Shown: piece by piece, positions 1 through 64,000 of the stretch
Numbering within the stretch: position 1 is the stretch's first letter
Layout: every line of letters starts with the position of its first letter
From: Haplodiscus bocki
Taxonomy: Eukaryota
Assembly: GCA_965655095.1 (NCBI GenBank)
Contig: OZ296654.1
Coordinates: forward strand, 46,004,001 to 46,068,000
DNA length: 64,000 nucleotides
Reading direction: 5' to 3'
Made by a program: the position numbers and the translations under genes
Notes under the pieces: model-generated
The model's database searches: none
What the model saw: only the letters and a program-made list of their open reading frames with translations
Told to the model about the DNA's origin: nothing

Positions 1-3000
1 TCAGAAACAATCAAAGTCCATCCCATCCCTCTAAATGTTGCCTAGACATGTAGAAGATAGTTTTGACAACATTAGTTTTGACAACATTTTTCAGGAAAAA
101 TCCGGAAGAAAAACTCTAAATCATTCTCGTAGACGTCATTTATAAAACTGAAACAACTTTGAGTTGTTCCGTATTTGGATTTTTTGATCAAGATGAATCC
201 TCAAGCACAAAAGGAAACAACCAAAAAGCTTCAAAACGTTCTTCGGGAACACAGTGTTCATTAATATCTGCATCCCAAAACGAGTATAGAGTTTTGCTTT
301 CGCTGGATTTTTAAAATCGCTTTTATTTCCGAAACTACCTACTTCATTTTTTGCAGCAGTGTCTCATTCAACAGCTTTTTAATTGAGGAGGTTAAAAAAT
401 CACCTCCTTTTGCTTATGTATCCAGACAGCCCAAAAGGCCAAAATAGGTGCTTTTTTACAGTTCTCACTTTTCGAACACATACTTATCAACACAACTAGC
501 TTCACTTTTCGCACCAGGGGTTTCAATCGACATCCGTCAATTTGAGAAAGATAATTTATTAGAAAAAAGAACTGATTTTGTTCATTCCATCTGATATATG
601 GCAGTGCAGACAGTTCAAAAAGTGCCACAAAAATGATTTTTTCCCGATGTTCTTTTTCTTAACTCTCATTATCTTTAGGCTTGAATGCTTCGATCAGGGT
701 CTAAATCACCAGTTTTTTACTTGAGGAGGACTATGGCGCCAAAAATGAATCAATTTTTGCAACCTATCGGAATCCTCATAATCGGAATTTTTCGAAAAGT
801 GGTGATAATATTTAATAATAATTTTTCTTTACACTCAGAGTCATCTTTCTTCAACACTATCTCCCTCAATCCTCTTGGAAAACTCTCAACCAAACACTTT
901 TTCACTGGAAGACAATTTTTCAAAAAAACTCATCATTTTTTTCTCCGCGGCTTTTCCCGGACAGTCCAAAAACGCCAAAAATGTAACTCATACTCACAAA
1001 CCTATTTTTTTTTTAATTTTATCTCCCCGAAACTACCGGCTTAAATTTATCCATCAAGGGCTCGATAAACAGCCCTATGGTTCACTATCTTAATCTTTGT
1101 ATCAGAATCTTCGTTATCCAAAAGGACCGAACTGACATGAATTTGGAAACATCCCGATATTCATCTTCATATTCCTTCATGACCATTGGCTTTGTTTTTT
1201 CCATCACTTATTAAATGACCATTTTCTATCTGCAAAATTGTCTGCAAACTGAAATGCCTTGATTTTTGCACAAGAAAACACTTTATATCATACGCGAAAA
1301 GTACTCAAAAGTGCAATTGTTATTGTTTTCTTGTTGATGTTCGAATTCATCAGGTTTTAAAGCTCTTGGCCGACAAAGTCACAATCGAAAGTTTTTTAAT
1401 TAGTCATAAATTTTCTAGAAAAATGTTCGTTGTATGGTTTGTACATCCCTTTGTCGTAAAATATTGCAGTGCGACTGCACTGCTTTTCATTATTTCCGCA
1501 AAGAAGAGCCGGTATAAAATAATTTTTATGGAAATCAAAAGTCGACTGAAGCAACTGCGTCTTACCAGATTTATTGTTTCTCAAAATTACAGTTCTTAGT
1601 TGCAAAGGATTGATAAAAAGGCAAGGGAAAAGTCTACTTATTCTTCTGCATTTATGAAAGAAATTAATCTTTTTTTGATATATTGCGCCGCAGAAAGCCA
1701 ACGCGAAAAGTTCCCCATGCAAAGTTAAAGTTTGCAAAAGTGTAGCGTCAGTTCGTCACGTTGAAACACGATTGCTTCAAATGAGCGATAAAGCCCAACG
1801 TTTGAAATTTTCCGAGAAACAATTTTCACCTACCCTAGCTCATTTGAATGCTTTGCAAAAGACCAACAAAACAATGAGACCCTAACAGTACTCATTCCCT
1901 AAAATGCTTGCACAGAATAAAAGAAGTGCCGTGAAAGTATGTAAAAAATAGAGCAGAAAATTTAAAGAGTTGGAAGTCTTTCCAATCAGTACGAAAACTA
2001 TTGAGTAGGTCAGAGTCATTTGCTTTCTCCGAAAGGAAGTTGGGCAATTTCGATGCCTATTTGCCAATAGAAAAGATTTTCAATATTCCCAGATATCGTA
2101 AAAATTGACAAACGATTTCGGTTTTTCAATTTTTATCAACAAAACTTCAGGGAAAATTTTCCGAGTGTTTTTGAAAAATGAATATTTCGTACGTACATAA
2201 GGGTCTTTTTGTTAGTGCCATAAAGGAAACTAGCACTTCGTATACCTACCTACCTGTCAACATGAAGTGCGTCAAAAGTGACAAAGTGTCTTCAAAGTAG
2301 TCAAAGTTTTATCGAACTTCAAGTGGTTCTCATACAAAACTTTTTGAGAAATTTTGCAACACTTTCAAAAATGTTTTTACTCTTTATAGACGTTTTATTG
2401 TTTTTACTATGCAAACGTCAGCTGACATGGAGGCCTAACTGTAGAGATAAAGGAAACATATTGGAGTTCGATTCAGATAGCATCTCGTCGAAAGAGCTGA
2501 AAAGAGCTACACTGTCAATATTATCCGGCGGAAGAAAAACAGAAAGAAAGATTGCATATACAAACTAGAATAACTACTATAGGTTGTGCTAAAAGCTTCG
2601 AATCTGACAATATCGAGTATCGAACTCAAACACTCGTAGTGACCGATAGCCGGTGATTGAGTGTCAAATTAATTCACCTCTTAGAATGATGTCAAATAAC
2701 ATTAAAGTTTAGAAAGTGAGAGAGTAACTCTGAAGAGAACACTTGAAAAAATAACAGCGAAGTGTCAGAGCAGCAAACGAACAAAGTCCAACATATTAAT
2801 TGACATTTTTTTCCTGTCATATTAATAGGATGACGTAAAATGATAATTTTGCACTACCGTGCCTCCAAATATGAAATACAGTGACAGCATAAACGACGTC
2901 GACAGAAAAACGACCCTGCACTTCGATTGGAGTGCAATTTTGAAAGACGCATTATTGATTGGAGCCGATTGGAAATCAGAGCATGTCAATTTACACCTGG

Positions 3001-4250
3001 ATGACACAAACCGGATGGTAGTTTTGGAGAAACATGAGAATCAAAAATTGAGGAAAATCATTTCAGTTGCACTCGAGGCTTTCCCGGTTAATCAGGCTTC
3101 CAATGCAAGAAAAATATCCCAAAATAGAGATATTGCAAAGCTTTTTCACAGTAGGAAACTGTCACTTGAGATGTGGATACCAGAAAACAAAGCCAATCTT
3201 TTTGGAGTGAATCACTGGTGATATTAGTACTTTTTGGTACGTTAATCCAATCAGGCTTCCGATGTTTACAGAACCGATGTTACTATTATCGAACTAATTT
3301 CCATAAGTAGTAAAATTGAGTGAGAATTCAAATTTATTGCAATTTCAGCCCTCAAAATTCCGATAAGAGGAACAGAATAGGAAAAGACTAATCAAATTTT
3401 GTCTACAAGCTGTAAACTGTCGATTGAGACCCTGATTTGGAGGTGTTAAAAAGAAGTTTCAGAAGAAGATGAGTCGGAGTATCCAGAAATGACATTAGCT
3501 ACCGCTTTTTGGCCCATCAGGAGTCCATTAAAAAGAAACAGACTAAAGAAACTTTTTCAACAACTTCTACAAACAAAGCGCTGTTGATTGAGAATTTGAT
3601 TGGACGAATCCGTCCAATAGTGTAGCTGGTAGAATGAGTCTAGTTGTCGGGCAAAGGGTTCCCTGAATTCAATTTCTGGTATCATACTTTCAGTATGAAG
3701 AAAACATTTTTTTTTCTGATGATGTCAAGGTTAATTGTTTGAGATTAGAAACTTTTTTTCATATTCTCAAAACTTACCCTCGACAGGCAGACTTCAAAAA
3801 GTTTTGCTTAAAGAGAAAAATTTGGATCTACACTACAATTCTCCACTTCTTGGACCCTTTCCTGATTTAAAAACTTATCTTCACAACAGTTAAAAGCCGC
3901 GAAAGGTAGCGAGTAAGAGAACTTCTGTTGTTTCTGTAAACCGCCTATAGATCGCAAAGTTTTTTGTCACCGACAAACCATTTTGAAGTGTTATGAAATA
4001 TATTTTATAAAACATTAATTTACGTTTTTTGAAACTGATTTTTTGAACTGTACATTCAAGAAAGCCTGAAAATCATCTAAAAAGTTCTATAAATACTCAA
4101 TTTGAAAATGCAAAATGCGATAGACTGAAGACGACAAAAAAATTCAATGCGTATTTGTATCAAATTGAAACTCACCTTACTACAAACTTCGCGGCCGGAT
4201 TTTTTCCTACAATTTCCCAATACACAGAATTTTACTTAACGCATCAAATT
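1..4250. repeat. Copy a of a diverged direct duplication (partner 44560-50470)
   Basis: Colinear matches by eye: GGGTCTTTTTGTTAGTGCCAT at ~2201 and ~48378; TCAAAGTTTTATCGAACTTCAAGTGGTTCTCAT at ~2301 and ~48472; CACTTTTCGCACC at ~503 and ~45077; TGAGCGATAAAGCC at ~1782 and ~46346. Confidence 0.9.
2371..3600 (+). pseudogene. Decayed intronless ORF with signal-peptide-like N-terminus, family unknown
   Basis: MFLLFIDVLLFLLCKRQLTW start, followed by ORF fragments 2278-2568 and 2859-3221; homologous decayed copy at ~48541-49780. Confidence 0.35.
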
Positions 4251-7200
4251 CACAGTTCTTACACTCTTTATAGCCCCACGTGTGTCACCAAGTACAGCTG
4301 TTCCTGTCTTGCAAGTTTGGTTATCAGAATCGAATAAAAACCTTTGGATTGCCCTTACATTAATTTCTTGGACAAATAGATTGATAGGTCCCCTTGAATT
4401 AGAAAAAGCACACCAGACCGATTTTTTTTTCGAAATTGCCGTTTTTTTGCAGCCTTCAAAATCCGTTGATGAAGTAAAACTGTCGCTCTGCGAAGAACTG
4501 ATAAGCCGTTACTTAAAGGAAATATTTTGAAAATTGCGAATTCTGCCAAGTTTCTTACAAGCCAACACGTTTCGACACAAGAAACAACACTAAAAACCGT
4601 ACGGTAGTCCGGATGACGTTTCAAAAGGTAGCTAGACACTATATTGATCCATTGAATGTGTCCCACATCTTTAGAACGAACCATAAGTTGAACCAATGCA
4701 CTCTCTTTTTTTGAAGTTGGCATTGTCCTTTTCGAACTTATGGCGGAGAGTGGAAATTTCAATTGTTGACGGAAAGCCGTCATCTTAGTTGTATTATCAT
4801 GTAATAATATATTATGATTACAGCAACCAGTCGAAGACTTTAAACGTGCAACCTGAACTGGTACAGCCATGACTCCTACTTGACTAGCAGAATCAAAACC
4901 CAGTTGGCAATGCTAAAACAGTTACAACTAACGGCAGTTGTCGAGAAACAGTTTCTAAACCTATAACAATTTCCTATCCCATAACAGAAGAAGCACAATT
5001 AGTCTGAACACTCCAAAATAGCAATTATATGCACTTGGGGCTCAGTACTGGGCTCGCAGCATGAACTGCCAAAAAAATCAAAGCACATTGTGAATGGAAT
5101 CTGGATGCCTCGAAAGTTTGAAAAAAAAGCTAAGTTCTTAGAAAGTTTTCAAAAAAAGTCGTTTTTCAATTTTTTTTTTGCAAAAAAAACACCAAAAAAC
5201 TTTCTGAACGCTATCAATATGTACTGTGTAACGCATTGCAGTCTACGGTTTCTGAAAACGTCAAATTTAGTAATTTTAGTCTTTCCTTTCAGAATATAGG
5301 ACCAAATATCAAAAAACAAACATTTCACTCAGCCAAAAGTTCCCGTTCTTGATCTTTGTTTCGTTGAAAATCTGTTTAAAATCTTTCTCAATTCAGCTGC
5401 AACTTAGCAAGTAATGCATGAGAGACTCCTTGTCATGCAAATATGAATTCGAAGCTTTTATGAGGCTTGCATTCTAAGGTATAAGTCTAAAATATGACGT
5501 AAACCTTCGAAGCAGCCAAAAAAACTACAACTCCTAGTTTTTCTGGCAAGAAAACTATCGAAAACATTGAAACTGAAAGGAAAACCTACCTGATAAACAG
5601 GAATCTTTTTGTTTTTTTTCGTACACAAAATTGAATAATATGGAAGACAAAGACGATAAGATAAATATGACCAATCTCTGCGGAACACTTTTCGAAAAGA
5701 TCATTTTTCGAGCTTCGTTAGCAAGGGAAAGCGTCTCAGAAAACATTACGGCCGCAAACAAATTCAAAAAAAGTACATTAAGTTGCACATTCCCACAGCT
5801 GTCCAACTTATGAGTTTCTCTGAGACATGACTTCCAGTACAAAAAACAAATATAGACAAAAAATGTCCTGAAAAACTCAATTTTCAAAACTTTTCCGTAA
5901 AAATCTCAGAAACTTCTTGACACAGCAGCCAGAAATTAGTTTCTGATAGATTGGATTCTTTTTGTCTTGGGTCTAAGCAATTGAACTGAATTCAAGACCT
6001 GGTGCCACGATGAAAGTTTGAATCCTGCATAAAAATTCGAAATACCCAAAAAACAGCATGAATTTCAAGTGTTTTTCCGTCAAAAAATTCATTGAGAAAT
6101 GGTCGGACTGCAACCAGTACTTGCCATTTGCAAGATTATAGTCCTATTGTAACTTTTTGCAAAATTCAAACGAACTCGTCAAATAGGTAAAAATAAGTTT
6201 TATTTTTCAACAAAAATCACTGCCTTAAAAGGAGAACACCGGAAGAATGAAAAAAATTGCTTTTGAAGTTTCAACAGATGGCGACAGAAGAAGCTTCACC
6301 CTGCTTTGACTACGCCCGATAAAATCAAGACAATGTCAATAGTTTAAGCAAAACAAATCTACGAGCGTGCACCATTGCAAGCGGTTATCGCAACTGCCAA
6401 AAAGGTTAAAAAAAACAATTTGAATGCAATCAAAAAAAAAATCTGCTGGAAAACCGAATTTTTTCCGAATGAATAAGTAGGCTCCAAAAATGACTCTATT
6501 AAAACTTACAAGAATTTTCTAGTGGATTTCAGTAACAGCAATGGTCAATATATCTCTTGTCGTAAAGGCATGTGGGGAGAGATAAGTAAAAAATTGAAAT
6601 TGGAATTAATATTTGTTTCTAACTTTCAGTTTGGCTCAGAGCGGTGTGTAAATAACGCTCCTTTTGTTGTCTAATTTAACACAACGGTGGTAGCGCGTCA
6701 ATTGTTTTATCAATAAACAGAGAAGTCTCCAGAGTTTTTATCTTTCCTACCTAAGTGCCATGCTGGCTGCGCGAACAAACACTGCGTAAGTTCAGTAGCA
6801 AAGTCTTCATGAGAAATGAAAAGGAAAAAGATAATGAAAAAAAAACAATTATTCAGATAACTATTGGAATGAAATGCGTTCAAGTGATTTCAATTGCAGA
6901 TGCACGTCTCTGGGGACTTGGTCATAAGACGGCTGGAGAAGAAAGGTGCAGTTTTAGAATAAGGAAAATCCAGCATTACAAAATTTTACGAACAGTCTTT
7001 ACAAATACTTTTATCAACTAAATTTTTAAATTTTTCAGCAACATCCCTTGTATATAACTTTTTCCCCTGTGAAAATCATCTCAAATATATAACGTACCAG
7101 CTTTGAAAACTCAAATGTAATCAACGTTACAGTTAATTATTAACTTTTATAGGACTTCCAAAATTGTTTGTGAAAAGAAGAAATCAGATTTATTAAAAGG

Positions 7201-7385
7201 AAATAAAAGTTAGAAAGTAATCACCGAGATTGATGAAAATAAATGAAACAACTTTTCTCTTGGGAATAACTGTTTCAAAAACCCACATCGTTGCTGAATT
7301 TTATCTATCAATATTATCCAAAATGACAATTTATAATAGATGAACTGAACTTTCAGGGCAAACTGAATAAATTTGAGTAATCAGT

Positions 7386-8660
7386 TAGTGACAGAGGATA
7401 TTCTGTGGCGCTTTTAGCTAAGGCGAACTGTATGATATTCTCGGATTCTAGGTCTGCTTGCTTTTTTGTGGTTTTGAAAAGATTCCAGTTTCTATTTCTC
7501 TTTTTTTCTTTTTACTTTTTATGTAATTTATCCCTTTGTATACACTCAGTAACTGGCAATTCGCGTCAACTGGTTTGGATCTTCAGAATCCTTTATGTTC
7601 ATGCAGCGATCAAGATACCAAGATCAATCTGTGGGTTAAACTGGAGTGTTTTTAAGGAATTTCGTCTTTAGTATGGACTCTGGTGACATGCTGTCCGCAG
7701 TCTATCGAGACAGCTCTCTTAGGGTTCTTTTATTCGATCAGCCATCAAGATTTCAAGATCAAGCTGTGAGGTCGAACGAAAAAATTACATGAGTTTTATC
7801 CTTTTCGAATTTGAGTTTTATCTAAACACAAGTACCATGCCAAACACAGGCTACTTGGTTGAGTCCTTCAAGAATATCCTATTCCTCCAACCGAGCCTAC
7901 TGTCTAGCTGATTTTACGTAAGGAAATTTAATGCTCGGGCTCAAACATACTGCAGCTTGTGAACTCACAAGGAAATTATCAGTGAGCTCGAAAAATTTTG
8001 AGTTTTAACCTTATAGGTTTTTTCGTTGGGAAACCAGCTATATTTGACGTCTGGTTTATGAAAAAGTAAGGGAAATTGACCGGACAGATATACTCAGTCT
8101 GGACGAACACAACTTGCAACCAACAGTTGCTGCTGCCAGAATCGCAGGAGCCTTTTTACTAAGTCTCGGTCATTTGAAGGACAGAATTCAATGAAAGATT
8201 TTCTAAGTGAGAATAGGAAAGGAGTTAAAAAAATTGCAAAAGGACGGTTTTTGCATATTTGGTCCGTTACTAGGATTTCAGATGGAGTTCTAAGTAACCA
8301 CGACAGCAGAAGAGTTGAAACTTGGTCTATGTAACACCAATTAAGTTGCTTTTGAGAAACCTCGTGAGGGTTGTGCAGTTTAAGATTCACTTTAGGTTCA
8401 GAAACGAAATTACTCCACGGAAGATGCACACACCAATACGGAAGCTGGCGTTAGTGGACACTCATTAGACTCCAATGGCAAGAGTATGGAACTGGTTAGC
8501 AAATAGAGGAAAAAAACGTTGAACTTAGAATATTTTGTCCAGAAGGAGCAAAGAAGAGAAAAAATTGGACGTAGAATGAAATGTTCAAGTAAGAAGATAA
8601 GAGAGAAGGGAAATTGGACTTCACATAATTTTGTCTGAGTAAAAGGGTGAAGATTGATCG
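7386..8660 (+). mobile_element. Possible degenerate LTR retrotransposon 5' fragment (BEL/Pao-like gag remnant)
   Basis: GTGACA at ~7683-7688 followed by a PBS-like TGCTGTCCGCAGT; decayed F-x-GKPAIFDVWF resembles the BEL/Pao gag F-x-G-D-P...W motif. Weak. Confidence 0.25.
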
Positions 8661-8664
8661 GGCA

Positions 8665-9085
8665 GAAGGATGATAACAAAGACTCTCACCTGGTCCAAAA
8701 TTTTAAAATGGGATAAACAGACTTCAACCAGGTCAAGTGATTGAGGAATCAGCTGGTTGTTGCAGCAAAAAAATTGCTAGAGAGGAAAACCTGTCCCTAG
8801 TGCTGATACCAACAATCTCCAAACACATGGATTAACAACTCAAGCTAGTTCACAAGTTGGTTGAAGTAGTGGATCGAGCAAACAGAATGTTTGTGTGACT
8901 CAGCTGCGGGAAAATGACAGTTTGTAAGCTCAAGTCCTTTAATTTGCAAGAACAAAGGAGGATGAAAAGTTTCGACATTTGTCTCTGTGAATTAAAAACT
9001 TGAAAAAAGTATTTGTTTGCATGACGTTACGATTTCTCTACATGATAAAATTATCACTAATAAACCCATTCGTAATTTCTTATGG
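8665..9085 (+). pseudogene. Polinton accessory gene (possibly PC4-like ssDNA-binding fold), decayed
   Basis: KDDNKDSHLVQNFKMG...QLKLVHKLVEVVDRANR...FARTKEDEKF; homologous to 31590-32140 (-). The fold is inferred. Confidence 0.5.
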
Positions 9086-9969
9086 AAAAAAGTCAACTAT
9101 TTACTTTTCATCATTTTCTTTTCCATCGAGTCAGGATGAGTTGGAACATTTGAGATAGAAGAAATCTATTTCTCAATCTAAATTGAAAATTGCGACCTTA
9201 TCATATGGTTCTCACGAAACCCAGATTTTCTCACGCGAAAAATTTTACAAACTCCAGGAAAAAGATAACAGTTGCCAGATATTGAGAACATTGATTCAAA
9301 ATACGATTTTTTTTGTCTAAAAAGGACAATATACAACGGTAGGAGAGAGGATTATTTAAACTACCAGGCAGATACAGAAAAATTGAATACCGTCGTAGGC
9401 CGCTATCGAAAGAATATCTGGCTAATAGATTCGGAAATGGAACTGAAAACGACAAAACAATAGATGCGCCTTCTTTTATATCTGCTGAGCCACATTGACG
9501 TATTTTTCATGCGCTACATTGTACTGGATGATACAACTAGTCAAACTTGAAACAATCTTCGTCAAGAATAAATGTCCTCTTTCTAATGAGACGTTTCCCC
9601 TTGTACCCGGGATACAAAATTATAAAATAATATTTGAACACAATAGTGCCGCAACAACCAATTTCTAAGTGCATGTCGCAGATGGGATGCAAGACTTACT
9701 TTACGTCAGTTGGACCTACAGTATTTATTTGGAGGAATCATTGGTCGTTTTGACTCGTACTTTCAGTTATTTTTCTGTAACTCCAAAGTATATGAACTAT
9801 GTGCAATACTGCATAATGCTGCTGGAGCAGTGCGGTCACATTCTGATAAAAGCTACTGTTACATGATTGGACGTGGAGAAATTTCATATTTGCTTGGTCA
9901 ATTGACTGGACTATTCTTTTGCCTTTACGTAAAACTCAGCTTTCAATAGTCAACTCTGTAATCTTTTGA

Positions 9970-10495
9970 AGCAGTAAGTCTGGCATTGTACTAGAGATTG
10001 AGCTATCAAAAAAACACAATTACAAAGAATTGAGAAGTTAGTTGATGGAAACGTTCAAAGATCCTCTCTTGTCCTTCAAAATGATACAAACCCATAAGAC
10101 AAGCATTTTGGTGTCAAAAAATTGCCCTCAAATGTGTGGAACAGTGGAAATTTGGATAACAGAGAGCTCCAAAACATACTTCCTAATGATGCGAAGGCTG
10201 AAATGTTTGCAACCGAGACAGAAAAATACAAAGCTTCAGGCAGTTTAATGGAGAAAGAGGTGGAAAAAATGGATAATCATGGCTGACCCAAAGACAGGTG
10301 CTTGTAAAATCAGATAAACAAAAGCGGATTTGCTCCAGCTACCCATTCTGTGCAAGCACAAGCAATACATACTACACTACATGATTTACAACTTCAAGTG
10401 CTGCATTGTTTAATCACCAAAAAATCACAGTTCATTGTGCAGAGCAGAAGACACAAATTTTTGGTGACTGGACAGTGCAGCACTTGACGATGTAA
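9970..10495 (+). pseudogene. Polinton small accessory gene, putative DEDD-type exonuclease-like
   Basis: IVLEIEL (IVLDTEL in copy 2) near the N-terminus and HCAEQK near the C-terminus; homolog at 30200-30665 (-). Confidence 0.45.
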
Positions 10496-10839
10496 ATCGT
10501 GTAGTGTAATATATATCGCTTGTGTCTACGTAACGGAAGTTTCAATTAGCTACGATTGTCATCCAAGATTGGTTATTGAACAAATGAGCGTAGAGTAAAG
10601 GCTGATTACGAAAATAATACTTTTAGGGGCAAAACAGTCTTTGACGACCACAATCAAGAATAAAAATCGTAACCTGTTCCAGATCTCTGATTGCATTTTT
10701 GTCCTAAGTTTTTGTCATTTTGTTGAATTTACTTGGTTGTTTTTGGAGAATTCATCTTTCAGTAGCTTTTGACGAATCAACCGTTTGGGTTGGACTTTTG
10801 TGTAGTGCAGCAGGATACATTTTACCCTCGCCAAGACTT

Positions 10840-11667
10840 TGAAGGAAATATTTTCTTGAAACACTCGCGTCTTTTTATCATTGGTTGGACTATCCGAGAC
10901 AGAAATAACCCACCTCTTATACACTTGGTTAAATTTTAGACTTTTTCATCCAAGAAACGACAAAATATTTTTTATTCAACAACCTCGGCCACTTTACTAT
11001 GTTGTGTAAAGAGAAATTGCAAGTGTCGATTTTGTTTAATGTGTAAATTTTGAGTTTTTTGATTCGCCAAATATTAACGGTACAAGTATTTGTCCATCTT
11101 TGACAATACTTGTGAAAATCTCTTCAATTAAAAAGCTTTAGTTGATATTGCCACTGTTGGAAAAAATCATGGATTCAGTAATTGAGTACTTTCTTACATT
11201 AAGCCCAGCATTCTTCATCAAAGAAAACCAGGGCGAGATGTCGAGCTCCAAAACACGCACATTTTTCTCTTCAAATCTCCCCGTTAGGTGATGTAAGTCA
11301 GTACGCTTAGTGCACAATTGGGATTCGGATCAGGCCTAGTTGAGGGTATCGAGACGCAACACTTGTTCCCTACGGTCCATTTGTGATTGACTTGTCGCCA
11401 CGAACAGACGATCATTTATGTTATTGCGCAAACCCCGGATCCATTCCCTCTAAAATTGATATCCCGGACCAGCAGAACCTTTTAAAATCTTTGTACAATG
11501 CACACAAAACATCTCCTAACTCTCCAAATGTTCCAATCAACTTTTCACAAAAACCTTTTCCTTCAGTCTTGCCCAAAAAAATTTATCAGGTTTCTCTGCG
11601 AATGCATAGTAAATGTGCTCAAAGCAAACCTGCAAAACATAAAAAGACATCATGTGACAAAGTTTAA
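10840..11667 (+). pseudogene. Polinton packaging ATPase (FtsK/HerA, A32-like), decayed
   Basis: RVFLSLVGLSETE (degenerate Walker A), IFDN Walker B region, DVELQNTHIFLFKSP, IDLSPRTDD. Confidence 0.85.
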
Positions 11668-12174
11668 AAACGCAAATCGATTGCTCTTTCTAATCAAATC
11701 GCTTGAAAGGTAAGAAGAGGCGTTCTAGCCTGCGAAAAAGCCCTGCAACTGATATAAGTCCTTACTCCTCCCGTCAAAAATCAATTGTTTTGTTATGGAA
11801 CACCTCGTTTGAGTTCCTCCTTCTTTGTACAAGAACCAGACTTTGGACACTCAGACAAATAAAAAGCACGAACTTCCAATTAATCAAGCTCACTAAAGTC
11901 AAACGTACCAAATTTACTTGTCAAAAAAGGAAATTAACGAAAATTTGTTCACCAAATCAGACAATTTAGTTGAGAAAATTTTGAATTGTCAACGTGTTAA
12001 GATCTCAAAGTCGCTGACTTTATTTTTTGTTGCTATAGAAACTGGAGTATTGTTTTCTGACTTTTCTCAAATACTACGTTAAAAAATCAAACTTCCCGAC
12101 ATTTACTTTGTTTTACTTGACGCTGCTGGAAGTTTCCAACTCCGGTTTTCAATCGCACTACCTAAACTAAATAA

Positions 12175-12830
12175 AGTATTTACAAAGTCGTCGAGGCTTG
12201 TTTAATTGAACAGTAGTTGCAAAAGAGTGAAAGCAAAGGATTTCAAGGAGAGCTTTAGAGCGTTTTAAATCATGATTACAAAATACAATCGTCTCAAGCA
12301 AAGTTGAGTTGACAAAAGGCCAGAGTTTGATGGAGTGTTCAAAAGTTTTATAGTTATCAATGAGTACATTTTCACTCTACAATGAGTGAGACTAAGGGTG
12401 CAATGGCTGAGCGTACAAAACGATCACAATACAAAAACTTTTCGTTTACCGCTACATGCAAAGCTATGGGTACCTCAGTTTGTTCATAAATTACCGCAGT
12501 TTGTGTCGCAAATTTGAATTCTAGAAAGAATCGCTTGATTGACTCAAATTCAAAAGATGTAAAAAAACTCCGAGTTTTTATCCATTCTTCATTCTTCACA
12601 GCGAACCTCTACGAGAATACAGAACAAAAATATTTGTAATGGAAGATAGAATTCGCGTTTCAAAATAGGATTTGCCGTTCCGAAAAGTTTTTATGTCAGA
12701 GTTTTTGCAAGAATATTCTAAAATTGTTGCGATTGCTACCAGAAAACTACCTACAAACACAGTTAAAGATAATCAAGTTGCAATCACGCGTTCAACAATT
12801 CATGAAAAAGAGGTGACAATTTTCATTTGA
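12175..12830 (+). pseudogene. Polinton retroviral-like (DDE) integrase, N-terminal ~300 bp deleted
   Basis: VDKRPEF (second Asp region) and STMSETKGAMAERTKRS (Glu); the W-x-x-D-L first-Asp segment present in copy 2 is absent. Confidence 0.85.
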
Positions 12831-12834
12831 CAAT

Positions 12835-13640
12835 CAAATCGTTTACAATAAATAGATTTGGTGTGTAATGCATCTGCGACGAAGTTACTCGCAGACAATA
12901 CACACAGTTTTCGCAAGTTTTTTGCTCCAGCAACTGAAACTGGTGGGGCATTGGGAGGATGCGATTTCTAAATCATCCCACTCATCATTGTTCTAAGAGG
13001 TTACAGAGTGAAGGTTTAAAATTTATGCCTCTGGACAAAAAGTTTTCATACTTGTAACATTGTCTGGAAGCCGGTAAAAAACATAGCTTTACGGATATGG
13101 TGGAAGCCTTGAACACGCTCATTCAAGAGAGACACAATCACACCAAAACTTCTATTTCAGTCAAAGTGTCTTGAAGAACACGAAAAGTTGCGAATGACTT
13201 CGCGAAAGCTGGATGGGGTCTTGCATTCTTTAGTGTGGGCTTGGGTCAAGATTTTGAAGCAATGTTGTAAATGAATTTTGAGTATTCTGGAGACGATAAG
13301 GACATCACGAGCCAGTGTTTGCTCAGGATATTTTCTACAAACATTCTCCCATGATATACACAGACTTGATAGAGTAAAATTTAGTTGGCGACACAACAGC
13401 TCGATTGCTGCGCTGCATTCCCTATTTTCCCAAGCTAGAAGCTGGGGCGTAGAAACTATTGGACACTAAATGTACTATCAGACATTTGGTAACCTATGAG
13501 TTAGACCGCTGCTCAAAATTTTTCTTCATAGTGTTCATAAAGAATTGAGAGACACAAGTAGGGAAAAAATACCTTTTGTGTCTGTGGGTAATAGTCGAAT
13601 TATCCTGCTGTTCAGAAAAGCTTCCAATTTTCATTTATAA
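12835..13640 (+). pseudogene. Polinton minor capsid protein (penton), decayed
   Basis: LVCNASA...DN start; DMVEALNTLIQERHNH; homolog of 26925-27695; typical position between integrase and core gene. Confidence 0.75.
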
Positions 13641-13654
13641 CGAAAGAGACGTTA

Positions 13655-14008
13655 GTTACTACAAGACAAGTAGAGGTTGCATAATCTAGACGTATTGGTC
13701 AACAGCATGGAAAAAGATTCAGTGAAATTGCACAAGTTAATCGGAGAACAGCATTTCCATTTTTAGTTATATATGTCGGCCCAGCTACAAAGATCGTGGG
13801 TGCTGATTCGATGGAATTTGCAGCGTCGGAAATTGCAGAGGTTTTAAACGGTAGAAAAAAAATCACGAGTGCGGCAAATAGTGTGGGAAGACGAACATTG
13901 AGAAAATATATCGGTGATAGTAAGAAGCAGAGGAGAGTTTTTCTAACAAAATCTGCGAAAAAAACCAAACGGTCACGTAGAGATCTTTTTACAAATTTTT
14001 CTCGTTGA
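13655..14008 (+). pseudogene. Small basic core/cupiennin-like protein, decayed
   Basis: Degenerate QxGxGF motif, then GRTAFPFL, GADSMEFAASEIAEVLNGRKK and an Arg/Lys-rich tail. Confidence 0.65.
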
Positions 14009-14009
14009 T

Positions 14010-15388
14010 CATGTCAATAATTTTTGTATACCAGCTTTTTGTGGCAATTTCTGGAAAACTTGGAGGGAAGTTCCAAGTATTTGACGATGAATTGTCATCT
14101 CACGATCAAAACTCTATCTTACTACTTCAATTCATGAAATTTGTATTGAGTTTGAATTTCAAACTAATCGGAACTCTTACGTTAACTTGAGACAATGTTA
14201 CTTGGCGTTGAAATGGAAACTCGTCGAAGGTCGTGCTTACGAAACTTACGAAAGCAAAAAAATTAGAAACAGAAACAAAGAAGAAGCCAAAGAGGCTGGA
14301 GAGGGAAGGCATGGCGTACGGAAAATATTCAAGAGAGAAGATGGGGAATTGGAGGAGGCGGAGGTTCCAGTTCGTCTCGTTACTCGTGTAGACAACATTT
14401 GAACTCCTTTTGTTCCAATTTTCAGATCTACATCATCAATCATCAAAACCACAAATAAATTGGACTCTAGGCACACAAGTTTTACATTTCCAACAACTTC
14501 AGGAGAACCAATTTTGAAGACAAGGGAGCTTTTCACAGCGACGGTTACGACTACGAAGAATGTCTAGATGAGATTATGGAAGCAGATTTGTCTGAAACCT
14601 TAATCACAAGCAGAATGAAAATGCTCAGTAGACCCGATGGCTTCATATTGCATATAAACTGGGAGTTGATTTCTTCTCCACCTCTGAATTGCTATGTCCA
14701 AAGATAAAAATTAGGCTATATCTAATCAGAACACGATCAAACTTTTACAGGAGCAGTGACAACCAATACGTTAGTCTAGGCATTGTTGATTGTTCAATTT
14801 ACACCGGTTGCTTTGCGGTCAAGGACAATTATCACAGGGCAAGAACGAACATGCTTGCATATACTCCCGTGCAGTACAACTTCATGGACATTGTAGAAGA
14901 GATATTTATCATCCCCACCAGAGAAAACCAATTCCTTCAGGAAATTGTTTTTAAAAATGCTCCAATTCGTCGAATTGCCATTGCAATGAATACAAATTCT
15001 GCATTCACTGCATCGTATACTGAAAAACCATTCTGTTATCAGAAATTCGATCTCAGACAAAGTAGAATACTCAGAAAAGGTTAGCCAATCGTAAACTTTC
15101 ATGCTGCTAATAATTGTTGCATCTATGTTAGGACAATGCGAGCGAGGTGAGTTTCCCGCAATTCCAATTGACAATTTCAAATACCACTATTTACTACTGT
15201 TTAATTTTACTTCAATGATAGATGCCAATGAAAATTTTCATTACCCAGAGCTATTCGGAGAACCGCTGAAACTGCAGCGCCAAACTTGAATTTTCCTCTA
15301 GAACACGTTACTGAACACATTGTATTGGCAGATCGAAAGTCTTCGTTTGCAGATGACAAGTTCGATTTTGTTGGAACGAATATCTGAA
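14010..15388 (+). pseudogene. Polinton major capsid protein (hexon, double jelly-roll), decayed
   Basis: CIEFEFQTNRN, FFSTSELLCPKIKIRLYLIR, IIPTRENQF, APIRRIAIAMNTNSAF, YPELFGEPL. Confidence 0.88.
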
Positions 15389-15389
15389 A

Positions 15390-15770
15390 CGGATGATAAT
15401 CCTCTGCAAGAAATATTCAATCGTAGCCGGCAACTAAGTATCGGTACCTTGGTTCATTTCCCGCTGAATATGATCCAACTCTTGGCAATCACACTTTTGC
15501 TATTTTCCACACGCAACCCACCAGGGTGAGCGTTGGATAATGATTGCAAAGTTTCGTCATGAAATATACTTTGCAGACACTCTTGAACCTAAGAAATATC
15601 ATTTTCCCGAACAACATTACAAGCAGATGATTCCAACACAATTGCAGTCCCACCCCAGTGCTTGCAATTTCTACACGATTTATGCAGCTTTACATCTCTT
15701 CAGTTTCTGTCAGGAAGAAATTAATTGAGCTTTCTTTTCTATAAGTATTCTTTTTTATGAGTAATGAAAA
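15390..15770 (+). pseudogene. Polinton adenain-like cysteine protease, decayed
   Basis: YLGSFP, GERWIM (catalytic His site mutated), YFAD, LQSHPSACNFY (Q...C). Confidence 0.82.
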
Positions 15771-15799
15771 GTAATCCTTTAGCGCTTTCAATCTAAAGA

Positions 15800-16565
15800 A
15801 TTCAGTCTGTGTGAGGTATTTGTTCAAACTTATACTCTGTAATTTTATTCCTTTAAAACTTCAATCAATCTTTTTACAAAGCATGGAGCATAAACCTTTC
15901 AGCTCCCTCGATAAAAATCTCCGCCGCCGCAATAAACATCCGCAGGCGTATTCAATTATCTGCCACGCTTCCCAAAAAAAACTGATTCCGTCTGCGCAGG
16001 TTTGAATCCCCTTAGGACCCCTCATCTTTACCCCCTTACTTCCGAGCACACTATACTACCAGACTGCCCGAAATATTTTTCGATATACAAAACACATATC
16101 TTAATAAATTGGGGTATCTTAATACATCTTGCTAACTCGGGCATCTAGTCTCACAGTGCCGAAAAGACCGAACCTCATCGCAATACATTGGTCTGAAACC
16201 TTTTTTAGAGTGAAACCGGGAACATAGTGCAGAAAAGGACGAATCCTGTCTTGAAGTGAACTCTATCCTAATACATTAGGGTATATCTTGGGACGAACCC
16301 TAGTCTCATAGTGTCCACAAAGCCCTCATTTTGCAATGCCAATAAAGCCTTAGTCTCACAGTGCCGAAAAGTTTCAGTCTCACAGTGCCAAAAAGCCCTA
16401 TTCCAATATATTCATACCACGTAATAACATAGGAGCCGAGAAGGGTCTTCCTACCCAAAATACCGGTTTTTGCTCCCTTCCGCTCTCGGACCGCTATAAC
16501 CTATCTTAATACTTGTGGGTCTTCCAACCCCCCCCCCCGTCCGATCAGCTGACTGTCTTACTACT
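15800..16565 (-). repeat. Right TIR of Polinton copy 1 with internal minisatellite units
   Basis: Terminal AGTAGT on the minus strand; repeated TCTTAATA and AGTCTCACAGTGCC(G)AAAAG units at 16095-16420; similar to the termini at 22462 and 37889. Confidence 0.8.
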
Positions 16566-19500
16566 CATTATTCATATTTTCCCAGTGATTTAACCACCAG
16601 AATTTTAAAACTTTCAAGTCAGTTGGGTCCTTGATGAGTCCTCAGGGGAAAAAGTTTTGACATTCGTGTAAATAGTTTCTGTTTCAACAATTCTGGTTGT
16701 TTATTTGCTGTTAGAAAGAGAACTTATTTCGCCCGCTTTATCAGCTTGAACCTAATAGATTGCCATTCTTCGAAACATCAACAAAAAAAACGTTCCACAT
16801 GAAATTTGAAGTCTTTCATTTTTTTAGACCTGAGATACGTCCACAGGCAGAATTCAATCTAAATACTCAGTAACTCACGGATAATCTAACTAAGTTTCCT
16901 GAAGGCTTTCAGAGGTCAGAAGCAAAAAACAACACGCTATGCAATGGAACTTCATGTTCTGAGTTTGGATCTTATGGTGCGGTCAAGCACCACTAAGATC
17001 CGTAAAATACAAAGCAATCTCAGAGAAAGTCTTTGATTTGTATTTCAGAAAAACCCGATTTGTTTTATTTTCTTTTTTTTCTCTTTCAGAGGAATGGTGA
17101 AGTGATCAAACGTTTCCATACAAAACTATATTAGAATTACAGTTCTCAGTATTGTTTAGGTTTCAAATTCTCGCTGTTTTGTATTTCTCCCGAACTGAAA
17201 AAAATTGCCAGAGGTAGAGGAATGGTCCCAGAAGGATAGATGAGTGTGTTCACTACAAAAATCTTAGTTTCTAGTGGAAGGGTTTCGAAATTGAAATTGA
17301 AAATGATTTGATTTACAAAATTACCTAACCTAAAAGCTGCGTCAAATTTTTCTTTTCAAAACTATCAATTATTTAGATCCCGGGTAAAAACCCTGACTTG
17401 TAATAAGTTTGATACTTAATACTACTGCAAGGCCAGAATCACCTATAATCAGGACCTAATTTACGATATTGGAATGGATTAAACTCACGGTCTGGCGCTG
17501 TTCCTTTTAATGACAGACAGCTAAAGTTTAACATTGAAATGTCTCAAAAATCAAAGTCCAAGGGACGGGAAGGTCTCATTCCAATTCTATTTGAGTTTGC
17601 AGTTCAGAGGGTTGGAAGGTTTTATTCGAAATTACTCCAACCCCACAATTTTTTTCCGAAATTTTTCTGTTTTTTATGGTTTTTTTCGTGTTTTTATTAC
17701 CATTGGCCAGGTGGGAAAAAACGAGAATTTGACGTTAAAAATCTGATATTAAAACAAACTAGAAAAAAAGTGGGGTCAGAGCGAAAATGTGAAGAAACTT
17801 CGAGAGGATATGTTTCCACTCACTTGGCACTATGGTTCCAATTGGTATATTTGTTGGGTTATGTGTCTGATGGACGGTGTTGTACTGGGAAATTTTATTT
17901 ACTTTTCTTACAAAACCAAGCCTAATGTCAGAAAATTACCAAAACCGCACTTCAGAAAACTCGTATTTGTCTTCAAAAAATATAGATACGCCATTCAACT
18001 GAAAATAGAGTCTACATTCCAAAAATTGCTTCTACATTTCAACCAAGACATTATTGTATTATCAAATTAAAAAATACCGACACCCTTGAGACAGGAAATT
18101 TTCCAGATAATCTACAAAGTGTTTCATAAAACCTTTTTTGAGAGTAAAAGAAGTTTTATTGAATCTAGTTGTTAGATAAAAAGCAGATAAAAAAACAAAC
18201 AAGGTAACAAAAAAAGTCGAAAAATACCAGGGTTTTCACGCCTTCCGAACTTAAAGACACGCCTGGAAAGCACACTTTCCGCCACCAGGTACCAACTTTC
18301 CTTGTCTGAAAGTCACAAATCGTCATTTTCCATACTTCAAGAGACAATGGTGGCAATTTAACTTCAGAACGTGGTAGAAACCTGCGGACTCTCACTACAT
18401 AGTGTAGGACAACAGATCGCCGAAGTACTTGGCAACGTAATATTCTTCCACACCCTGACTTTTTGAAATTTTGATTCCCCAATTTTGTTATGACGTCCGG
18501 AATAGAATATTCTTCCTGGCATTCAAATCACGTTTTTAATGTCCCCTATCAAAAGTGGTAAATTGGTAGATACCGGAACCAAAAAAGCGCACTTGATATT
18601 TTGCCACTAAATCCGTTTTTAATTCAACTATTTTGACGTCCCCTCCAGATAGAAAATATTAAGTTCGGCACAAAACTCGACCAGAAAAATGGATTTGATA
18701 TCCATTAATTCAGCACCAATTGACCTAGCGCTCCTTTACCTTTAAAGCAGCCAACCATCTTTTCAACTTCAAACTAGTTTCCCACGATCCTATATTCAAA
18801 ATGGTGCTAAAGTTCTTACATCACTTCGTCATTTTGTCCAACTTGAACAGCTTTAGTGTTTGAAGCGGCACTTGAATGTCTTCAGTTGAAAATGCGCAGT
18901 TTTTTCGTCAAAATTTTTTAGTTTTCGTGAGAATTTAATTTAAGGATAAAGAAGTTGTCTTCCAAAGTTTTTGCAGCGTATGAAGCGTCATAAACGCGTG
19001 CTTTGTACGTAGGAACCCAATAGCGAAGCAACTGCTGCGGAAAAAGGAACTACAAAAAGAAGAAAAGGACGCACGAAGGCAAAGGTTCATTGTGACAAAA
19101 AGCAAAGTCCATAATAAATTTCTCAAATGCGCTATTACTCGTTTCCCAGGTAGGCGTAGTTGTTGAGACATTCAATTTTTAAACTTCTAACTCATTTTCT
19201 CATGAATTTCGCAAAATGGACCGATTTAATGGGGGTTAAAATGCTTTCACGTCAAAATTTTCATACAGATAAATTTTTCACATTTTCTCTCAATTCCAGC
19301 TTCTAACACTCTGCACGTTGATTGTTCCATGGATTGTGTAAATTATCAGGCGCTTAAACGAATATTATATGCGTAATTCTACGTTTACAGTGTCTCAGAT
19401 AACTTAGTAGTGTGCAAAAATGGGACCAAGGAAAACTAACCACGGCCCAAAAATGGAACTTAGCATGCCATCTCTGTTAACTCTGGGTCCATCTCTGTCT

Positions 19501-20080
19501 TACTAAGAGAGGGCAAACCGTAATCATAACCAACAAGTTTGAAAATCTATTTTGATTTTCTATTTGTATTTGTAGTTTAAGTATCTATAGCGTCAAAGAA
19601 TGATACTTTTGTAGAAAATGGAGAAGCTCCACCATTTTCATGAATCTCTCTGGTTAGCAGTTGTCGATTAACACGGTAAAGCAACCAATTTCGAAGCCCG
19701 AACTTTTTGTGGCCATTAAGTTACCACATTCAGAGTTACAACAGTTGATGAGGTGGTGCATTTCAGATTTAAGTCCTGATTATAAAATCTATCTTAGGTT
19801 TTAAACACTCATGTCAAACCTAAGTTGATAATCCCTCTGGTAGACGTCAGTTACTTTCTGTACGTCCTGTAAATTGACTTATATCCGTTGTAATGGAATT
19901 CTTGAGTGAAACGACAAATTAATTCAGAACCGTTGTCTTCTCTGAGCTTTATTAGAGCAAGTTTTTCCTTAGAGAGCACGCCTGAACTTCGGAAAGTAAA
20001 ATAGCATAAGATTTTCACAAAAACAGGAGAAGAGTAGTATGATAATGAACCAACCAGCTGGGGTGGTGGAAGCCCCTACG

Positions 20081-20490
20081 TGTAATAAGTTAGGCTATAG
20101 GCGTCTGAGATCCGAATTGAGGTCAAAGCCGGTGTTCAGCGAGCGGAGGTCCCTTTTCGGTTGCTATAATGAGACGTAGGGTCAAGGTACTAAAATAGGG
20201 TTAAGAAATGAGTTCGGTGGAGTCGAGGGATTCCAATTATTAAAAAAAGGGATGGGTAGACGAGAGTATTCGGCATTAATTAGGATATGAAGTTTAGTAG
20301 TATTAGATGGAGCAAGACAGCCACGGGGATAGGTTATGCAACCCGAGAACCGAGAAGCGTCTTCGGTCACTGTGCGATGTGGGTCTAATGGCTGGCGAGG
20401 GTGAGAGTCTTTCTCGGCATAGTAGAAAAAGATAAAAACTGTTATTGTACTTTTTCGGGGCTGCGCATGGCCGAGCGGATAAATATTACA
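20081..20490 (+). mobile_element. LTR (3' LTR with upstream purine-rich tract) of an LTR retrotransposon
   Basis: TGTAATA...TATTACA 7-bp inverted ends, 410 bp, GC-richer than flanks, preceded by GGGGTGGTGGAAG. Confidence 0.7.
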
Positions 20491-20699
20491 GTGCGGAATT
20501 AGATTTTACGCCAGCGGTTAGTTACTAAGACTGCCGTTAATTAGTGCGCCTGCGACTATTTTCGCGCCTGGGACAGTTTTAAAGACTGAAGTTATCTTTG
20601 TAACTTATTGCTATGTGAAAAGATTGTTTGAAAGTTAAAAAAGTGAGTTAGATTATAGAAATATTACCAAAAACATTGTAAGTAAAAAATTTGAATATT

Positions 20700-22461
20700 T
20701 GCTGGGTGAGTAACCGTTTGCTTCAAAAATATTCTTTGGATAGAAAAACTTTACGACAAGCCTTTTTGGTCCTCTCATAGGTATGAACACTATGATTTTT
20801 TTTCGGAATCCGCGACCTATTGATGTTACACTTTCTTTTTCTTTGAAAACTTCCAAAGATTTTTGCACGGGACCATCTCTATTGTCTTCAATTTATTGTT
20901 TGTGTAAATCTTTGCTGCCAAACTTTTATTTGTTGAAGCAGTAGTCGAAACAACATTAGCTTTTACTACACAAACACAACATTTCTGTGGAACGAACTCC
21001 TCCTTGGACAGTCCCTACTCCCTCTTCTGTTGTTTTTTTTTGTTTTTTGCGAAAAATGTACGCCCGAAGACGTTGCGGCAACCGTCTGCAAAGAAACTCT
21101 CGTCACAGTCTTTGCTTCGCAAAAGTTCCCACTCTTGCTTTCTTGGCTACATTTTTATAAACCTTCCTTTGCGAGCGCTAAAAAGAAAGAAACTGTATCC
21201 AATTCCTCCATCTTTTCGTAATTTACTGTTTAGCGAAATTTTGAAGAAAAGTTGCAACAGAGCTGCAACAGTCTCAATTTAGCGTTCTGATAGATAAAAG
21301 ACCTATTATGATAGGCTCTTTATGTCCAATGTCGGGCTTCACCATTTCGTTTAAATAGAGTTGTTGATTGTATTGAGCTGGTCTCTCCGACAGCTTAGTG
21401 TTTATTGCTGCATCTAACCGAATGACGACTACGACCATTATTTGATATCCATAGGAACCGCTGGCAAGTATTCCTGTTGTTTCTGCAAGAACACTGGAAA
21501 TGGGACTTTCATCGTGCGACAGCAACATAATGCACAAAATTGTTGAACCATTTTACTAGAACGCACTCAACGAATGGGTAAGTTTTTGTGCATACGGACC
21601 CAGTTCCAAGTAAAACAAAAAAACAGTGTAATGATTGTTGCATTTTTACCTCAAAACTGGAAATTAACGTTCGTCGTTGTTGGTGGTTGGAACAGTAAAC
21701 TTTCCCTATAAGCAAACACTTGCATTGAAGGATTATTATCATGTCTGCATACGTTAGTATATTTAAAAACAAGAGGAAAAATTGCAGTTTTTTTCTCCGC
21801 TACTCTGGGACATGATTATCACAACGTGAATAACCAAACAACAAACCCGACTTTAGCTTTCAAATTGACTGTTCTTCTCTCAGCGGTCTCTTTAAACGAA
21901 AAGATTCTCTCAAATGCTGCTTTAGTGACGCATCTGTTTTGTATAACGACCATCACTCACGTTTCCACATTTCAGCAATATCGTTTATTTTCTTTTTGAT
22001 GTACTCTCATCGGATTTGGTCTATTGTTCTCCTTTTATTTCCCCGTTTAATGTCTTCTTCTGTTAGCGGAGGTCGTGCTTCTTGGCGAGAACAGTAAGGT
22101 TGAAACCAAGCTTTCGCTTCAAGCACGGTGCTGCAATGGGCGAAAAATCTATCCGCATTGAAACAATCATTTTTTCTGACATGCTATGGTTTAGAAGCCC
22201 TCTATTTAACAGTCGGATCTGATTCAAAGAAAATTGGTCACGAAAAGGTTTTGAAAGCTTCTTGTCTTGTTTAGTTTGTGTTTGAATCTTTGTAAATCTT
22301 CCTCAATTTCATATCTAGTGTAAAAACCTGTCGGCCTGAGTTGCCACGTAGAAAATGGGAAAAGACGGCTGGCATCAATCCCAACAACTGATTCACAAAT
22401 TTTTGTGGACTTGCCAACGAGTGTCTCCTCAAATATAACTATACGTGTAAACACAATTGAA
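20700..22461 (-). pseudogene. Protein-primed DNA polymerase B, 3' half (subfamily B, target of nested insertion)
   Basis: Begins SIVFTR; VGIDASRLFP (motif A), ILASGSYGYQIM (motif B), EELDTVSF (motif C), C-terminal TSIGRGFR. Confidence 0.88.
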
Positions 22462-23540
22462 AGTAGTAGAAGAGTGAGCACACCAAGTGGGGGAGTTTGC
22501 CTTATAGACCCTATGTTTTATTATGGGCTATAGCAAGCCGAGTGGAACCGAGAGCCGAGAAGGGTCTTCATGCCCAGCTGGGACCTCTCGGATGTTTTTG
22601 GGAGACGTAATCTCAATTCTGATTGGCTGACGAAGCCTATATGTTATTCGGGCTTGATTCCGATTGGCAGCCTACAACTTTGCGGTTTGGGCACAAGTCA
22701 AGTGTGTTCGGCAATTTATTAAGACAGGGAATGGTATACCACATTGTATTAGTATAGGCTTTGGATTTTGAAAAGTATAAAGACAGAGAGTGGGCCCAAT
22801 GACCCATTTTCGGTGCTATGAGACCTTTTCGAGATTTTTTTTTGATTTTTGGGCAGCAGCCGAGCTTCGGGCGGATATTCATTACAACTCGGTCTGATTG
22901 TGACGGCTGCGGATACTGTTATGACTTCATGCTATGTGAAAAGATTGCTGCAATGTATTAGTATACGGTATCCTTCGGTAATGTATTAAGATAGGTTATC
23001 GTTTGGTATTGTATTAGGATAGGGTCCAATTGGCTAATGCATTAAGTTAGAGTTTAGTCCTGTAAGGTAAAAAGGTAAGGTATAGTTCGGCAATGTTTTA
23101 TGCTCAGTAGTATAAGGGTCCAAATGGGTTTTCGGAGTGAAGCTCAACATTATGTCAATCTTATCACCTGTCAATCCTGGATTCAACATATGGTTTCTCG
23201 CAAGGTAGACTCGAGCTTTCGAAAACGTTTTTCAGTACTAAAATCTTCTTCTAACTAGGACGCCTGAGGGATAAAAGTTTAACTAAGGGATCTCAAACAA
23301 ACGTGAAGATTGACTCCAGCAATGCAAAAGTAATAAGGGCAAAAAAATGTAGCCATGTTACCCATTACAATATACCATATATTTGATTACCACCAAAAAA
23401 GACCTGTCATAAAAGGAGATACCGACCATAAAAGCAGCTGTCAATCAGTTTTTCACGATTGCGCATACTGCGTTGACCTAATGCCCTAATGCTATCTAAA
23501 AAGTTTGATATAGAGTTTAAAATTTTTAATTAGACAATAC
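22462..23540 (+). repeat. Polinton terminal repeat (~1 kb), partner of 37889-38600
   Basis: AGTAGTAGAAGAGTGAGCA vs AGTAGCAGAAGGGTGGGCA; shared TTTGGGCACAAGTC, TGATTGGCTG and AAAAAATGTAGC blocks. Confidence 0.85.
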
Positions 23541-23589
23541 AATAAATAACAAAAGCATGTTATAACATGCACAATTACATTGAAAAGCT

Positions 23590-23983
23590 CAAATTATTAT
23601 ATGTAACTACTAATAAAGGAATATATATTGACATCGTGAGCTCAGGTAATTTCTCCTTGTCGCATCTTGAGGAGAGCATAAGTTGCTTATGTCGTGTAGA
23701 AACCGCAGACGCTTGGATTGGACTGTAATGGTTCTGGCATCATCTGCTTGTATTGCCGCTTGAGGAAACTGCTGCGTCCGAGAAACTCTGCAACATACAA
23801 TTTTAAATGAGAGTTTGCATACATTATCCAATGCTCATCCTGCAAAATACGGAGTTACGTTTTCATAATGGCAAAAGTCTCATTGAGGAGAGTTGGAACA
23901 GAATCTGCGGAGAACGAAACAAAGTTTCGATACTTGAGTAGAAGGATACGACTGATTACTTGCTCCAGAGCAACGTGATCCAT
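23590..23983 (-). pseudogene. Polinton adenain-like cysteine protease, decayed
   Basis: MDHVALEQVISRI...DEHWIM...LQSNPSVCGFY. Confidence 0.85.
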
Positions 23984-23985
23984 TT

Positions 23986-25105
23986 TAGATATTCTTCACA
24001 ACGACGCCAAACTTGAAACTGCAACCGAAGGCTTTCGATTGCCCAATATACTGATTCTGGAAACGTGTTCTAGAGGAAAAGTAAAGTTTAGCTCGAGTCT
24101 CAGAGGTTCTCCAACTAGTTCTGTGTAATGACAGTTTTCAGTAGCTTCTTGCATTGAAGTCAAATCAAAAACAATTACTAAGTGATCTTTGATTATGTCA
24201 ATGGGAATTGAGGGTATATCATCTTGAAAAATTATCGTTTTCATTGTCGTAACGCATAAAGGACAAAACTCATCAGTATCAAAATCTTCAATTGGCTGGC
24301 CATCTCTGATTATTAAATTGTCTGAGATCGAACTGCTGTTATTAGAATGGATTTTCAGTGTCAGATCCAGTGAAAGCAGAGTTTGTTTTCATGGCAATGG
24401 CAATTAGACGAAGTGGAGCATTTCAAAAGAAGTTATTTTGATTGAATTGGTTTTGTTTTGTAGGAATGATAAAAGTCTTTACCAGATTTTCCAAATCCTT
24501 GACTTTCACAGGGGTATAGGCGAGCATATCGTTGTTTCTCTTGTGATTATCGTCCTTGAGAGCAGTACGACGAGTGTAAAGCCAACTGTCAAACAAACAA
24601 CATTTCCCAGACTAACGTTGGGGTTGTCGCCAATCATGTTAAATTACGGTCCGTCTCTGATTAGTCGTAGTCTATTTTTCATATTTAGATAAAACAATTC
24701 AAAAGTGAAGAAATAGTCAACACCCAATTTACCATACAACATGAAGCCTTCCGGTCCACTAAGCATTTTCATTTTTGTTGTGAAAAATGAGTCAGACAAG
24801 GGTTCTTCGTAACTTCATCAGGAAATTCCTAAAATTCGTATCTCTGGCAGTGGAAAACGTCCTTGTTTTCGGAGATGGCTCCTTTGAAGTTGTTGGAAAC
24901 GTAAGATTAGTGCGAATACAATCCTTATAGATTGTTTATTTGCTGATTGTTGATGTATACTTCAACATTGGAAAAATTTTTTGCAAAATGTTGTTTACTT
25001 GAGTAACGAGAGGAACTGGAACCTCTTGCACTTCCTCCTCCGTTTGCATAACCGTTTTAGCTTCATTTTTGTGCCCCATTTTTATTTCATTTATTTGTAA
25101 GTTTA
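23986..25105 (-). pseudogene. Major capsid protein, 5'-truncated third copy
   Basis: GFMLYGKLGVDYF; FQDDIPSIPID...VFDLTSMQEATENCHYTELVGEPLRLELNFTFPLEHV (ORF 23996-24244). Confidence 0.88.
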
Positions 25106-25189
25106 GCAATCTGAAGGGAGTGATCCAAGCTACCGATATTTCAGTATAAGGTAGGATTTTTTATTTGCTGGAGAGTAGCTTTTTCGAAT

Positions 25190-26555
25190 TCGGATATTCT
25201 TTCCAACGAGCCAAACTTGTCAGTTGCAACCGAAGACATTCGATCGCCCAATACAATGATTTTAGAAACGTGTCCTAGAGAAAAATTCAAGTTTAGCGCT
25301 GCAGTCTCACCGGTTCTCCGAATAGTTCTAGGTAATAGAAAAATTCAGTAGCATCTTTCTTGAAAGTAGAATCAAACAGTACTAATAAGTGGTCTTTGAA
25401 ATTGCCAATTGGAATTGCGGGATTGTCACCTTGCTCGCATTCCTATAACAAAGGAGCAACAATTAATAGCAGCATAAAAGTTTACCATTGGCTGACCTTC
25501 TCTGAGTATTCTACTTTGTCTGAGATCGAATTTCTGATAACAGAATGGTTTTTCAGTATACGATGCAGTGAATGCAGAATTTGTATTCATTGCAATGGCA
25601 ATTCGACGAAATGGAGCATCTTTAGAAACACTTTCCTGAAGGAATTGGTTTTCTCTGGAGGGGATGATAATTGTCTTTTCCACGACCTCCAAGAAGTTGT
25701 AGTCCACGGGAGTATATGCAAACATGTCCTTTCTTGCCCGGTGATAAGTATCTTTGAGAGCAAAATACCTGGTGTAAAGTGAACAATCAACACTTCCTAG
25801 ACTAACGTCGTGGTTATCGCTGGTCATGTAGAAATTTGATCAAGTTCTGATTAGACATAGCCTAACTTTCATATTTGGACATAACAATTCAGAGGTGGAG
25901 AAGAACTCAACCCCCAGTATATATGCAATATAAAGCCATCGAGTCTACTGAGCATTTTCATTCTGCTTGTGATTAAGGGTTCAGACAAATCTGCTTCCAT
26001 AATCTCATCTAGAAATTCTTCATAGTCGTAACCATTGCTGTGCAAAGCTCCCTTGTCTTCAAAGTTGGTTTTCTTAAAGTTGTTGGAAATGCAGGACTTG
26101 TGTGCATGGAGTCCAATTTGTTTGTGGTTTCGATGATTGTTGATGTACTTCTGAAAATTGGAACAAAAGGAGTGCAAATGTTGTTTACACGAGTAACGAG
26201 AGGAACTGCAGCCTCAGCTTCCTCCATCACCTCATTTTCCGTACGCCATGCTTTGATTCTCCAGCATCTTCGGCTTCTTTTTTTGTGCTTGTTTCTAACT
26301 TCCTTGTTTTTGTAAGTTTCGCAACCACAACTTTTGAAGAGTTTCCGTTTCAAAGCTAAGTGACGTAGTCTCAATTTTACGTAAAAGTTCCGATCTGTTT
26401 GAAATTCAAACACAATACGATTTTCATGAAGTCAAGTAGTAGGATAAACTTCTCGTTCGTGGGAAGCCAATGCATCGTCAAACAGTTGGACTTTCGCTCC
26501 AAAGTTTCAAGAAACTGCCACACAATGTTGGTATAGAAAATTTTTCTCGACATGA
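25190..26555 (-). pseudogene. Major capsid protein, second copy, decayed
   Basis: ORFs 26009-26413, 25869-26177 and 25426-25827 match hexon copy 1 (FEFQTDRN; RRIAIAMNTNSAF). Confidence 0.88.
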
Positions 26556-26908
26556 CCAACCAGAAATGCCTGTAAAAATATCTCTACGTGACCGGCTGGC
26601 TTCCTCGCTAGATTTGTTTGAAACACTTTCCTTTGCTTACTACCACAAACAACCTATTTTCTCAATGTTTGTCCTCCCGCACTCTTTGCCGCACTCTTGA
26701 AATTTTTTCTAACACTTACAACCTCTGCATCTTCTGGCACAGCAAATTCCAACAAAAGAGCAACCACGCGTTTTGCAGTTAGGAAGGAGTTTTTACGTAA
26801 AAATTGAGCGCTTCACTTATTAACTTGCGCAAGTGCACCGAATCCCCGTCTACTTTGTCATCCAATACCTCTATAGAGTGGAATGTCTACTTGTCTTGAG
26901 GCAACCAA
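26555..26908 (-). pseudogene. Small basic core/cupiennin-like protein, decayed
   Basis: VASRQVDIPLYRGIG*QSRRGFGALAQVN; homolog of 13655-14008. Confidence 0.7.
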
Positions 26909-26924
26909 TTTCAGCGCCTTTTAG

Positions 26925-27695
26925 GTTAGAAATGAATTTTAGAGGCTTTTCTGAACATCTAAACAAGACGAGTGAAACCGACAGATACTAAAGGTATTTT
27001 TTCACCGCTCGTGTCTCTCAAGTCAAGAAAGAGTATTTGAGCAGAGGTTTGAAATGTAGGCTACTGACTGTCTGATAGTTCATGTACTGCCCACTGGTTA
27101 GAAAGCCGCCAGTTCTTAGCTTTGAAAAAATGGGAAAGCAACGCAGCAAGGGAGCCTTTGTGTCGCCAAAAAACTTGTGTTCAATCAGGTTCGTGTTTTT
27201 CACGAGAGAGTGTATGCGGACAAGTGTGTGCGCAAATTCCGGTTTGTCTATTCTTTATCCTCTCAACATCATTCCGAAATCCGTGCTAACATTACTCCCG
27301 AAAAACTTTAACAAATCTTTACTAAATATTCCAAGACCAGATCCTTCATTTGCAAGGTAAATCTCAAATTTTGCGTTCCCTGAGACATTTCAACCCTTAG
27401 ACACATTTCGCTGTGATTGCGTCTCTCATGAAAGAGACTGTTCATGGCTTCAACAAAAACCGTAATGGAAGGGTTTATACCGGGTTCCAGATAGTAGAAT
27501 TCTGACGCGTTTGAGAGGTTGTTATCAAAAAACTTGAACTTGTTCGCTGTGATAATTTGGTACATTGACGGGTAGGAAATGTCCGAAGTCACAAGTTCCC
27601 ATTGGTCATCCAAATTCGGTTGATCCGGTAAAACTTCTGTAGAGAAGCTGAGTGTTTTGTCTGGAAACAGTTGTACAGATGCATTACAAACCAAC
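26925..27695 (-). pseudogene. Minor capsid protein (penton), decayed
   Basis: ELVCNASVQLFPDKTLS...WELVTSDISYP; GDTKAPLLRCFP...YMNYQT (ORFs 27308-27772, 27018-27203). Confidence 0.8.
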
Positions 27696-28520
27696 TCTGG
27701 AAGATGTTGCAACAATTTCGAAAACTTTCTGTGCAAACCGTGGCTCATAAGATTTCCTGAAGGGTAAGTCATACTTCGAGATAGGAACTGTCTCTAAGTT
27801 TAAACTTGGGTTTTTCAAATTTTCGTAGTGGCTTGTTGTACAGAAAGGACAAAGAAAACGGAATTCTTGACTTTTTGGTAACAATTCATTCGAGCATTTT
27901 TTTCTGGATTTCAGGGTAGTGACGCATTGAGACAACTTGTGAATGTATTTGTATCGATAATCTTCCCTGTAACGGTAAAGTTTTTTTTTCAGCGATATTT
28001 TTGCACGTTCAGCAAATGCAGCCTTAGTCACTCACACGCAAGGTAGAATAAATTAGTATTGCTTCAGCTTTTTATTTTTAAAAAAACTCTCCAGTGTTTT
28101 CTGTTCCTTTATCGATACAAATTTTCTTGGATGATTCTTCTTTGTGATCATAGTTAAAAAATCGCGAACAGTTTCTTTGGAATCTTTTGTTTTCATTCCT
28201 TTTTCATCTACACTTCTATCAAACAGGTCTTGACAAAATAACAGACACTTTACACCGTTAACCCCTTTGGCTGGCTTATCAACGTATGCCAAGTCCGTCC
28301 ACCAAATTTCATTTTTGAGTCTGGCGAACAGTTTCAACCACTTTAATTTACGTGTGGCAACAAAAATTTTCGTGTAGGCAGTTTTTTGAACATGAAAATT
28401 GTCTCACCTTTGATACTGGCAGATTGCCAGCTTTCACCAAATTGTTTACAAACCCAAAAGCAGCACCACACTGAGTGTACAGTCTTTGCAGCTTCTGACG
28501 TTCATATTTTGAAATGAACC
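27696..28520 (-). pseudogene. Retroviral-like DDE integrase, decayed, C-terminus deleted
   Basis: NEIWWTDLAYVD, CQDLFDR, TKAAFAER (ORFs 28053-28337, 27684-28031). Confidence 0.9.
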
Positions 28521-29200
28521 CAGCTTCTTCTCTCCTTGGTTATGACATTTTGATTCAGAACCAGAGTCTGAGACATACCAGCAGTGTCACTTAGAGTGAA
28601 GTAACGGTCTGGAACTGCAGCGTTTTAACGACGCAGTTGCTGAGCAAAGTCTGACAAAAAGTTCCAGTTTTCACACTATGCAATAAATAGTGTTGGAATT
28701 TGACAGCTTGATACGAGAACAAGACAAAGTATTGTCAACTACGGAGCCTGCACTGGTAAACAATTTTTTTCCTTTTCTAGTCGAGTAAATTTGGTACCTG
28801 GTTTTTTATTCAACTTGAATTTTTTGGAGCTCTTGTTTTTGAACTGCCTGGATATTCAAAAACTTGTATTTCTACACAGAAGCCGGGACGCGAACACACT
28901 GCTCCGTATCAAGACAATTGGTTAATGACGGAAACAAAAACAAATTTACGAGTTCAATACCTTTTTCGGCTGCCAGAACGTCCCTTCTGTGCTCACAAGT
29001 GAATATTTTTATAAAAATCAATCGGACCTCGTTTTGAAATTTTGTCACTTGATGTCTTTTTATGCTTTGCAAATTTCCTTTGAGTGGATTTTTTTTCATT
29101 TTCAGAGGAACCTGCTAAACTCTATTGGGCAAGACTGAAGGAAAAAACTTTCGCATTTGAGAGGAAATGATTGGATTACTTGGAAATAGAAAGATTTTGT
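28520..29200 (-). pseudogene. Two small conserved Polinton ORFs between ATPase and integrase, decayed
   Basis: FLQSCP..F.RFL...LKGNLQSIKRHQVTKF matches 11560-11790 in copy 1; the second ORF (EQCVRVPASV...) matches 11795-12160. Confidence 0.6.
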
Positions 29201-29826
29201 GTGTTCATTGTCCAAAGTCTCCAGATGTTTCAACCCGTCCGGGATTAAAAATTCGAGGGAGTAGATCCAGGGTTTCTGCAGTAACGGAGTCAATCAAAAA
29301 AGGACCGTGGGGAATAGAAATTGCGTCTCAATACCAGCCAAGAACGTCTGATCGGAATCCCAATTGTGCACTAAGCCTAATGATGTGCGCATAACAGGGA
29401 GGTTTCAAGAGAACACTGAACGTGTTTTGTTGCTCAACGTCTCAACTAAAATTGCTTTGATGAAACAAATTGCCACTATTGTATTAAGTATTCAATACAC
29501 GATGTCTTCCAGCAAAACCAGTATCAAAAAACGCTTTTCAGATGTAAGTTGCCTCACATGAGTCGCCAAATGTTAACAAATACTTTGCATTGTTGTTTTT
29601 AAACGAATCTATAAAACCAAACTTTAAAACTTGAACAAACTCCAGATTATCAATCTCTTTTGGCATAATTTTGTGAAGTGGCTGAGATTGTTGTTGGAAA
29701 AAAACTTGTTATATTTTGGTTCAAAGGTTCCAATCTGGTGCTACTTGCAAATAATCTGTGAGTTTCCCGCCTTGGACGGACCATCAAAATAAATATACGC
29801 TTTATTGGAGTAATTAACTTGTTCAT
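29020..29826 (-). pseudogene. Packaging ATPase, decayed
   Basis: ATG at 29826; GPSKAGNS degenerate Walker A; HQSNFS*DVEQQNT; colinear with 10840-11667. Confidence 0.82.
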
Positions 29827-30199
29827 AACCTTGGTGACGGTGAACTGTATCCTGCTGCACTACCAAAATTCCCAAACAAACAGTTGTTTCATAACGAGTT
29901 TTTTGAAGTTGAACTCACCAAAAAGCAAACAGCGATAATCAACAAAATGACAAAAGGTCGGAACGAAAAATCTGTCAGATATCTGCAAGAGGATTGTCCC
30001 AAACAAGACCAAATTTTTTTTATTGTTCGTTTTCCACAAGGACAATTTTGCCTTGATCAGTATTATCTTCTTGGTCAGTCATCAATTGCTGGCTTGAACG
30101 CTCAGTTACTCAAAAACTAATCTCGGAGGAAGGTTGAATCGTTTCGAAAGATTTAATTGCGTAGAAACTGACACAACATTCCATAGTGCAACTCTTACA

Positions 30200-30665
30200 A
30201 TTACTGCTGCTTTGTCCAGTTAGCAAGCAATTTTGCTTTGCGCTCTGCACTGTGAAGTGTTTTCTTGCGTTTGACAGCGTAACTCGAGCACAAACACAAT
30301 TTTCCAACTGCTCTAGGATCAGCAAATTCTGTTTTTTGAGGCAACTATGATGCTCCAAGTTTTCCACTGCTTTATCTTTTGAATTGTAGAAAAATTTGCA
30401 TTTTGCACTCTTCTGTCTCTTTGGCAAAATATTCACCCCTTACAAAACTGAGAAGAATGTTTCGAAGCTCACTGTAATCCAAACAATCACTGTCAGTTTC
30501 AATTCCGTGCATCTTTCCTGTTCATCAAATTGCTTGTTTCTGGGGTTTGTACCTCTTTGGAGCACAAGATGAGTATCCCAGAACCTTCCGATCAGTAAAA
30601 ATCCCAACTCGTTAATGAATTTTATATATGCAAGCTCAGTATCTAGTACAATGCAAAACATACTG
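30200..30665 (-). pseudogene. Putative DEDD exonuclease-like accessory gene, decayed
   Basis: MFCIVLDTELAYIKFINELG...HSAERKAK; homolog of 9970-10495. Confidence 0.45.
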
Positions 30666-31589
30666 CTTCCAAAGTCAGCAGATTTGAAAATGAAAGGCAG
30701 AAACAGTTTTAAAAGCGAAAGTGTAGTCCAGTTACGTGACCAAGCACATAAGAACTTGGTCCTCGTCCAGTCATGGAACAGTAGCCAAAGACTTTTACCA
30801 ATTTTTGACCGCACGGCTCCAGCAGCGCCATGTGTTTTTGCCTGTATTCTAAACGCCATGGAATGAAAAAACATAAACTCAAAAACACGAACAATTACTA
30901 AACAAGTATACCTTCCGAAAAAAAACCCACCAAATTTAATTTTTTCGGTCCATCTTACGTAACAAAAGTGTATCATCCCAACAGTGACCTGCACTTAGAA
31001 TAAAAAAGTTCCCAGCACCATTGTGGTCAAATGAAAATGTTTTTCTGAAGTAGTATCGGAAAATGCTCCTTAGTGTCATTACAAAGAGAACATCCATCCT
31101 TGACGAAAGTTGTTTCAAACACAAACAGAACAGTTGTTCCATTCAGTTCCATGCACCGCTTGGAAAGTACTTCAATGTTACTCTTTTTTTATACTCCTTT
31201 TGTCAAGAGCGTTTGGTTCTCTGACATGTTCAGATGAACTTCATTGTTTCATTGTATAAATTTTTTCGTTAACGATACACGGCATTATACAATTTGTTTG
31301 TAGCAGTCTTGAAGTTAACACATATTTTTCTCCTATCATTAATTTTTGTTCTCTTTGGGCGGGAAATTTCTTCTTTGGATCAGTCTGTTCAATGACTGGT
31401 AACTGTTGCTTTTCAACTCCAAATAGTGTAAAATGTTTGGAAGAAGTTTTTGGAGTGGTAAGTACAACATGATAAAGTCTCCATTTTGACTTTAGCTGAA
31501 GAAATGGGCTTCAATTGTCTCGAATGCTCTATTTCATCGTGATTCGAAAAGAAAACAAATTGATAAAGAGTGAATAGTTGCAATTACTT

Positions 31590-32140
31590 TTTGTAGGAAA
31601 TTACTAGTGGGTTTGTCAGTAATGGCTTAACCATATACAGAATTTCTTACATCAAATGGATGGAAAAGTTCTTCTCGCCCCCTTTCTTCTTTGCAAATAA
31701 TTGGACTTGAGCCTATGATCTCTCTAGCTTGACCACAGTTTACGCATCAGTGTCACAGATATTTTTCTGTTTTTTTCGGTCCACAAAGTCACCTAGTTTT
31801 TGAGCGAACTTGAGTTGTTCATCCATATCTTTGACATTGTCAGAACCTGTACTGGAGTCAATTTTTCCTCTCATCCAAAAAATTTCACTCGACAACTAGC
31901 TGATTTTTTTGTGTGATAAATTGATCGAAGACTGTTTCTCCCTTTTTAAGGTGTTGTATCAGTTGAAACAATTTGTTGTCACCTCTCTTGCAATGTTTGA
32001 GTTTAACATTCAAAAAAGTCGAGTCATCTGTGGACGAGAAAAGCGTCCTAATCTGTCTTCACATTTTCCAAAATGTCCACAATTTCGGTACGAGTTAGCT
32101 TGTCCATGGAAAGAGTATTGTTCCGAGTGAAGGGTTTTGG
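31590..32140 (-). pseudogene. Polinton accessory gene (possibly PC4-like), decayed
   Basis: FGKCEDRLGRFS...MSKDMDEQLKFAQKL; homolog of 8665-9085. Confidence 0.5.
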
Positions 32141-32304
32141 TTGTCGATATAGTACTCTGGATTCTGGAAGAAGTGTTTTTTTTAAAATGAAAGTTAAAGA
32201 CTGATTTTGGGGCTGCGATTTGTTGCTTATTCGCAATACTCCAGAGCAATGATCATCCAGCGAGAACTTGAAAAAAACCAACCATCAGATTTTGTATGAA
32301 ATAT

Positions 32305-32480
32305 TTTGACGACGTATCAGACTTAGTAGCATTTTTTTGACAACGCGTCAGATTTTCAACCTTTTTCTTCACAACGCCTCAGATATGTAACTTGACAAAA
32401 TTTTAAAAAGCAGTTTTAGAGTCATACAAATTACGACGTGTCATTTTTCCATTCAACAGGTTTACAACGTGTCTGATTTT
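32305..32480. repeat. Array of about five degenerate ACAACGCGTCAGATTT motifs in a Polinton intergenic region
   Basis: gacgacgtatcagactt, gacaacgcgtcagatttt, cacaacgcctcagatatg, tacgacgtgtcattttt, tacaacgtgtctgatttt at ~30-40 bp spacing. Confidence 0.65.
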
Positions 32481-32999
32481 GAATCAAAATTATTCATGAT
32501 TTCTAGGTACAAAATGGAACCTAATTCCAACGCTTGTTTTCTTCACAACGTCTTCCTCCATACTATCATGAACAATAACAGCATACATTGTACTCGTCAA
32601 CAAAATGATAGCATTCACCTTTCAAACAGTAGTTCTTGTTCTCTTTTTCAACGGGACTTTGTGCCTTAATTTCGCTGTGGTGTACCACTCTTCAATCTGT
32701 TCGAACTTGATATTTGCAAAAACTAGCTGCTACTAGTAAGATTAATGGTAACGAGAAAAAAAACTGTTTCTGTCCCACGCATGTTTAACTAGTTTTTGAA
32801 GAAATTTTTGATAAAGTGTAACATTTCTAATTACGTTTTTCATCAAAACACAAACACAGTGACAATTTCATAATTTTTTTAACCAAATTTTTGTAAAGAG
32901 AGTGAATTATTTGTAAGAATGGGAGAATTCTCCTGGTTTCCACTTCTTCTATCAGGATCGGTTTTCCAGCCATCGAACCCATCGCAAAATCTTTAAAAG

Positions 33000-34670
33000 T
33001 TGAAGGGGAGATGGGGGTATCTAGGGGGAAAGGGGAAAGACTGCATCCATATTCAAGTCAGGATCCTCCCAGTGAAACTCAATTCCGTCGATACTGGCCA
33101 CCGGAAAACCGCTTGTTTCCATGACTTGTGCGCATACATTTGAGAGTACACACTCCCTCAATTCCACAGTTCCTTGCTTGTTGGGGGTAAATGGAACTCG
33201 CGCTAGGTGATTATCCAAAACTTCTTGTCTTTGAGACAGGAAGCTCCAAGCTGCCAGAGGAATGTCCGGGGCACATATTGTCTTTTCTTGGACGAGGTCT
33301 TTTACAGTCAGAAAAATTAAATCTTCACCAAAGTCGAGAGACCAATCATTACGATTGCTGGAGACTGAAGAAATCATGCTGTTTTATTGTAGATTGCAAA
33401 GGTGTAAATTTAGACTGGGAGTAATTTCTTGGTTGCCTGTATGAACCAAGGGGGAGTGGACGCATTAATGCCGTAAACGGAATAATGTTCGCCCATTTTG
33501 GCGCAGCCTGAGGTGTGGCTGATTGCAATTGGCGGAGAAGTCACGATTAATTCTTTTGGCCAAGCAATATACCCCATCACCGTAAAAATAAACAAATGTC
33601 GGTTTTTGATCCTTAAAAGGCCTTTTCAAGTTGTGGCAGCACTCTGTGAATTGCAGACATTCGTGACAGTTTTCGCCATTACTTTTTCATGTAAGGACAT
33701 AGACACGCTTTTGTCTTGAACAACAACTGCCGTGACAAAAGACATCTCCAATAAGATCTTGACCTGATTTCTGCGTCTCTTCAAAAATAAATTTTGGTGA
33801 TTACACATCAAAAGAAAATAATTGGTTTTCTCTTTAGAGTGAACGGACCTTATATATGGGTCCTTATTGAGGACATGGTTGATCAATTGTGTCGAGATTC
33901 TGAAAAAATTTTTTGCTCACGTGAAGATTCCCAGAACACATTTTTTTCGGACAGTTCACGTTCCCACTAAAATTAATATTGCTCTTATCATAACCACAAA
34001 TAGTGTTAAATGTGTTACACATCGAAACTGCTCTCAATTGTTTCACATTTGTTTCCAACGTAAATTGGTTTTTGTAGAGTTGTTGATTATCATGATGATT
34101 ATGCTTGACAATTTCTGTAGGTACGATCTGATTAAGATGTAGCTCAAACCTTTTGATAGCAAAGACACAAAGTTTGTTGTTTTCCCATTGGAACGAAAAA
34201 TAGATTTGTGTATTTCGATGTTCAATGGTCTTTGCATAGTAATGAGCAGAGGGAAGATCTTCCAATTTTGTAGGTCCGATCTCAATTTGGTCTGTGATAA
34301 CGAAACCTGTAAGCAATTGCTAGCTTGGTCAGAAGTGTTGAGAAGATCGAGCAAGCTGTTGACCAAGAACTGAAGCCTCTTTTGGAAATTTTTACTTTTT
34401 CTTGGAGGATTTATCGGTGCTGTATCTTCAGATCGCAAAACTGGAACACTCTAACTGCAAACGACTTTTTGTTAGAGACTTTGCTAAAAAGCGTCATTCG
34501 ATGCTGGGACTGGAAATCGTCAAAAACGCAGTGTTCAAAATAAATATCAACGTCAGTTTCGTCCAAAAAGTCTTCCAGTTTTTCTGCGTTTAACAGAGAG
34601 AGTTGGCACAAACTGAGAATTGGGTCTTTGGCAAAGATCAACTGCTTTTATTGTAAAATGAATAAACTGA
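33000..34670 (-). pseudogene. Cluster of Polinton accessory ORFs of unknown function, decayed
   Basis: ORF fragments 34411-34641, 33864-34316, 33410-33595 and 33021-33377, co-oriented with the structural module. Confidence 0.5.
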
Positions 34671-35399
34671 CGGTGCAGTTGTAACCGCGATACTGTTGGT
34701 TAAAGTTTTTGACTTTGAGGTATGGTAATCTTTTTTTGATCAGTCACATGTGATCATCTTGCTTCTGACAAAAAAAAATTGTGGAACCAATGTATGGTGG
34801 TTAAAAAACTAATAGGTTGATTAGGTCACTGGAAATACTTAAATCCACAATTCCAGATCGGAAGCTTTTAAATTCCACACCACACATTATCTGCCCGATC
34901 GAAAAACATTGTTTGATCCGTATATGTAATTTTTTTTGATTGACAGTTGAGACGAAATTAAAAAGGACAAACAAATCAACTTCCTCAGGCCTATCGGGAG
35001 AACTTGTTCCACTTGAATGATTTACTTAGACACGCTGTCTTGGGGAATTAACTCAATTGGTTAATTTTCTGCGACAGTCTGTGGTCTTAACAGGGGATTT
35101 TGTTCCGCTCGAAAGTTTCTCACAGACATTCTGTTTTAATCATTTTTCAGAAGTTTAAAATTATCGGTTTTTGAGATAAACAAACTGATTGACATTTTTT
35201 TCCTTTTTTCTTTTTTCTTTTCGGTATTATTCTTTTCGTGTTTGGTATTTCTCAACAAGGTTTTTTCATAAATATTTTGAGGAAATGAGTATAATTTGCA
35301 AAACATTTTTTGCCATCTTTTCTCTTACTTTGCAACAGTCAAGTTGCTACAATGTTCACGTTTACTTTAGATTACCTTATTAAACTTCTGATGCTCAAA

Positions 35400-37888
35400 T
35401 GCTTTCTTTGGTCTGAAAATGAAAAGTCTGAAAGCGAATACTGTGGTAATCAAGTAAAGGGAAACAATTTAGTGCGTCACAAGAAGAAATTTTCAACGGG
35501 AACCCTGTACTGAGGCAAATTTTTGATGCTCTTCACAATCTCCCAGCAAAAGTTGAGCTTCAATTTTGCCGGGCAGCATAACTCAAAAAAATGTTTGCAA
35601 GTGACACCCGTGCGGTAAAGACTTTCCTAATTTCGTTTCCTACCGATTACACTGACAAAAGATTGTTGGAGCGAAAAGTGGGTCAAAAGCAAAAAAAAAC
35701 TGACATTAAAAGTAAAGTCGGAGATGTAGGTTACGGTTGCTTCAAAGAAGGGTTAGAAACGTGCAAATACTTCATCGTCGAAGCTGAGATGAAGAATGAG
35801 AGACATAGAGTCTTTAACTTTGCAACCGATTCTCATTTGTTTAGTAAAAAGTTAAATCTGGTGTTTGATAGTCTCAATTATGCAGTAGGGATGAAAGTAG
35901 CTTTTGGCTTCGTTGTCAAAAACGTAGATGATGGCAGTTGCCGCCACTAAAATCCCCACGAAAATCACGCTGATGAAATGATCCAAACTCGCGGTTACGA
36001 AATTAGATTTGAAGCAAATCGAAAGGTTGCCGATTAATGTTGATATGATTGGATCCTGCACAAGAGAGCGGGAAAACACCAGGTGGAAGATTCTCGGACT
36101 AACGAGAGTTACAGTTTTGCTGAACTTTTGAGAATAAATGTTGTTTTGCCTAAACTACTCATCAAAAATCATTCGGTCAATTGATTGACTTTGGATAAGA
36201 GCATCAGAAAACTATATAACGATAACCTATGTTTCTTCAGAGCTCTGGCTCTCCATTTGCACCTAGTTAATGATAATTTGAAAAAAATACGTCTAAAATG
36301 TTTCCTGAATATGTACAAAAAATGGAAGACGTTGATACAGCCAAACTTGGAGGCGTGTGTATGATTGAAATTTAAAACGTTGCATACTTGACAAAATAAA
36401 CTTTTTTCTGTAAGATATTGACTTCTGTTGATAGAGCTCTTGTTGGAGAACTAGCTAGAAGAATCATAGGATTTATTCCAACAGTGTGAAGTTGTTACGT
36501 TACATTAGGCACCTTTGTTGCGTTTCCGATATCAATGCTCTCTTCGAAGCCCAGCGTTGTCCATGGTATGATAAATCTATTTAAAAAGCTAGTAACCTGG
36601 AGAAGCATTGAACAGCTTGCACAGAAGGAGTCAAGCATTTTTTGCCAAAAAACGTGTATCAGCTACGGGAAAAACTTTATGGCAAATTAGACGTTTTCGA
36701 TAACCCGTGCACAAACGAACGTAAGCATTTTCAGATTAGGGCTATTTTTGATATCGAGTCAGTTCTAGTGGAGGATGAAGAACTAAAAGATCCAAAAACT
36801 ACAACCTATATCTAAATACATATCCTAATATCACCTTCAATACCATCCTATAATTTTGGAGATCTTGTCTTCCTCTGCGATGTTTATCTTGATGACTTGG
36901 TGTTATCTTTCATTGATGCTCTGGCAAATCTTGACAAATAGAGTGAAGCGCAGTTTGAACTGAATCTCATGCAAGTTGAAACAACAATATGGAAATAAAA
37001 TTGCAGAGTTTTACGAAAGTTCTAGTCAATGTCGCACTAATACAATCAAAATCGAAAAAAACTGTCTTAGAAATGACTCTGTTGATGTCTCAACACTGTT
37101 TATAAATGCAAAAATTTTAACTCATTGATTGGTAGGATCACTTTGAGAGATATTGTAAAACATTATCAGTTTTTGCCGTCATCAGTGCAGAGCACGATAT
37201 CAACTTGATCAAGGCTCCTTTTTTTCACCAAGTTTTGTTGATGAACGAGACTTTGAGCCAATTGTTATACAGAAGCTTGATCACCTAGTCTCGTTCACAT
37301 TTGGTAACGTTTAGTTGCTTGATATTTTGAATTTTTCCGTGGAGCCACCAATCTTGATTCTTTCCTTGAAGCGTACACATCGAAAGAAACGAAAAGCCTC
37401 TTCCTCTTTCAATGGGTCAAGCACCCAGACAAGATGAATGGCACAGAATTTCCCCCCTTAGGGTTATTTGTTACAAAAATTTACGAAAATGCGATGCTCT
37501 CGAGAGGGAACATCGAGGCTGTGAAAGATTGATCAGTAGTGGAAACTAGACGCAATCTACTTTAACCAAATTGAATCTCTTTGAAGTACTGGAGCTGACA
37601 ACTATGAAACCTTGTACAAAGTGTGCGAAAGAGGAATTATGCAGACATTCAAAGACATTTTGTGGTAGTACAACAACAAAGACATTGTCATGACTTTGGA
37701 GGCTTGTAGAAAATGAATACGTTTTGTCATGATAAGGGTATTGACGTGCTTAGGATTGAATGCAAAAGACCCAATCTCGCCCACACTTGTCTTCACAAGT
37801 CATTGAGGTCAAAATTTCATCCCTCTAAAGAAACTGGCATAATCTTGCTGGAAAGAGTCCGCGAAGACATGGTCGGCAGACCGTCAAT
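35400..37888 (+). pseudogene. Protein-primed DNA polymerase B, 5' half (subfamily B), cut at GRPSI by a Polinton terminus
   Basis: N-terminal zinc-finger remnant, YNDNLCFFRALALHL, AIFDIES (Exo I), SAEHDINLIK (Exo II), YNNKDI (Exo III), REDMVGRPSI. Confidence 0.88.
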
Positions 37889-38600
37889 AGTAGCAGAAGG
37901 GTGGGCAGATCAGATGGGGGGCTGAAGACCCTAGGTTTTAAGATTGTCTCTAGTGAGCTGAGTTTAGCCGAGAGCCAAGAAGCGTCCTCAGGCCTAGCCA
38001 AGAGCTCTCGATTGTTTTTGGGTGACGTAATGCTCGCTTGTGATTGGCTGTGCAAGTGTAAGTGTTTTTCGTGCTCAATTCTGACTGCCTGCCGAGAACG
38101 TTTCGGTTTTGGGCACAAGTCCAATAAGCTCAGCAATGCATTAGGATAGGGAGTGGGCTTAATGACTCGTTCTTTGGCGCTCTAAGACTTTTTCGACAAG
38201 GTTTTTTTTAATTTTTGTACAGTTCAATAATATATTAAGATAGGGTGTAGTTCGTTAATGTATTCAGTTAGCGTATAGTTTCATAATGTTTTGAGAGAGG
38301 GTGAAGCTCGGTGAGGCATTGAGATGGGGTATAATATACTTTAACTCAAGAATCTCAAATAAACTTGAAAATTGTAACAACTTGACTTAAGCAATGAAAG
38401 AGGTACAATGGCGAAAAAAATGTAGCTGGCGTTACCTATCAAATTACAACATATATGGAAGGACCACAAAAAGAAAGGTCAACCATAAACAAAAAAACCT
38501 TACTAACTGTCAATGGCTTTATCTCACGCCTGTGTATACTGTTTCAAGTTATTGCTTAATAAAAAGACTGAAGTCAAGTTTAAAAAATAATATTTTGAGA
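37889..38600 (+). repeat. Polinton terminal repeat, partner of 22462-23540
   Basis: Starts AGTAGCAGAAGGG exactly where pPolB homology stops; homologous to the 22462 terminus. Confidence 0.85.
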
Positions 38601-40260
38601 CTACAAATGCGAACAGACACAAGACAATGTTCAATTGAATAGCTTCTTTTCTGACAAATTATGAGGTTGATTGTGAATTCCATTCCCTCTACAGTTCGTT
38701 ATGGGTAGAAATAGGAGAGCTTTTTTTACTTGTTCATGTGTAGCATTAGTGTGAGTGTTTGTGCAGAAGCCTCTGTCTCTTGACGTGTTTTTACTTTTTT
38801 CATCCAGGACGCGACGGTACATGTCCATGGGGCCATATCCGCTCTGTTCTAGCACTTACTTGTTGAGGCCCTTGCTACTGAACTCGAACTTGTTTGAGGT
38901 AACATCATAGCTGAAATACGTCTTGCCACATAAACAAAACAACTCTGTACAACTGAACTCCTCTTCGTATAGACAAGGCTTTCTCTCGTCATGTTTTTTG
39001 TGCTTGTCACAAGTCATTCGGGGGAAGAAGTTTTCAACTGGGTTAGTAGGGAAACTATCAGTGCAATCCCACTATACTTTCATTTCTGGTCTGATACAAT
39101 CTTCCAGTTCCTTCTCGGCAATGCAATATGCAGAGAATCTGTATTCATCTCCAACTTTTCGAACTTGTTTACATCACAAAATTTAGTGAAAATTTGTAGT
39201 GGAGTTCCAACAATTGGAGTTTTGCATGTTGAAGAATGAAGAATCCCACAATGATTGGCTTTTTGTGTTCAATTTGGGCTTTGGTGAGTTCAACCTAATA
39301 TAATGAATTGCTCGCGTGACCCAACCTCTTGAAGAGCTTACTATTGATAGCGGCATAAATTTTTTTGTCACTGAGTGACTTCAGAGTGTGTTGGCTGCAG
39401 TCGATAATCTGGTAGCCATAGGTTTTGTTGAACAGGAGTTTCATTGTCCTTGCGACGACGCTGGGATTTGGATTCCCGTTACTTGGTCGTCCTGCGTCTA
39501 CTGCTGACTGTAGAAAGCTGTTGAAATACTTCTTTGGCGTGTACTCAACGAAGCGGCTTATTTTCGTACAAACTAGTCCCAGTTGCATTCAGAACAAAAG
39601 CAGATAAGATTCCCATTTTGTAAAGTGAAGCTTGATATCAACATCTTCCGAGGTTGAGACATTATTCCTCCTTTTTGGAAACAAGTTTCCATTAAGTCAC
39701 CAAAATCATTCTCGCTCACCAAAGTTTTTTTGAAGACTGGAGGGATGTTAACAAAATTGGTTCTCAAGTTTACGGGCAATTCATTGTCACAAGGAACGTA
39801 GCCAAATAAATTCCCGTTTTTTCTTTCTTTTAATAGATGACCAGCTGCAAATTAAAGTTCCTTAGAAAAGTTTTCTCGGATATGTTTCATGACAGTATTG
39901 CTTGTTTTGTACAATTTCGACCAATCACACTCTCAAATTTCAATGACAGTGAAGCCTTCTTCTTGTATATGGCTTCGTCTCAATTCATCGAGCTCTCTCT
40001 TCGTAATACCACGTTGCATATCTTCTTCAATGAGGGTTGGACGCACTTCTTGACCGTGGCAAAAATGGTAAAAACATCCCATCGTTTCAAACACAGTGTT
40101 GCAAAAACAACAAAATCCATCAACACTGAAGTAGTCACTTTTCTTCTGTTTGCCTGTAGTGTAGGAGCTCTCGATTTGCAATCTGGTCTTGTTCGTTAGA
40201 AATAGCATATGACCATTTTTTAAAAGCCACTGGTTTTGTTTTTTTGACGTGTGAATCTAT
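38580..40260 (-). pseudogene. Protein-primed DNA polymerase B, 3' part (subfamily A, belonging to the inserted element)
   Basis: FSVDGFCCFCNTVFETMGCFYH, TMKLLFNKTYGYQII (motif B), LEMNTDSL (motif C), GYGPMDMYRRVL. Confidence 0.88.
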
Positions 40261-43200
40261 TTGTATCTGGATTGAGATTCCAACGCGTTAATAGACCGGT
40301 GGGCATGGTTTGACACATGGATCATGATTTTTAGACCAACAAGTTTTGTTGAGACCCAAGTATTTCTTTCTCCCTCACAAATCAGCTTTTTGAAATCCAA
40401 CATGAGGGAAGCAAAAAATTCAGACGACTCAAAATGGCAATTACATTTAACTGCAAGGGTAGAGAGATTCCGACAAAAGGCACACAATTCATTTTTTCAA
40501 CCATCACAAATCTGGTAGGCATATTCTGCAGAAACATGAAGTAGCCCATTTGAATTTCAAATCCAGGATCACCTTAATGATTTATACCAAAACAGTTCAA
40601 CTAAGAACTGAGAACCACTTGTGTAGATATACATTTCTTTCCGCCAACAATTCCGGAACGTAGAAATGTAATTTAACAAAACAGTTCCGGACCATCAGAA
40701 GTATTAGCGTTACCCCAAATACGCCTGAAAAAGTTCAGAGCACAATTCAGTGTTTGAAAAATTTTGCCATTTATACGTTGGAGCGGGTTTCGAGTTCTTA
40801 AATCCTCGTCTACAAAAGGTTCACATAGTTCGAAAATTTGTACATCTCCTTGCTACACTGACTGTTTAGATCAGGAAAAAGCAAACGATCGAAACAGAGA
40901 AGCCAGCATAGTCTTAACAAAACCAAAACTTCCAACCTTCGACATCACACAGAAGAATCAAAATAGAAGTAGCAGCTAGCTCACACAGTAAGCTCACTGG
41001 AATATTGAAACGTGTGGAAGTATTACTCCTTTGGAAGAAATCCAAACATTCCTACGGACGGTTTATTGAATTTGACTTTATTCGGTTTCGGTTAATCTTT
41101 CAACTCTACTTAAACGCTCTCTTTTGATATACTAAGAAGAAATAACTGTTGAAACTCGCTAGTAACAGTTTCAAACCATCTCACAGAATGTTTTAGTGAG
41201 GGTTACTCTGCCCAAGAAAAATAGGGTGCGCGTTTCTTTTTCCCTTTTAAGCACAAATGTTACCCTCTTGTCAAACAAAACTAACTTTCCTTAAGAACAA
41301 CCAATATCTACTCTTCTCTAACTCCTTTCCAAAAAAGTAAAGCACACCAAAAGGTTCTAAAATCACTCTTCGTCAAAGGATACCCAATTGTTTTCAACTT
41401 TTTTCTTAAGTGTGTTATCTTTAATCCCAAAATCAACAAGTTACACAATAAAAAATGACCAAAACGTACTACAATAATTTCTCATATTCTTCGAACGATT
41501 TTTATGACACTCCCTTCTGCATCATTTGGCCTTTCTATACTCACTGTAGCCTGTTCAACATTAAAGTTTTCTAACAGTTCCAAGTAAAACCCACTCAGGG
41601 TTCACTTCAAAGACATAAGAAACTCCAGCTTCTTCAGCGAATCAGATATAAAAATTCATCCCATTCTGCTCTCAACAAATTGATTTTTGGTTCACCTGGC
41701 TTCTTCTTTTGAACTTTCTTCTCCATCAGATCAAGCTCCAAACTGGTCATTTTAAAGTCTACCAAGCCATGTTTCGTCAATCATCCAGTTTCTTAAAAAT
41801 CTAATGCACCGCTGCACCATCCATAATCGACATATCCGCAGCTTCCAGACTGTTTAATGTCATTCAAAACATCTTTATAAACTCATGTTTTATTTTACAT
41901 CTTTTAGCCAGTCCAATTTAATTTTGTTCTCCATCGACTTCCGAAAACATCAATTCATCGAACAGTTTGTCGTCAAAGACACATACAGTACCTTCTCTTT
42001 TTTTAAGTCTGTCCACTGTTCCAACACACCCAAACTACATCTTTTCGCAAACAAATCATATAAAATTACTTCTTAGAGAAATCAACAGCACCAACGCCAA
42101 AATTAGACATTAAACCATATTATACTGGCAATTTTACCATACAGCACCAAACACGCAGCGTTTTCAAAGTCACAGCCCGACAAAAACTAGCCAAAGAATT
42201 TTTTATAATTCACGATAAAAATCCTTTTGTTCCGATCCTGATGTCACACTTTGCGTGTTTTTCATACCCAATATTTCAAAACAGATCACTCTGAACCAAC
42301 ACCCATTCTAGGTAAGTTCCCATACACCTAAAAAAAAACCTTTGTTTGTTTCACGGGTTTGCATATTTATCCTGTAGATGAATTCGTCCTTAATCCTGCA
42401 ATGAACTTCAGGCTGCTAATTTTGTCAATTGACTCCATAAGGAAGCTTTGCTATTCTTCAACGACACTTCTTCAACACAAGGACAGGGATGCACTTCTTC
42501 ATCATCCACAATTTGACCATCACTTCTTCCCGATTTTTCTCCGTCCTCCTTCTTCTCGATGCAAATCATGATAGCGACTCATGATTCCTACTCTCAAGGA
42601 CAATAGATTTCAAATACTTATGTTGGCGCTCGTGATCAAAAGGAGGTAAAGTTTCAGAAAAATTTTCAAGATCGACATAATCTTACTGAATAATTAATAC
42701 ATTTTGGAGAACCCTCCGTATTGATTTGCCCATTCATCTTGAAAAGTCATCCCTTTCCATTTGGTTGACTTTCAGCAAAACCTTGTGTGGAATTTGCGCT
42801 CAAGTTTACGACATGTTTTGGACCAACTGTTCTGTATTCCGATTTTTCTCGATTAAATGCTCGTCTCTAATTTTAAAAAATCTCTCATACTTTTGACCTA
42901 AAACCATCAAAAAACCCCTTGGGTAATTGCTAATCTAAAAAATTCTTCAACTTCAAAAAGTTTTTTCAGGCTTTTTTGAAGCATAGTTGAACGAAAATGT
43001 TAACTAGATCGAATTCTGCTTACTGACAAAAATCACTGAATGAAAATCACTGAACTTGCAACTAAATTTGACAAGTCAAGGAACAGCGCAGTTGATTGAA
43101 GAACGAAAGTGAATTTCAAAATGGAAACAAACCTATTCTTTTTATGATTTGGAAAAATTGAGATCATGATGCTAAACAGAAGACTGTGACAACAATTCCC

Positions 43201-44559
43201 AATTAGATGAAAACATTGTTTCCTTTCAGCAGTCTCGCTGTCATCGCAGACGACGTTAACAATATGCAAACTATATTTGATCGGAATTAACAGCATAAAA
43301 TCCATCGAACACAACTAAAAACCAATACGACAAAAAAATTAAACCTCGAACCAATTTGCATTTTTGAATTGAGAACCCATGGCACTTTTTTTCAAAACAG
43401 TCGGATATGGTACATTTTAGCTTATATCTTGATTGTAGAAACATTCAAAAGTTTTAAACAATCATGCGGTGCTCAATTTCAGGAACCCTCCGTTAGATGT
43501 CGGATACTTTAAATAAATACTATATCAATGACGTATATTCGACTTACAATCGAACACTGAAAACCCAGAAGATAACATAACTTGATAGAACAGTCCCATC
43601 TTCTATGATATCTAGTCTCATCAATTTCTTTGAGTGTAAGTCTAGAATTTTGGAAATTCTTAAAGTACACAAATATAGTATCTTCTTCATTTTGAAAGTG
43701 TAATCTCATTTCACCGTCTCTCCGATAGAAAACACATTAAAAAATGTTTCTTTGAAAATACACCTTAATAGCACGTCAATTAACCAAACCCAACAAAAAA
43801 GGACTACCAGAACTTAATAGTCCCACGGTTGAAGCATGTTGGTGATTTTGTGCCTCATGAACTTATGATATGAGGTGTTGCAGCTTCAAAAACTTTTAAA
43901 GCTAGGTGAAATTAATAATGATTGTCAAGAGCGAAACCATCAATTAACTAAATTTTGGTTCAAAAAATTATGAGGGCCCAAAATAAAACCAGCACGCAAA
44001 ATAGGAACATAAGGAGGAAAACAGTTACCACTGTTTGACACTATGTTACTACTCATTGATTATGTCTGATTTTTTTAACAACTTTGCCAAAATATTATCC
44101 TTCATCGTTTTTATTATAAATGAGGTTTCTCAACAAACTCATTGCCTGCATAGCAATTACACTCAGCCATGTTTTCTGTGCGATTTTTTTTCTTCTAATG
44201 CTAGTATGCTTTCGAAAATCTGTGGACTTTTTTTGCGAAAACCTTCAGAAATGACTCTTTCAGAGAAACTGTATGCATGGGATCAACTTTGAATAACTGT
44301 TGAAAGCCTGGTAAATAACTTCACTAATGTGCAAAGTTGACCATAGTGCAACTGGCCAAGTCCAGGCCGTACCATTAGGAAACATTAATTGCAGATGTTC
44401 AGTCGGAAAGCACAAAACATTTGAAATACATGTAACTCCTACCAAAGATCAGTCAATATTTTCCGTTGTAAGGTATCTTACGAAAACAAAATTATTCTCT
44501 CAGTTTGTAAGTTTTCTCCTCCTGATTTTTGCCAACTCTGGCTGCTTCAACAAAAGAAT

Positions 44560-47500
44560 TTTTGAAGAAAGTGTTTTTGCTCTAATTTTTCCTCTGGACA
44601 CATAGAATACAGTTTTCATAACACTATTTTTTTTCGAAAAAAAAGTCGGAAGTGAAATTTAAAATCAATCTAATAGAAATGAATCATAAATACAAATAGA
44701 GTTACACATTCTTTCTGCTTTTTGGTATCATTTCCTTCTTTTACTCTGAGCCCTCAAGAACAAAAGTAACAAAAAAAGCTTCGAGAAAGATATTTTAGAA
44801 ACGCAACATTCCATGTTCTCTGCATCTAGAAAACAAGTAAAAGGTATTGCTTTTGCAGGTTGTTGAAACTCTTTTTATTCCATAACTACATGGCTAAATT
44901 CTGGCATCAGGTCTCTCAGCCGACAACCGTTATCCTCATACCTGAGGATGACCTATCAAAAGAAGATCATCCGTTTTCTTTTTGCTTGGCAATACTGACA
45001 GCCGAAGAGGACAAAAAAGCATTTATGTTTGAAGATCTCGGTTTTCAAACTCATAATTATCCGCAACTACCAAATTCACTTTTCGCACCTGGGGTGCAAT
45101 CGACAGCTTTCTGCTTGAGGAGCGCTATCGGAAAGAAAAATAACCAATTTTGTTACTCCCATCGGATTTCTGGCAGTGCAGATACTTCAGAAAGTGCTAA
45201 AGCAAGACAGTTATAGACGTTCGATTTCGTAACTCTCAATAACTGCAAGCTTGACTGTTTCCGCAGAAGTCTCAACCAGCAGCTTGTGCTGGACTATGGC
45301 AGTGTAGATGTGTGAAGTTTTTCCTGTCGGAATCCTCATACTCAGAAGTTGTCAAAAAATGCTGATGGTATTGATATATCCTGAGACTCAGATTCACCTT
45401 TCTACAGCACAAACTGCGTCTCTCTTCCTGCAAAACTCTTGAACAGCAGTTTTTGCTGGAGCACTACTTTTGAAAAACTCATATATTTGTTCTCTGAGGC
45501 CAAATCCTACTTGCCAAAAAAACCAAAAATACGAATAATAGTTATAAATATAGGTTTTAGAACTTAAATTTCTCAAAAGCTACCAGATGGAATTCTTTCA
45601 TCAAGAGCTCAATCAACAGTCCTTTTCTTGACGAGTACTGTTCAATGGAAAAAATAGGGAAATTGATCTTTGCTTGAGAATCCTTGCAGACCAAAAGGAT
45701 GAAAATGGTATTAGTTTTGGCTAGCCCCGATGTTCGTTTCCATTCATCTCCATAACTATTGGCTGGACTTTGTCCACGAATCTATTATTTGTCAAAAATC
45801 TATCTATGGAAAGGACTTCGAGTTGAACCGTTCTGATTTCTACAAAAGTAACATACATTCCATGGTAGGTCGAAAATACCAAAAAGTTCAATTGTCGACG
45901 TTCAAATTCATCAGTTTTTAGAGCTCTCGGCTTGAATTCGTAGGACAAGGTCCCAATCGATAACTTAACAATAAGACAAAAGTTATGAAACCTGATTAAT
46001 ACATGATTTCTACTTCCCTTTGTCGTAACATATCGCGACTGCACATCTTATTTTTATTTCTGTAAAGAGGAGCGGTTTCAAACCAAATTTGGTGGTAATC
46101 AAAACTCAGCTGAAGCAACTCCGTCCTTCCAAGTTCATTACATCTAAAAATAACAGCACTTATGTTCATAGGAGTTACTAAACGGCATAGCAAAAGTCAT
46201 TTTATCCGTCAAATGTGGAAGAAAAAGAACTTTTTTTGCCCTCCTGTATCGCAGACAGCCACGGAAAAAGGTTTTTTACACAAACTTGAAGTTTGCAGGA
46301 TTATGTGGCTTCAATTTGTCACGTTGCAACATGTTTTGCTCCATGTGAGCGATAAAGCCAAATAATCGAAGGTTGGGGAGAGAAAAAGAACACCTTGAAT
46401 ACCTTAATTGGATAAGTGACGTCTGTCGCAGCACACCTGCAGAGTCTGCATTCAACCCCTGCTTGCATAAAAGACAAACAAGACTCGCAATTTGACTCAA
46501 ACTTTCAGTGAATTGAGAAAACTCAGCTGCTTTTAAGTTCATTATACATATAAAAAGATCCGTATTACATACGGATCACCCCCGTGAACTGATTCAGACT
46601 AAAACGGGACCGTTACTGAACAAACGGGTTTTCACAGCGTTCTCCATCCTAAAAGGTGCTACATTTGTATTAATTTTTTAAAATTCTATAAATTCACTTT
46701 TCAAGAATAACTCATTTGATTGATTGCAGCGCTTGCTAGATTAGACAATGCAGTTTAAATATTGAGGTGGTAACAGCGTGATTGTCAAACAATGAAAACG
46801 ACTCCATGAGTGAATATTTGTTCCTTAAGTTTCCATAGCTACAAGTCTGATGACGTCACAATCCTTCTGACCACCAAACTGGGCCATAAAATTATGCTGC
46901 ATACGGATTGAATCTTCTTTCCCCAATTGCGCTCAATTTGAATGACCTAAGTGACGCCACATGAAATTATGGAATTTTGCTGGAATCTACTTGTTGTTAT
47001 TCACCTGAACGAGGAATAAACTAGTAGCGCTACTAGTTTCTCCACATTTCTGGAAACATACAGATGCACTAATGGAAATATTTTGTACGAGATGCTAGAC
47101 TCATATCTTACATTTATTGCTATTTTTTATTTTTTCCATACTTGTTGCTCAAATCATACAATTTCATTTTGACAATTAAGGAAGAAATTGTTTTCTCGAA
47201 CTTTGAAACGTTCCTAAATTTGTTTGTAATTATTATGTCTGCTTAAGATGAAGCACTTCGATGTTCATTTCCGACGATGTAGGTCGGTCCATCTCCTGTC
47301 GAAGCATGGAAAGGACGCGTCCGATGAGAGGAAACGAATAGAAAAGGTGTTTAATTCCCGCCCGAGTTGGCTTTTCCTCTTTGCTGTTCAATCTTGAAAG
47401 TACTTTTCCGTTTTTTTTACCTTGACTTGTCTTGCAAAAAATGATAAAGCCAACCAAGGAAGAGTTTAAATGGGAGAAATAAATGTACGGAAGGGCAAAA

Positions 47501-50470
47501 ATATTTGTACTGATGCTATTGAGAAGTCACTGTAATTTCGAAAACTAGACTGTTCCATTTCTCCCGACTTATTTTAAGGAAAAGGTATTAATTCGGTCTC
47601 TAAACACTTCTGAATGTTTTTCGCTCTTCAAACGTGGCAATTCTATGGAACAACAGAAAAGTAGAAGCCATCAACAGGGACAATCGTGAAGATCATATCA
47701 AGAGTAATCAAGATCGGAACACCAATTCTCCTAGAATTCAGGAATTTTAAATTACTCAGTCGTCAGTGGAGACCGAAGGTAGAGTGACAAGAAACTGTCC
47801 CAGGAAGTCAGTAGGACAAAGAGTCGGATTTTGGGCACCCTCTCCAAACTAGAGGAATTTCTCGTGAACCCGCAATCCCGGCTTCATTCCGGACCCGTTC
47901 CGGAGACATCCCGGAATTCTAACAGAGAGAGCCAGGAAACATATGGCGATCGTTCCCAGAATGATCCTCATCTTGAAATGGGTGTCTCTCTGAATCAGAT
48001 GAAGCCAGAATTCAGACCAGAAGAGTCGTCCTACAGCGTCCGACCAATCAAAAAATTCAGACCCAAACCACACACTTTTAATATTATGACTACACAGAAT
48101 AACAGACGTGCTGTGAATAAATGTAGAAGATAGAATAGAAAATAGGAAGTGTTGGAAGTCTTTCCAGTCAGTACCAAATTTATTGAGTTGGTAAGAGTGT
48201 TTTGGTTTATCTGAAACGAAGTTCGGGCAATTTCGAGGCCTATTTGCTGATATCAAAGATTTTTAATAATCCAAGTCATCGTAAAAGTCGACAAACGATT
48301 TCGATTTTCGAATTTTTTCGACAAAAATCCAAGGAAAATTTTCCAACCGATTTTAAAAAAAATGAATTTGTAGATAAGGGTCTTTTTGTTAGTGCCATGA
48401 AGAAATTAGTACTTTCTATGCCTACTGTCAACATATACTAATTCAAAAATTGCAAAGTGTCTTCAAATTAGTCAAAGTTTTATCGAACTTCAAGTGGTTC
48501 TCATTCAGGACTTTTTGAAAAATTTGAAACACTTTCAAAACTGCTTTTACTCTTTATAAGCGTCTTGTTGTTTTTACTATGCAAACATCAGCTGACATGT
48601 AGGCCTTACTGTAGAGATATAGGAAACAAACTGGAGTTCAATTCTGACAGTATCTCGTCAAAACGGCTGAAAAGACTCCATTGTCAATATTATCTGGTGG
48701 AAAAAACACAAAGAAAGATTGCATATACAAAGTAGAATAACTACTATAGGTCGCGCAAAAATCTTCGAATGTGACAATATCAAGTATCTAACTGAAACAC
48801 TCGTAGTGACCTCATGCCAGTGATTGATTGTCATTTTATGTCATCTCTTAGAATGATTTCAAATGTCATTAAAGTTTAGCAAAAGAGAGAGTAACTCTGA
48901 AAAGAACACTTTGAAAGAATAACACCGAATTGTCAGAGCAACGAACTAAGAAAGTCCAGCAAATGAACTGACAATTTTTTTGACATATTCATAGGATGAA
49001 GAAAAGTATTAATTTGGCACTACCGCGCCTCGGAATATGAAAAACAGTGACAATATAAGCCACTTCGACAGAAAAATAAATTTAAAAAACGACCCTGTAC
49101 TTCGGCTGGAGTACGATTTTGAAAAACACATAATTAATTGAAGACGATTGTAAATCATAGCATGTCAATTCACACCTGGATGACACGAACCAAACCGGAT
49201 GGTAGTTTTGGAGAAACATGAGAATCAAAATGAGGAAAATTCTTTCAATTGCACTTGAGGCTTCTCTGGTCATTCTCTAATGCAAGAAAAATATCCCAAA
49301 ATAGAGATATTGAAAAGCTTTTTCACACTAGGAAACTGTCACTTGAGATGTTGATAGGAGAAAACCAAAGCGATATTTTTGGAGTGAAACACCGGTAATA
49401 ATATTACTTTTTGGTACGTTCATCCAATCAGGCTTCCGATGTTTACAGAACCGAAATTACCATTATCAATTTATTTCCATGAGTAGTACTATTGGATAAG
49501 AAATCAAAATTCTTGGAATTTTAGCCCTCAAAATCCAGATACAAGAAAAATAATCAAGGAATAGTAATCAAATTTTATCTACAAGCTGAAAACTGTCGAT
49601 TGAGACCCTAATTGGAAAGTTTTTTTAAAAAAAAATGTTTCACAACAAGATGCTTCTGAGTATTCGGAATAATCATCAGTTACCGCATTTTTGGCCTATC
49701 AGGTATCAAATGCAAGGAAACAGACCAAAGATATTTTCCCAAAACTTTCCAAAAAACACTTAATTGAGAACTTGATTGAAATAATCCATCTCTTAGTGCT
49801 GTAGGCAAATAAGTTTGAATGTCGAGAAAAGTCATCCGTGAATTCAAACTTTAATATCGAGCTTCCGACGCAAAGAAAAGTTCCAGGACTCTAAATCGCA
49901 ATGTATTACGAAACGAAAATATTCATTTCAGTAGTGAAACATTTATCTAATCTAAAAATTTTACCCTTGACACGCAGCTTTCGAAAACTTTTGTTTACAT
50001 AGAAGACTTAGAGCCTGCACTACATTTCCCCATTTCTTGCACCCTTGCTTGATACAAAACGCACCTTCACCACATTTAAGTGGCCGACAGTTAGCGGGTT
50101 CAATTCCCTCTATAAGACAACTTCTTTGTATTTTTTAAACTGCTTTTAGATGACACGAGGTTTTTTTTGTCACAAAAAAATATTCTGAAGCGATATAATT
50201 TGCATTGAAAGAAACATTTGTTTACCTTTTTTACGCACTCGGCATCTTTAATCAACAGGAAACTAGAATTGCAGCCGTTTTGCCGAGAAGGTCTAAAAAT
50301 CATCAACGAAACTTTGAAATTTGATAATGCAAATATGGAAAACAGAAAACGCCAAAAGTGCTATGCGTAAATTTTTTAGCGGCAGCCAACCTCACTTTAC
50401 CACAAAGTAATTGGCTGATTTTTTTCCAAAATGTTTCCCAATCCTTAGAAATTTACTTGCATTAAATTGT
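44560..50470. repeat. Copy b of the direct duplication of 1-4250, with ~1.6 kb extra sequence (46420-48040)
   Basis: Colinear with 1-4250; homology resumes at ~48040, immediately after the LTR end. Confidence 0.9.
47278..48035 (+). mobile_element. Solo LTR-like element containing a decayed gag-like reading frame
   Basis: TGTAGG...CCTACA inverted ends; absent from duplication copy a; decayed ORF ...SRILGTLSKLEEFLVNPQ...EESSY runs up to the terminal CA. Confidence 0.65.
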
Positions 50471-52072
50471 TCAATGATAATATCTTCCGATTTGTTATTT
50501 GAATCAGAAGCTTGATTAGCAAAAAAGCAGAATTTTGCTGAAATTAAAAAAATCCATGAGTCTTTGTACACAGTTTTGTCCAAAACTACTACCCAAAGTT
50601 TTTCATCAAGATTGCAACTGAGAATTTTCTAGTGGCAGAGAAATTTTATAAAATCTATTGGGTTTTGTTTCGAGAAAGAAAAAACAAAAAATGAGCCTAT
50701 CGAAATTCTGATAGGCTCATAATACCAAATTTTCAATTTTTAATGATTTTTCGAGATTCAAGGTCATTTTCCTCCAACACTACAGGTTTGGATTTCTTCG
50801 CCGGTGTCCCAAATGCCAATTTTCAACCTACATAAACCTTTTCTTTGAGCTTGTCTTCAGATCTGTTGTTTGCATCTGAACTCTGAGTAAGGCCAAAACT
50901 ATAAACTATAATGTTTAAAACTATTGATTTCTCTCTATTATCTAACTCAATTACCTCGAACAGTCTTGGTTGATTTTTTTTCCATCAAGGAATCGAACAA
51001 ATGTTGCCTACATTTTTGTTTATTTGGTTGTGCTAATAATAGATGCATTTTTGACCAATTTAGTTTGACTTCTTGCCGTCCGAGAAAAATGGAGTGCTTC
51101 TGCGCTTCCTTCTACAGAATCCAAGTGAAAAATGAGTTTAAGTTTCGAGAAAAAAGCCATAGCATTTTTGATTCAACAGATTTTCAATTCAAGAAGGAGG
51201 TTTGGGGAACTGATGTTTAAGCTGTCTTCAAGCACGAAATAAAATCAGGTTACAGAGAGTGGACTAAATAGTTCAGAAAATTTCTAGAACAATATCTACT
51301 TTTTACGAATCTCTCGAATTTTCTGGAAAAAAATCCTAAACGCCGACATTCGTGCGTCAAGCAGAAAACAGAAGGACCGCTGAGAATGTATTGATTTGTT
51401 TATTGAAAACCTATTTTTGATCTCACACTTTTTGAGACGACAATTCCAGAAGATGTTTCTCGAATTATAGTCGAAACTTTTCAGAATTCGACAAGTTTTC
51501 AGAGAGAACAGTTTTTAAGGCCTAAGGTTGCTTCTATGGTTTCTCCGAAAGTACCTATCTAATCAAACACCATGGTATAGTTGTTCTGGCATTTCACTGG
51601 AAAGTTTCTTGTTCTATTCGAATTTTTATCAGGGAAATAGTTCCAAGATCTGAGTTTCTGTTTAAAATGCACTATATCTTTGAAACCATGCGTTTAAATT
51701 ATTAAAAAGTGCTGATGTTATTTCATAACATCTCGAATGTTCTGTGATTGGCCGAGTCCGACATTTCACCTACAGAAAAGTTTTTGGTCGGCAGAACATA
51801 TAAAGAAAGCAGCTTAAGCACTCCAAATTTTTCATAGCAAATCATTGCATCAGATCAACATCAGCACCAATCGAAGGCATCAAATGGGCCTTTATAATAT
51901 CGGTATCGGTTTGTAATTGATGATGCGGGTATCCCCATAGGCAATTTTTTGCACACTTTCCTTCACGTTTTTCGCAGGAAAACTTTGAAGAAAAAATGAC
52001 ATTGGGCGTTTTCGTCATCAAGTCAATTGATTGCTTTTTTCTCAGCCACTGATTCAGACCTCGAGACACAAT

Positions 52073-52546
52073 AGTAGAGTACAAAAAGGCATTTGACGCC
52101 AAGAGCCGCGGACGCACAGGTTCAACAAAAAATAACCACTACCAAAATATAAATGACACCATACACAAGTTAAAATCGTATAAAATTAGAAAATAGGATA
52201 AAATATAAATACAAAACAAAAATTTAAAAAATAAGATAAAGCATAATTACATAACAAAATAAAAAAAAAGATAAGTTATACTTATATGAAAAATTATACT
52301 TTAACGAACTCTAAAAGTAAAAAATTAAAATTCACTTTCGTACATGGAAAAAAATATACTTTATCAATGATGCAAAATTAAAATTATACATTGTCAATAT
52401 TCAACTTTGTGTATGTATAAAATAAAAAAAGATAATGTTTGATTATACTTTGTGTATGGTGTCATTTTTATTTTGGTTATTGTTAAAAATTCTTGAACCT
52501 GTGTGATCCTTGTCTTTTGACGTCAAATGCCTTTTTGTACACTACT
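52073..52546. repeat. Fold-back pair of Polinton termini (~100-bp inverted arms, 474 bp total)
   Basis: AGTAGAGTACAAAAAGGCATTTGACG...ATGACACCATACACAA at 52073-52168 versus its reverse complement at 52449-52546, ending ACTACT. Confidence 0.88.
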
Positions 52547-52599
52547 AGTCGTGAAATTATAAAATTATGTTGAATTAGAAACAAAATAGGAAATAGAAA

Positions 52600-53082
52600 A
52601 TTGCATACAATTTTTACTTCAATAGATTGAACAATTTCTGGGATGCGAAATGAAAAGGATTTTCCATATCATTGCGAAAATTATTTATATATTCTCGATA
52701 TTGAGAAATTTTTCCAAAAAATTGTCCAGGACACATCGGTATTTGGAACTTTAGATAAAAACTTATGTTTATATATCGTCAATAGGAAAAAAATTTTCTT
52801 GTTAGTTTGTTTATTTGATTAAATAGAAAACCATTTTGTCTAGCAACTTTCAATTTTTTGATTGATTCATACAAATTCTAGCTGTTACCACTAATTGTCA
52901 AATTAGTTATTTCATTATTAGTGATATTTTTAAGTTTAATATCATATATACGTTTAAATTTAAAATTATGGAAAAAATCGTTATGACAATCATTAAATGA
53001 ACACTCTATTACGGAATCTGTTTCAGTAATGAGTGGGTTATCAAACTAATAATCCTTCACAATATATTATTCGTTTTCATCC
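52600..53082 (-). pseudogene. Small Polinton ORF downstream of pPolB, decayed
   Basis: MDENEYIVKDY*FDNPLI...DCHNDFFHNFKF...RQNGFLFNQINKL reads as a single decayed frame. Confidence 0.45.
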
Positions 53083-53305
53083 AATTACTAAAAATGAATT
53101 AATTGAAGTAGAAGAAATGTTTTCCATAAAATCATCTTAAAAAGACTAAAATTAAGAAATAAGTCATCTCCTACTCAAAAATTCAAAAAAAACATGGTAG
53201 CATAATTAAAACCATCTCAAATATATTTAAATCCAACATTTTTACATTTCATAATACAAATACAATAACACCTCCCCCTTTCAGATGAAAACATAACCAT
53301 ATTTT

Positions 53306-56300
53306 TTAGTTCCATGGCAAACTCTTAAGTTTACTTAAAAACTTCCTTTTGTCATCAAAAATAGATAATGTCGATTTTTTTACTTCTTGAAGATACATTT
53401 CATGGTCAATTGAACGAAGAATATAATTATTGAATTCTCTTTGATATTTTTTCCATCCAAACTTTTTTTTATAATCTTCAAATTTTTTATACTTTGTTTG
53501 AGATTTAGAAACACCTTTCAATATATTTTAATACCATCTCTATATTTGAACGAATACATTTCACTTCCCAGACAAACAATTTAATCAACCCAAATATTTT
53601 TAGGAGTTTCAATTTTAAAAATGGCCTTTACTTTTTTTTATTTTTAATACTAAATAACTCATGATTTTCATTCAAATTGCTGAAATCATATAAGTCCTCA
53701 AGATTTTTTTTTAGGTCTGTGATAATATTCATTGTATTTACACTTAATATGAAGCTATCAGTATCCATATAGTGTAATTGAACAATTTCCTGTCTAAAAT
53801 ATGGTTGTTGTTTATCATATTATGCTTTGAACATGTGTACTTTACCCAATTCCAAAACAGCAAACCTTAAAAAAATGGCTTATCCATCTTAACTTCATTA
53901 TGCACAAACGAATAACTATTACAATCTTTGATGTGGTTCATGAACTCCATTGAATGATATTTTAGATTGTTGTTTTGTTATTTTGTTATATTCATAGTTT
54001 TTAATAAATTCTAAGCTCAAACGATGTCGCACAATTTTCATCGTTTTACCGTAAAAAGCGTTGTTTAGTAAAATATAGGAGTCTTTTTCAAAATCATTTT
54101 TAGCCTTTTTGCTTTTTTGCGTATTAAAACTTATAAATTTTTCCAACCACTTACTGTGTTTAAACGAAAGTATCTCATGAATTTTATTAACTATCATACC
54201 ATTTCCAACATAAGAATTAAACATCTTTTATTGCATTAAATTTTTTCTTTTTATATGTCCGATCACATAATAACTTTTTAGGTTTTATATAATTCTTGGG
54301 GCGTTATTTTTTTCATTTAATCATTATATTTATCTTTAGGAATAACTTTGTTTTCAGGACAATATGGAAATTGTTTTGTTTTTTTTTTTGTATTATCAGG
54401 ATATCTTAAATCAACTTCAAGGATATAACCAATATCACTATTATCTGGAGTATATGAAAATTCTTCTAATTTATTCATATAAAGATGTGGATGGCCATAC
54501 CTTATTTCAATTTCATCATGAATTAACATTTTCAGACATTGAACGGCCATACAAATTAGTAGCATCTATGTTTAAAATCTTTTTAACTTCATCTGATTTT
54601 ACATACCTATCTGACATTACTGAACTTATACCACCTCGTATATTATTTTCTAATAACAAAATCAAATCTTTATCTTGAAGCGTTTGTAGATTTATTCCTC
54701 TATATTTTAAACCATATTGCCAAGAATAACCAGATAGGCTAACACAATATTGAAGATTTATACCAAATTCAATATTTGATACTTTTATAAGTTTTTCAGA
54801 AACACATGCAAGTAAGAGAACATCACTTTTTAAGTATACTCTAGTTAGTTCTTCCTCATTTTTAATGTTACACAGTTTAAAAATTTGTTTTGTTCGTTCT
54901 TTTTCTTTATCATCAGGATAATCATTTTTTGTTTCACTGAGGAGGTCTTTTTTTTAAATTGTTAACAGGTTTTTCATAGTCTTCCACACTAATAAAACAT
55001 TCATATGGTTATGCTATTTTTTAATTAAATATTTCCACTTATTATCAGCAAAGGTTGTTTTCAAAAATTCCAGATCATTTTTACCTTTATAATTAATTAA
55101 AGCTTCTTCTAATTTTTCATATTTGACTGAATAATCTTTCTTTAAATCTTTAATAGAATCATTATTATAACTATCTTCTTTGATTAGTAGTTTTATTTCG
55201 TTAACAATAACTAAAAATTCATCATTATCAACGAGTTCTTCTCTCAAATTTTCCAATGTTTTATGATTATTACCAATTAATGTTTGAACTATTGAATCTA
55301 AGCTGCTTGATAAAAATCGATAACTATCTATAGACCTAATACAACCATATCTAACTGAAATATATTTTTCATTTGCTTTAGGTATAATTTTAAATTTTAA
55401 TTTATTAATCTTTTTATCAACTCACTTTTTAAAAATCAGATGACAATCATAATCACTAAAATTGTGAAATACAGATGTTATAAAAACACTCTGATCTTGA
55501 GTAACAATATTTAGGAAATTTACTATGAGCTGGACTTCTGTTTTTACAAGTCCCATGACAATGATCTATAACTTTAACAGACTCGAAATTTTTCTCACAA
55601 AATCGACAAATATTATTATTTTTAAAATCTTTTTCATCTTTCTCTGTCTTAATGATTTTTTCCTTAAAGTTTTTGAAATAGAGAGACATTTTGTTTTCTA
55701 ATTTTCTGAACTCTTCCTTAAACCGATCTACATTATTAGAACCTAAAGGAAATTTATAAAAACTACTTTGTAAAAAATCTTCAAATTCAGATTCTATATG
55801 ATAACCGTTAAGTATCGGATTTTGTTGATAAATATTATTTGTTTTATTACCTAAACAAGAAATATCAATTTCGTTATCAGCTTCACAATCTGCATAAATC
55901 CAAAAATATAATGTATTTTTATGAAAATGAATTTTCCAAAGAAGATGTGATTCACTTGAAGCTCTAATAGTAGTCATATTATAATTTTCACATTTTGGTT
56001 TTTGTATCATTAACATATTTTGACCTGTATATGAATTCAAACATCGTCTACATATAAAATTTTTTTGGTGATCTCCCAAAAGTACATTTAATTTTTTAAT
56101 GAGAGCAGAATGATTTTTATAGATTAATAGGTCTACAACTCTATCTGATTCATCAGTTTTACTAACTTCAATAGGAATAAAATTGAGTTTCCATTTGTTT
56201 TGATCTCGTTAAAAGTTTAATACAAAAATGTTAATGGATAAAATGTTTATTTTATCAAACTTATGCATATCACTACAGTTAAAACCATTACTAAAATCAA

Positions 56301-57192
56301 AACCTTCAATGTTTAATTCATTGGAATATAGTCAATAATTAAAAACTCTGTTAGGTTGATCATCATTAGAGGGACGAAGACTAGCTAAAATTGACCAAAT
56401 AAAACAAAATTGATCATCATTTCTAATATTTATTAAAGCAGAAGACCTCAAAGGTAAATTTACATAACTCGATCCATTTAAGTCTCCTGTTTTAGAAAGT
56501 CTGATTTTCCTTGAGTTATATTTATCAAAAATCCAACCAATTTCCTTTGTTTCTTGAATTTGAATTTGATGTTCTAATTGAGATTTAACGTCATCATTAT
56601 CAATGTCAGATTCTGTTAAATTTTGATTGAAATTGAAAATAATAAAGAATTCAGTTTCATCACATCTTTGATCTTCTTCTTTAATCTTATAAAGGCAAGC
56701 TAAAAATATTATAGGATATTTAAAACTATTTTGTTTCAGTAATCTAGCGTAAATAGTAGCCATCTCTTTTAGGATTTTATTGTTATAACTTGTTTCAATT
56801 CCGAAATCTGGATACATTGGTATAATGGAGAAGATAGAATTTGCATGGATAATATTATGGCTTTGTAGATTAATTTCGAAACCCATTTTTAAAATTTCAT
56901 CAATGAAATAATATGTATTAATCATCTTTTTAGCTAGTTCTTTTTCTATTTCTTTATCATCCTATTCAATATTATTTCTAGCTATCTGTCTTAATGATTG
57001 ACAGTAATGCAGTTTTTTTTCAGTTTTTTTTCATAGGTGCTTGCTCCTCTCTAAATAACCATTCTGGTATAATCATTTCATTTTGTTTTTCATTTTCTAA
57101 TTGTGTTTTTCTAATTTACTTCTTAAGTGTTTTTGCATAGATGCTCTTCGAACATCAACGTTACAAATTCTACATCTGGGGCTGTTTCCCAT
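53306..57192 (-). pseudogene. Protein-primed DNA polymerase B with N-terminal zinc finger and internal endonuclease VII-like domain, decayed
   Basis: CRICNV..KHLRS; GSSYVNLP..INIRNDDQFCFIWSILA; IYADCEA (Exo I); CRFC..DHCH; FHNFSDYD (Exo II); YLKSDVLLL (Exo III); IRGGIS..DATNLYG (motif A); LLNNAFYGKTM (motif B); YMDTDS (motif C). Confidence 0.93.
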
Positions 57193-57262
57193 TTGCGTCT
57201 CTGTTTATATAGTACTAGTTTATTTGAAATAAAAAACACCTTATTCAAAAATATATTTAAAA

Positions 57263-57560
57263 AATGGAAAAAAAATCTGTACTAAATTTATTATAAAAAA
57301 AACTATAGAAGATTTTCCCAACAATTATACAGAATGTAAAATTTGTAATAGTAATAGAAGTTTAAAACGTTACTATGATAATAAAGATAAATTAACAAAT
57401 CAACGAAAAATATATTATGAAAAAAATAGAGATAAACTATTACAAAAACAAATAACAGATTTATATATTATAAAAAATTACTTAGATCCTATGTTGATTT
57501 AGAAAACAAGCTAATAGTGATGGAAGAAAAATTCAAAACTAATGACTCAGAAATCAAATA
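57263..57560 (+). pseudogene. Small Cys-containing, Lys-rich ORF upstream of the integrase
   Basis: MEKKICTK...TECKICNSNRSLKRYY...KIYYEKNRDK, frameshifted. Confidence 0.5.
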
Positions 57561-58390
57561 CATTTTTCACAATCGTAGTTTTATTCAGAGGATCAAAAAA
57601 GAATTACCCCACAAACAAAATAGACGTTTAACATAACGATGACGTTTGGAGTTCAAAACTTTTAGATTTTAAAGATTACGGTTCTGAAAACAAGAGAGGT
57701 TATAGATATGTTTTGGTGGTAATTGATATTTTCAGTAAATTTGCATGGACAGAACCAATCAGAAACAAAAACTCCATAACATTAAGAAACTCTTCAGAAA
57801 ATATTCTTATAACTTCCAAAAGGAAAGCAAATTTAATCGAAACTGATTCGAGGAAAGGGATTTTACAACAACAATTTTCAAAATATTTAAATAACATTAG
57901 TATCAAAATAATTCTCGGAACACAATTTAAGGAGCAGTTTTTGAAAAAAGATTTAATAGAACTGTCAGAGATCTTTTAAAAGACTGTTTTTGAAAAGGGT
58001 GACACTACTTGGACAGACATTTTATCCACAATAACGAAACAATATAATTATAGATTTCCTTCATTTACTAACCTAACTCTAATAGAAGCTTCATTAAAAA
58101 GGAATGAAGGATATGTTTACCATAATTTGTTAGACAAACGAAAGAAAATAAAACCAAAGTTTCAAGTAAACGACCTCGTTCGAGTTGCTGATTTAAGAAA
58201 AACATTCTGAAAAGGAGATGCGACTAATTTGAGTTACATAATATATGAATTTACAGAAATTATTACTGATATATTACCGAGTTATCGGATTGACAATTTA
58301 CCAGAGCGTTATAATGAAACCTTGTAAAAAAAGACAGAATTAACAACGAAAGAAAATAAAGATGTTATGGAAAAAATAACTATCACTTAG
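57542..58390 (+). pseudogene. Retroviral-like DDE integrase, decayed
   Basis: DDVWS..LD, GYRYVLVVIDIFSKFAW, LIETD, KPKFQVNDLVRVAD. Confidence 0.9.
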
Positions 58391-59645
58391 ATCAAATCAA
58401 AACAACGTTGTTCATTACTACTGATTCCAACTAAGTTAGTTGTTAACACCAGAGCATATCCATTTAAATCATTAGGAACGACTCCATCAAGTTTAAACTT
58501 TACTTTAATGGGTTTGAAAGCTGTAAAAGTTTGTTGATATCTCATATGGAAAACAAATAAACTATATCCAAGCTCCACAACCCCAACGTTTGAATATCTA
58601 GAATCATCATCAGATATATAAGGTTGGAGGATGCCATGTTTTGTACAAGCTCTGAAAACTTCTTTAATTTGACTATAACCTTGACTATATTCATCGTCAT
58701 TGTAATTTAATATTATTCCAGTATCGGGGTATATTACCGTTTCAATAACAGCTTGAGCACTGGTAACTGGTAGTCTACAGAAACTATCGTCATTCAAATT
58801 TTGTGAGTCTTGTCTATCTCCTGTCTAAATCCATTAATTATCCACATAAGATCTTTCGTGCTTTCTTGAGACCCCAATTTGAAGGTCTATAGGTTTTGAT
58901 TAATTACGTATTTCATAAAAACAGATCTTTCAACATATCTGAGCTAAGTGTGTGTTCTACATAAAATTTGTTTAGATAAAATACCTTGTTGTTGAATGGA
59001 TGGTGTATATTGGGGTACATACCAGTGAATATGATCAATTTTAATTCTAGCATCTCCTATTGCCACATCTTTTTGAAGAACGGCATCGTCTTTATTTCTT
59101 GTTAGTGTTAGTTTATAACCGAGGCCATAGGTAGCTTTTTGTTGGTTTTCTGCAAGTTCAAAATCATGTTTGAGCATAATTCTAAGACGAAATTTACCTT
59201 TTATAATTTTGTTATTAGTCAACTCTTGCTGTCTCCCATTTCGATCTCGATCAAAACCTATCGATAAATCAAAAGTAGTTTTCGCACTAGTAATTAGTTT
59301 ATACATTAAAGAAGTTGTGTTACTATTAGTGATATCTTCCAAGTGTTTTCCACTGCTTGTTGTCAATTTAAACTTAGATAATAAAGCAACAGGTCCTATA
59401 TTAACTAACCGTATATCATCACCGTTTGCATATCTGGAATTATCAGCTCTTTTGATAACTTCAAAGTTTAAATCTAGATAACTATTTAACAAAGAAGTAA
59501 GGGAATCCTCTCTAGGTATGTTGATATATATTTGACTATTAGGAGTATTTATTGTAGATATGTCTGCAGGTGAATACCTAATATAATCACATTTCAAAAC
59601 CTTCTATCAACTCCATAATTTTCACTTGTTTTGAATATTCAACAT
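58387..59645 (-). pseudogene. Major capsid protein (family C), decayed
   Basis: ORFs 58944-59597 and 58387-58797 form one beta-rich ~400-aa frame (IYINIPREDS..SYLDLNFEV; IKIDHIHWYVP; YSLFVF). Confidence 0.75.
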
Positions 59646-59689
59646 AAAAAAAAACAAGTTTTTGTACATTTAAATTTGTCTATACACAC

Positions 59690-59930
59690 AATTATGCGGG
59701 TATACATACAATTTTATGAGTTTTCATATTTGTGTATATATACAAAATTATTTCTATTTTATATACAATTATATGAGACTTCATGTTTGTGTAGACATAC
59801 AATTATATGAGTATTTATACTCTTTCGTGTATATCAATTATATCAGTATTCATACGTACAATTATATGAGAAAAAATATTTTTTTATTCATACTTTTTTA
59901 TGAGTAATTATACTCTTTCGTGTATAACAC
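59690..59930. repeat. Degenerate tandem repeat (ATACAATTATATGAG unit)
   Basis: At least five recurring ACAATT(A/T)TATGAG-like units. Confidence 0.75.
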
Positions 59931-59947
59931 TAAAATTGTAATGACGC

Positions 59948-60950
59948 TTATTTTTTCTTCGTGTGTAAGAGGTGACATTTCAGTAGTTTTTGTTTATGTT
60001 GTTTCTTCGTTATACTTTTGTATTCTAACAATTTATCAAGTATGACAACAATTTCTTCCTTAACCATATCAGAATTGTTTCCGGCTCGTTTTTCTTGTAG
60101 TATTAATTTTATTCTATCACCTAAATTGTTGAACTCAGATGGTAAAAATATTGTATTTGAAATACCAGAAGCAGGAATCAATGAACCTGGTGATTTAAGT
60201 AATTTTATAAGTGTCTTATCTCGAGTAGATTTATTACCTGGAGCTTTTACATCAAAATACATCTCCTTTGCAAAGTCATACATTAATTTTTTTATCCGAT
60301 AAAGTAGCTAGATCAACATTATAGTTTTTATTAGTTATCACTTTCAAAAGGTCTCATTTTAATTCGACTTCCTTACCTGTATGACGAAAGGTTAACAAAT
60401 TGTTATACAGAGTAAGTGGTATTGTATTGCGTATTAGCAAATCATTGACTCTATTTGAGTTATGTTTTTTTAAATCTAAATTGACTCGTAGTTTCAGGAT
60501 CAATGATTTTAGATAGAGGAGACAGCAAATACGATGCTTTTGTACCTCTAACATTCAATATTTTTAGAAGTTCGTCGTTTAAATTCTTCTTTGCTTTGTT
60601 GTTTCTAATAGAGATTTCTGTTCTAGTTTTAGTTAGTTTTAAAGAAGTGTTTTTTATTGTATCAGTAATTGGTTCACATACTTTTTTAAAATTCTATTGA
60701 AAGTTTTGTTTTCGTTTTGTGTCTTGTAATCGGAAGTCGCCTACTTGACTTTTTAATGGAGCTAGCTCTTCTAAATCTTCTAGTTCTTGTCTGTTTTTGA
60801 TTGGTAACAACATTTAAAAGATTTGAAAACATAGGTTGGGTTCGTTTTTGAAGCAGATCACAATGCAATAACTTCCTTGACATATAAAATTTTTGTTTTT
60901 TTTTTTCATATACTTTAAAAAGCTTCACTTTCCGGAATGCATTCAATCTA
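59948..60950 (-). pseudogene. Conserved Polinton protein with C-terminal L-x-D-R-I-x-L...AGN motif, decayed
   Basis: IFLPSEFNNLGDRIKLILQEKRAGNNSDMVKEEIVVILDKLLE resembles the DPNEL..RL...AGN motif recalled from Maverick proteins. Confidence 0.65.
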
Positions 60951-61691
60951 TGTGTCTTTGCTTTCATTGAAAATACGATTATTACATTGATTTCTATTTT
61001 TAGTCATATCAATACAAAGATAGTTAAATTTTTGATTCCAAGCTTTATGACACATTTCTTTGAATTCATCATACTTTATACCATAACCTCCGATATCTTT
61101 ATACATAGTTTCAACATCTCCTAATGTTTGTTTAAAAGGTATAAGTCTATCCCTGTTATTTCTAATGCTTTGTCTCGGTAAACCAAAATAGCTTTGGCTA
61201 ATGTAATAAACGTCTAAATTTTCTTGCTTGCCTGTTGTGTGGAATTTATCTATTTGAGAACTGTTAGGAGCTCCTAACATATCATCGAAAATAACAACTG
61301 ACCCTTTGTTTTTACCTATTGGTTTAATATCAATACTTGTTTTTTGATTTGGATTTTGATTGCGTGATCGGTTAATTATATGGATAGTTCTTTTGTTACA
61401 TATTTTTTCAAGTATTTTCAATATGTATTAAGTTTTACCAACGTTTCTTGGGTCAATAACAAAATAGGCGTGATTTTCATATGTTGAGACACTAAGGTTG
61501 TTGACATTGTTTTTGTTATTACTAACGTTTGCAATTTTTGGTTGGTTTGAAATAATAATTTCAATTTGGAATAAATCCTTGTTGTTGTTTTTCTTTCTGT
61601 TTTTATTGTAACAGCTTTTGCAAACAGTTCTACTTTTTAGGTAGTTATTTTTATCTATATATTTTTTACACACACTACATTTTCGGTTCAT
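60948..61691 (-). pseudogene. Packaging ATPase with N-terminal CxxC...CxxC zinc ribbon, one stop codon
   Basis: CSVC...CKSC; IDPRNVGKT (Walker A); VVIFDDM (Walker B); YYISQSYF; IRNN. Confidence 0.88.
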
Positions 61692-61696
61692 TTATT

Positions 61697-62000
61697 AAAC
61701 AGAACAGTTCCTTTTAGGTAGAATAGAACAGAACAATTCACATTACCTTTGAACAGAACAGAAAAGAACAGAACAATTCACATTACTGTTGAACAGAATT
61801 TTTGATATTTAATTATAACAGAACAGAACAAATAATAACTAGTTATAGCAGATTATTTCACATTAGCATTGAAAAGAACAGTTATTAACTAGTTATAACA
61901 GAACAGTTCACATTAGCATTGAACAGGACAGTTTATGTCAGACATTAACATTAAACAGAACAGAACAGAACAGAACAGAAGAATTCACAAAAACATTGAA
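61697..62000. repeat. (AACAG)n microsatellite / minisatellite
   Basis: Repeated AACAG runs and TTCACATTA units. Confidence 0.85.
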
Positions 62001-62089
62001 CGGATTTTTAACTCTTAGGTTCTAGGTTGAAATTTTAAATGAATATGACCAGAAAAATTAATTTTATTTTTCTGTTCATATTTATAAAA

Positions 62090-62625
62090 AAGATTCTCTT
62101 TTTGTTTGATCCAAAGATTTAGTAATTATTTTACATAGACTTTCATTTCCTTTTTTTATCAATTATAATATCTTGTAAAGATTTTCTGTATAATTTATCG
62201 AAAGATTTAATTGTTTGTTGATCTCTTTCATATTGTTTTTAAATTTTATTGTTTTTATTTATGATTAACTTATGTAATATTTTGTTACCTAATGATAGGG
62301 TGCACGCTATTCCAGCTGACTTTGGTAGAATAATCGTAACAACACCAGTAATCGATAGAGTCAAAGAAGGTGACGTTCCTCCAATAATAACGATTGTGTC
62401 TACTGATTCTAATATTGTGTTTCGTGTTCTATAAATTTTATAACTCTTTTTCGATTTGTTGGTTTTATCTTTGAAATAGGTGATCATCTCTTTAATGTTA
62501 TTAAATGAGTTATTGAAACTGTTAACATCATTCTTTTTTTTCTCTAATCTTTGTTCTAATTAAATTTTTTCCAACGGGGCGCTTGGGTATATTCTATCTG
62601 TTTTGTGTTCCTTTATATAGCATAT
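62090..62625 (-). pseudogene. Two-transmembrane Polinton accessory protein, decayed
   Basis: Coiled-coil-like region, then hydrophobic TILESVDTIVIIGG..LSITGVVTIILP..GIACTLSLG. Confidence 0.55.
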
Positions 62626-63020
62626 TTTATACAAATTTACCAAGGTGAAGACCTTTTCCGGTGTGAAAAAAATAATAACTTCAGGTAATGTTGATAGAGC
62701 TGCTTTAGGACTTTTAGTTTCAGCTGCGGTAGCAATGTTTGAGGTATATTCCAAAACTCTGTCTGGATTTCTTAATACATTAGTTGCTATTTTTTACCAG
62801 CTTTAACAGAAATCCTCCTAAATTTTTGAAGAAACTACCTAGTCCTTCAACTTGAATTGTATTATCATTAACAGTCATGCTTTTTTTCTGTTACAAATTG
62901 AACAATAACCAATCGGTATTTTACTAATTTTAGATGTCATATCACCATGAATTATTTTTTTAGAAGATCGATGTCTACCACCAACACAATATCTATCACT
63001 TCTAAATGTTTGAAAGCTCT
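62625..63020 (-). pseudogene. Zinc-ribbon plus amphipathic-helix (core/membrane-lytic-like) protein, decayed
   Basis: YCVGG...GYCSICNRKKS followed by EGLGSFFKNLG and an Ala-rich helix. Confidence 0.55.
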
Positions 63021-63029
63021 TTTATTAGT

Positions 63030-64000
63030 TCAAATTTTGATCATTCGTAATCTGTATGTCAAGGTTTCTTGGCTAAAAGCAACTTTTTCATGATTATCGT
63101 CCTCTAAATAGATTGTTATAGTATTCAAAACAAGTTTATTTGTTTTTTGTAATGTATTGTTTCAAACTCACAAAAATATTCGTAACCAGGAGGTTTATCT
63201 AAATTAAATTTATAAAGTATTGGTTGTCCAACATCGTTTGTGACACTGCCCTCAAAACAATCACATTTCAAATGAATTTTATTTATTGTACTTAAATTTC
63301 TTTTTTTTTCACTATAGTACTCATTACCATAACTTTTAGAAGCCCAATATGGAGTGAAACCTAAGATTTTATTGAAAAACGATTTTTTGTCAAACCTCAA
63401 AACATGGATATGTGGGCCCAGATTCAATTTAGTTATCAAGGAAACGTTATCATCATCGACGAAAATTGAATCAGATTTATCATGTTTATGACTTGGTCTG
63501 AGTTTTCTGATTTCAAATTCATTTTTAAAACCTATTGAAAGAACTTCAGAAAGATCTTTAAACGAGTAAACGCCTAGAGAATTTCTATGTGTGACAATTT
63601 TTGAACTTATATTGTTTTAAAATCAACTGAATATCATTTTCATCTAGATGACTTAAGTTTCTAAGATAACTCTCAAAATCTCTAAATGTTGATTGGATAT
63701 AGTTCAATACTAATATAACAAAACCTTCTGTCTGACTCTTTTCTGTAGATAGTTTCCTATAGGTTTTAATAAAATTTGGCCCATTTATTTCTTGTTCTAA
63801 ATCCTCAATGGAAATATCTGAAAGACCAAGCACTTCTGCTACCTTTTTTTTTAATCGGTGAACGAAAGTTCACTGTCGAGAGGTTGTATATAAAGTTCAA
63901 ACTTGTTACTTTCTTCCATTTTATTAAAAATAGAATTGTAAATTTCCAAAATCGTTAATCCAATCATCCAATCTCCTTTAATTTGATTTGGCGGATTTAA
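63030..64000 (-). pseudogene. Minor capsid (penton)-like protein, decayed, start outside window
   Basis: KILGF...INKIHLKCDCFEGS...ILYKFNLDKPPGY...ITIYLEDDN pattern typical of Polinton single jelly-roll pentons. Confidence 0.7.

Follow-up and report, generated by a model that had tools for sequence, protein, structure and literature searches.

Probable gene conversion between two decayed Polinton capsid genes in Haplodiscus bocki

Non-allelic gene conversion is a known process, and our literature search returned no paper describing it for Polintons; the term "gene conversion" is absent from the main text of PMC8097293. According to the accessible parts of PMC3924818, conversion mainly needs more than 80% identity, and its rate drops with distance and divergence. 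Neighboring Alu elements within ~10 kb undergo conversion (Aleshin and Zhi 2010, cited in the accessible part of PMC8230782). The capsid pseudogenes described here, A and B, resemble those Alus in being dead repeats that have non-diagnostic mutations in common with a neighbor ~10 kb away. They differ in the length of the tract (1.0–1.4 kb), its shared frameshifts, its origin in a virus-derived gene and the 68% identity of the copies elsewhere, and they are a single case without a distance series. Conversion in transposable elements and LTRs, as described in the available portion of PMC6598467, likewise leaves a patchwork in which some segments match another copy exactly, with derived alleles moved in clusters; those cases rest on population polymorphism, whereas A and B represent one haplotype, with no regulatory role suggested.

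Decayed Polintons in the window

The window, meaning the whole stretch of DNA analyzed, comprises 64 kb of H. bocki sequence. Capsid copies A and B are inverted relative to each other, and a third copy, C, serves as outgroup (Table 1). The elements resemble degraded Polintons/Mavericks, as characterized in the accessible parts of PMC8097293 and PMC4028283, in their (AGT)2/(ACT)2 end motifs, putative integrase, putative capsid gene with a smaller upstream gene and heavy decay; unlike those, they are truncated and occur as nested fragments. End motifs lie at 16560, 20033 and 22462, each inside mutually similar terminal sequence, and the call rests on this context because the hexamer is present 36 times in the window. 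The integrase deletions are independent, as the first-pass annotation stated: A lacks ~280 nt, and B lacks ~110 nt elsewhere in the region.

A Pfam search of 148 of 172 open frames of at least 68 codons, in the first 52 kb, returned weak matches only, of which the integrase core was the useful one. The same search on read-through frames of the polymerase-like and protease-like stretches gave no relevant match, and the packaging ATPase, cysteine protease and minor capsid had zero Pfam matches; these three names are tentative, assigned by position. Polymerase-like motifs, recognized by eye in 38500–40300 (-) and without a Pfam match, may mark a protein-primed DNA polymerase B, and sequence related to this region is found at 20776–22177. 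The gene upstream of the capsid has conserved unnamed relatives in the database. The capsid itself has no Pfam match and no PDB sequence match. Its intact relative P0033 has Atlas neighbors at 0.98 (PF21738, DJR-like, in 24% of members) and 0.96 (PF16903, in 24%), at an Atlas recognition of 2188, below the guide value of 2300, and its predicted structure is of low confidence (pLDDT 31). Gene order makes it a candidate double jelly-roll major capsid protein.

Table 1. Features of the capsid pseudogenes, their elements and the control repeat.
Feature	Position	Strand	Evidence and remarks
Control plateau, copy 1, non-capsid repeat	1969..3432		1229/1434 identical to copy 2 vs 626/889 outside
Control plateau, copy 2	48151..49608		Direct orientation, 46 kb from copy 1
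Upstream gene in A	12886..13650	+	Putative minor capsid/penton, named by position; no library match; 4 private frameshifts
Upstream gene in B	26916..27697	-	2 private frameshifts; one stop at same codon as A
Major capsid (hexon) pseudogene A	14011..15384	+	tblastn with intact relatives, frameshift-aware alignment; 5 frameshifting breaks, 3 private stops
Major capsid pseudogene B	25195..26551	-	tblastn, frameshift-aware alignment; 4 frameshifting breaks, all common to A; 3 private stops
Capsid pseudogene C, 5'-truncated	23990..25105	-	Begins near reference residue 76–84; independent breaks (tblastn, alignments)
B/C junction	25100..25115	-	B–A homology stops, truncated C starts
Homogenized tract, A arm	13971..15362	+	Change-point fit; 1177/1376 columns identical to B vs 789/1159 outside
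Homogenized tract, B arm	25214..26593	-	25214–26239 aligns gap-free with 14337–15362
110-bp identical core, A	14966..15075	+	Assigned as youngest exchange
110-bp identical core, B	25501..25610	-	Reverse complement of 14966–15075
Second high-identity stratum	14376..14702 (partner ~25874–26200)	+	Identity 0.914; scan with core removed, permutation P = 0.017
Shared break 1	A 14398..14401; B ~26178	+ (A)	Three-way and frameshift-aware alignments
Shared break 2	A 14653..14656; B ~25921	+ (A)	Three-way and frameshift-aware alignments
Shared break 3	A 15142..15154; B ~25428–25433	+ (A)	Three-way and frameshift-aware alignments
Shared break 4	A 15275..15282; B ~25297	+ (A)	Three-way and frameshift-aware alignments
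Putative integrase core fragment, element B	28056..28403	-	Pfam rve E = 0.0093, 16.6 bits, below curated cut-off 32.6; mostly absent from A
(ACT)2 end motif closing element A	16560..16565	+	Motif as in accessible part of PMC8097293
(AGT)2 end motif closing B/C composite	22462..22467	-	Motif as in accessible part of PMC8097293

Shared lesions and the extent of the tract

The first-pass annotation reported four indels common to A and B; all are visible in the three-way alignment and are derived relative to an intact database relative. Frameshift-aware alignment places them at reference residues 116, 202, ~366–372 and 414 in A, and 116, 202, ~368–370 and 413 in B, with breaks 3 and 4 cancelling each other such that the frame is shifted for ~45 codons only. 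C is free of these four indels, as first described, yet it has a one-base loss of its own ~4 codons from break 1 (24976). Each stop in the capsid gene is private to one copy (3 in A, 3 in B and 7 in C). Across 322 conserved columns, 44 identical residue changes are common to A and B, versus 2 for A and C, and 3 for B and C. The chance that no exchange occurred, and that greater conservation or slower mutation of the capsid gene relative to its neighbors explains the pattern, is close to nil. Intact relatives do show good conservation along the gene, and C too is most alike at the core, but the feature common to A and B is damage rather than a conserved state, and the four shared derived indels contradict this explanation. 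Moreover, A–C and B–C identity is only ~0.70 over the same bases, and A–B differences are flat across codon positions (30/27/31 in 259 codons; A–C 71/59/92).

Identity along the elements is uneven, at 0.855 between A and B within the tract versus 0.681 outside, and the change-point fit gives a 2dLL of 111 against a permutation maximum of 20 (30 permutations). Successive layers of the tract have identities of 0.80, 0.91, 0.80, 1.00 and 0.82; the capsid sequence flanking the near-identical segments, first estimated by eye at roughly 80%, varies from 0.80 to 0.91 rather than being uniformly 80%. The core matches at 110 of 110 bases, as originally noted, and under even divergence no run of that length arose in 100,000 permutations (longest 103). 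When the test is restricted to sites polymorphic among A, B and C it gives only P = 0.024, because C is likewise most alike here (0.849 over 14955–15060, not significant). The second near-identical tract of the first-pass annotation also exists, but its partner is 25916–26013, one base from where it had been placed; 20 of 98 bases match in the earlier register, and the corrected one contains exact runs of 34 and 36. Within the tract, the gap-free arms span 1026 nt at 87% identity with 133 substitutions and 0 indels, while the fitted tract has 5 indels per 199 substitutions. This scarcity of indels stands out against six other alignments (Fisher P = 0.0002–0.034), but is given little weight because the interval was picked for being gap-free.

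The upstream gene behaves differently: between A and B, 0 of 6 frameshifts are shared, and 1–2 of 75 conserved columns have shared changes. Upstream private stops number 17 and 18 in the two elements (with a rough choice of frame), indicating that both are equally old and ruling out B as the younger element. B's milder upstream decay (P = 0.06) hints that A may have been the donor. Copying of the whole element from a dead master is excluded because the flanks are 68% identical and their breaks unshared. We also rejected the idea that B arose by one-ended copying from A and was rejoined to C, since the last 130 bases of B are no nearer to A (0.70) than to C.

Origin of the shared sequence

Because the damage is shared and the differences are flat across codon positions, we conclude that sequence moved between A and B after their death. 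The shared state is the decayed state, confined to ~1.0–1.4 kb, later divergence is codon-blind, and exchange took place in at least two episodes. The first-pass proposal of repeated exchange after pseudogenization, mainly within the capsid gene, is therefore upheld by the shared derived breaks, the codon-flat differences, the contrast of tract with flanks and the layered identity. The process was probably neutral non-allelic gene conversion, acting directly between A and B as neighboring decayed Polintons and seeded in their most alike gene. Two Polinton copies would have inserted in tail-to-tail orientation and each decayed on its own until ~68% identity was left, before homology-directed repair copied sequence between the capsid genes without crossover. 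The divergences of 13% and 32% would place the main exchange after ~60% of the time since death. Exchange may have started in the capsid gene because the two elements were most alike there and the arms are 10 kb apart. Later, shorter exchanges may have hit the tract again because identity raises the rate, with the second stratum being a likely exchange of intermediate age and the newest exchange presumably giving the 110-bp core. The exchange itself probably has no function.

Two observations sit less easily with gene conversion: the first exchange must have taken place near 78–80% identity unless homogenization was continuous, where PMC3924818 gives more than 80% as the main requirement, and both edges of the fitted tract come close to the ends of the capsid gene (within 40 and 22 bases), a closer fit than a blind process requires. 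An unusually high frequency, in this genome, of kilobase-scale conversion between repeats of 80% identity or less is doubtful, though likelier than a functional fold-back. The near coincidence of tract and gene, together with higher identity in the 3' two-thirds, could alternatively reflect a transcript of one dead capsid gene that was reverse-transcribed and recombined into the other. Such RNA-templated exchange is scarcely probable: identity climbs gradually at the left edge (0.69, 0.75, 0.80, 0.88), and A–B homology itself ends ~100 bases from the right edge, which accounts for the match without RNA, and a control tract of the same size has no known gene boundary.

This control is a directly oriented repeat pair whose plateau (0.857 versus 0.704 outside) has the same length and identity as the capsid tract. 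The repeat does not match the capsid relatives, and database searches gave no family name; "Gypsy-like" was a first by-eye label and is a candidate only. The control plateau is even (longest identical run 40, P = 0.23) and has 18 indels per 205 substitutions versus 0 per 133 in the gap-free capsid arms. Shared stops number 7 in both the capsid and control plateaus and 0–2 in the flanks, against null means of ~12 and 1–4; because the count rises with identity, it only weakly indicates that the control had already died at the time of copying. The control is an imperfect one, compared by plateau size and identity, with unpolarized lesions. Overall, a kilobase tract is found in two of the five long repeat pairs examined; in the D/E pair, a 40-column segment scored 17 versus a permutation maximum of 14.8 (a coarser test) and was not counted as a tract.

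Database proteins P0248 (85% and 65% identical to control copies 1 and 2) and P0250 (78% and 74%) are at least as close to the control plateau as its copies are to each other, suggesting that the control exchange may be dispersed rather than local. By analogy with these near copies outside the window, A and B could each have taken the tract from a third broken capsid lineage elsewhere, a non-autonomous subfamily or multi-copy conversion network, their closeness being incidental. The capsid family is large (1196 database matches), and our search of host DNA covered 64 kb. We nevertheless consider a dispersed dead donor unlikely. A dispersed subfamily with the same lesions, the possibility that the first-pass annotation had set against its own proposal, was not found: the flanks share no frameshift, and 0 of 240 database capsids, many covering part of the gene only and the set being biased to open frames, have more than 5 of the 44 changes, with 116 having none. 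Furthermore, the closest match to the B open frame is 57–70% identical, among the 120 of 246 matches listed.

There is a very slim chance that the likeness of the copies comes from cross-talk during assembly or polishing, 110 bp being near short-read length. The arms differ by substitutions without indels, with a transition share like that of other pairs, and they have private stops and distinct flanks; cross-talk from collapsed copies would moreover favor the intact state, which is abundant, while the state that A and B share is a rare, derived one. An artifact could account for no more than the core.

Fold-back potential and implications

The first-pass annotation offered neutral conversion and a capsid-specific fold-back as alternatives, and the equal plateau of an unrelated direct pair makes conversion the better of the two. 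Under the fold-back alternative, a transcript over the 10-kb spacer would pair the arms and yield capsid-specific siRNAs or piRNAs against active Polintons, with selection keeping the arms alike. The inverted geometry suits this, as do the gap-free arms with 132 perfectly paired 21-mers, the closeness of the tract edges to the capsid gene ends and the repetition of exchange; intact capsid relatives are plentiful in the database. The locus resembles hairpin and EVE-derived small-RNA loci in being an inverted repeat of viral origin whose arms could pair in a read-through transcript; it differs in its 10-kb spacer, 13% mismatch, absence of G-U bias and drift from the intact family. G-U mismatches number 26 for a plus transcript versus 35 for a minus one (P = 0.31), and transversions make up 58 of 119 mismatches. 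At 5 of its 36 codons the core is unlike intact capsids, so homogenization copied decay, not the target. The direct control pair cannot fold back, yet its plateau is the same and it contains 73 perfect 21-mers; the spacer contains two element ends and other fragments, and no Rfam match lies within the window. The sequence thus lends no support to an EVE-immunity hairpin, and we regard a functional fold-back as highly unlikely. If true, it would mean that an endogenous DNA-virus fossil had turned into an RNA-based defense, with conversion keeping the arms in register. Small RNAs mapping to the arms would make this a case of immunity to Polintons derived from a virus fossil, but none of the present results point in that direction.

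As the probable product of gene conversion, A and B provide a clean, polarized example of exchange between dead copies of an endogenous DNA virus. Ages and trees of endogenous Polintons that are derived from capsids can mislead, since these capsids are 13% apart and their elements 32% apart. The recurrence of a 1.4-kb tract of the same identity in two of five long repeat pairs suggests that such exchange may occur often in this genome and could be measured against distance and orientation.

Shared damage in two capsid pseudogenes

Comparison with an intact database relative, P0020, places four breaks at the same positions in the inverted capsid pseudogenes A and B, as the first-pass annotation had claimed, and one further break near the start of A. 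The third copy, C, lacks these four, as also claimed, and is broken elsewhere; it is ~70% identical to both A and B. Every stop codon in the three copies is private. From the best 120 of 1196 relatives we picked 44 near-full-length sequences and used the 322 columns with conservation of 90% or more in which both A and B stay in frame. A departs from the conserved state at 99 of these columns and B at 104; 44 departures are identical between A and B, against 2 for A and C and 3 for B and C (C covers 270 of the 322). By codon position, A–B differences number 30/27/31 (259 codons) versus 71/59/92 for A–C, indicating that A and B diverged without selection and that C additionally bears older silent divergence. 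On these sequence comparisons, the state shared by A and B is damage.

The gene upstream, compared with the best 120 of its 1024 relatives, has four frameshifts in A and two in B, none in common; 1–2 of 75 conserved columns are common to A and B, one of them a stop at the same codon. Private stops across the upstream genes number 17 and 18 in the two elements. These unshared breaks and stops indicate that the elements died independently, at similar times, and that what the capsid copies have in common arose separately and more recently. Exchange between the capsid copies after pseudogenisation, as first proposed, is well supported by the four common breaks and 44 identical departures, set against upstream frameshifts of which none is common.

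Identity and surroundings of the gene

Read-through of C matched 1196 relatives; searched against the window, the best 120 of them match nowhere outside the regions of A, B and C. A weak integrase match, element end motifs that agree with those quoted in PMC8097293, and the gene order described for Polintons in PMC4028283 make this likely to be the Polinton major capsid gene. For an intact relative, P0033, the Atlas protein-family neighbours have a DJR-like domain in 24% of their members, and a viral capsid family ranks 30th among them; recognition fell short of the guide value. Neither Pfam, nor a PDB sequence search, nor structure prediction of P0033 gave any result on identity.

The element initially treated as one unit, 22462-34670, proved composite, B being joined to C. 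Polymerase-like sequence cut by terminal sequence resembling that at 22462 suggests nested insertions, with element B extending beyond 34670.

Coordinates of capsid copies, repeats and neighbouring features
Feature	Position	Partner	Remark
Capsid copy A (+)	14011-15384
Capsid copy B (-)	25195-26551
Capsid copy C (-)	23990-25105		5'-truncated
A/B element homology	~8664 to ~15460		61-69% upstream of capsid gene (self-comparison)
Same-codon upstream stop	13297 (A)	27257 (B)	chance, or trace of older, longer exchange
Arms	14337-15362	25214-26239	87% identity, gap-free, 9851 bases apart
Identical core	14966-15075	25501-25610	reverse complement, 110/110
Second near-identical tract		25916-26013	exact runs of 34 and 36
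Fitted tract	13971-15362		1177/1376 identical; 789/1159 outside
Control repeat	199-4237	44752-50458	direct, 46 kb apart; copy 1 lacks ~1.6 kb adjoining plateau
Control plateau	1969-3432	48151-49608	1229/1434 columns identical; 626/889 outside
P0247 stretch	1848-2297		library protein is same stretch with TGA as tryptophan; probably gene-caller artefact on decayed DNA
B/C junction	25100-25115		B stops ~90 bases past its capsid gene, fused to middle of C, of another lineage
Polymerase-like (+), by eye	35500-37888	37883-40326	interrupted by the terminal sequence (partner)
Element end, then polymerase-like	20033-22357	38700-40326	between arms; ~61%
28-bp tandem repeats	22952-23100	38217-38333	inside element ends; mutually related
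Short direct repeats	16146-16371
Low GC	52001-64000		falls from ~36% to ~26%
Open frames (-)	54516-59603		several, 135-250 codons
Inverted repeat	52072-52177	52441-52547	81%

Shape of the homogenised tract

The 110-bp identity first reported is exact, and the next longest exact repeat between separate loci in a self-comparison of the window is 40 bases. The second near-identical tract is also present, its partner coordinates needing a one-base shift. A change-point fit delimits the tract at 13971-15362. Identity from 13000 to 15460, across the tract and its flanks, steps through 0.69, 0.75, 0.80, 0.91, 0.80, 0.96, 0.82 and 0.70. The earlier suggestion of repeated exchange is supported: a run of 110 arose in 0 of 100,000 permutations, and with the core removed 14376-14702 remains distinct (0.914, P = 0.017). 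Among the 324 sites polymorphic in A, B and C, the longest run is 18 (P = 0.024). We infer either one long exchange, dating back ~40% of the time elapsed since death and followed by one or two short ones, or continuous homogenisation over a shrinking stretch.

A repeat pair unrelated to the capsid elements serves as control. Its plateau matches the capsid tract in length and identity, so the tract pattern needs neither capsid nor inversion. As a control the pair has limits: identity is spread evenly over its plateau (longest run 40, P = 0.23), which contains 18 indels. High-identity kilobase tracts occur in two of the five pairs compared, being absent from A/C, B/C and a polymerase-like pair (20776 / 38700). 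Each plateau ends ~100-130 bases before a rearrangement junction, and the intervals in between, 15331-15460 (capsid) and 1861-1968 (control), are at background identity (rough chance ~0.06).

Probable neighbour conversion and its alternatives

The tract could have been taken from a broken capsid lineage elsewhere in the genome. Dispersed exchange is possible for the control, since two database proteins are as close to its plateau as its copies are to each other. Among 240 database capsids (best 120 of 1196 plus best 120 of 246), however, none has over 5 of the 44 shared changes and 116 have none; these sets are biased to open frames, include many partial sequences and come from unassigned genomes, so this absence only lowers the probability of a dispersed donor, which we consider unlikely.

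The first-pass annotation also offered a functional fold-back, the inverted arms pairing as a transcript hairpin. Inverted geometry and a gap-free kilobase of arms (both partly ascertained) favour it, as do tract edges near the capsid gene ends, but homology itself ends ~100 bases from the right edge. Against it, the 119 mismatches in 14375-15330 include 58 transversions and show no G-U bias (26 for a plus transcript, 35 for a minus, P = 0.31), and 5 of the core's 36 codons differ from those of intact relatives, indicating that exchange spread decay, not target sequence. Judged from sequence, such a hairpin is highly improbable.

Instead, non-allelic gene conversion between neighbours, neutral in its effect, probably explains the exchange. 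PMC6598467 reviews conversion among transposon copies, the rate drops as distance grows and where identity is under 80% (PMC3924818), and a 10-kb range for neighbouring Alus is cited in PMC8230782. In a search that covered few subscription papers, none of the papers listed for Polintons, gene conversion and capsid together describes such an exchange in its title or abstract opening; the closest paper (10.64898/2026.10.13.758929) concerns module swapping among active viruses. The process would be a known one, and the element family in which it occurs new for it.

What the first reader, a model, noticed from the sequence alone, without database searches (positions are those of the whole stretch)
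20700..40260. One pPolB gene split by a nested Polinton with a 6-bp TSD, halves now inverted 15 kb apart
Seen: + strand pPolB stops at GGC AGA CCG TCA AT|AGTAGCAG (37888/37889). Minus-strand pPolB resumes after CTACTACT|TTCAAT TGTG TTT ACA CGT (22462/22461). The flanking hexamers GTCAAT and TTCAAT match 5/6, and joining the halves restores G-R-P-S-I-V-F-T-R in frame. Established: Polintons have AGT-type termini and make 6-bp TSDs. Inference: element A integrated into the polymerase of element B. The two TIRs now lie in direct orientation, so a later inversion flipped the segment from ~34.7 kb to >=40.3 kb. That placed B's pPolB 5' half where A's own polymerase would sit, as recombination between the oppositely oriented elements would. 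This is a route to chimeric Polintons with swapped replication modules.
Basis: partly seen in the sequence, partly recalled or inferred. Interest (0 to 1): 0.8.

Follow-up and report, generated by a model that had tools for sequence, protein, structure and literature searches.

The report
Nested, inverted fossil Polinton pair
One virus-like transposon jumped into the polymerase gene of an older, already decaying relative and the pair was later flipped and truncated, a real but long-dead fossil rearrangement rather than a working hybrid virus.

Summary
A pPolB 5' part (+, ~35400-37888) stops, and a 3' part (-, 22461-20688) starts, at the same residue in 44 of 49 natural relatives spanning the site. 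The two overlap by 6 nt (5/6 match), and each abuts an AGT-type terminus; the two termini are 75% alike and lie in direct orientation. Both halves are old (61-62% of family-invariant residues kept) and fall outside the clade of the inserted element A, whose own pPolB 3' piece (40321-38655) and integrase keep 74-77%. So A inserted, in opposite orientation, into an older and probably already dead element B.

The later inversion is inferred: the A-to-B join keeps gene order, but I could bound it only to 28.9-35.45 kb and its reciprocal junction is missing. New: B's own right end lies at 20033. A B-aged left arm with a matching end lies at 8.7-16.6 kb. A 1.6-kb capsid tract was copied between that arm and A after decay began, direct evidence of ectopic recombination here.

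No functional polymerase swap is shown: the polymerase next to A's genes is truncated and carries about 34 breaks. Nesting plus TE-mediated inversion is a known kind.

The parts
8663..15800 (+). 'Copy C': structural-gene arm of a B-aged Polinton (integrase ~11.95-12.9 kb, major capsid ~13.95-15.44 kb, protease-like ~15.47-15.73 kb), inverted relative to 23.6-32.0 kb; B's displaced left arm or a same-age sibling
   Evidence: blastn 64-77% to 23.6-32.0 kb; homology ends at 8663/31989; integrase keeps 79 of 133 invariant residues, 59%; Atlas feature hits to DJR/capsid clusters for 14632-15081, lead only
15800..16565 (-). Terminus LC of copy C (AGT-type start at 16565 reading leftwards)
   Evidence: 68% over 165 nt to T3, score 86 vs shuffle max 25-34; only 32-46 to T1/T2
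20033..20690 (+). Terminus T3: element B's own right end, ~650 nt beyond the pPolB stop
   Evidence: AGTAGTA start found by motif scan; pairs with LC, not with T1/T2
20688..22461 (-). B pPolB 3' part (cL), from the target site to the C-terminus; pseudogene
   Evidence: P0056 residues 664-1266, 12 stops and 15 frameshifts; 124 of 201 invariant residues kept; outside clade I
22456..22461 (-). TSD copy 1
22462..23590 (+). Terminus T1: element A's left TIR, lengthened by 28-nt tandem repeats
   Evidence: 75% to T2 over 266 nt; inner homology; tandem repeats
23600..25110 (-). A protease-like gene and major capsid copy a (5' end missing)
   Evidence: homologous to C 14.36-15.8 kb at 69%; open frame across the site where copies b and C are broken; gene names partly from recalled motifs
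25131..26730 (-). Capsid copy b plus upstream gene: tract copied from (or with) copy C after decay had begun, leaving a 1.1-kb tandem capsid duplication
   Evidence: 84.7% to C over 1483 nt vs 65% in the flanks; 222 sites b=C vs 65 and 62 for the other pairings; shared 1-, 8- and 11-nt gaps
27690..28540 (-). A integrase
   Evidence: relatives carry PF00665; 72.6% to P0256, end branch 0.40; 101 of 136 invariant residues kept
28900..35450 (.). Interval holding the in-register A-to-B switch (inferred inversion junction)
   Evidence: A-like up to ~28.9 kb; B-aged from 35.45 kb; middle unresolved
33390..34680 (-). Conserved gene of unknown family ('gene X') divergent from pPolB
   Evidence: 199 relatives at E<=0.001; one copy in the window; age tests disagree
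35227..35373 (+). Motif M upstream of pPolB, also present facing outward inside T1 and T2
   Evidence: 64-67% to the TIR interiors, not to T3/LC; similar sequence upstream of pPolB in P0041
35400..37888 (+). B pPolB 5' part (b), ending at the target site; pseudogene
   Evidence: P0041 residues up to 896, 19 stops and 15 frameshifts; 108 of 178 invariant residues kept, equally decayed along its length
37883..37888 (+). TSD copy 2
37889..38645 (+). Terminus T2: element A's right TIR, now in direct orientation to T1
38655..40321 (-). A's own pPolB 3' piece (cR), truncated at 40321; its 5' part is absent from the window
   Evidence: clade I 100/99, branch 0.39; 163 of 213 invariant residues kept; 63.5% DNA identity to cL; no Polinton protein hits at 40.5-57 kb

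Best explanation
Step 1 (shown): a Polinton of family A was integrated by its retrovirus-like integrase, in opposite orientation, into the pPolB gene of an older Polinton B, making a 6-bp TSD. Step 2 (inferred): B was already a decaying pseudogene at that time. Step 3 (inferred): host repair later recombined the oppositely oriented, homologous A and B arms in register somewhere between 28.9 and 35.45 kb. This inverted the block carrying B's 5' pPolB, A's right end and A's 3' pPolB, so A's two ends became direct repeats and B's 5' polymerase came to sit where A's would be. Step 4 (inferred): the other side of the inversion (A's 5' pPolB, about 6 kb) was lost, and B's left arm was either lost too or survives, displaced, as copy C. 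Step 5 (shown as a copy, mechanism inferred): a later homology-directed repair copied 1.6 kb of capsid region between C and A. The locus is a dead fossil with no function; nothing can transpose from it as it stands.
For: Same-residue junctions and 6-nt overlap. Two end families, T1~T2 and T3~LC. Two age classes: B pieces keep 311 of 512 invariant residues, A pieces 264 of 349, p=5e-6. Matching long branches for b and cL (0.76, 0.72) vs 0.39-0.40 for cR and A's integrase. cL sister to cR rejected, p-AU 1e-5. Gene X, the intergenic piece at ~35.0 kb (P0143 head) and the pPolB upstream piece (P0041 head) all have natural Polinton-linked counterparts, so the join is not marked by foreign DNA. The post-mortem capsid tract shows that ectopic recombination between inverted copies did act here. 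If C is B's arm, B's three pieces sum to about 16.2 kb, a full-length element.
Against: The reciprocal junction is not in the window; right of 40321 there is no Polinton coding sequence for 13 kb. The switch could not be mapped: gene X scores 71%, 59-62% or 64% depending on the column set, and stop-count and CpG tests had no power. AU tests do not reject b or cL as sister to clade I (p=0.38; p=0.088). B's family is absent from the reference panel, which biases its apparent age upward. The flanks of LC and T3 match only 2 of 6, so C is not shown to be B's arm.
Confidence: 0.65

Rival explanations
1. Alternative transposition: the integrase used back-to-back ends of two tandem A copies (T1 and T2), attacked B's pPolB and inverted the intervening DNA in one step; a later deletion between the now direct A and B arms made the in-register join.
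For: Gives the same split TSD and direct ends; no reciprocal junction is expected, and none is found. Inversions by alternative transposition are described in maize (PMC8225341, search listing and abstract start only). T1/T2 identity (75%) is slightly below the rough 79% expected for one element.
Against: Needs two extra A copies and at least one more event; not reported for Polintons in my searches. The ages of T1/T2, A's integrase and cR agree with a single element.
Confidence: 0.13
2. Nested insertion followed by a non-homologous route to the same layout: an inversion with non-homologous breakpoints and deletions, or an inverted segmental duplication of the nest followed by deletion.
For: The locus has other non-homologous joins (25.1 kb, 40321, 8663). 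The switch point itself was not found.
Against: B's polymerase lands at the normal place downstream of gene X and motif M, with no leftover A polymerase between them, which would be a coincidence for random breakpoints.
Confidence: 0.12
3. Autointegration: one element inserted its own two ends into its own pPolB, giving an inversion circle that later entered the chromosome.
For: The geometry (direct ends, split TSD, 5' half in its native position) is what an inversion circle gives (PMC3952818, passages; my note).
Against: The split gene is older than, and not of the clade of, the integrase and pPolB piece that go with T1/T2. cL has its own, different terminus T3. cL and cR are only 63.5% alike and are rejected as sisters.
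Confidence: 0.04
4. Misassembly: two real junctions from one nest were joined in the wrong orientation.
For: Repeat-dense region; no reads available.
Against: No N. A and B are only about 64-66% alike and the longest close repeats in the window are about 85%, too divergent to collapse. The join keeps gene order.
Confidence: 0.05

Closest known systems
Polintons/Mavericks (Polintoviricetes), AGT-end type; PMC8097293 and PMC10748475 (passages read)
   Same: pPolB plus rve integrase, capsid module, 650-1100-nt TIRs starting AGT, 6-bp TSD; most genomic copies are degraded fossils, as here.
   Different: The target is another Polinton's pPolB, the ends are in direct orientation, and all genes are broken. 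The family is close to unnamed ENA proteins and one protein named from the acoel Convolutriloba macropyga (P0099).
Polinton-induced inversion at C. elegans eri-6/7, PMC11414722 (passages read)
   Same: Several Polintons at one locus, inferred ectopic recombination between inverted copies, a split gene, TIRs left as direct repeats.
   Different: There the split gene is a host gene rescued by trans-splicing; here it is a dead viral polymerase and no rescue or function is indicated.
pPolB exchange between Polintons (PMC10748475; bioRxiv 10.64898/2026.10.13.758929; passages read)
   Same: A structural module of one family now lies in register next to the polymerase of another.
   Different: Those are whole elements with intact, deeply different polymerases; here the polymerase is half a pseudogene and the families are about 64% alike in DNA.
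Autointegration inversion circles of Sleeping Beauty, piggyBac and retroviruses, PMC3952818 (passages read)
   Same: Both ends re-oriented, with a TSD inside an element.
   Different: Target and ends come from two elements of different family and age.
Nested mobile elements in Polintons/PLVs (PMC12220804; bioRxiv 10.1101/2025.02.07.637071; passages read)
   Same: Insertion into an essential gene immobilises the host element.
   Different: The inserts in the passages seen are retrotransposons, not a second Polinton.

Membership tests
Polinton/Maverick | Protein-primed family B polymerase | tested here: met
   Three fragments align to relatives of up to 1266 aa; 7 of 100 relatives carry precomputed PF03175. 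The window's own pieces and P0056/P0041 gave no PF03175 hit.
Polinton/Maverick | Retrovirus-like (rve) integrase | tested here: met
   Weak direct rve hit, E=0.009; closest relative P0256 passes the PF00665 cut-off, 72.6% identity.
Polinton/Maverick | Long TIRs with AG/AGT termini | tested here: met
   T1/T2 and T3/LC pairs; present orientation is secondary.
Polinton/Maverick | 6-bp TSD | tested here: met
   A: 6-nt overlap, 5/6 match. B (T3 vs LC flanks): 2/6, not shown.
Polinton/Maverick | Double jelly-roll capsid, packaging ATPase, protease, minor capsid | tested here: inconclusive
   Capsid: Atlas hits at 0.95-0.96 to DJR/Capsid clusters with low recognition score. ATPase and protease: no Pfam hit; named from recalled motifs in six-frame translations.
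Active (intact) Polinton | Intact core ORFs between inverted TIRs | tested here: not met
   Longest stop-free stretch in 20-41 kb is 184 aa; 15-34 breaks per pPolB piece.
TE-mediated ectopic-recombination inversion | Oppositely oriented homologous copies and an in-register junction | tested here: inconclusive
   Orientation follows from the junctions; gene order is kept; exact switch not mapped.
TE-mediated ectopic-recombination inversion | Reciprocal junction at the other breakpoint | tested here: not met
   Absent within the window; could lie outside it or be deleted.
Autointegration inversion product | Ends and target belong to one element | tested here: not met
   Family and age differ.
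Functional pPolB-swapped Polinton | Whole foreign pPolB with usable ends, amplified as a family | tested here: not met
   Half gene, broken, direct ends; copy number elsewhere not testable with these tools.

The most novel reading that the evidence does not exclude
In Polinton-dense genomes, opposite-orientation nesting followed by in-register ectopic crossover is a real source of the replication-module swaps seen in Polinton phylogenies. The missing reciprocal product here (B's end and capsid arm joined to A's whole polymerase and right end) would have been a full-length chimera with unlike ends, and copy C is its surviving half, moved by a circular or block-swap step. This locus would then be a frozen intermediate of a process so far inferred only from trees.
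Probability: 0.12. Interest if true: 0.62.

Novelty: new member of a known kind. Interest (0 to 1): 0.3.

Why it matters
Nested insertion and TE-driven inversion are well known, and a Polinton-driven inversion is described in C. elegans. A Polinton-in-Polinton insertion with its TSD did not turn up in three full-text searches (listings, plus passages of the hits named), though supplements were not read and subscription papers are not held. The locus is a clean, datable example: it confirms the 6-bp TSD by protein register, orders two Polinton waves, and shows that dead copies about 65-70% alike still exchange sequence. It would matter more if a genome-wide survey found amplified elements with unlike ends or A/B mosaics, since that would supply a mechanism for pPolB exchange. 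This locus alone does not.

Tried and rejected
Single-element autointegration: rejected on family and age. A switch inside the capsid gene making all of 25.1-37.9 kb B-type: rejected, because the integrase at 28 kb is A-aged. A simple 46-kb tandem duplication to explain copy C: not supported, because the flanking direct repeats are 67-76% alike with only one 84% tract and end at 4250/50468. Raw identity correlations across 20 of 43 spanning relatives: uninformative. Pairwise stop counts (7 vs 10 even for cR vs cL) and CpG loss: no power. Shared frameshifts against P0281 may be that protein's own and were not used. The AU test nesting b with P0014+P0058 (p=0.011) also forces those two together, so it is weak. 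Homolog search with the N-terminal b ORF found none among 93 candidates. Pfam on 215 ORFs gave only two rve hits and one weak pPolB hit of relevance. Atlas search of the flanking repeat ORF was blank. Longer members of each pPolB clade could not be obtained, so clade II is unsampled for b's N-terminal half. Rows dropped: P0011, P0013, P0087, P0090 from trees (out of frame at the site); P0118, P0182, P0199 from the gene X set (repetitive). No DNA of related elements was examined: the viral and metagenome contig collections stayed unchecked, and no eukaryotic genome collection was on hand.
Full report
Observation. The + strand pPolB fragment b ends at 37888 against a terminus starting AGTAGCAG (T2). 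The - strand fragment cL starts at 22461 against a terminus starting AGTAGTAG at 22462 (T1). The hexamers match 5/6. A frameshift-aware alignment to natural relatives found with the third fragment (100 proteins) puts the end of b and the start of cL at the same residue, in 44 of 49 relatives spanning the site. The overlap is therefore exactly 6 nt, the TSD length given for vertebrate Mavericks (PMC8097293, passages). T1 and T2 are 75% alike over 266 nt, with patchy homology up to the neighbouring gene ends, and both read rightwards. The host is probably an acoel worm: the one named relative is from Convolutriloba macropyga; this is inference.

Two elements, two ages. The third fragment cR (40321-38655, -) ends about 750 nt from T2 and starts 36 codons past the target site. 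It is 63.5% identical to cL in DNA, falls in the abundant clade I (100/99, branch 0.39), and is rejected as cL's sister. b and cL fall outside clade I with branches 0.76 and 0.72. At clade-I private sites b scores 2 vs 6, cL 0 vs 7 and cR 7 vs 0. AU tests do not exclude b or cL as sister to clade I, nor b as sister to clade II, so shared subfamily is consistent, not proven. At residues shared by three clades, b keeps 108 of 178, cL 124 of 201 and cR 163 of 213. The integrase near T1 keeps 101 of 136, like cR. Pooled with copy C's integrase, old pieces keep 311 of 512 and young pieces 264 of 349, p=5e-6. With my assumption of 2.3 replacement sites per codon this is about 0.22 vs 0.12 substitutions per site, predicting 67% and 79% identity between an element's two ends; observed are 68% (T3/LC) and 75% (T1/T2). 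B's family is not in the panel, so its age is somewhat overstated. cL also has its own terminus T3 at 20033, unlike T1/T2. Together this shows insertion of A into an older B and argues against single-element autointegration, whose geometry otherwise fits.

The inversion. b is joined to A's right end and cL to A's left end, so A went in opposite to B. Direct ends then require a later inversion or an equivalent event (sequence logic). From T1 to b the order is protease-like, capsid, integrase, further genes, gene X, intergenic DNA, motif M, pPolB. Gene X, the piece near 35.0 kb and the piece upstream of pPolB each match natural Polinton-linked proteins or read-throughs, and no leftover A polymerase lies between. 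This in-register join is best read as ectopic recombination between the inverted arms, as inferred for Polintons at C. elegans eri-6/7 (PMC11414722, passages). The sequence is A-like to about 28.9 kb and B-aged from 35.45 kb, evenly along b. Gene X gave 133 of 188, 59 of 95 and 30 of 51, and 64% of 224 with a 0.41 end branch beside a long row. It leans old in two of three counts but is unresolved, and motif M is ambiguous. The reciprocal side is missing: no Polinton protein hit lies between 40.5 and 57 kb.

An inverted arm, copy C (8663-16565), has an end that pairs with T3 (score 86 vs shuffle max 25-34) and a B-aged integrase (79 of 133), and it stops at the position equivalent to 32.0 kb. 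If it is B's left arm, B's pieces add up to 16.2 kb, but it lies on the wrong side, back to back with T3 across 3.5 kb, and the flanks match 2 of 6. I put the odds at about even between a displaced arm and a same-age sibling. A 1.6-kb tract at 25.13-26.73 kb is 84.7% identical to C against 65% in the flanks. It shares frame-breaking gaps that capsid copy a lacks and leaves a 1.1-kb tandem duplication. It was therefore copied after the gene had died, and more recently than A's insertion: direct evidence that inverted copies at this locus recombine.

Meaning. The product has A's structural genes beside half of a dead B polymerase, between direct ends. B had probably decayed before A arrived. It cannot replicate or excise as a Polinton, so it is not a swapped replication module. 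pPolB exchange is documented from trees (PMC10748475; bioRxiv 10.64898/2026.10.13.758929; passages only), and nesting plus crossover could in principle yield such chimeras through the reciprocal product, but that product is absent here. Searches for Polinton nesting or chimerism showed no Polinton-in-Polinton case in the listings or in the passages read; supplements, which might list such loci, were not read. A search for Polintons in acoels found nothing relevant (listing).

Verdict. Real, well supported as a nested insertion (about 0.95), with a probable recombination-driven inversion (about 0.65). It is a fossil example of known processes. Interest 0.3.

Noticed in passing
window 35227-35373; 38351-38497; ~23275-23450: A ~150-nt non-coding motif upstream of pPolB recurs, facing outward, inside both A TIRs (64-67%) but not in T3/LC; a similar stretch precedes pPolB in P0041. 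Possibly a promoter captured into the TIR.
   Followed up: partly
window 199-4250 and 44752-50468: Unidentified direct repeats 46 kb apart, 67-76% alike with a 1.5-kb tract at 84.4%, the same level as the capsid tract; the right copy has a 1.7-kb insert (46.4-48.0 kb) that looks LTR-retrotransposon-like from recall. Pfam and Atlas were blank.
   Followed up: partly
window 52073-64000: A third, low-GC (24-31%) Polinton of a distant family: weak pPolB hit at 54.5-54.9 kb, rve integrase at 57.6 kb (~25% to A's relatives), weak DJR hit at 58.9-59.6 kb, longer ORFs than A or B.
   Followed up: no
window 52073-52546: The end of that element is a palindrome: its first ~106 nt recur inverted about 370 nt further in (81%), giving AGT...ACT at both ends of a 474-nt unit.
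   Followed up: no
window 10357-10524: A 67-nt inverted repeat (85%) inside copy C, with no counterpart in the 30.2-kb homolog.
   Followed up: no
window 22456-22461, 37883-37888, 52067-52072: The hexamer before the third element's end shares its last four bases with A's TSD copies; too few sites to claim a target preference.
   Followed up: no
window 61690-62040 and 59650-59940: Degenerate 25-57-nt tandem arrays within the low-GC element.
   Followed up: no
window 16566-20032, 40330-44750, 4250-8660: Spacer stretches with no match to any fetched protein or to the rest of the window.
   Followed up: partly
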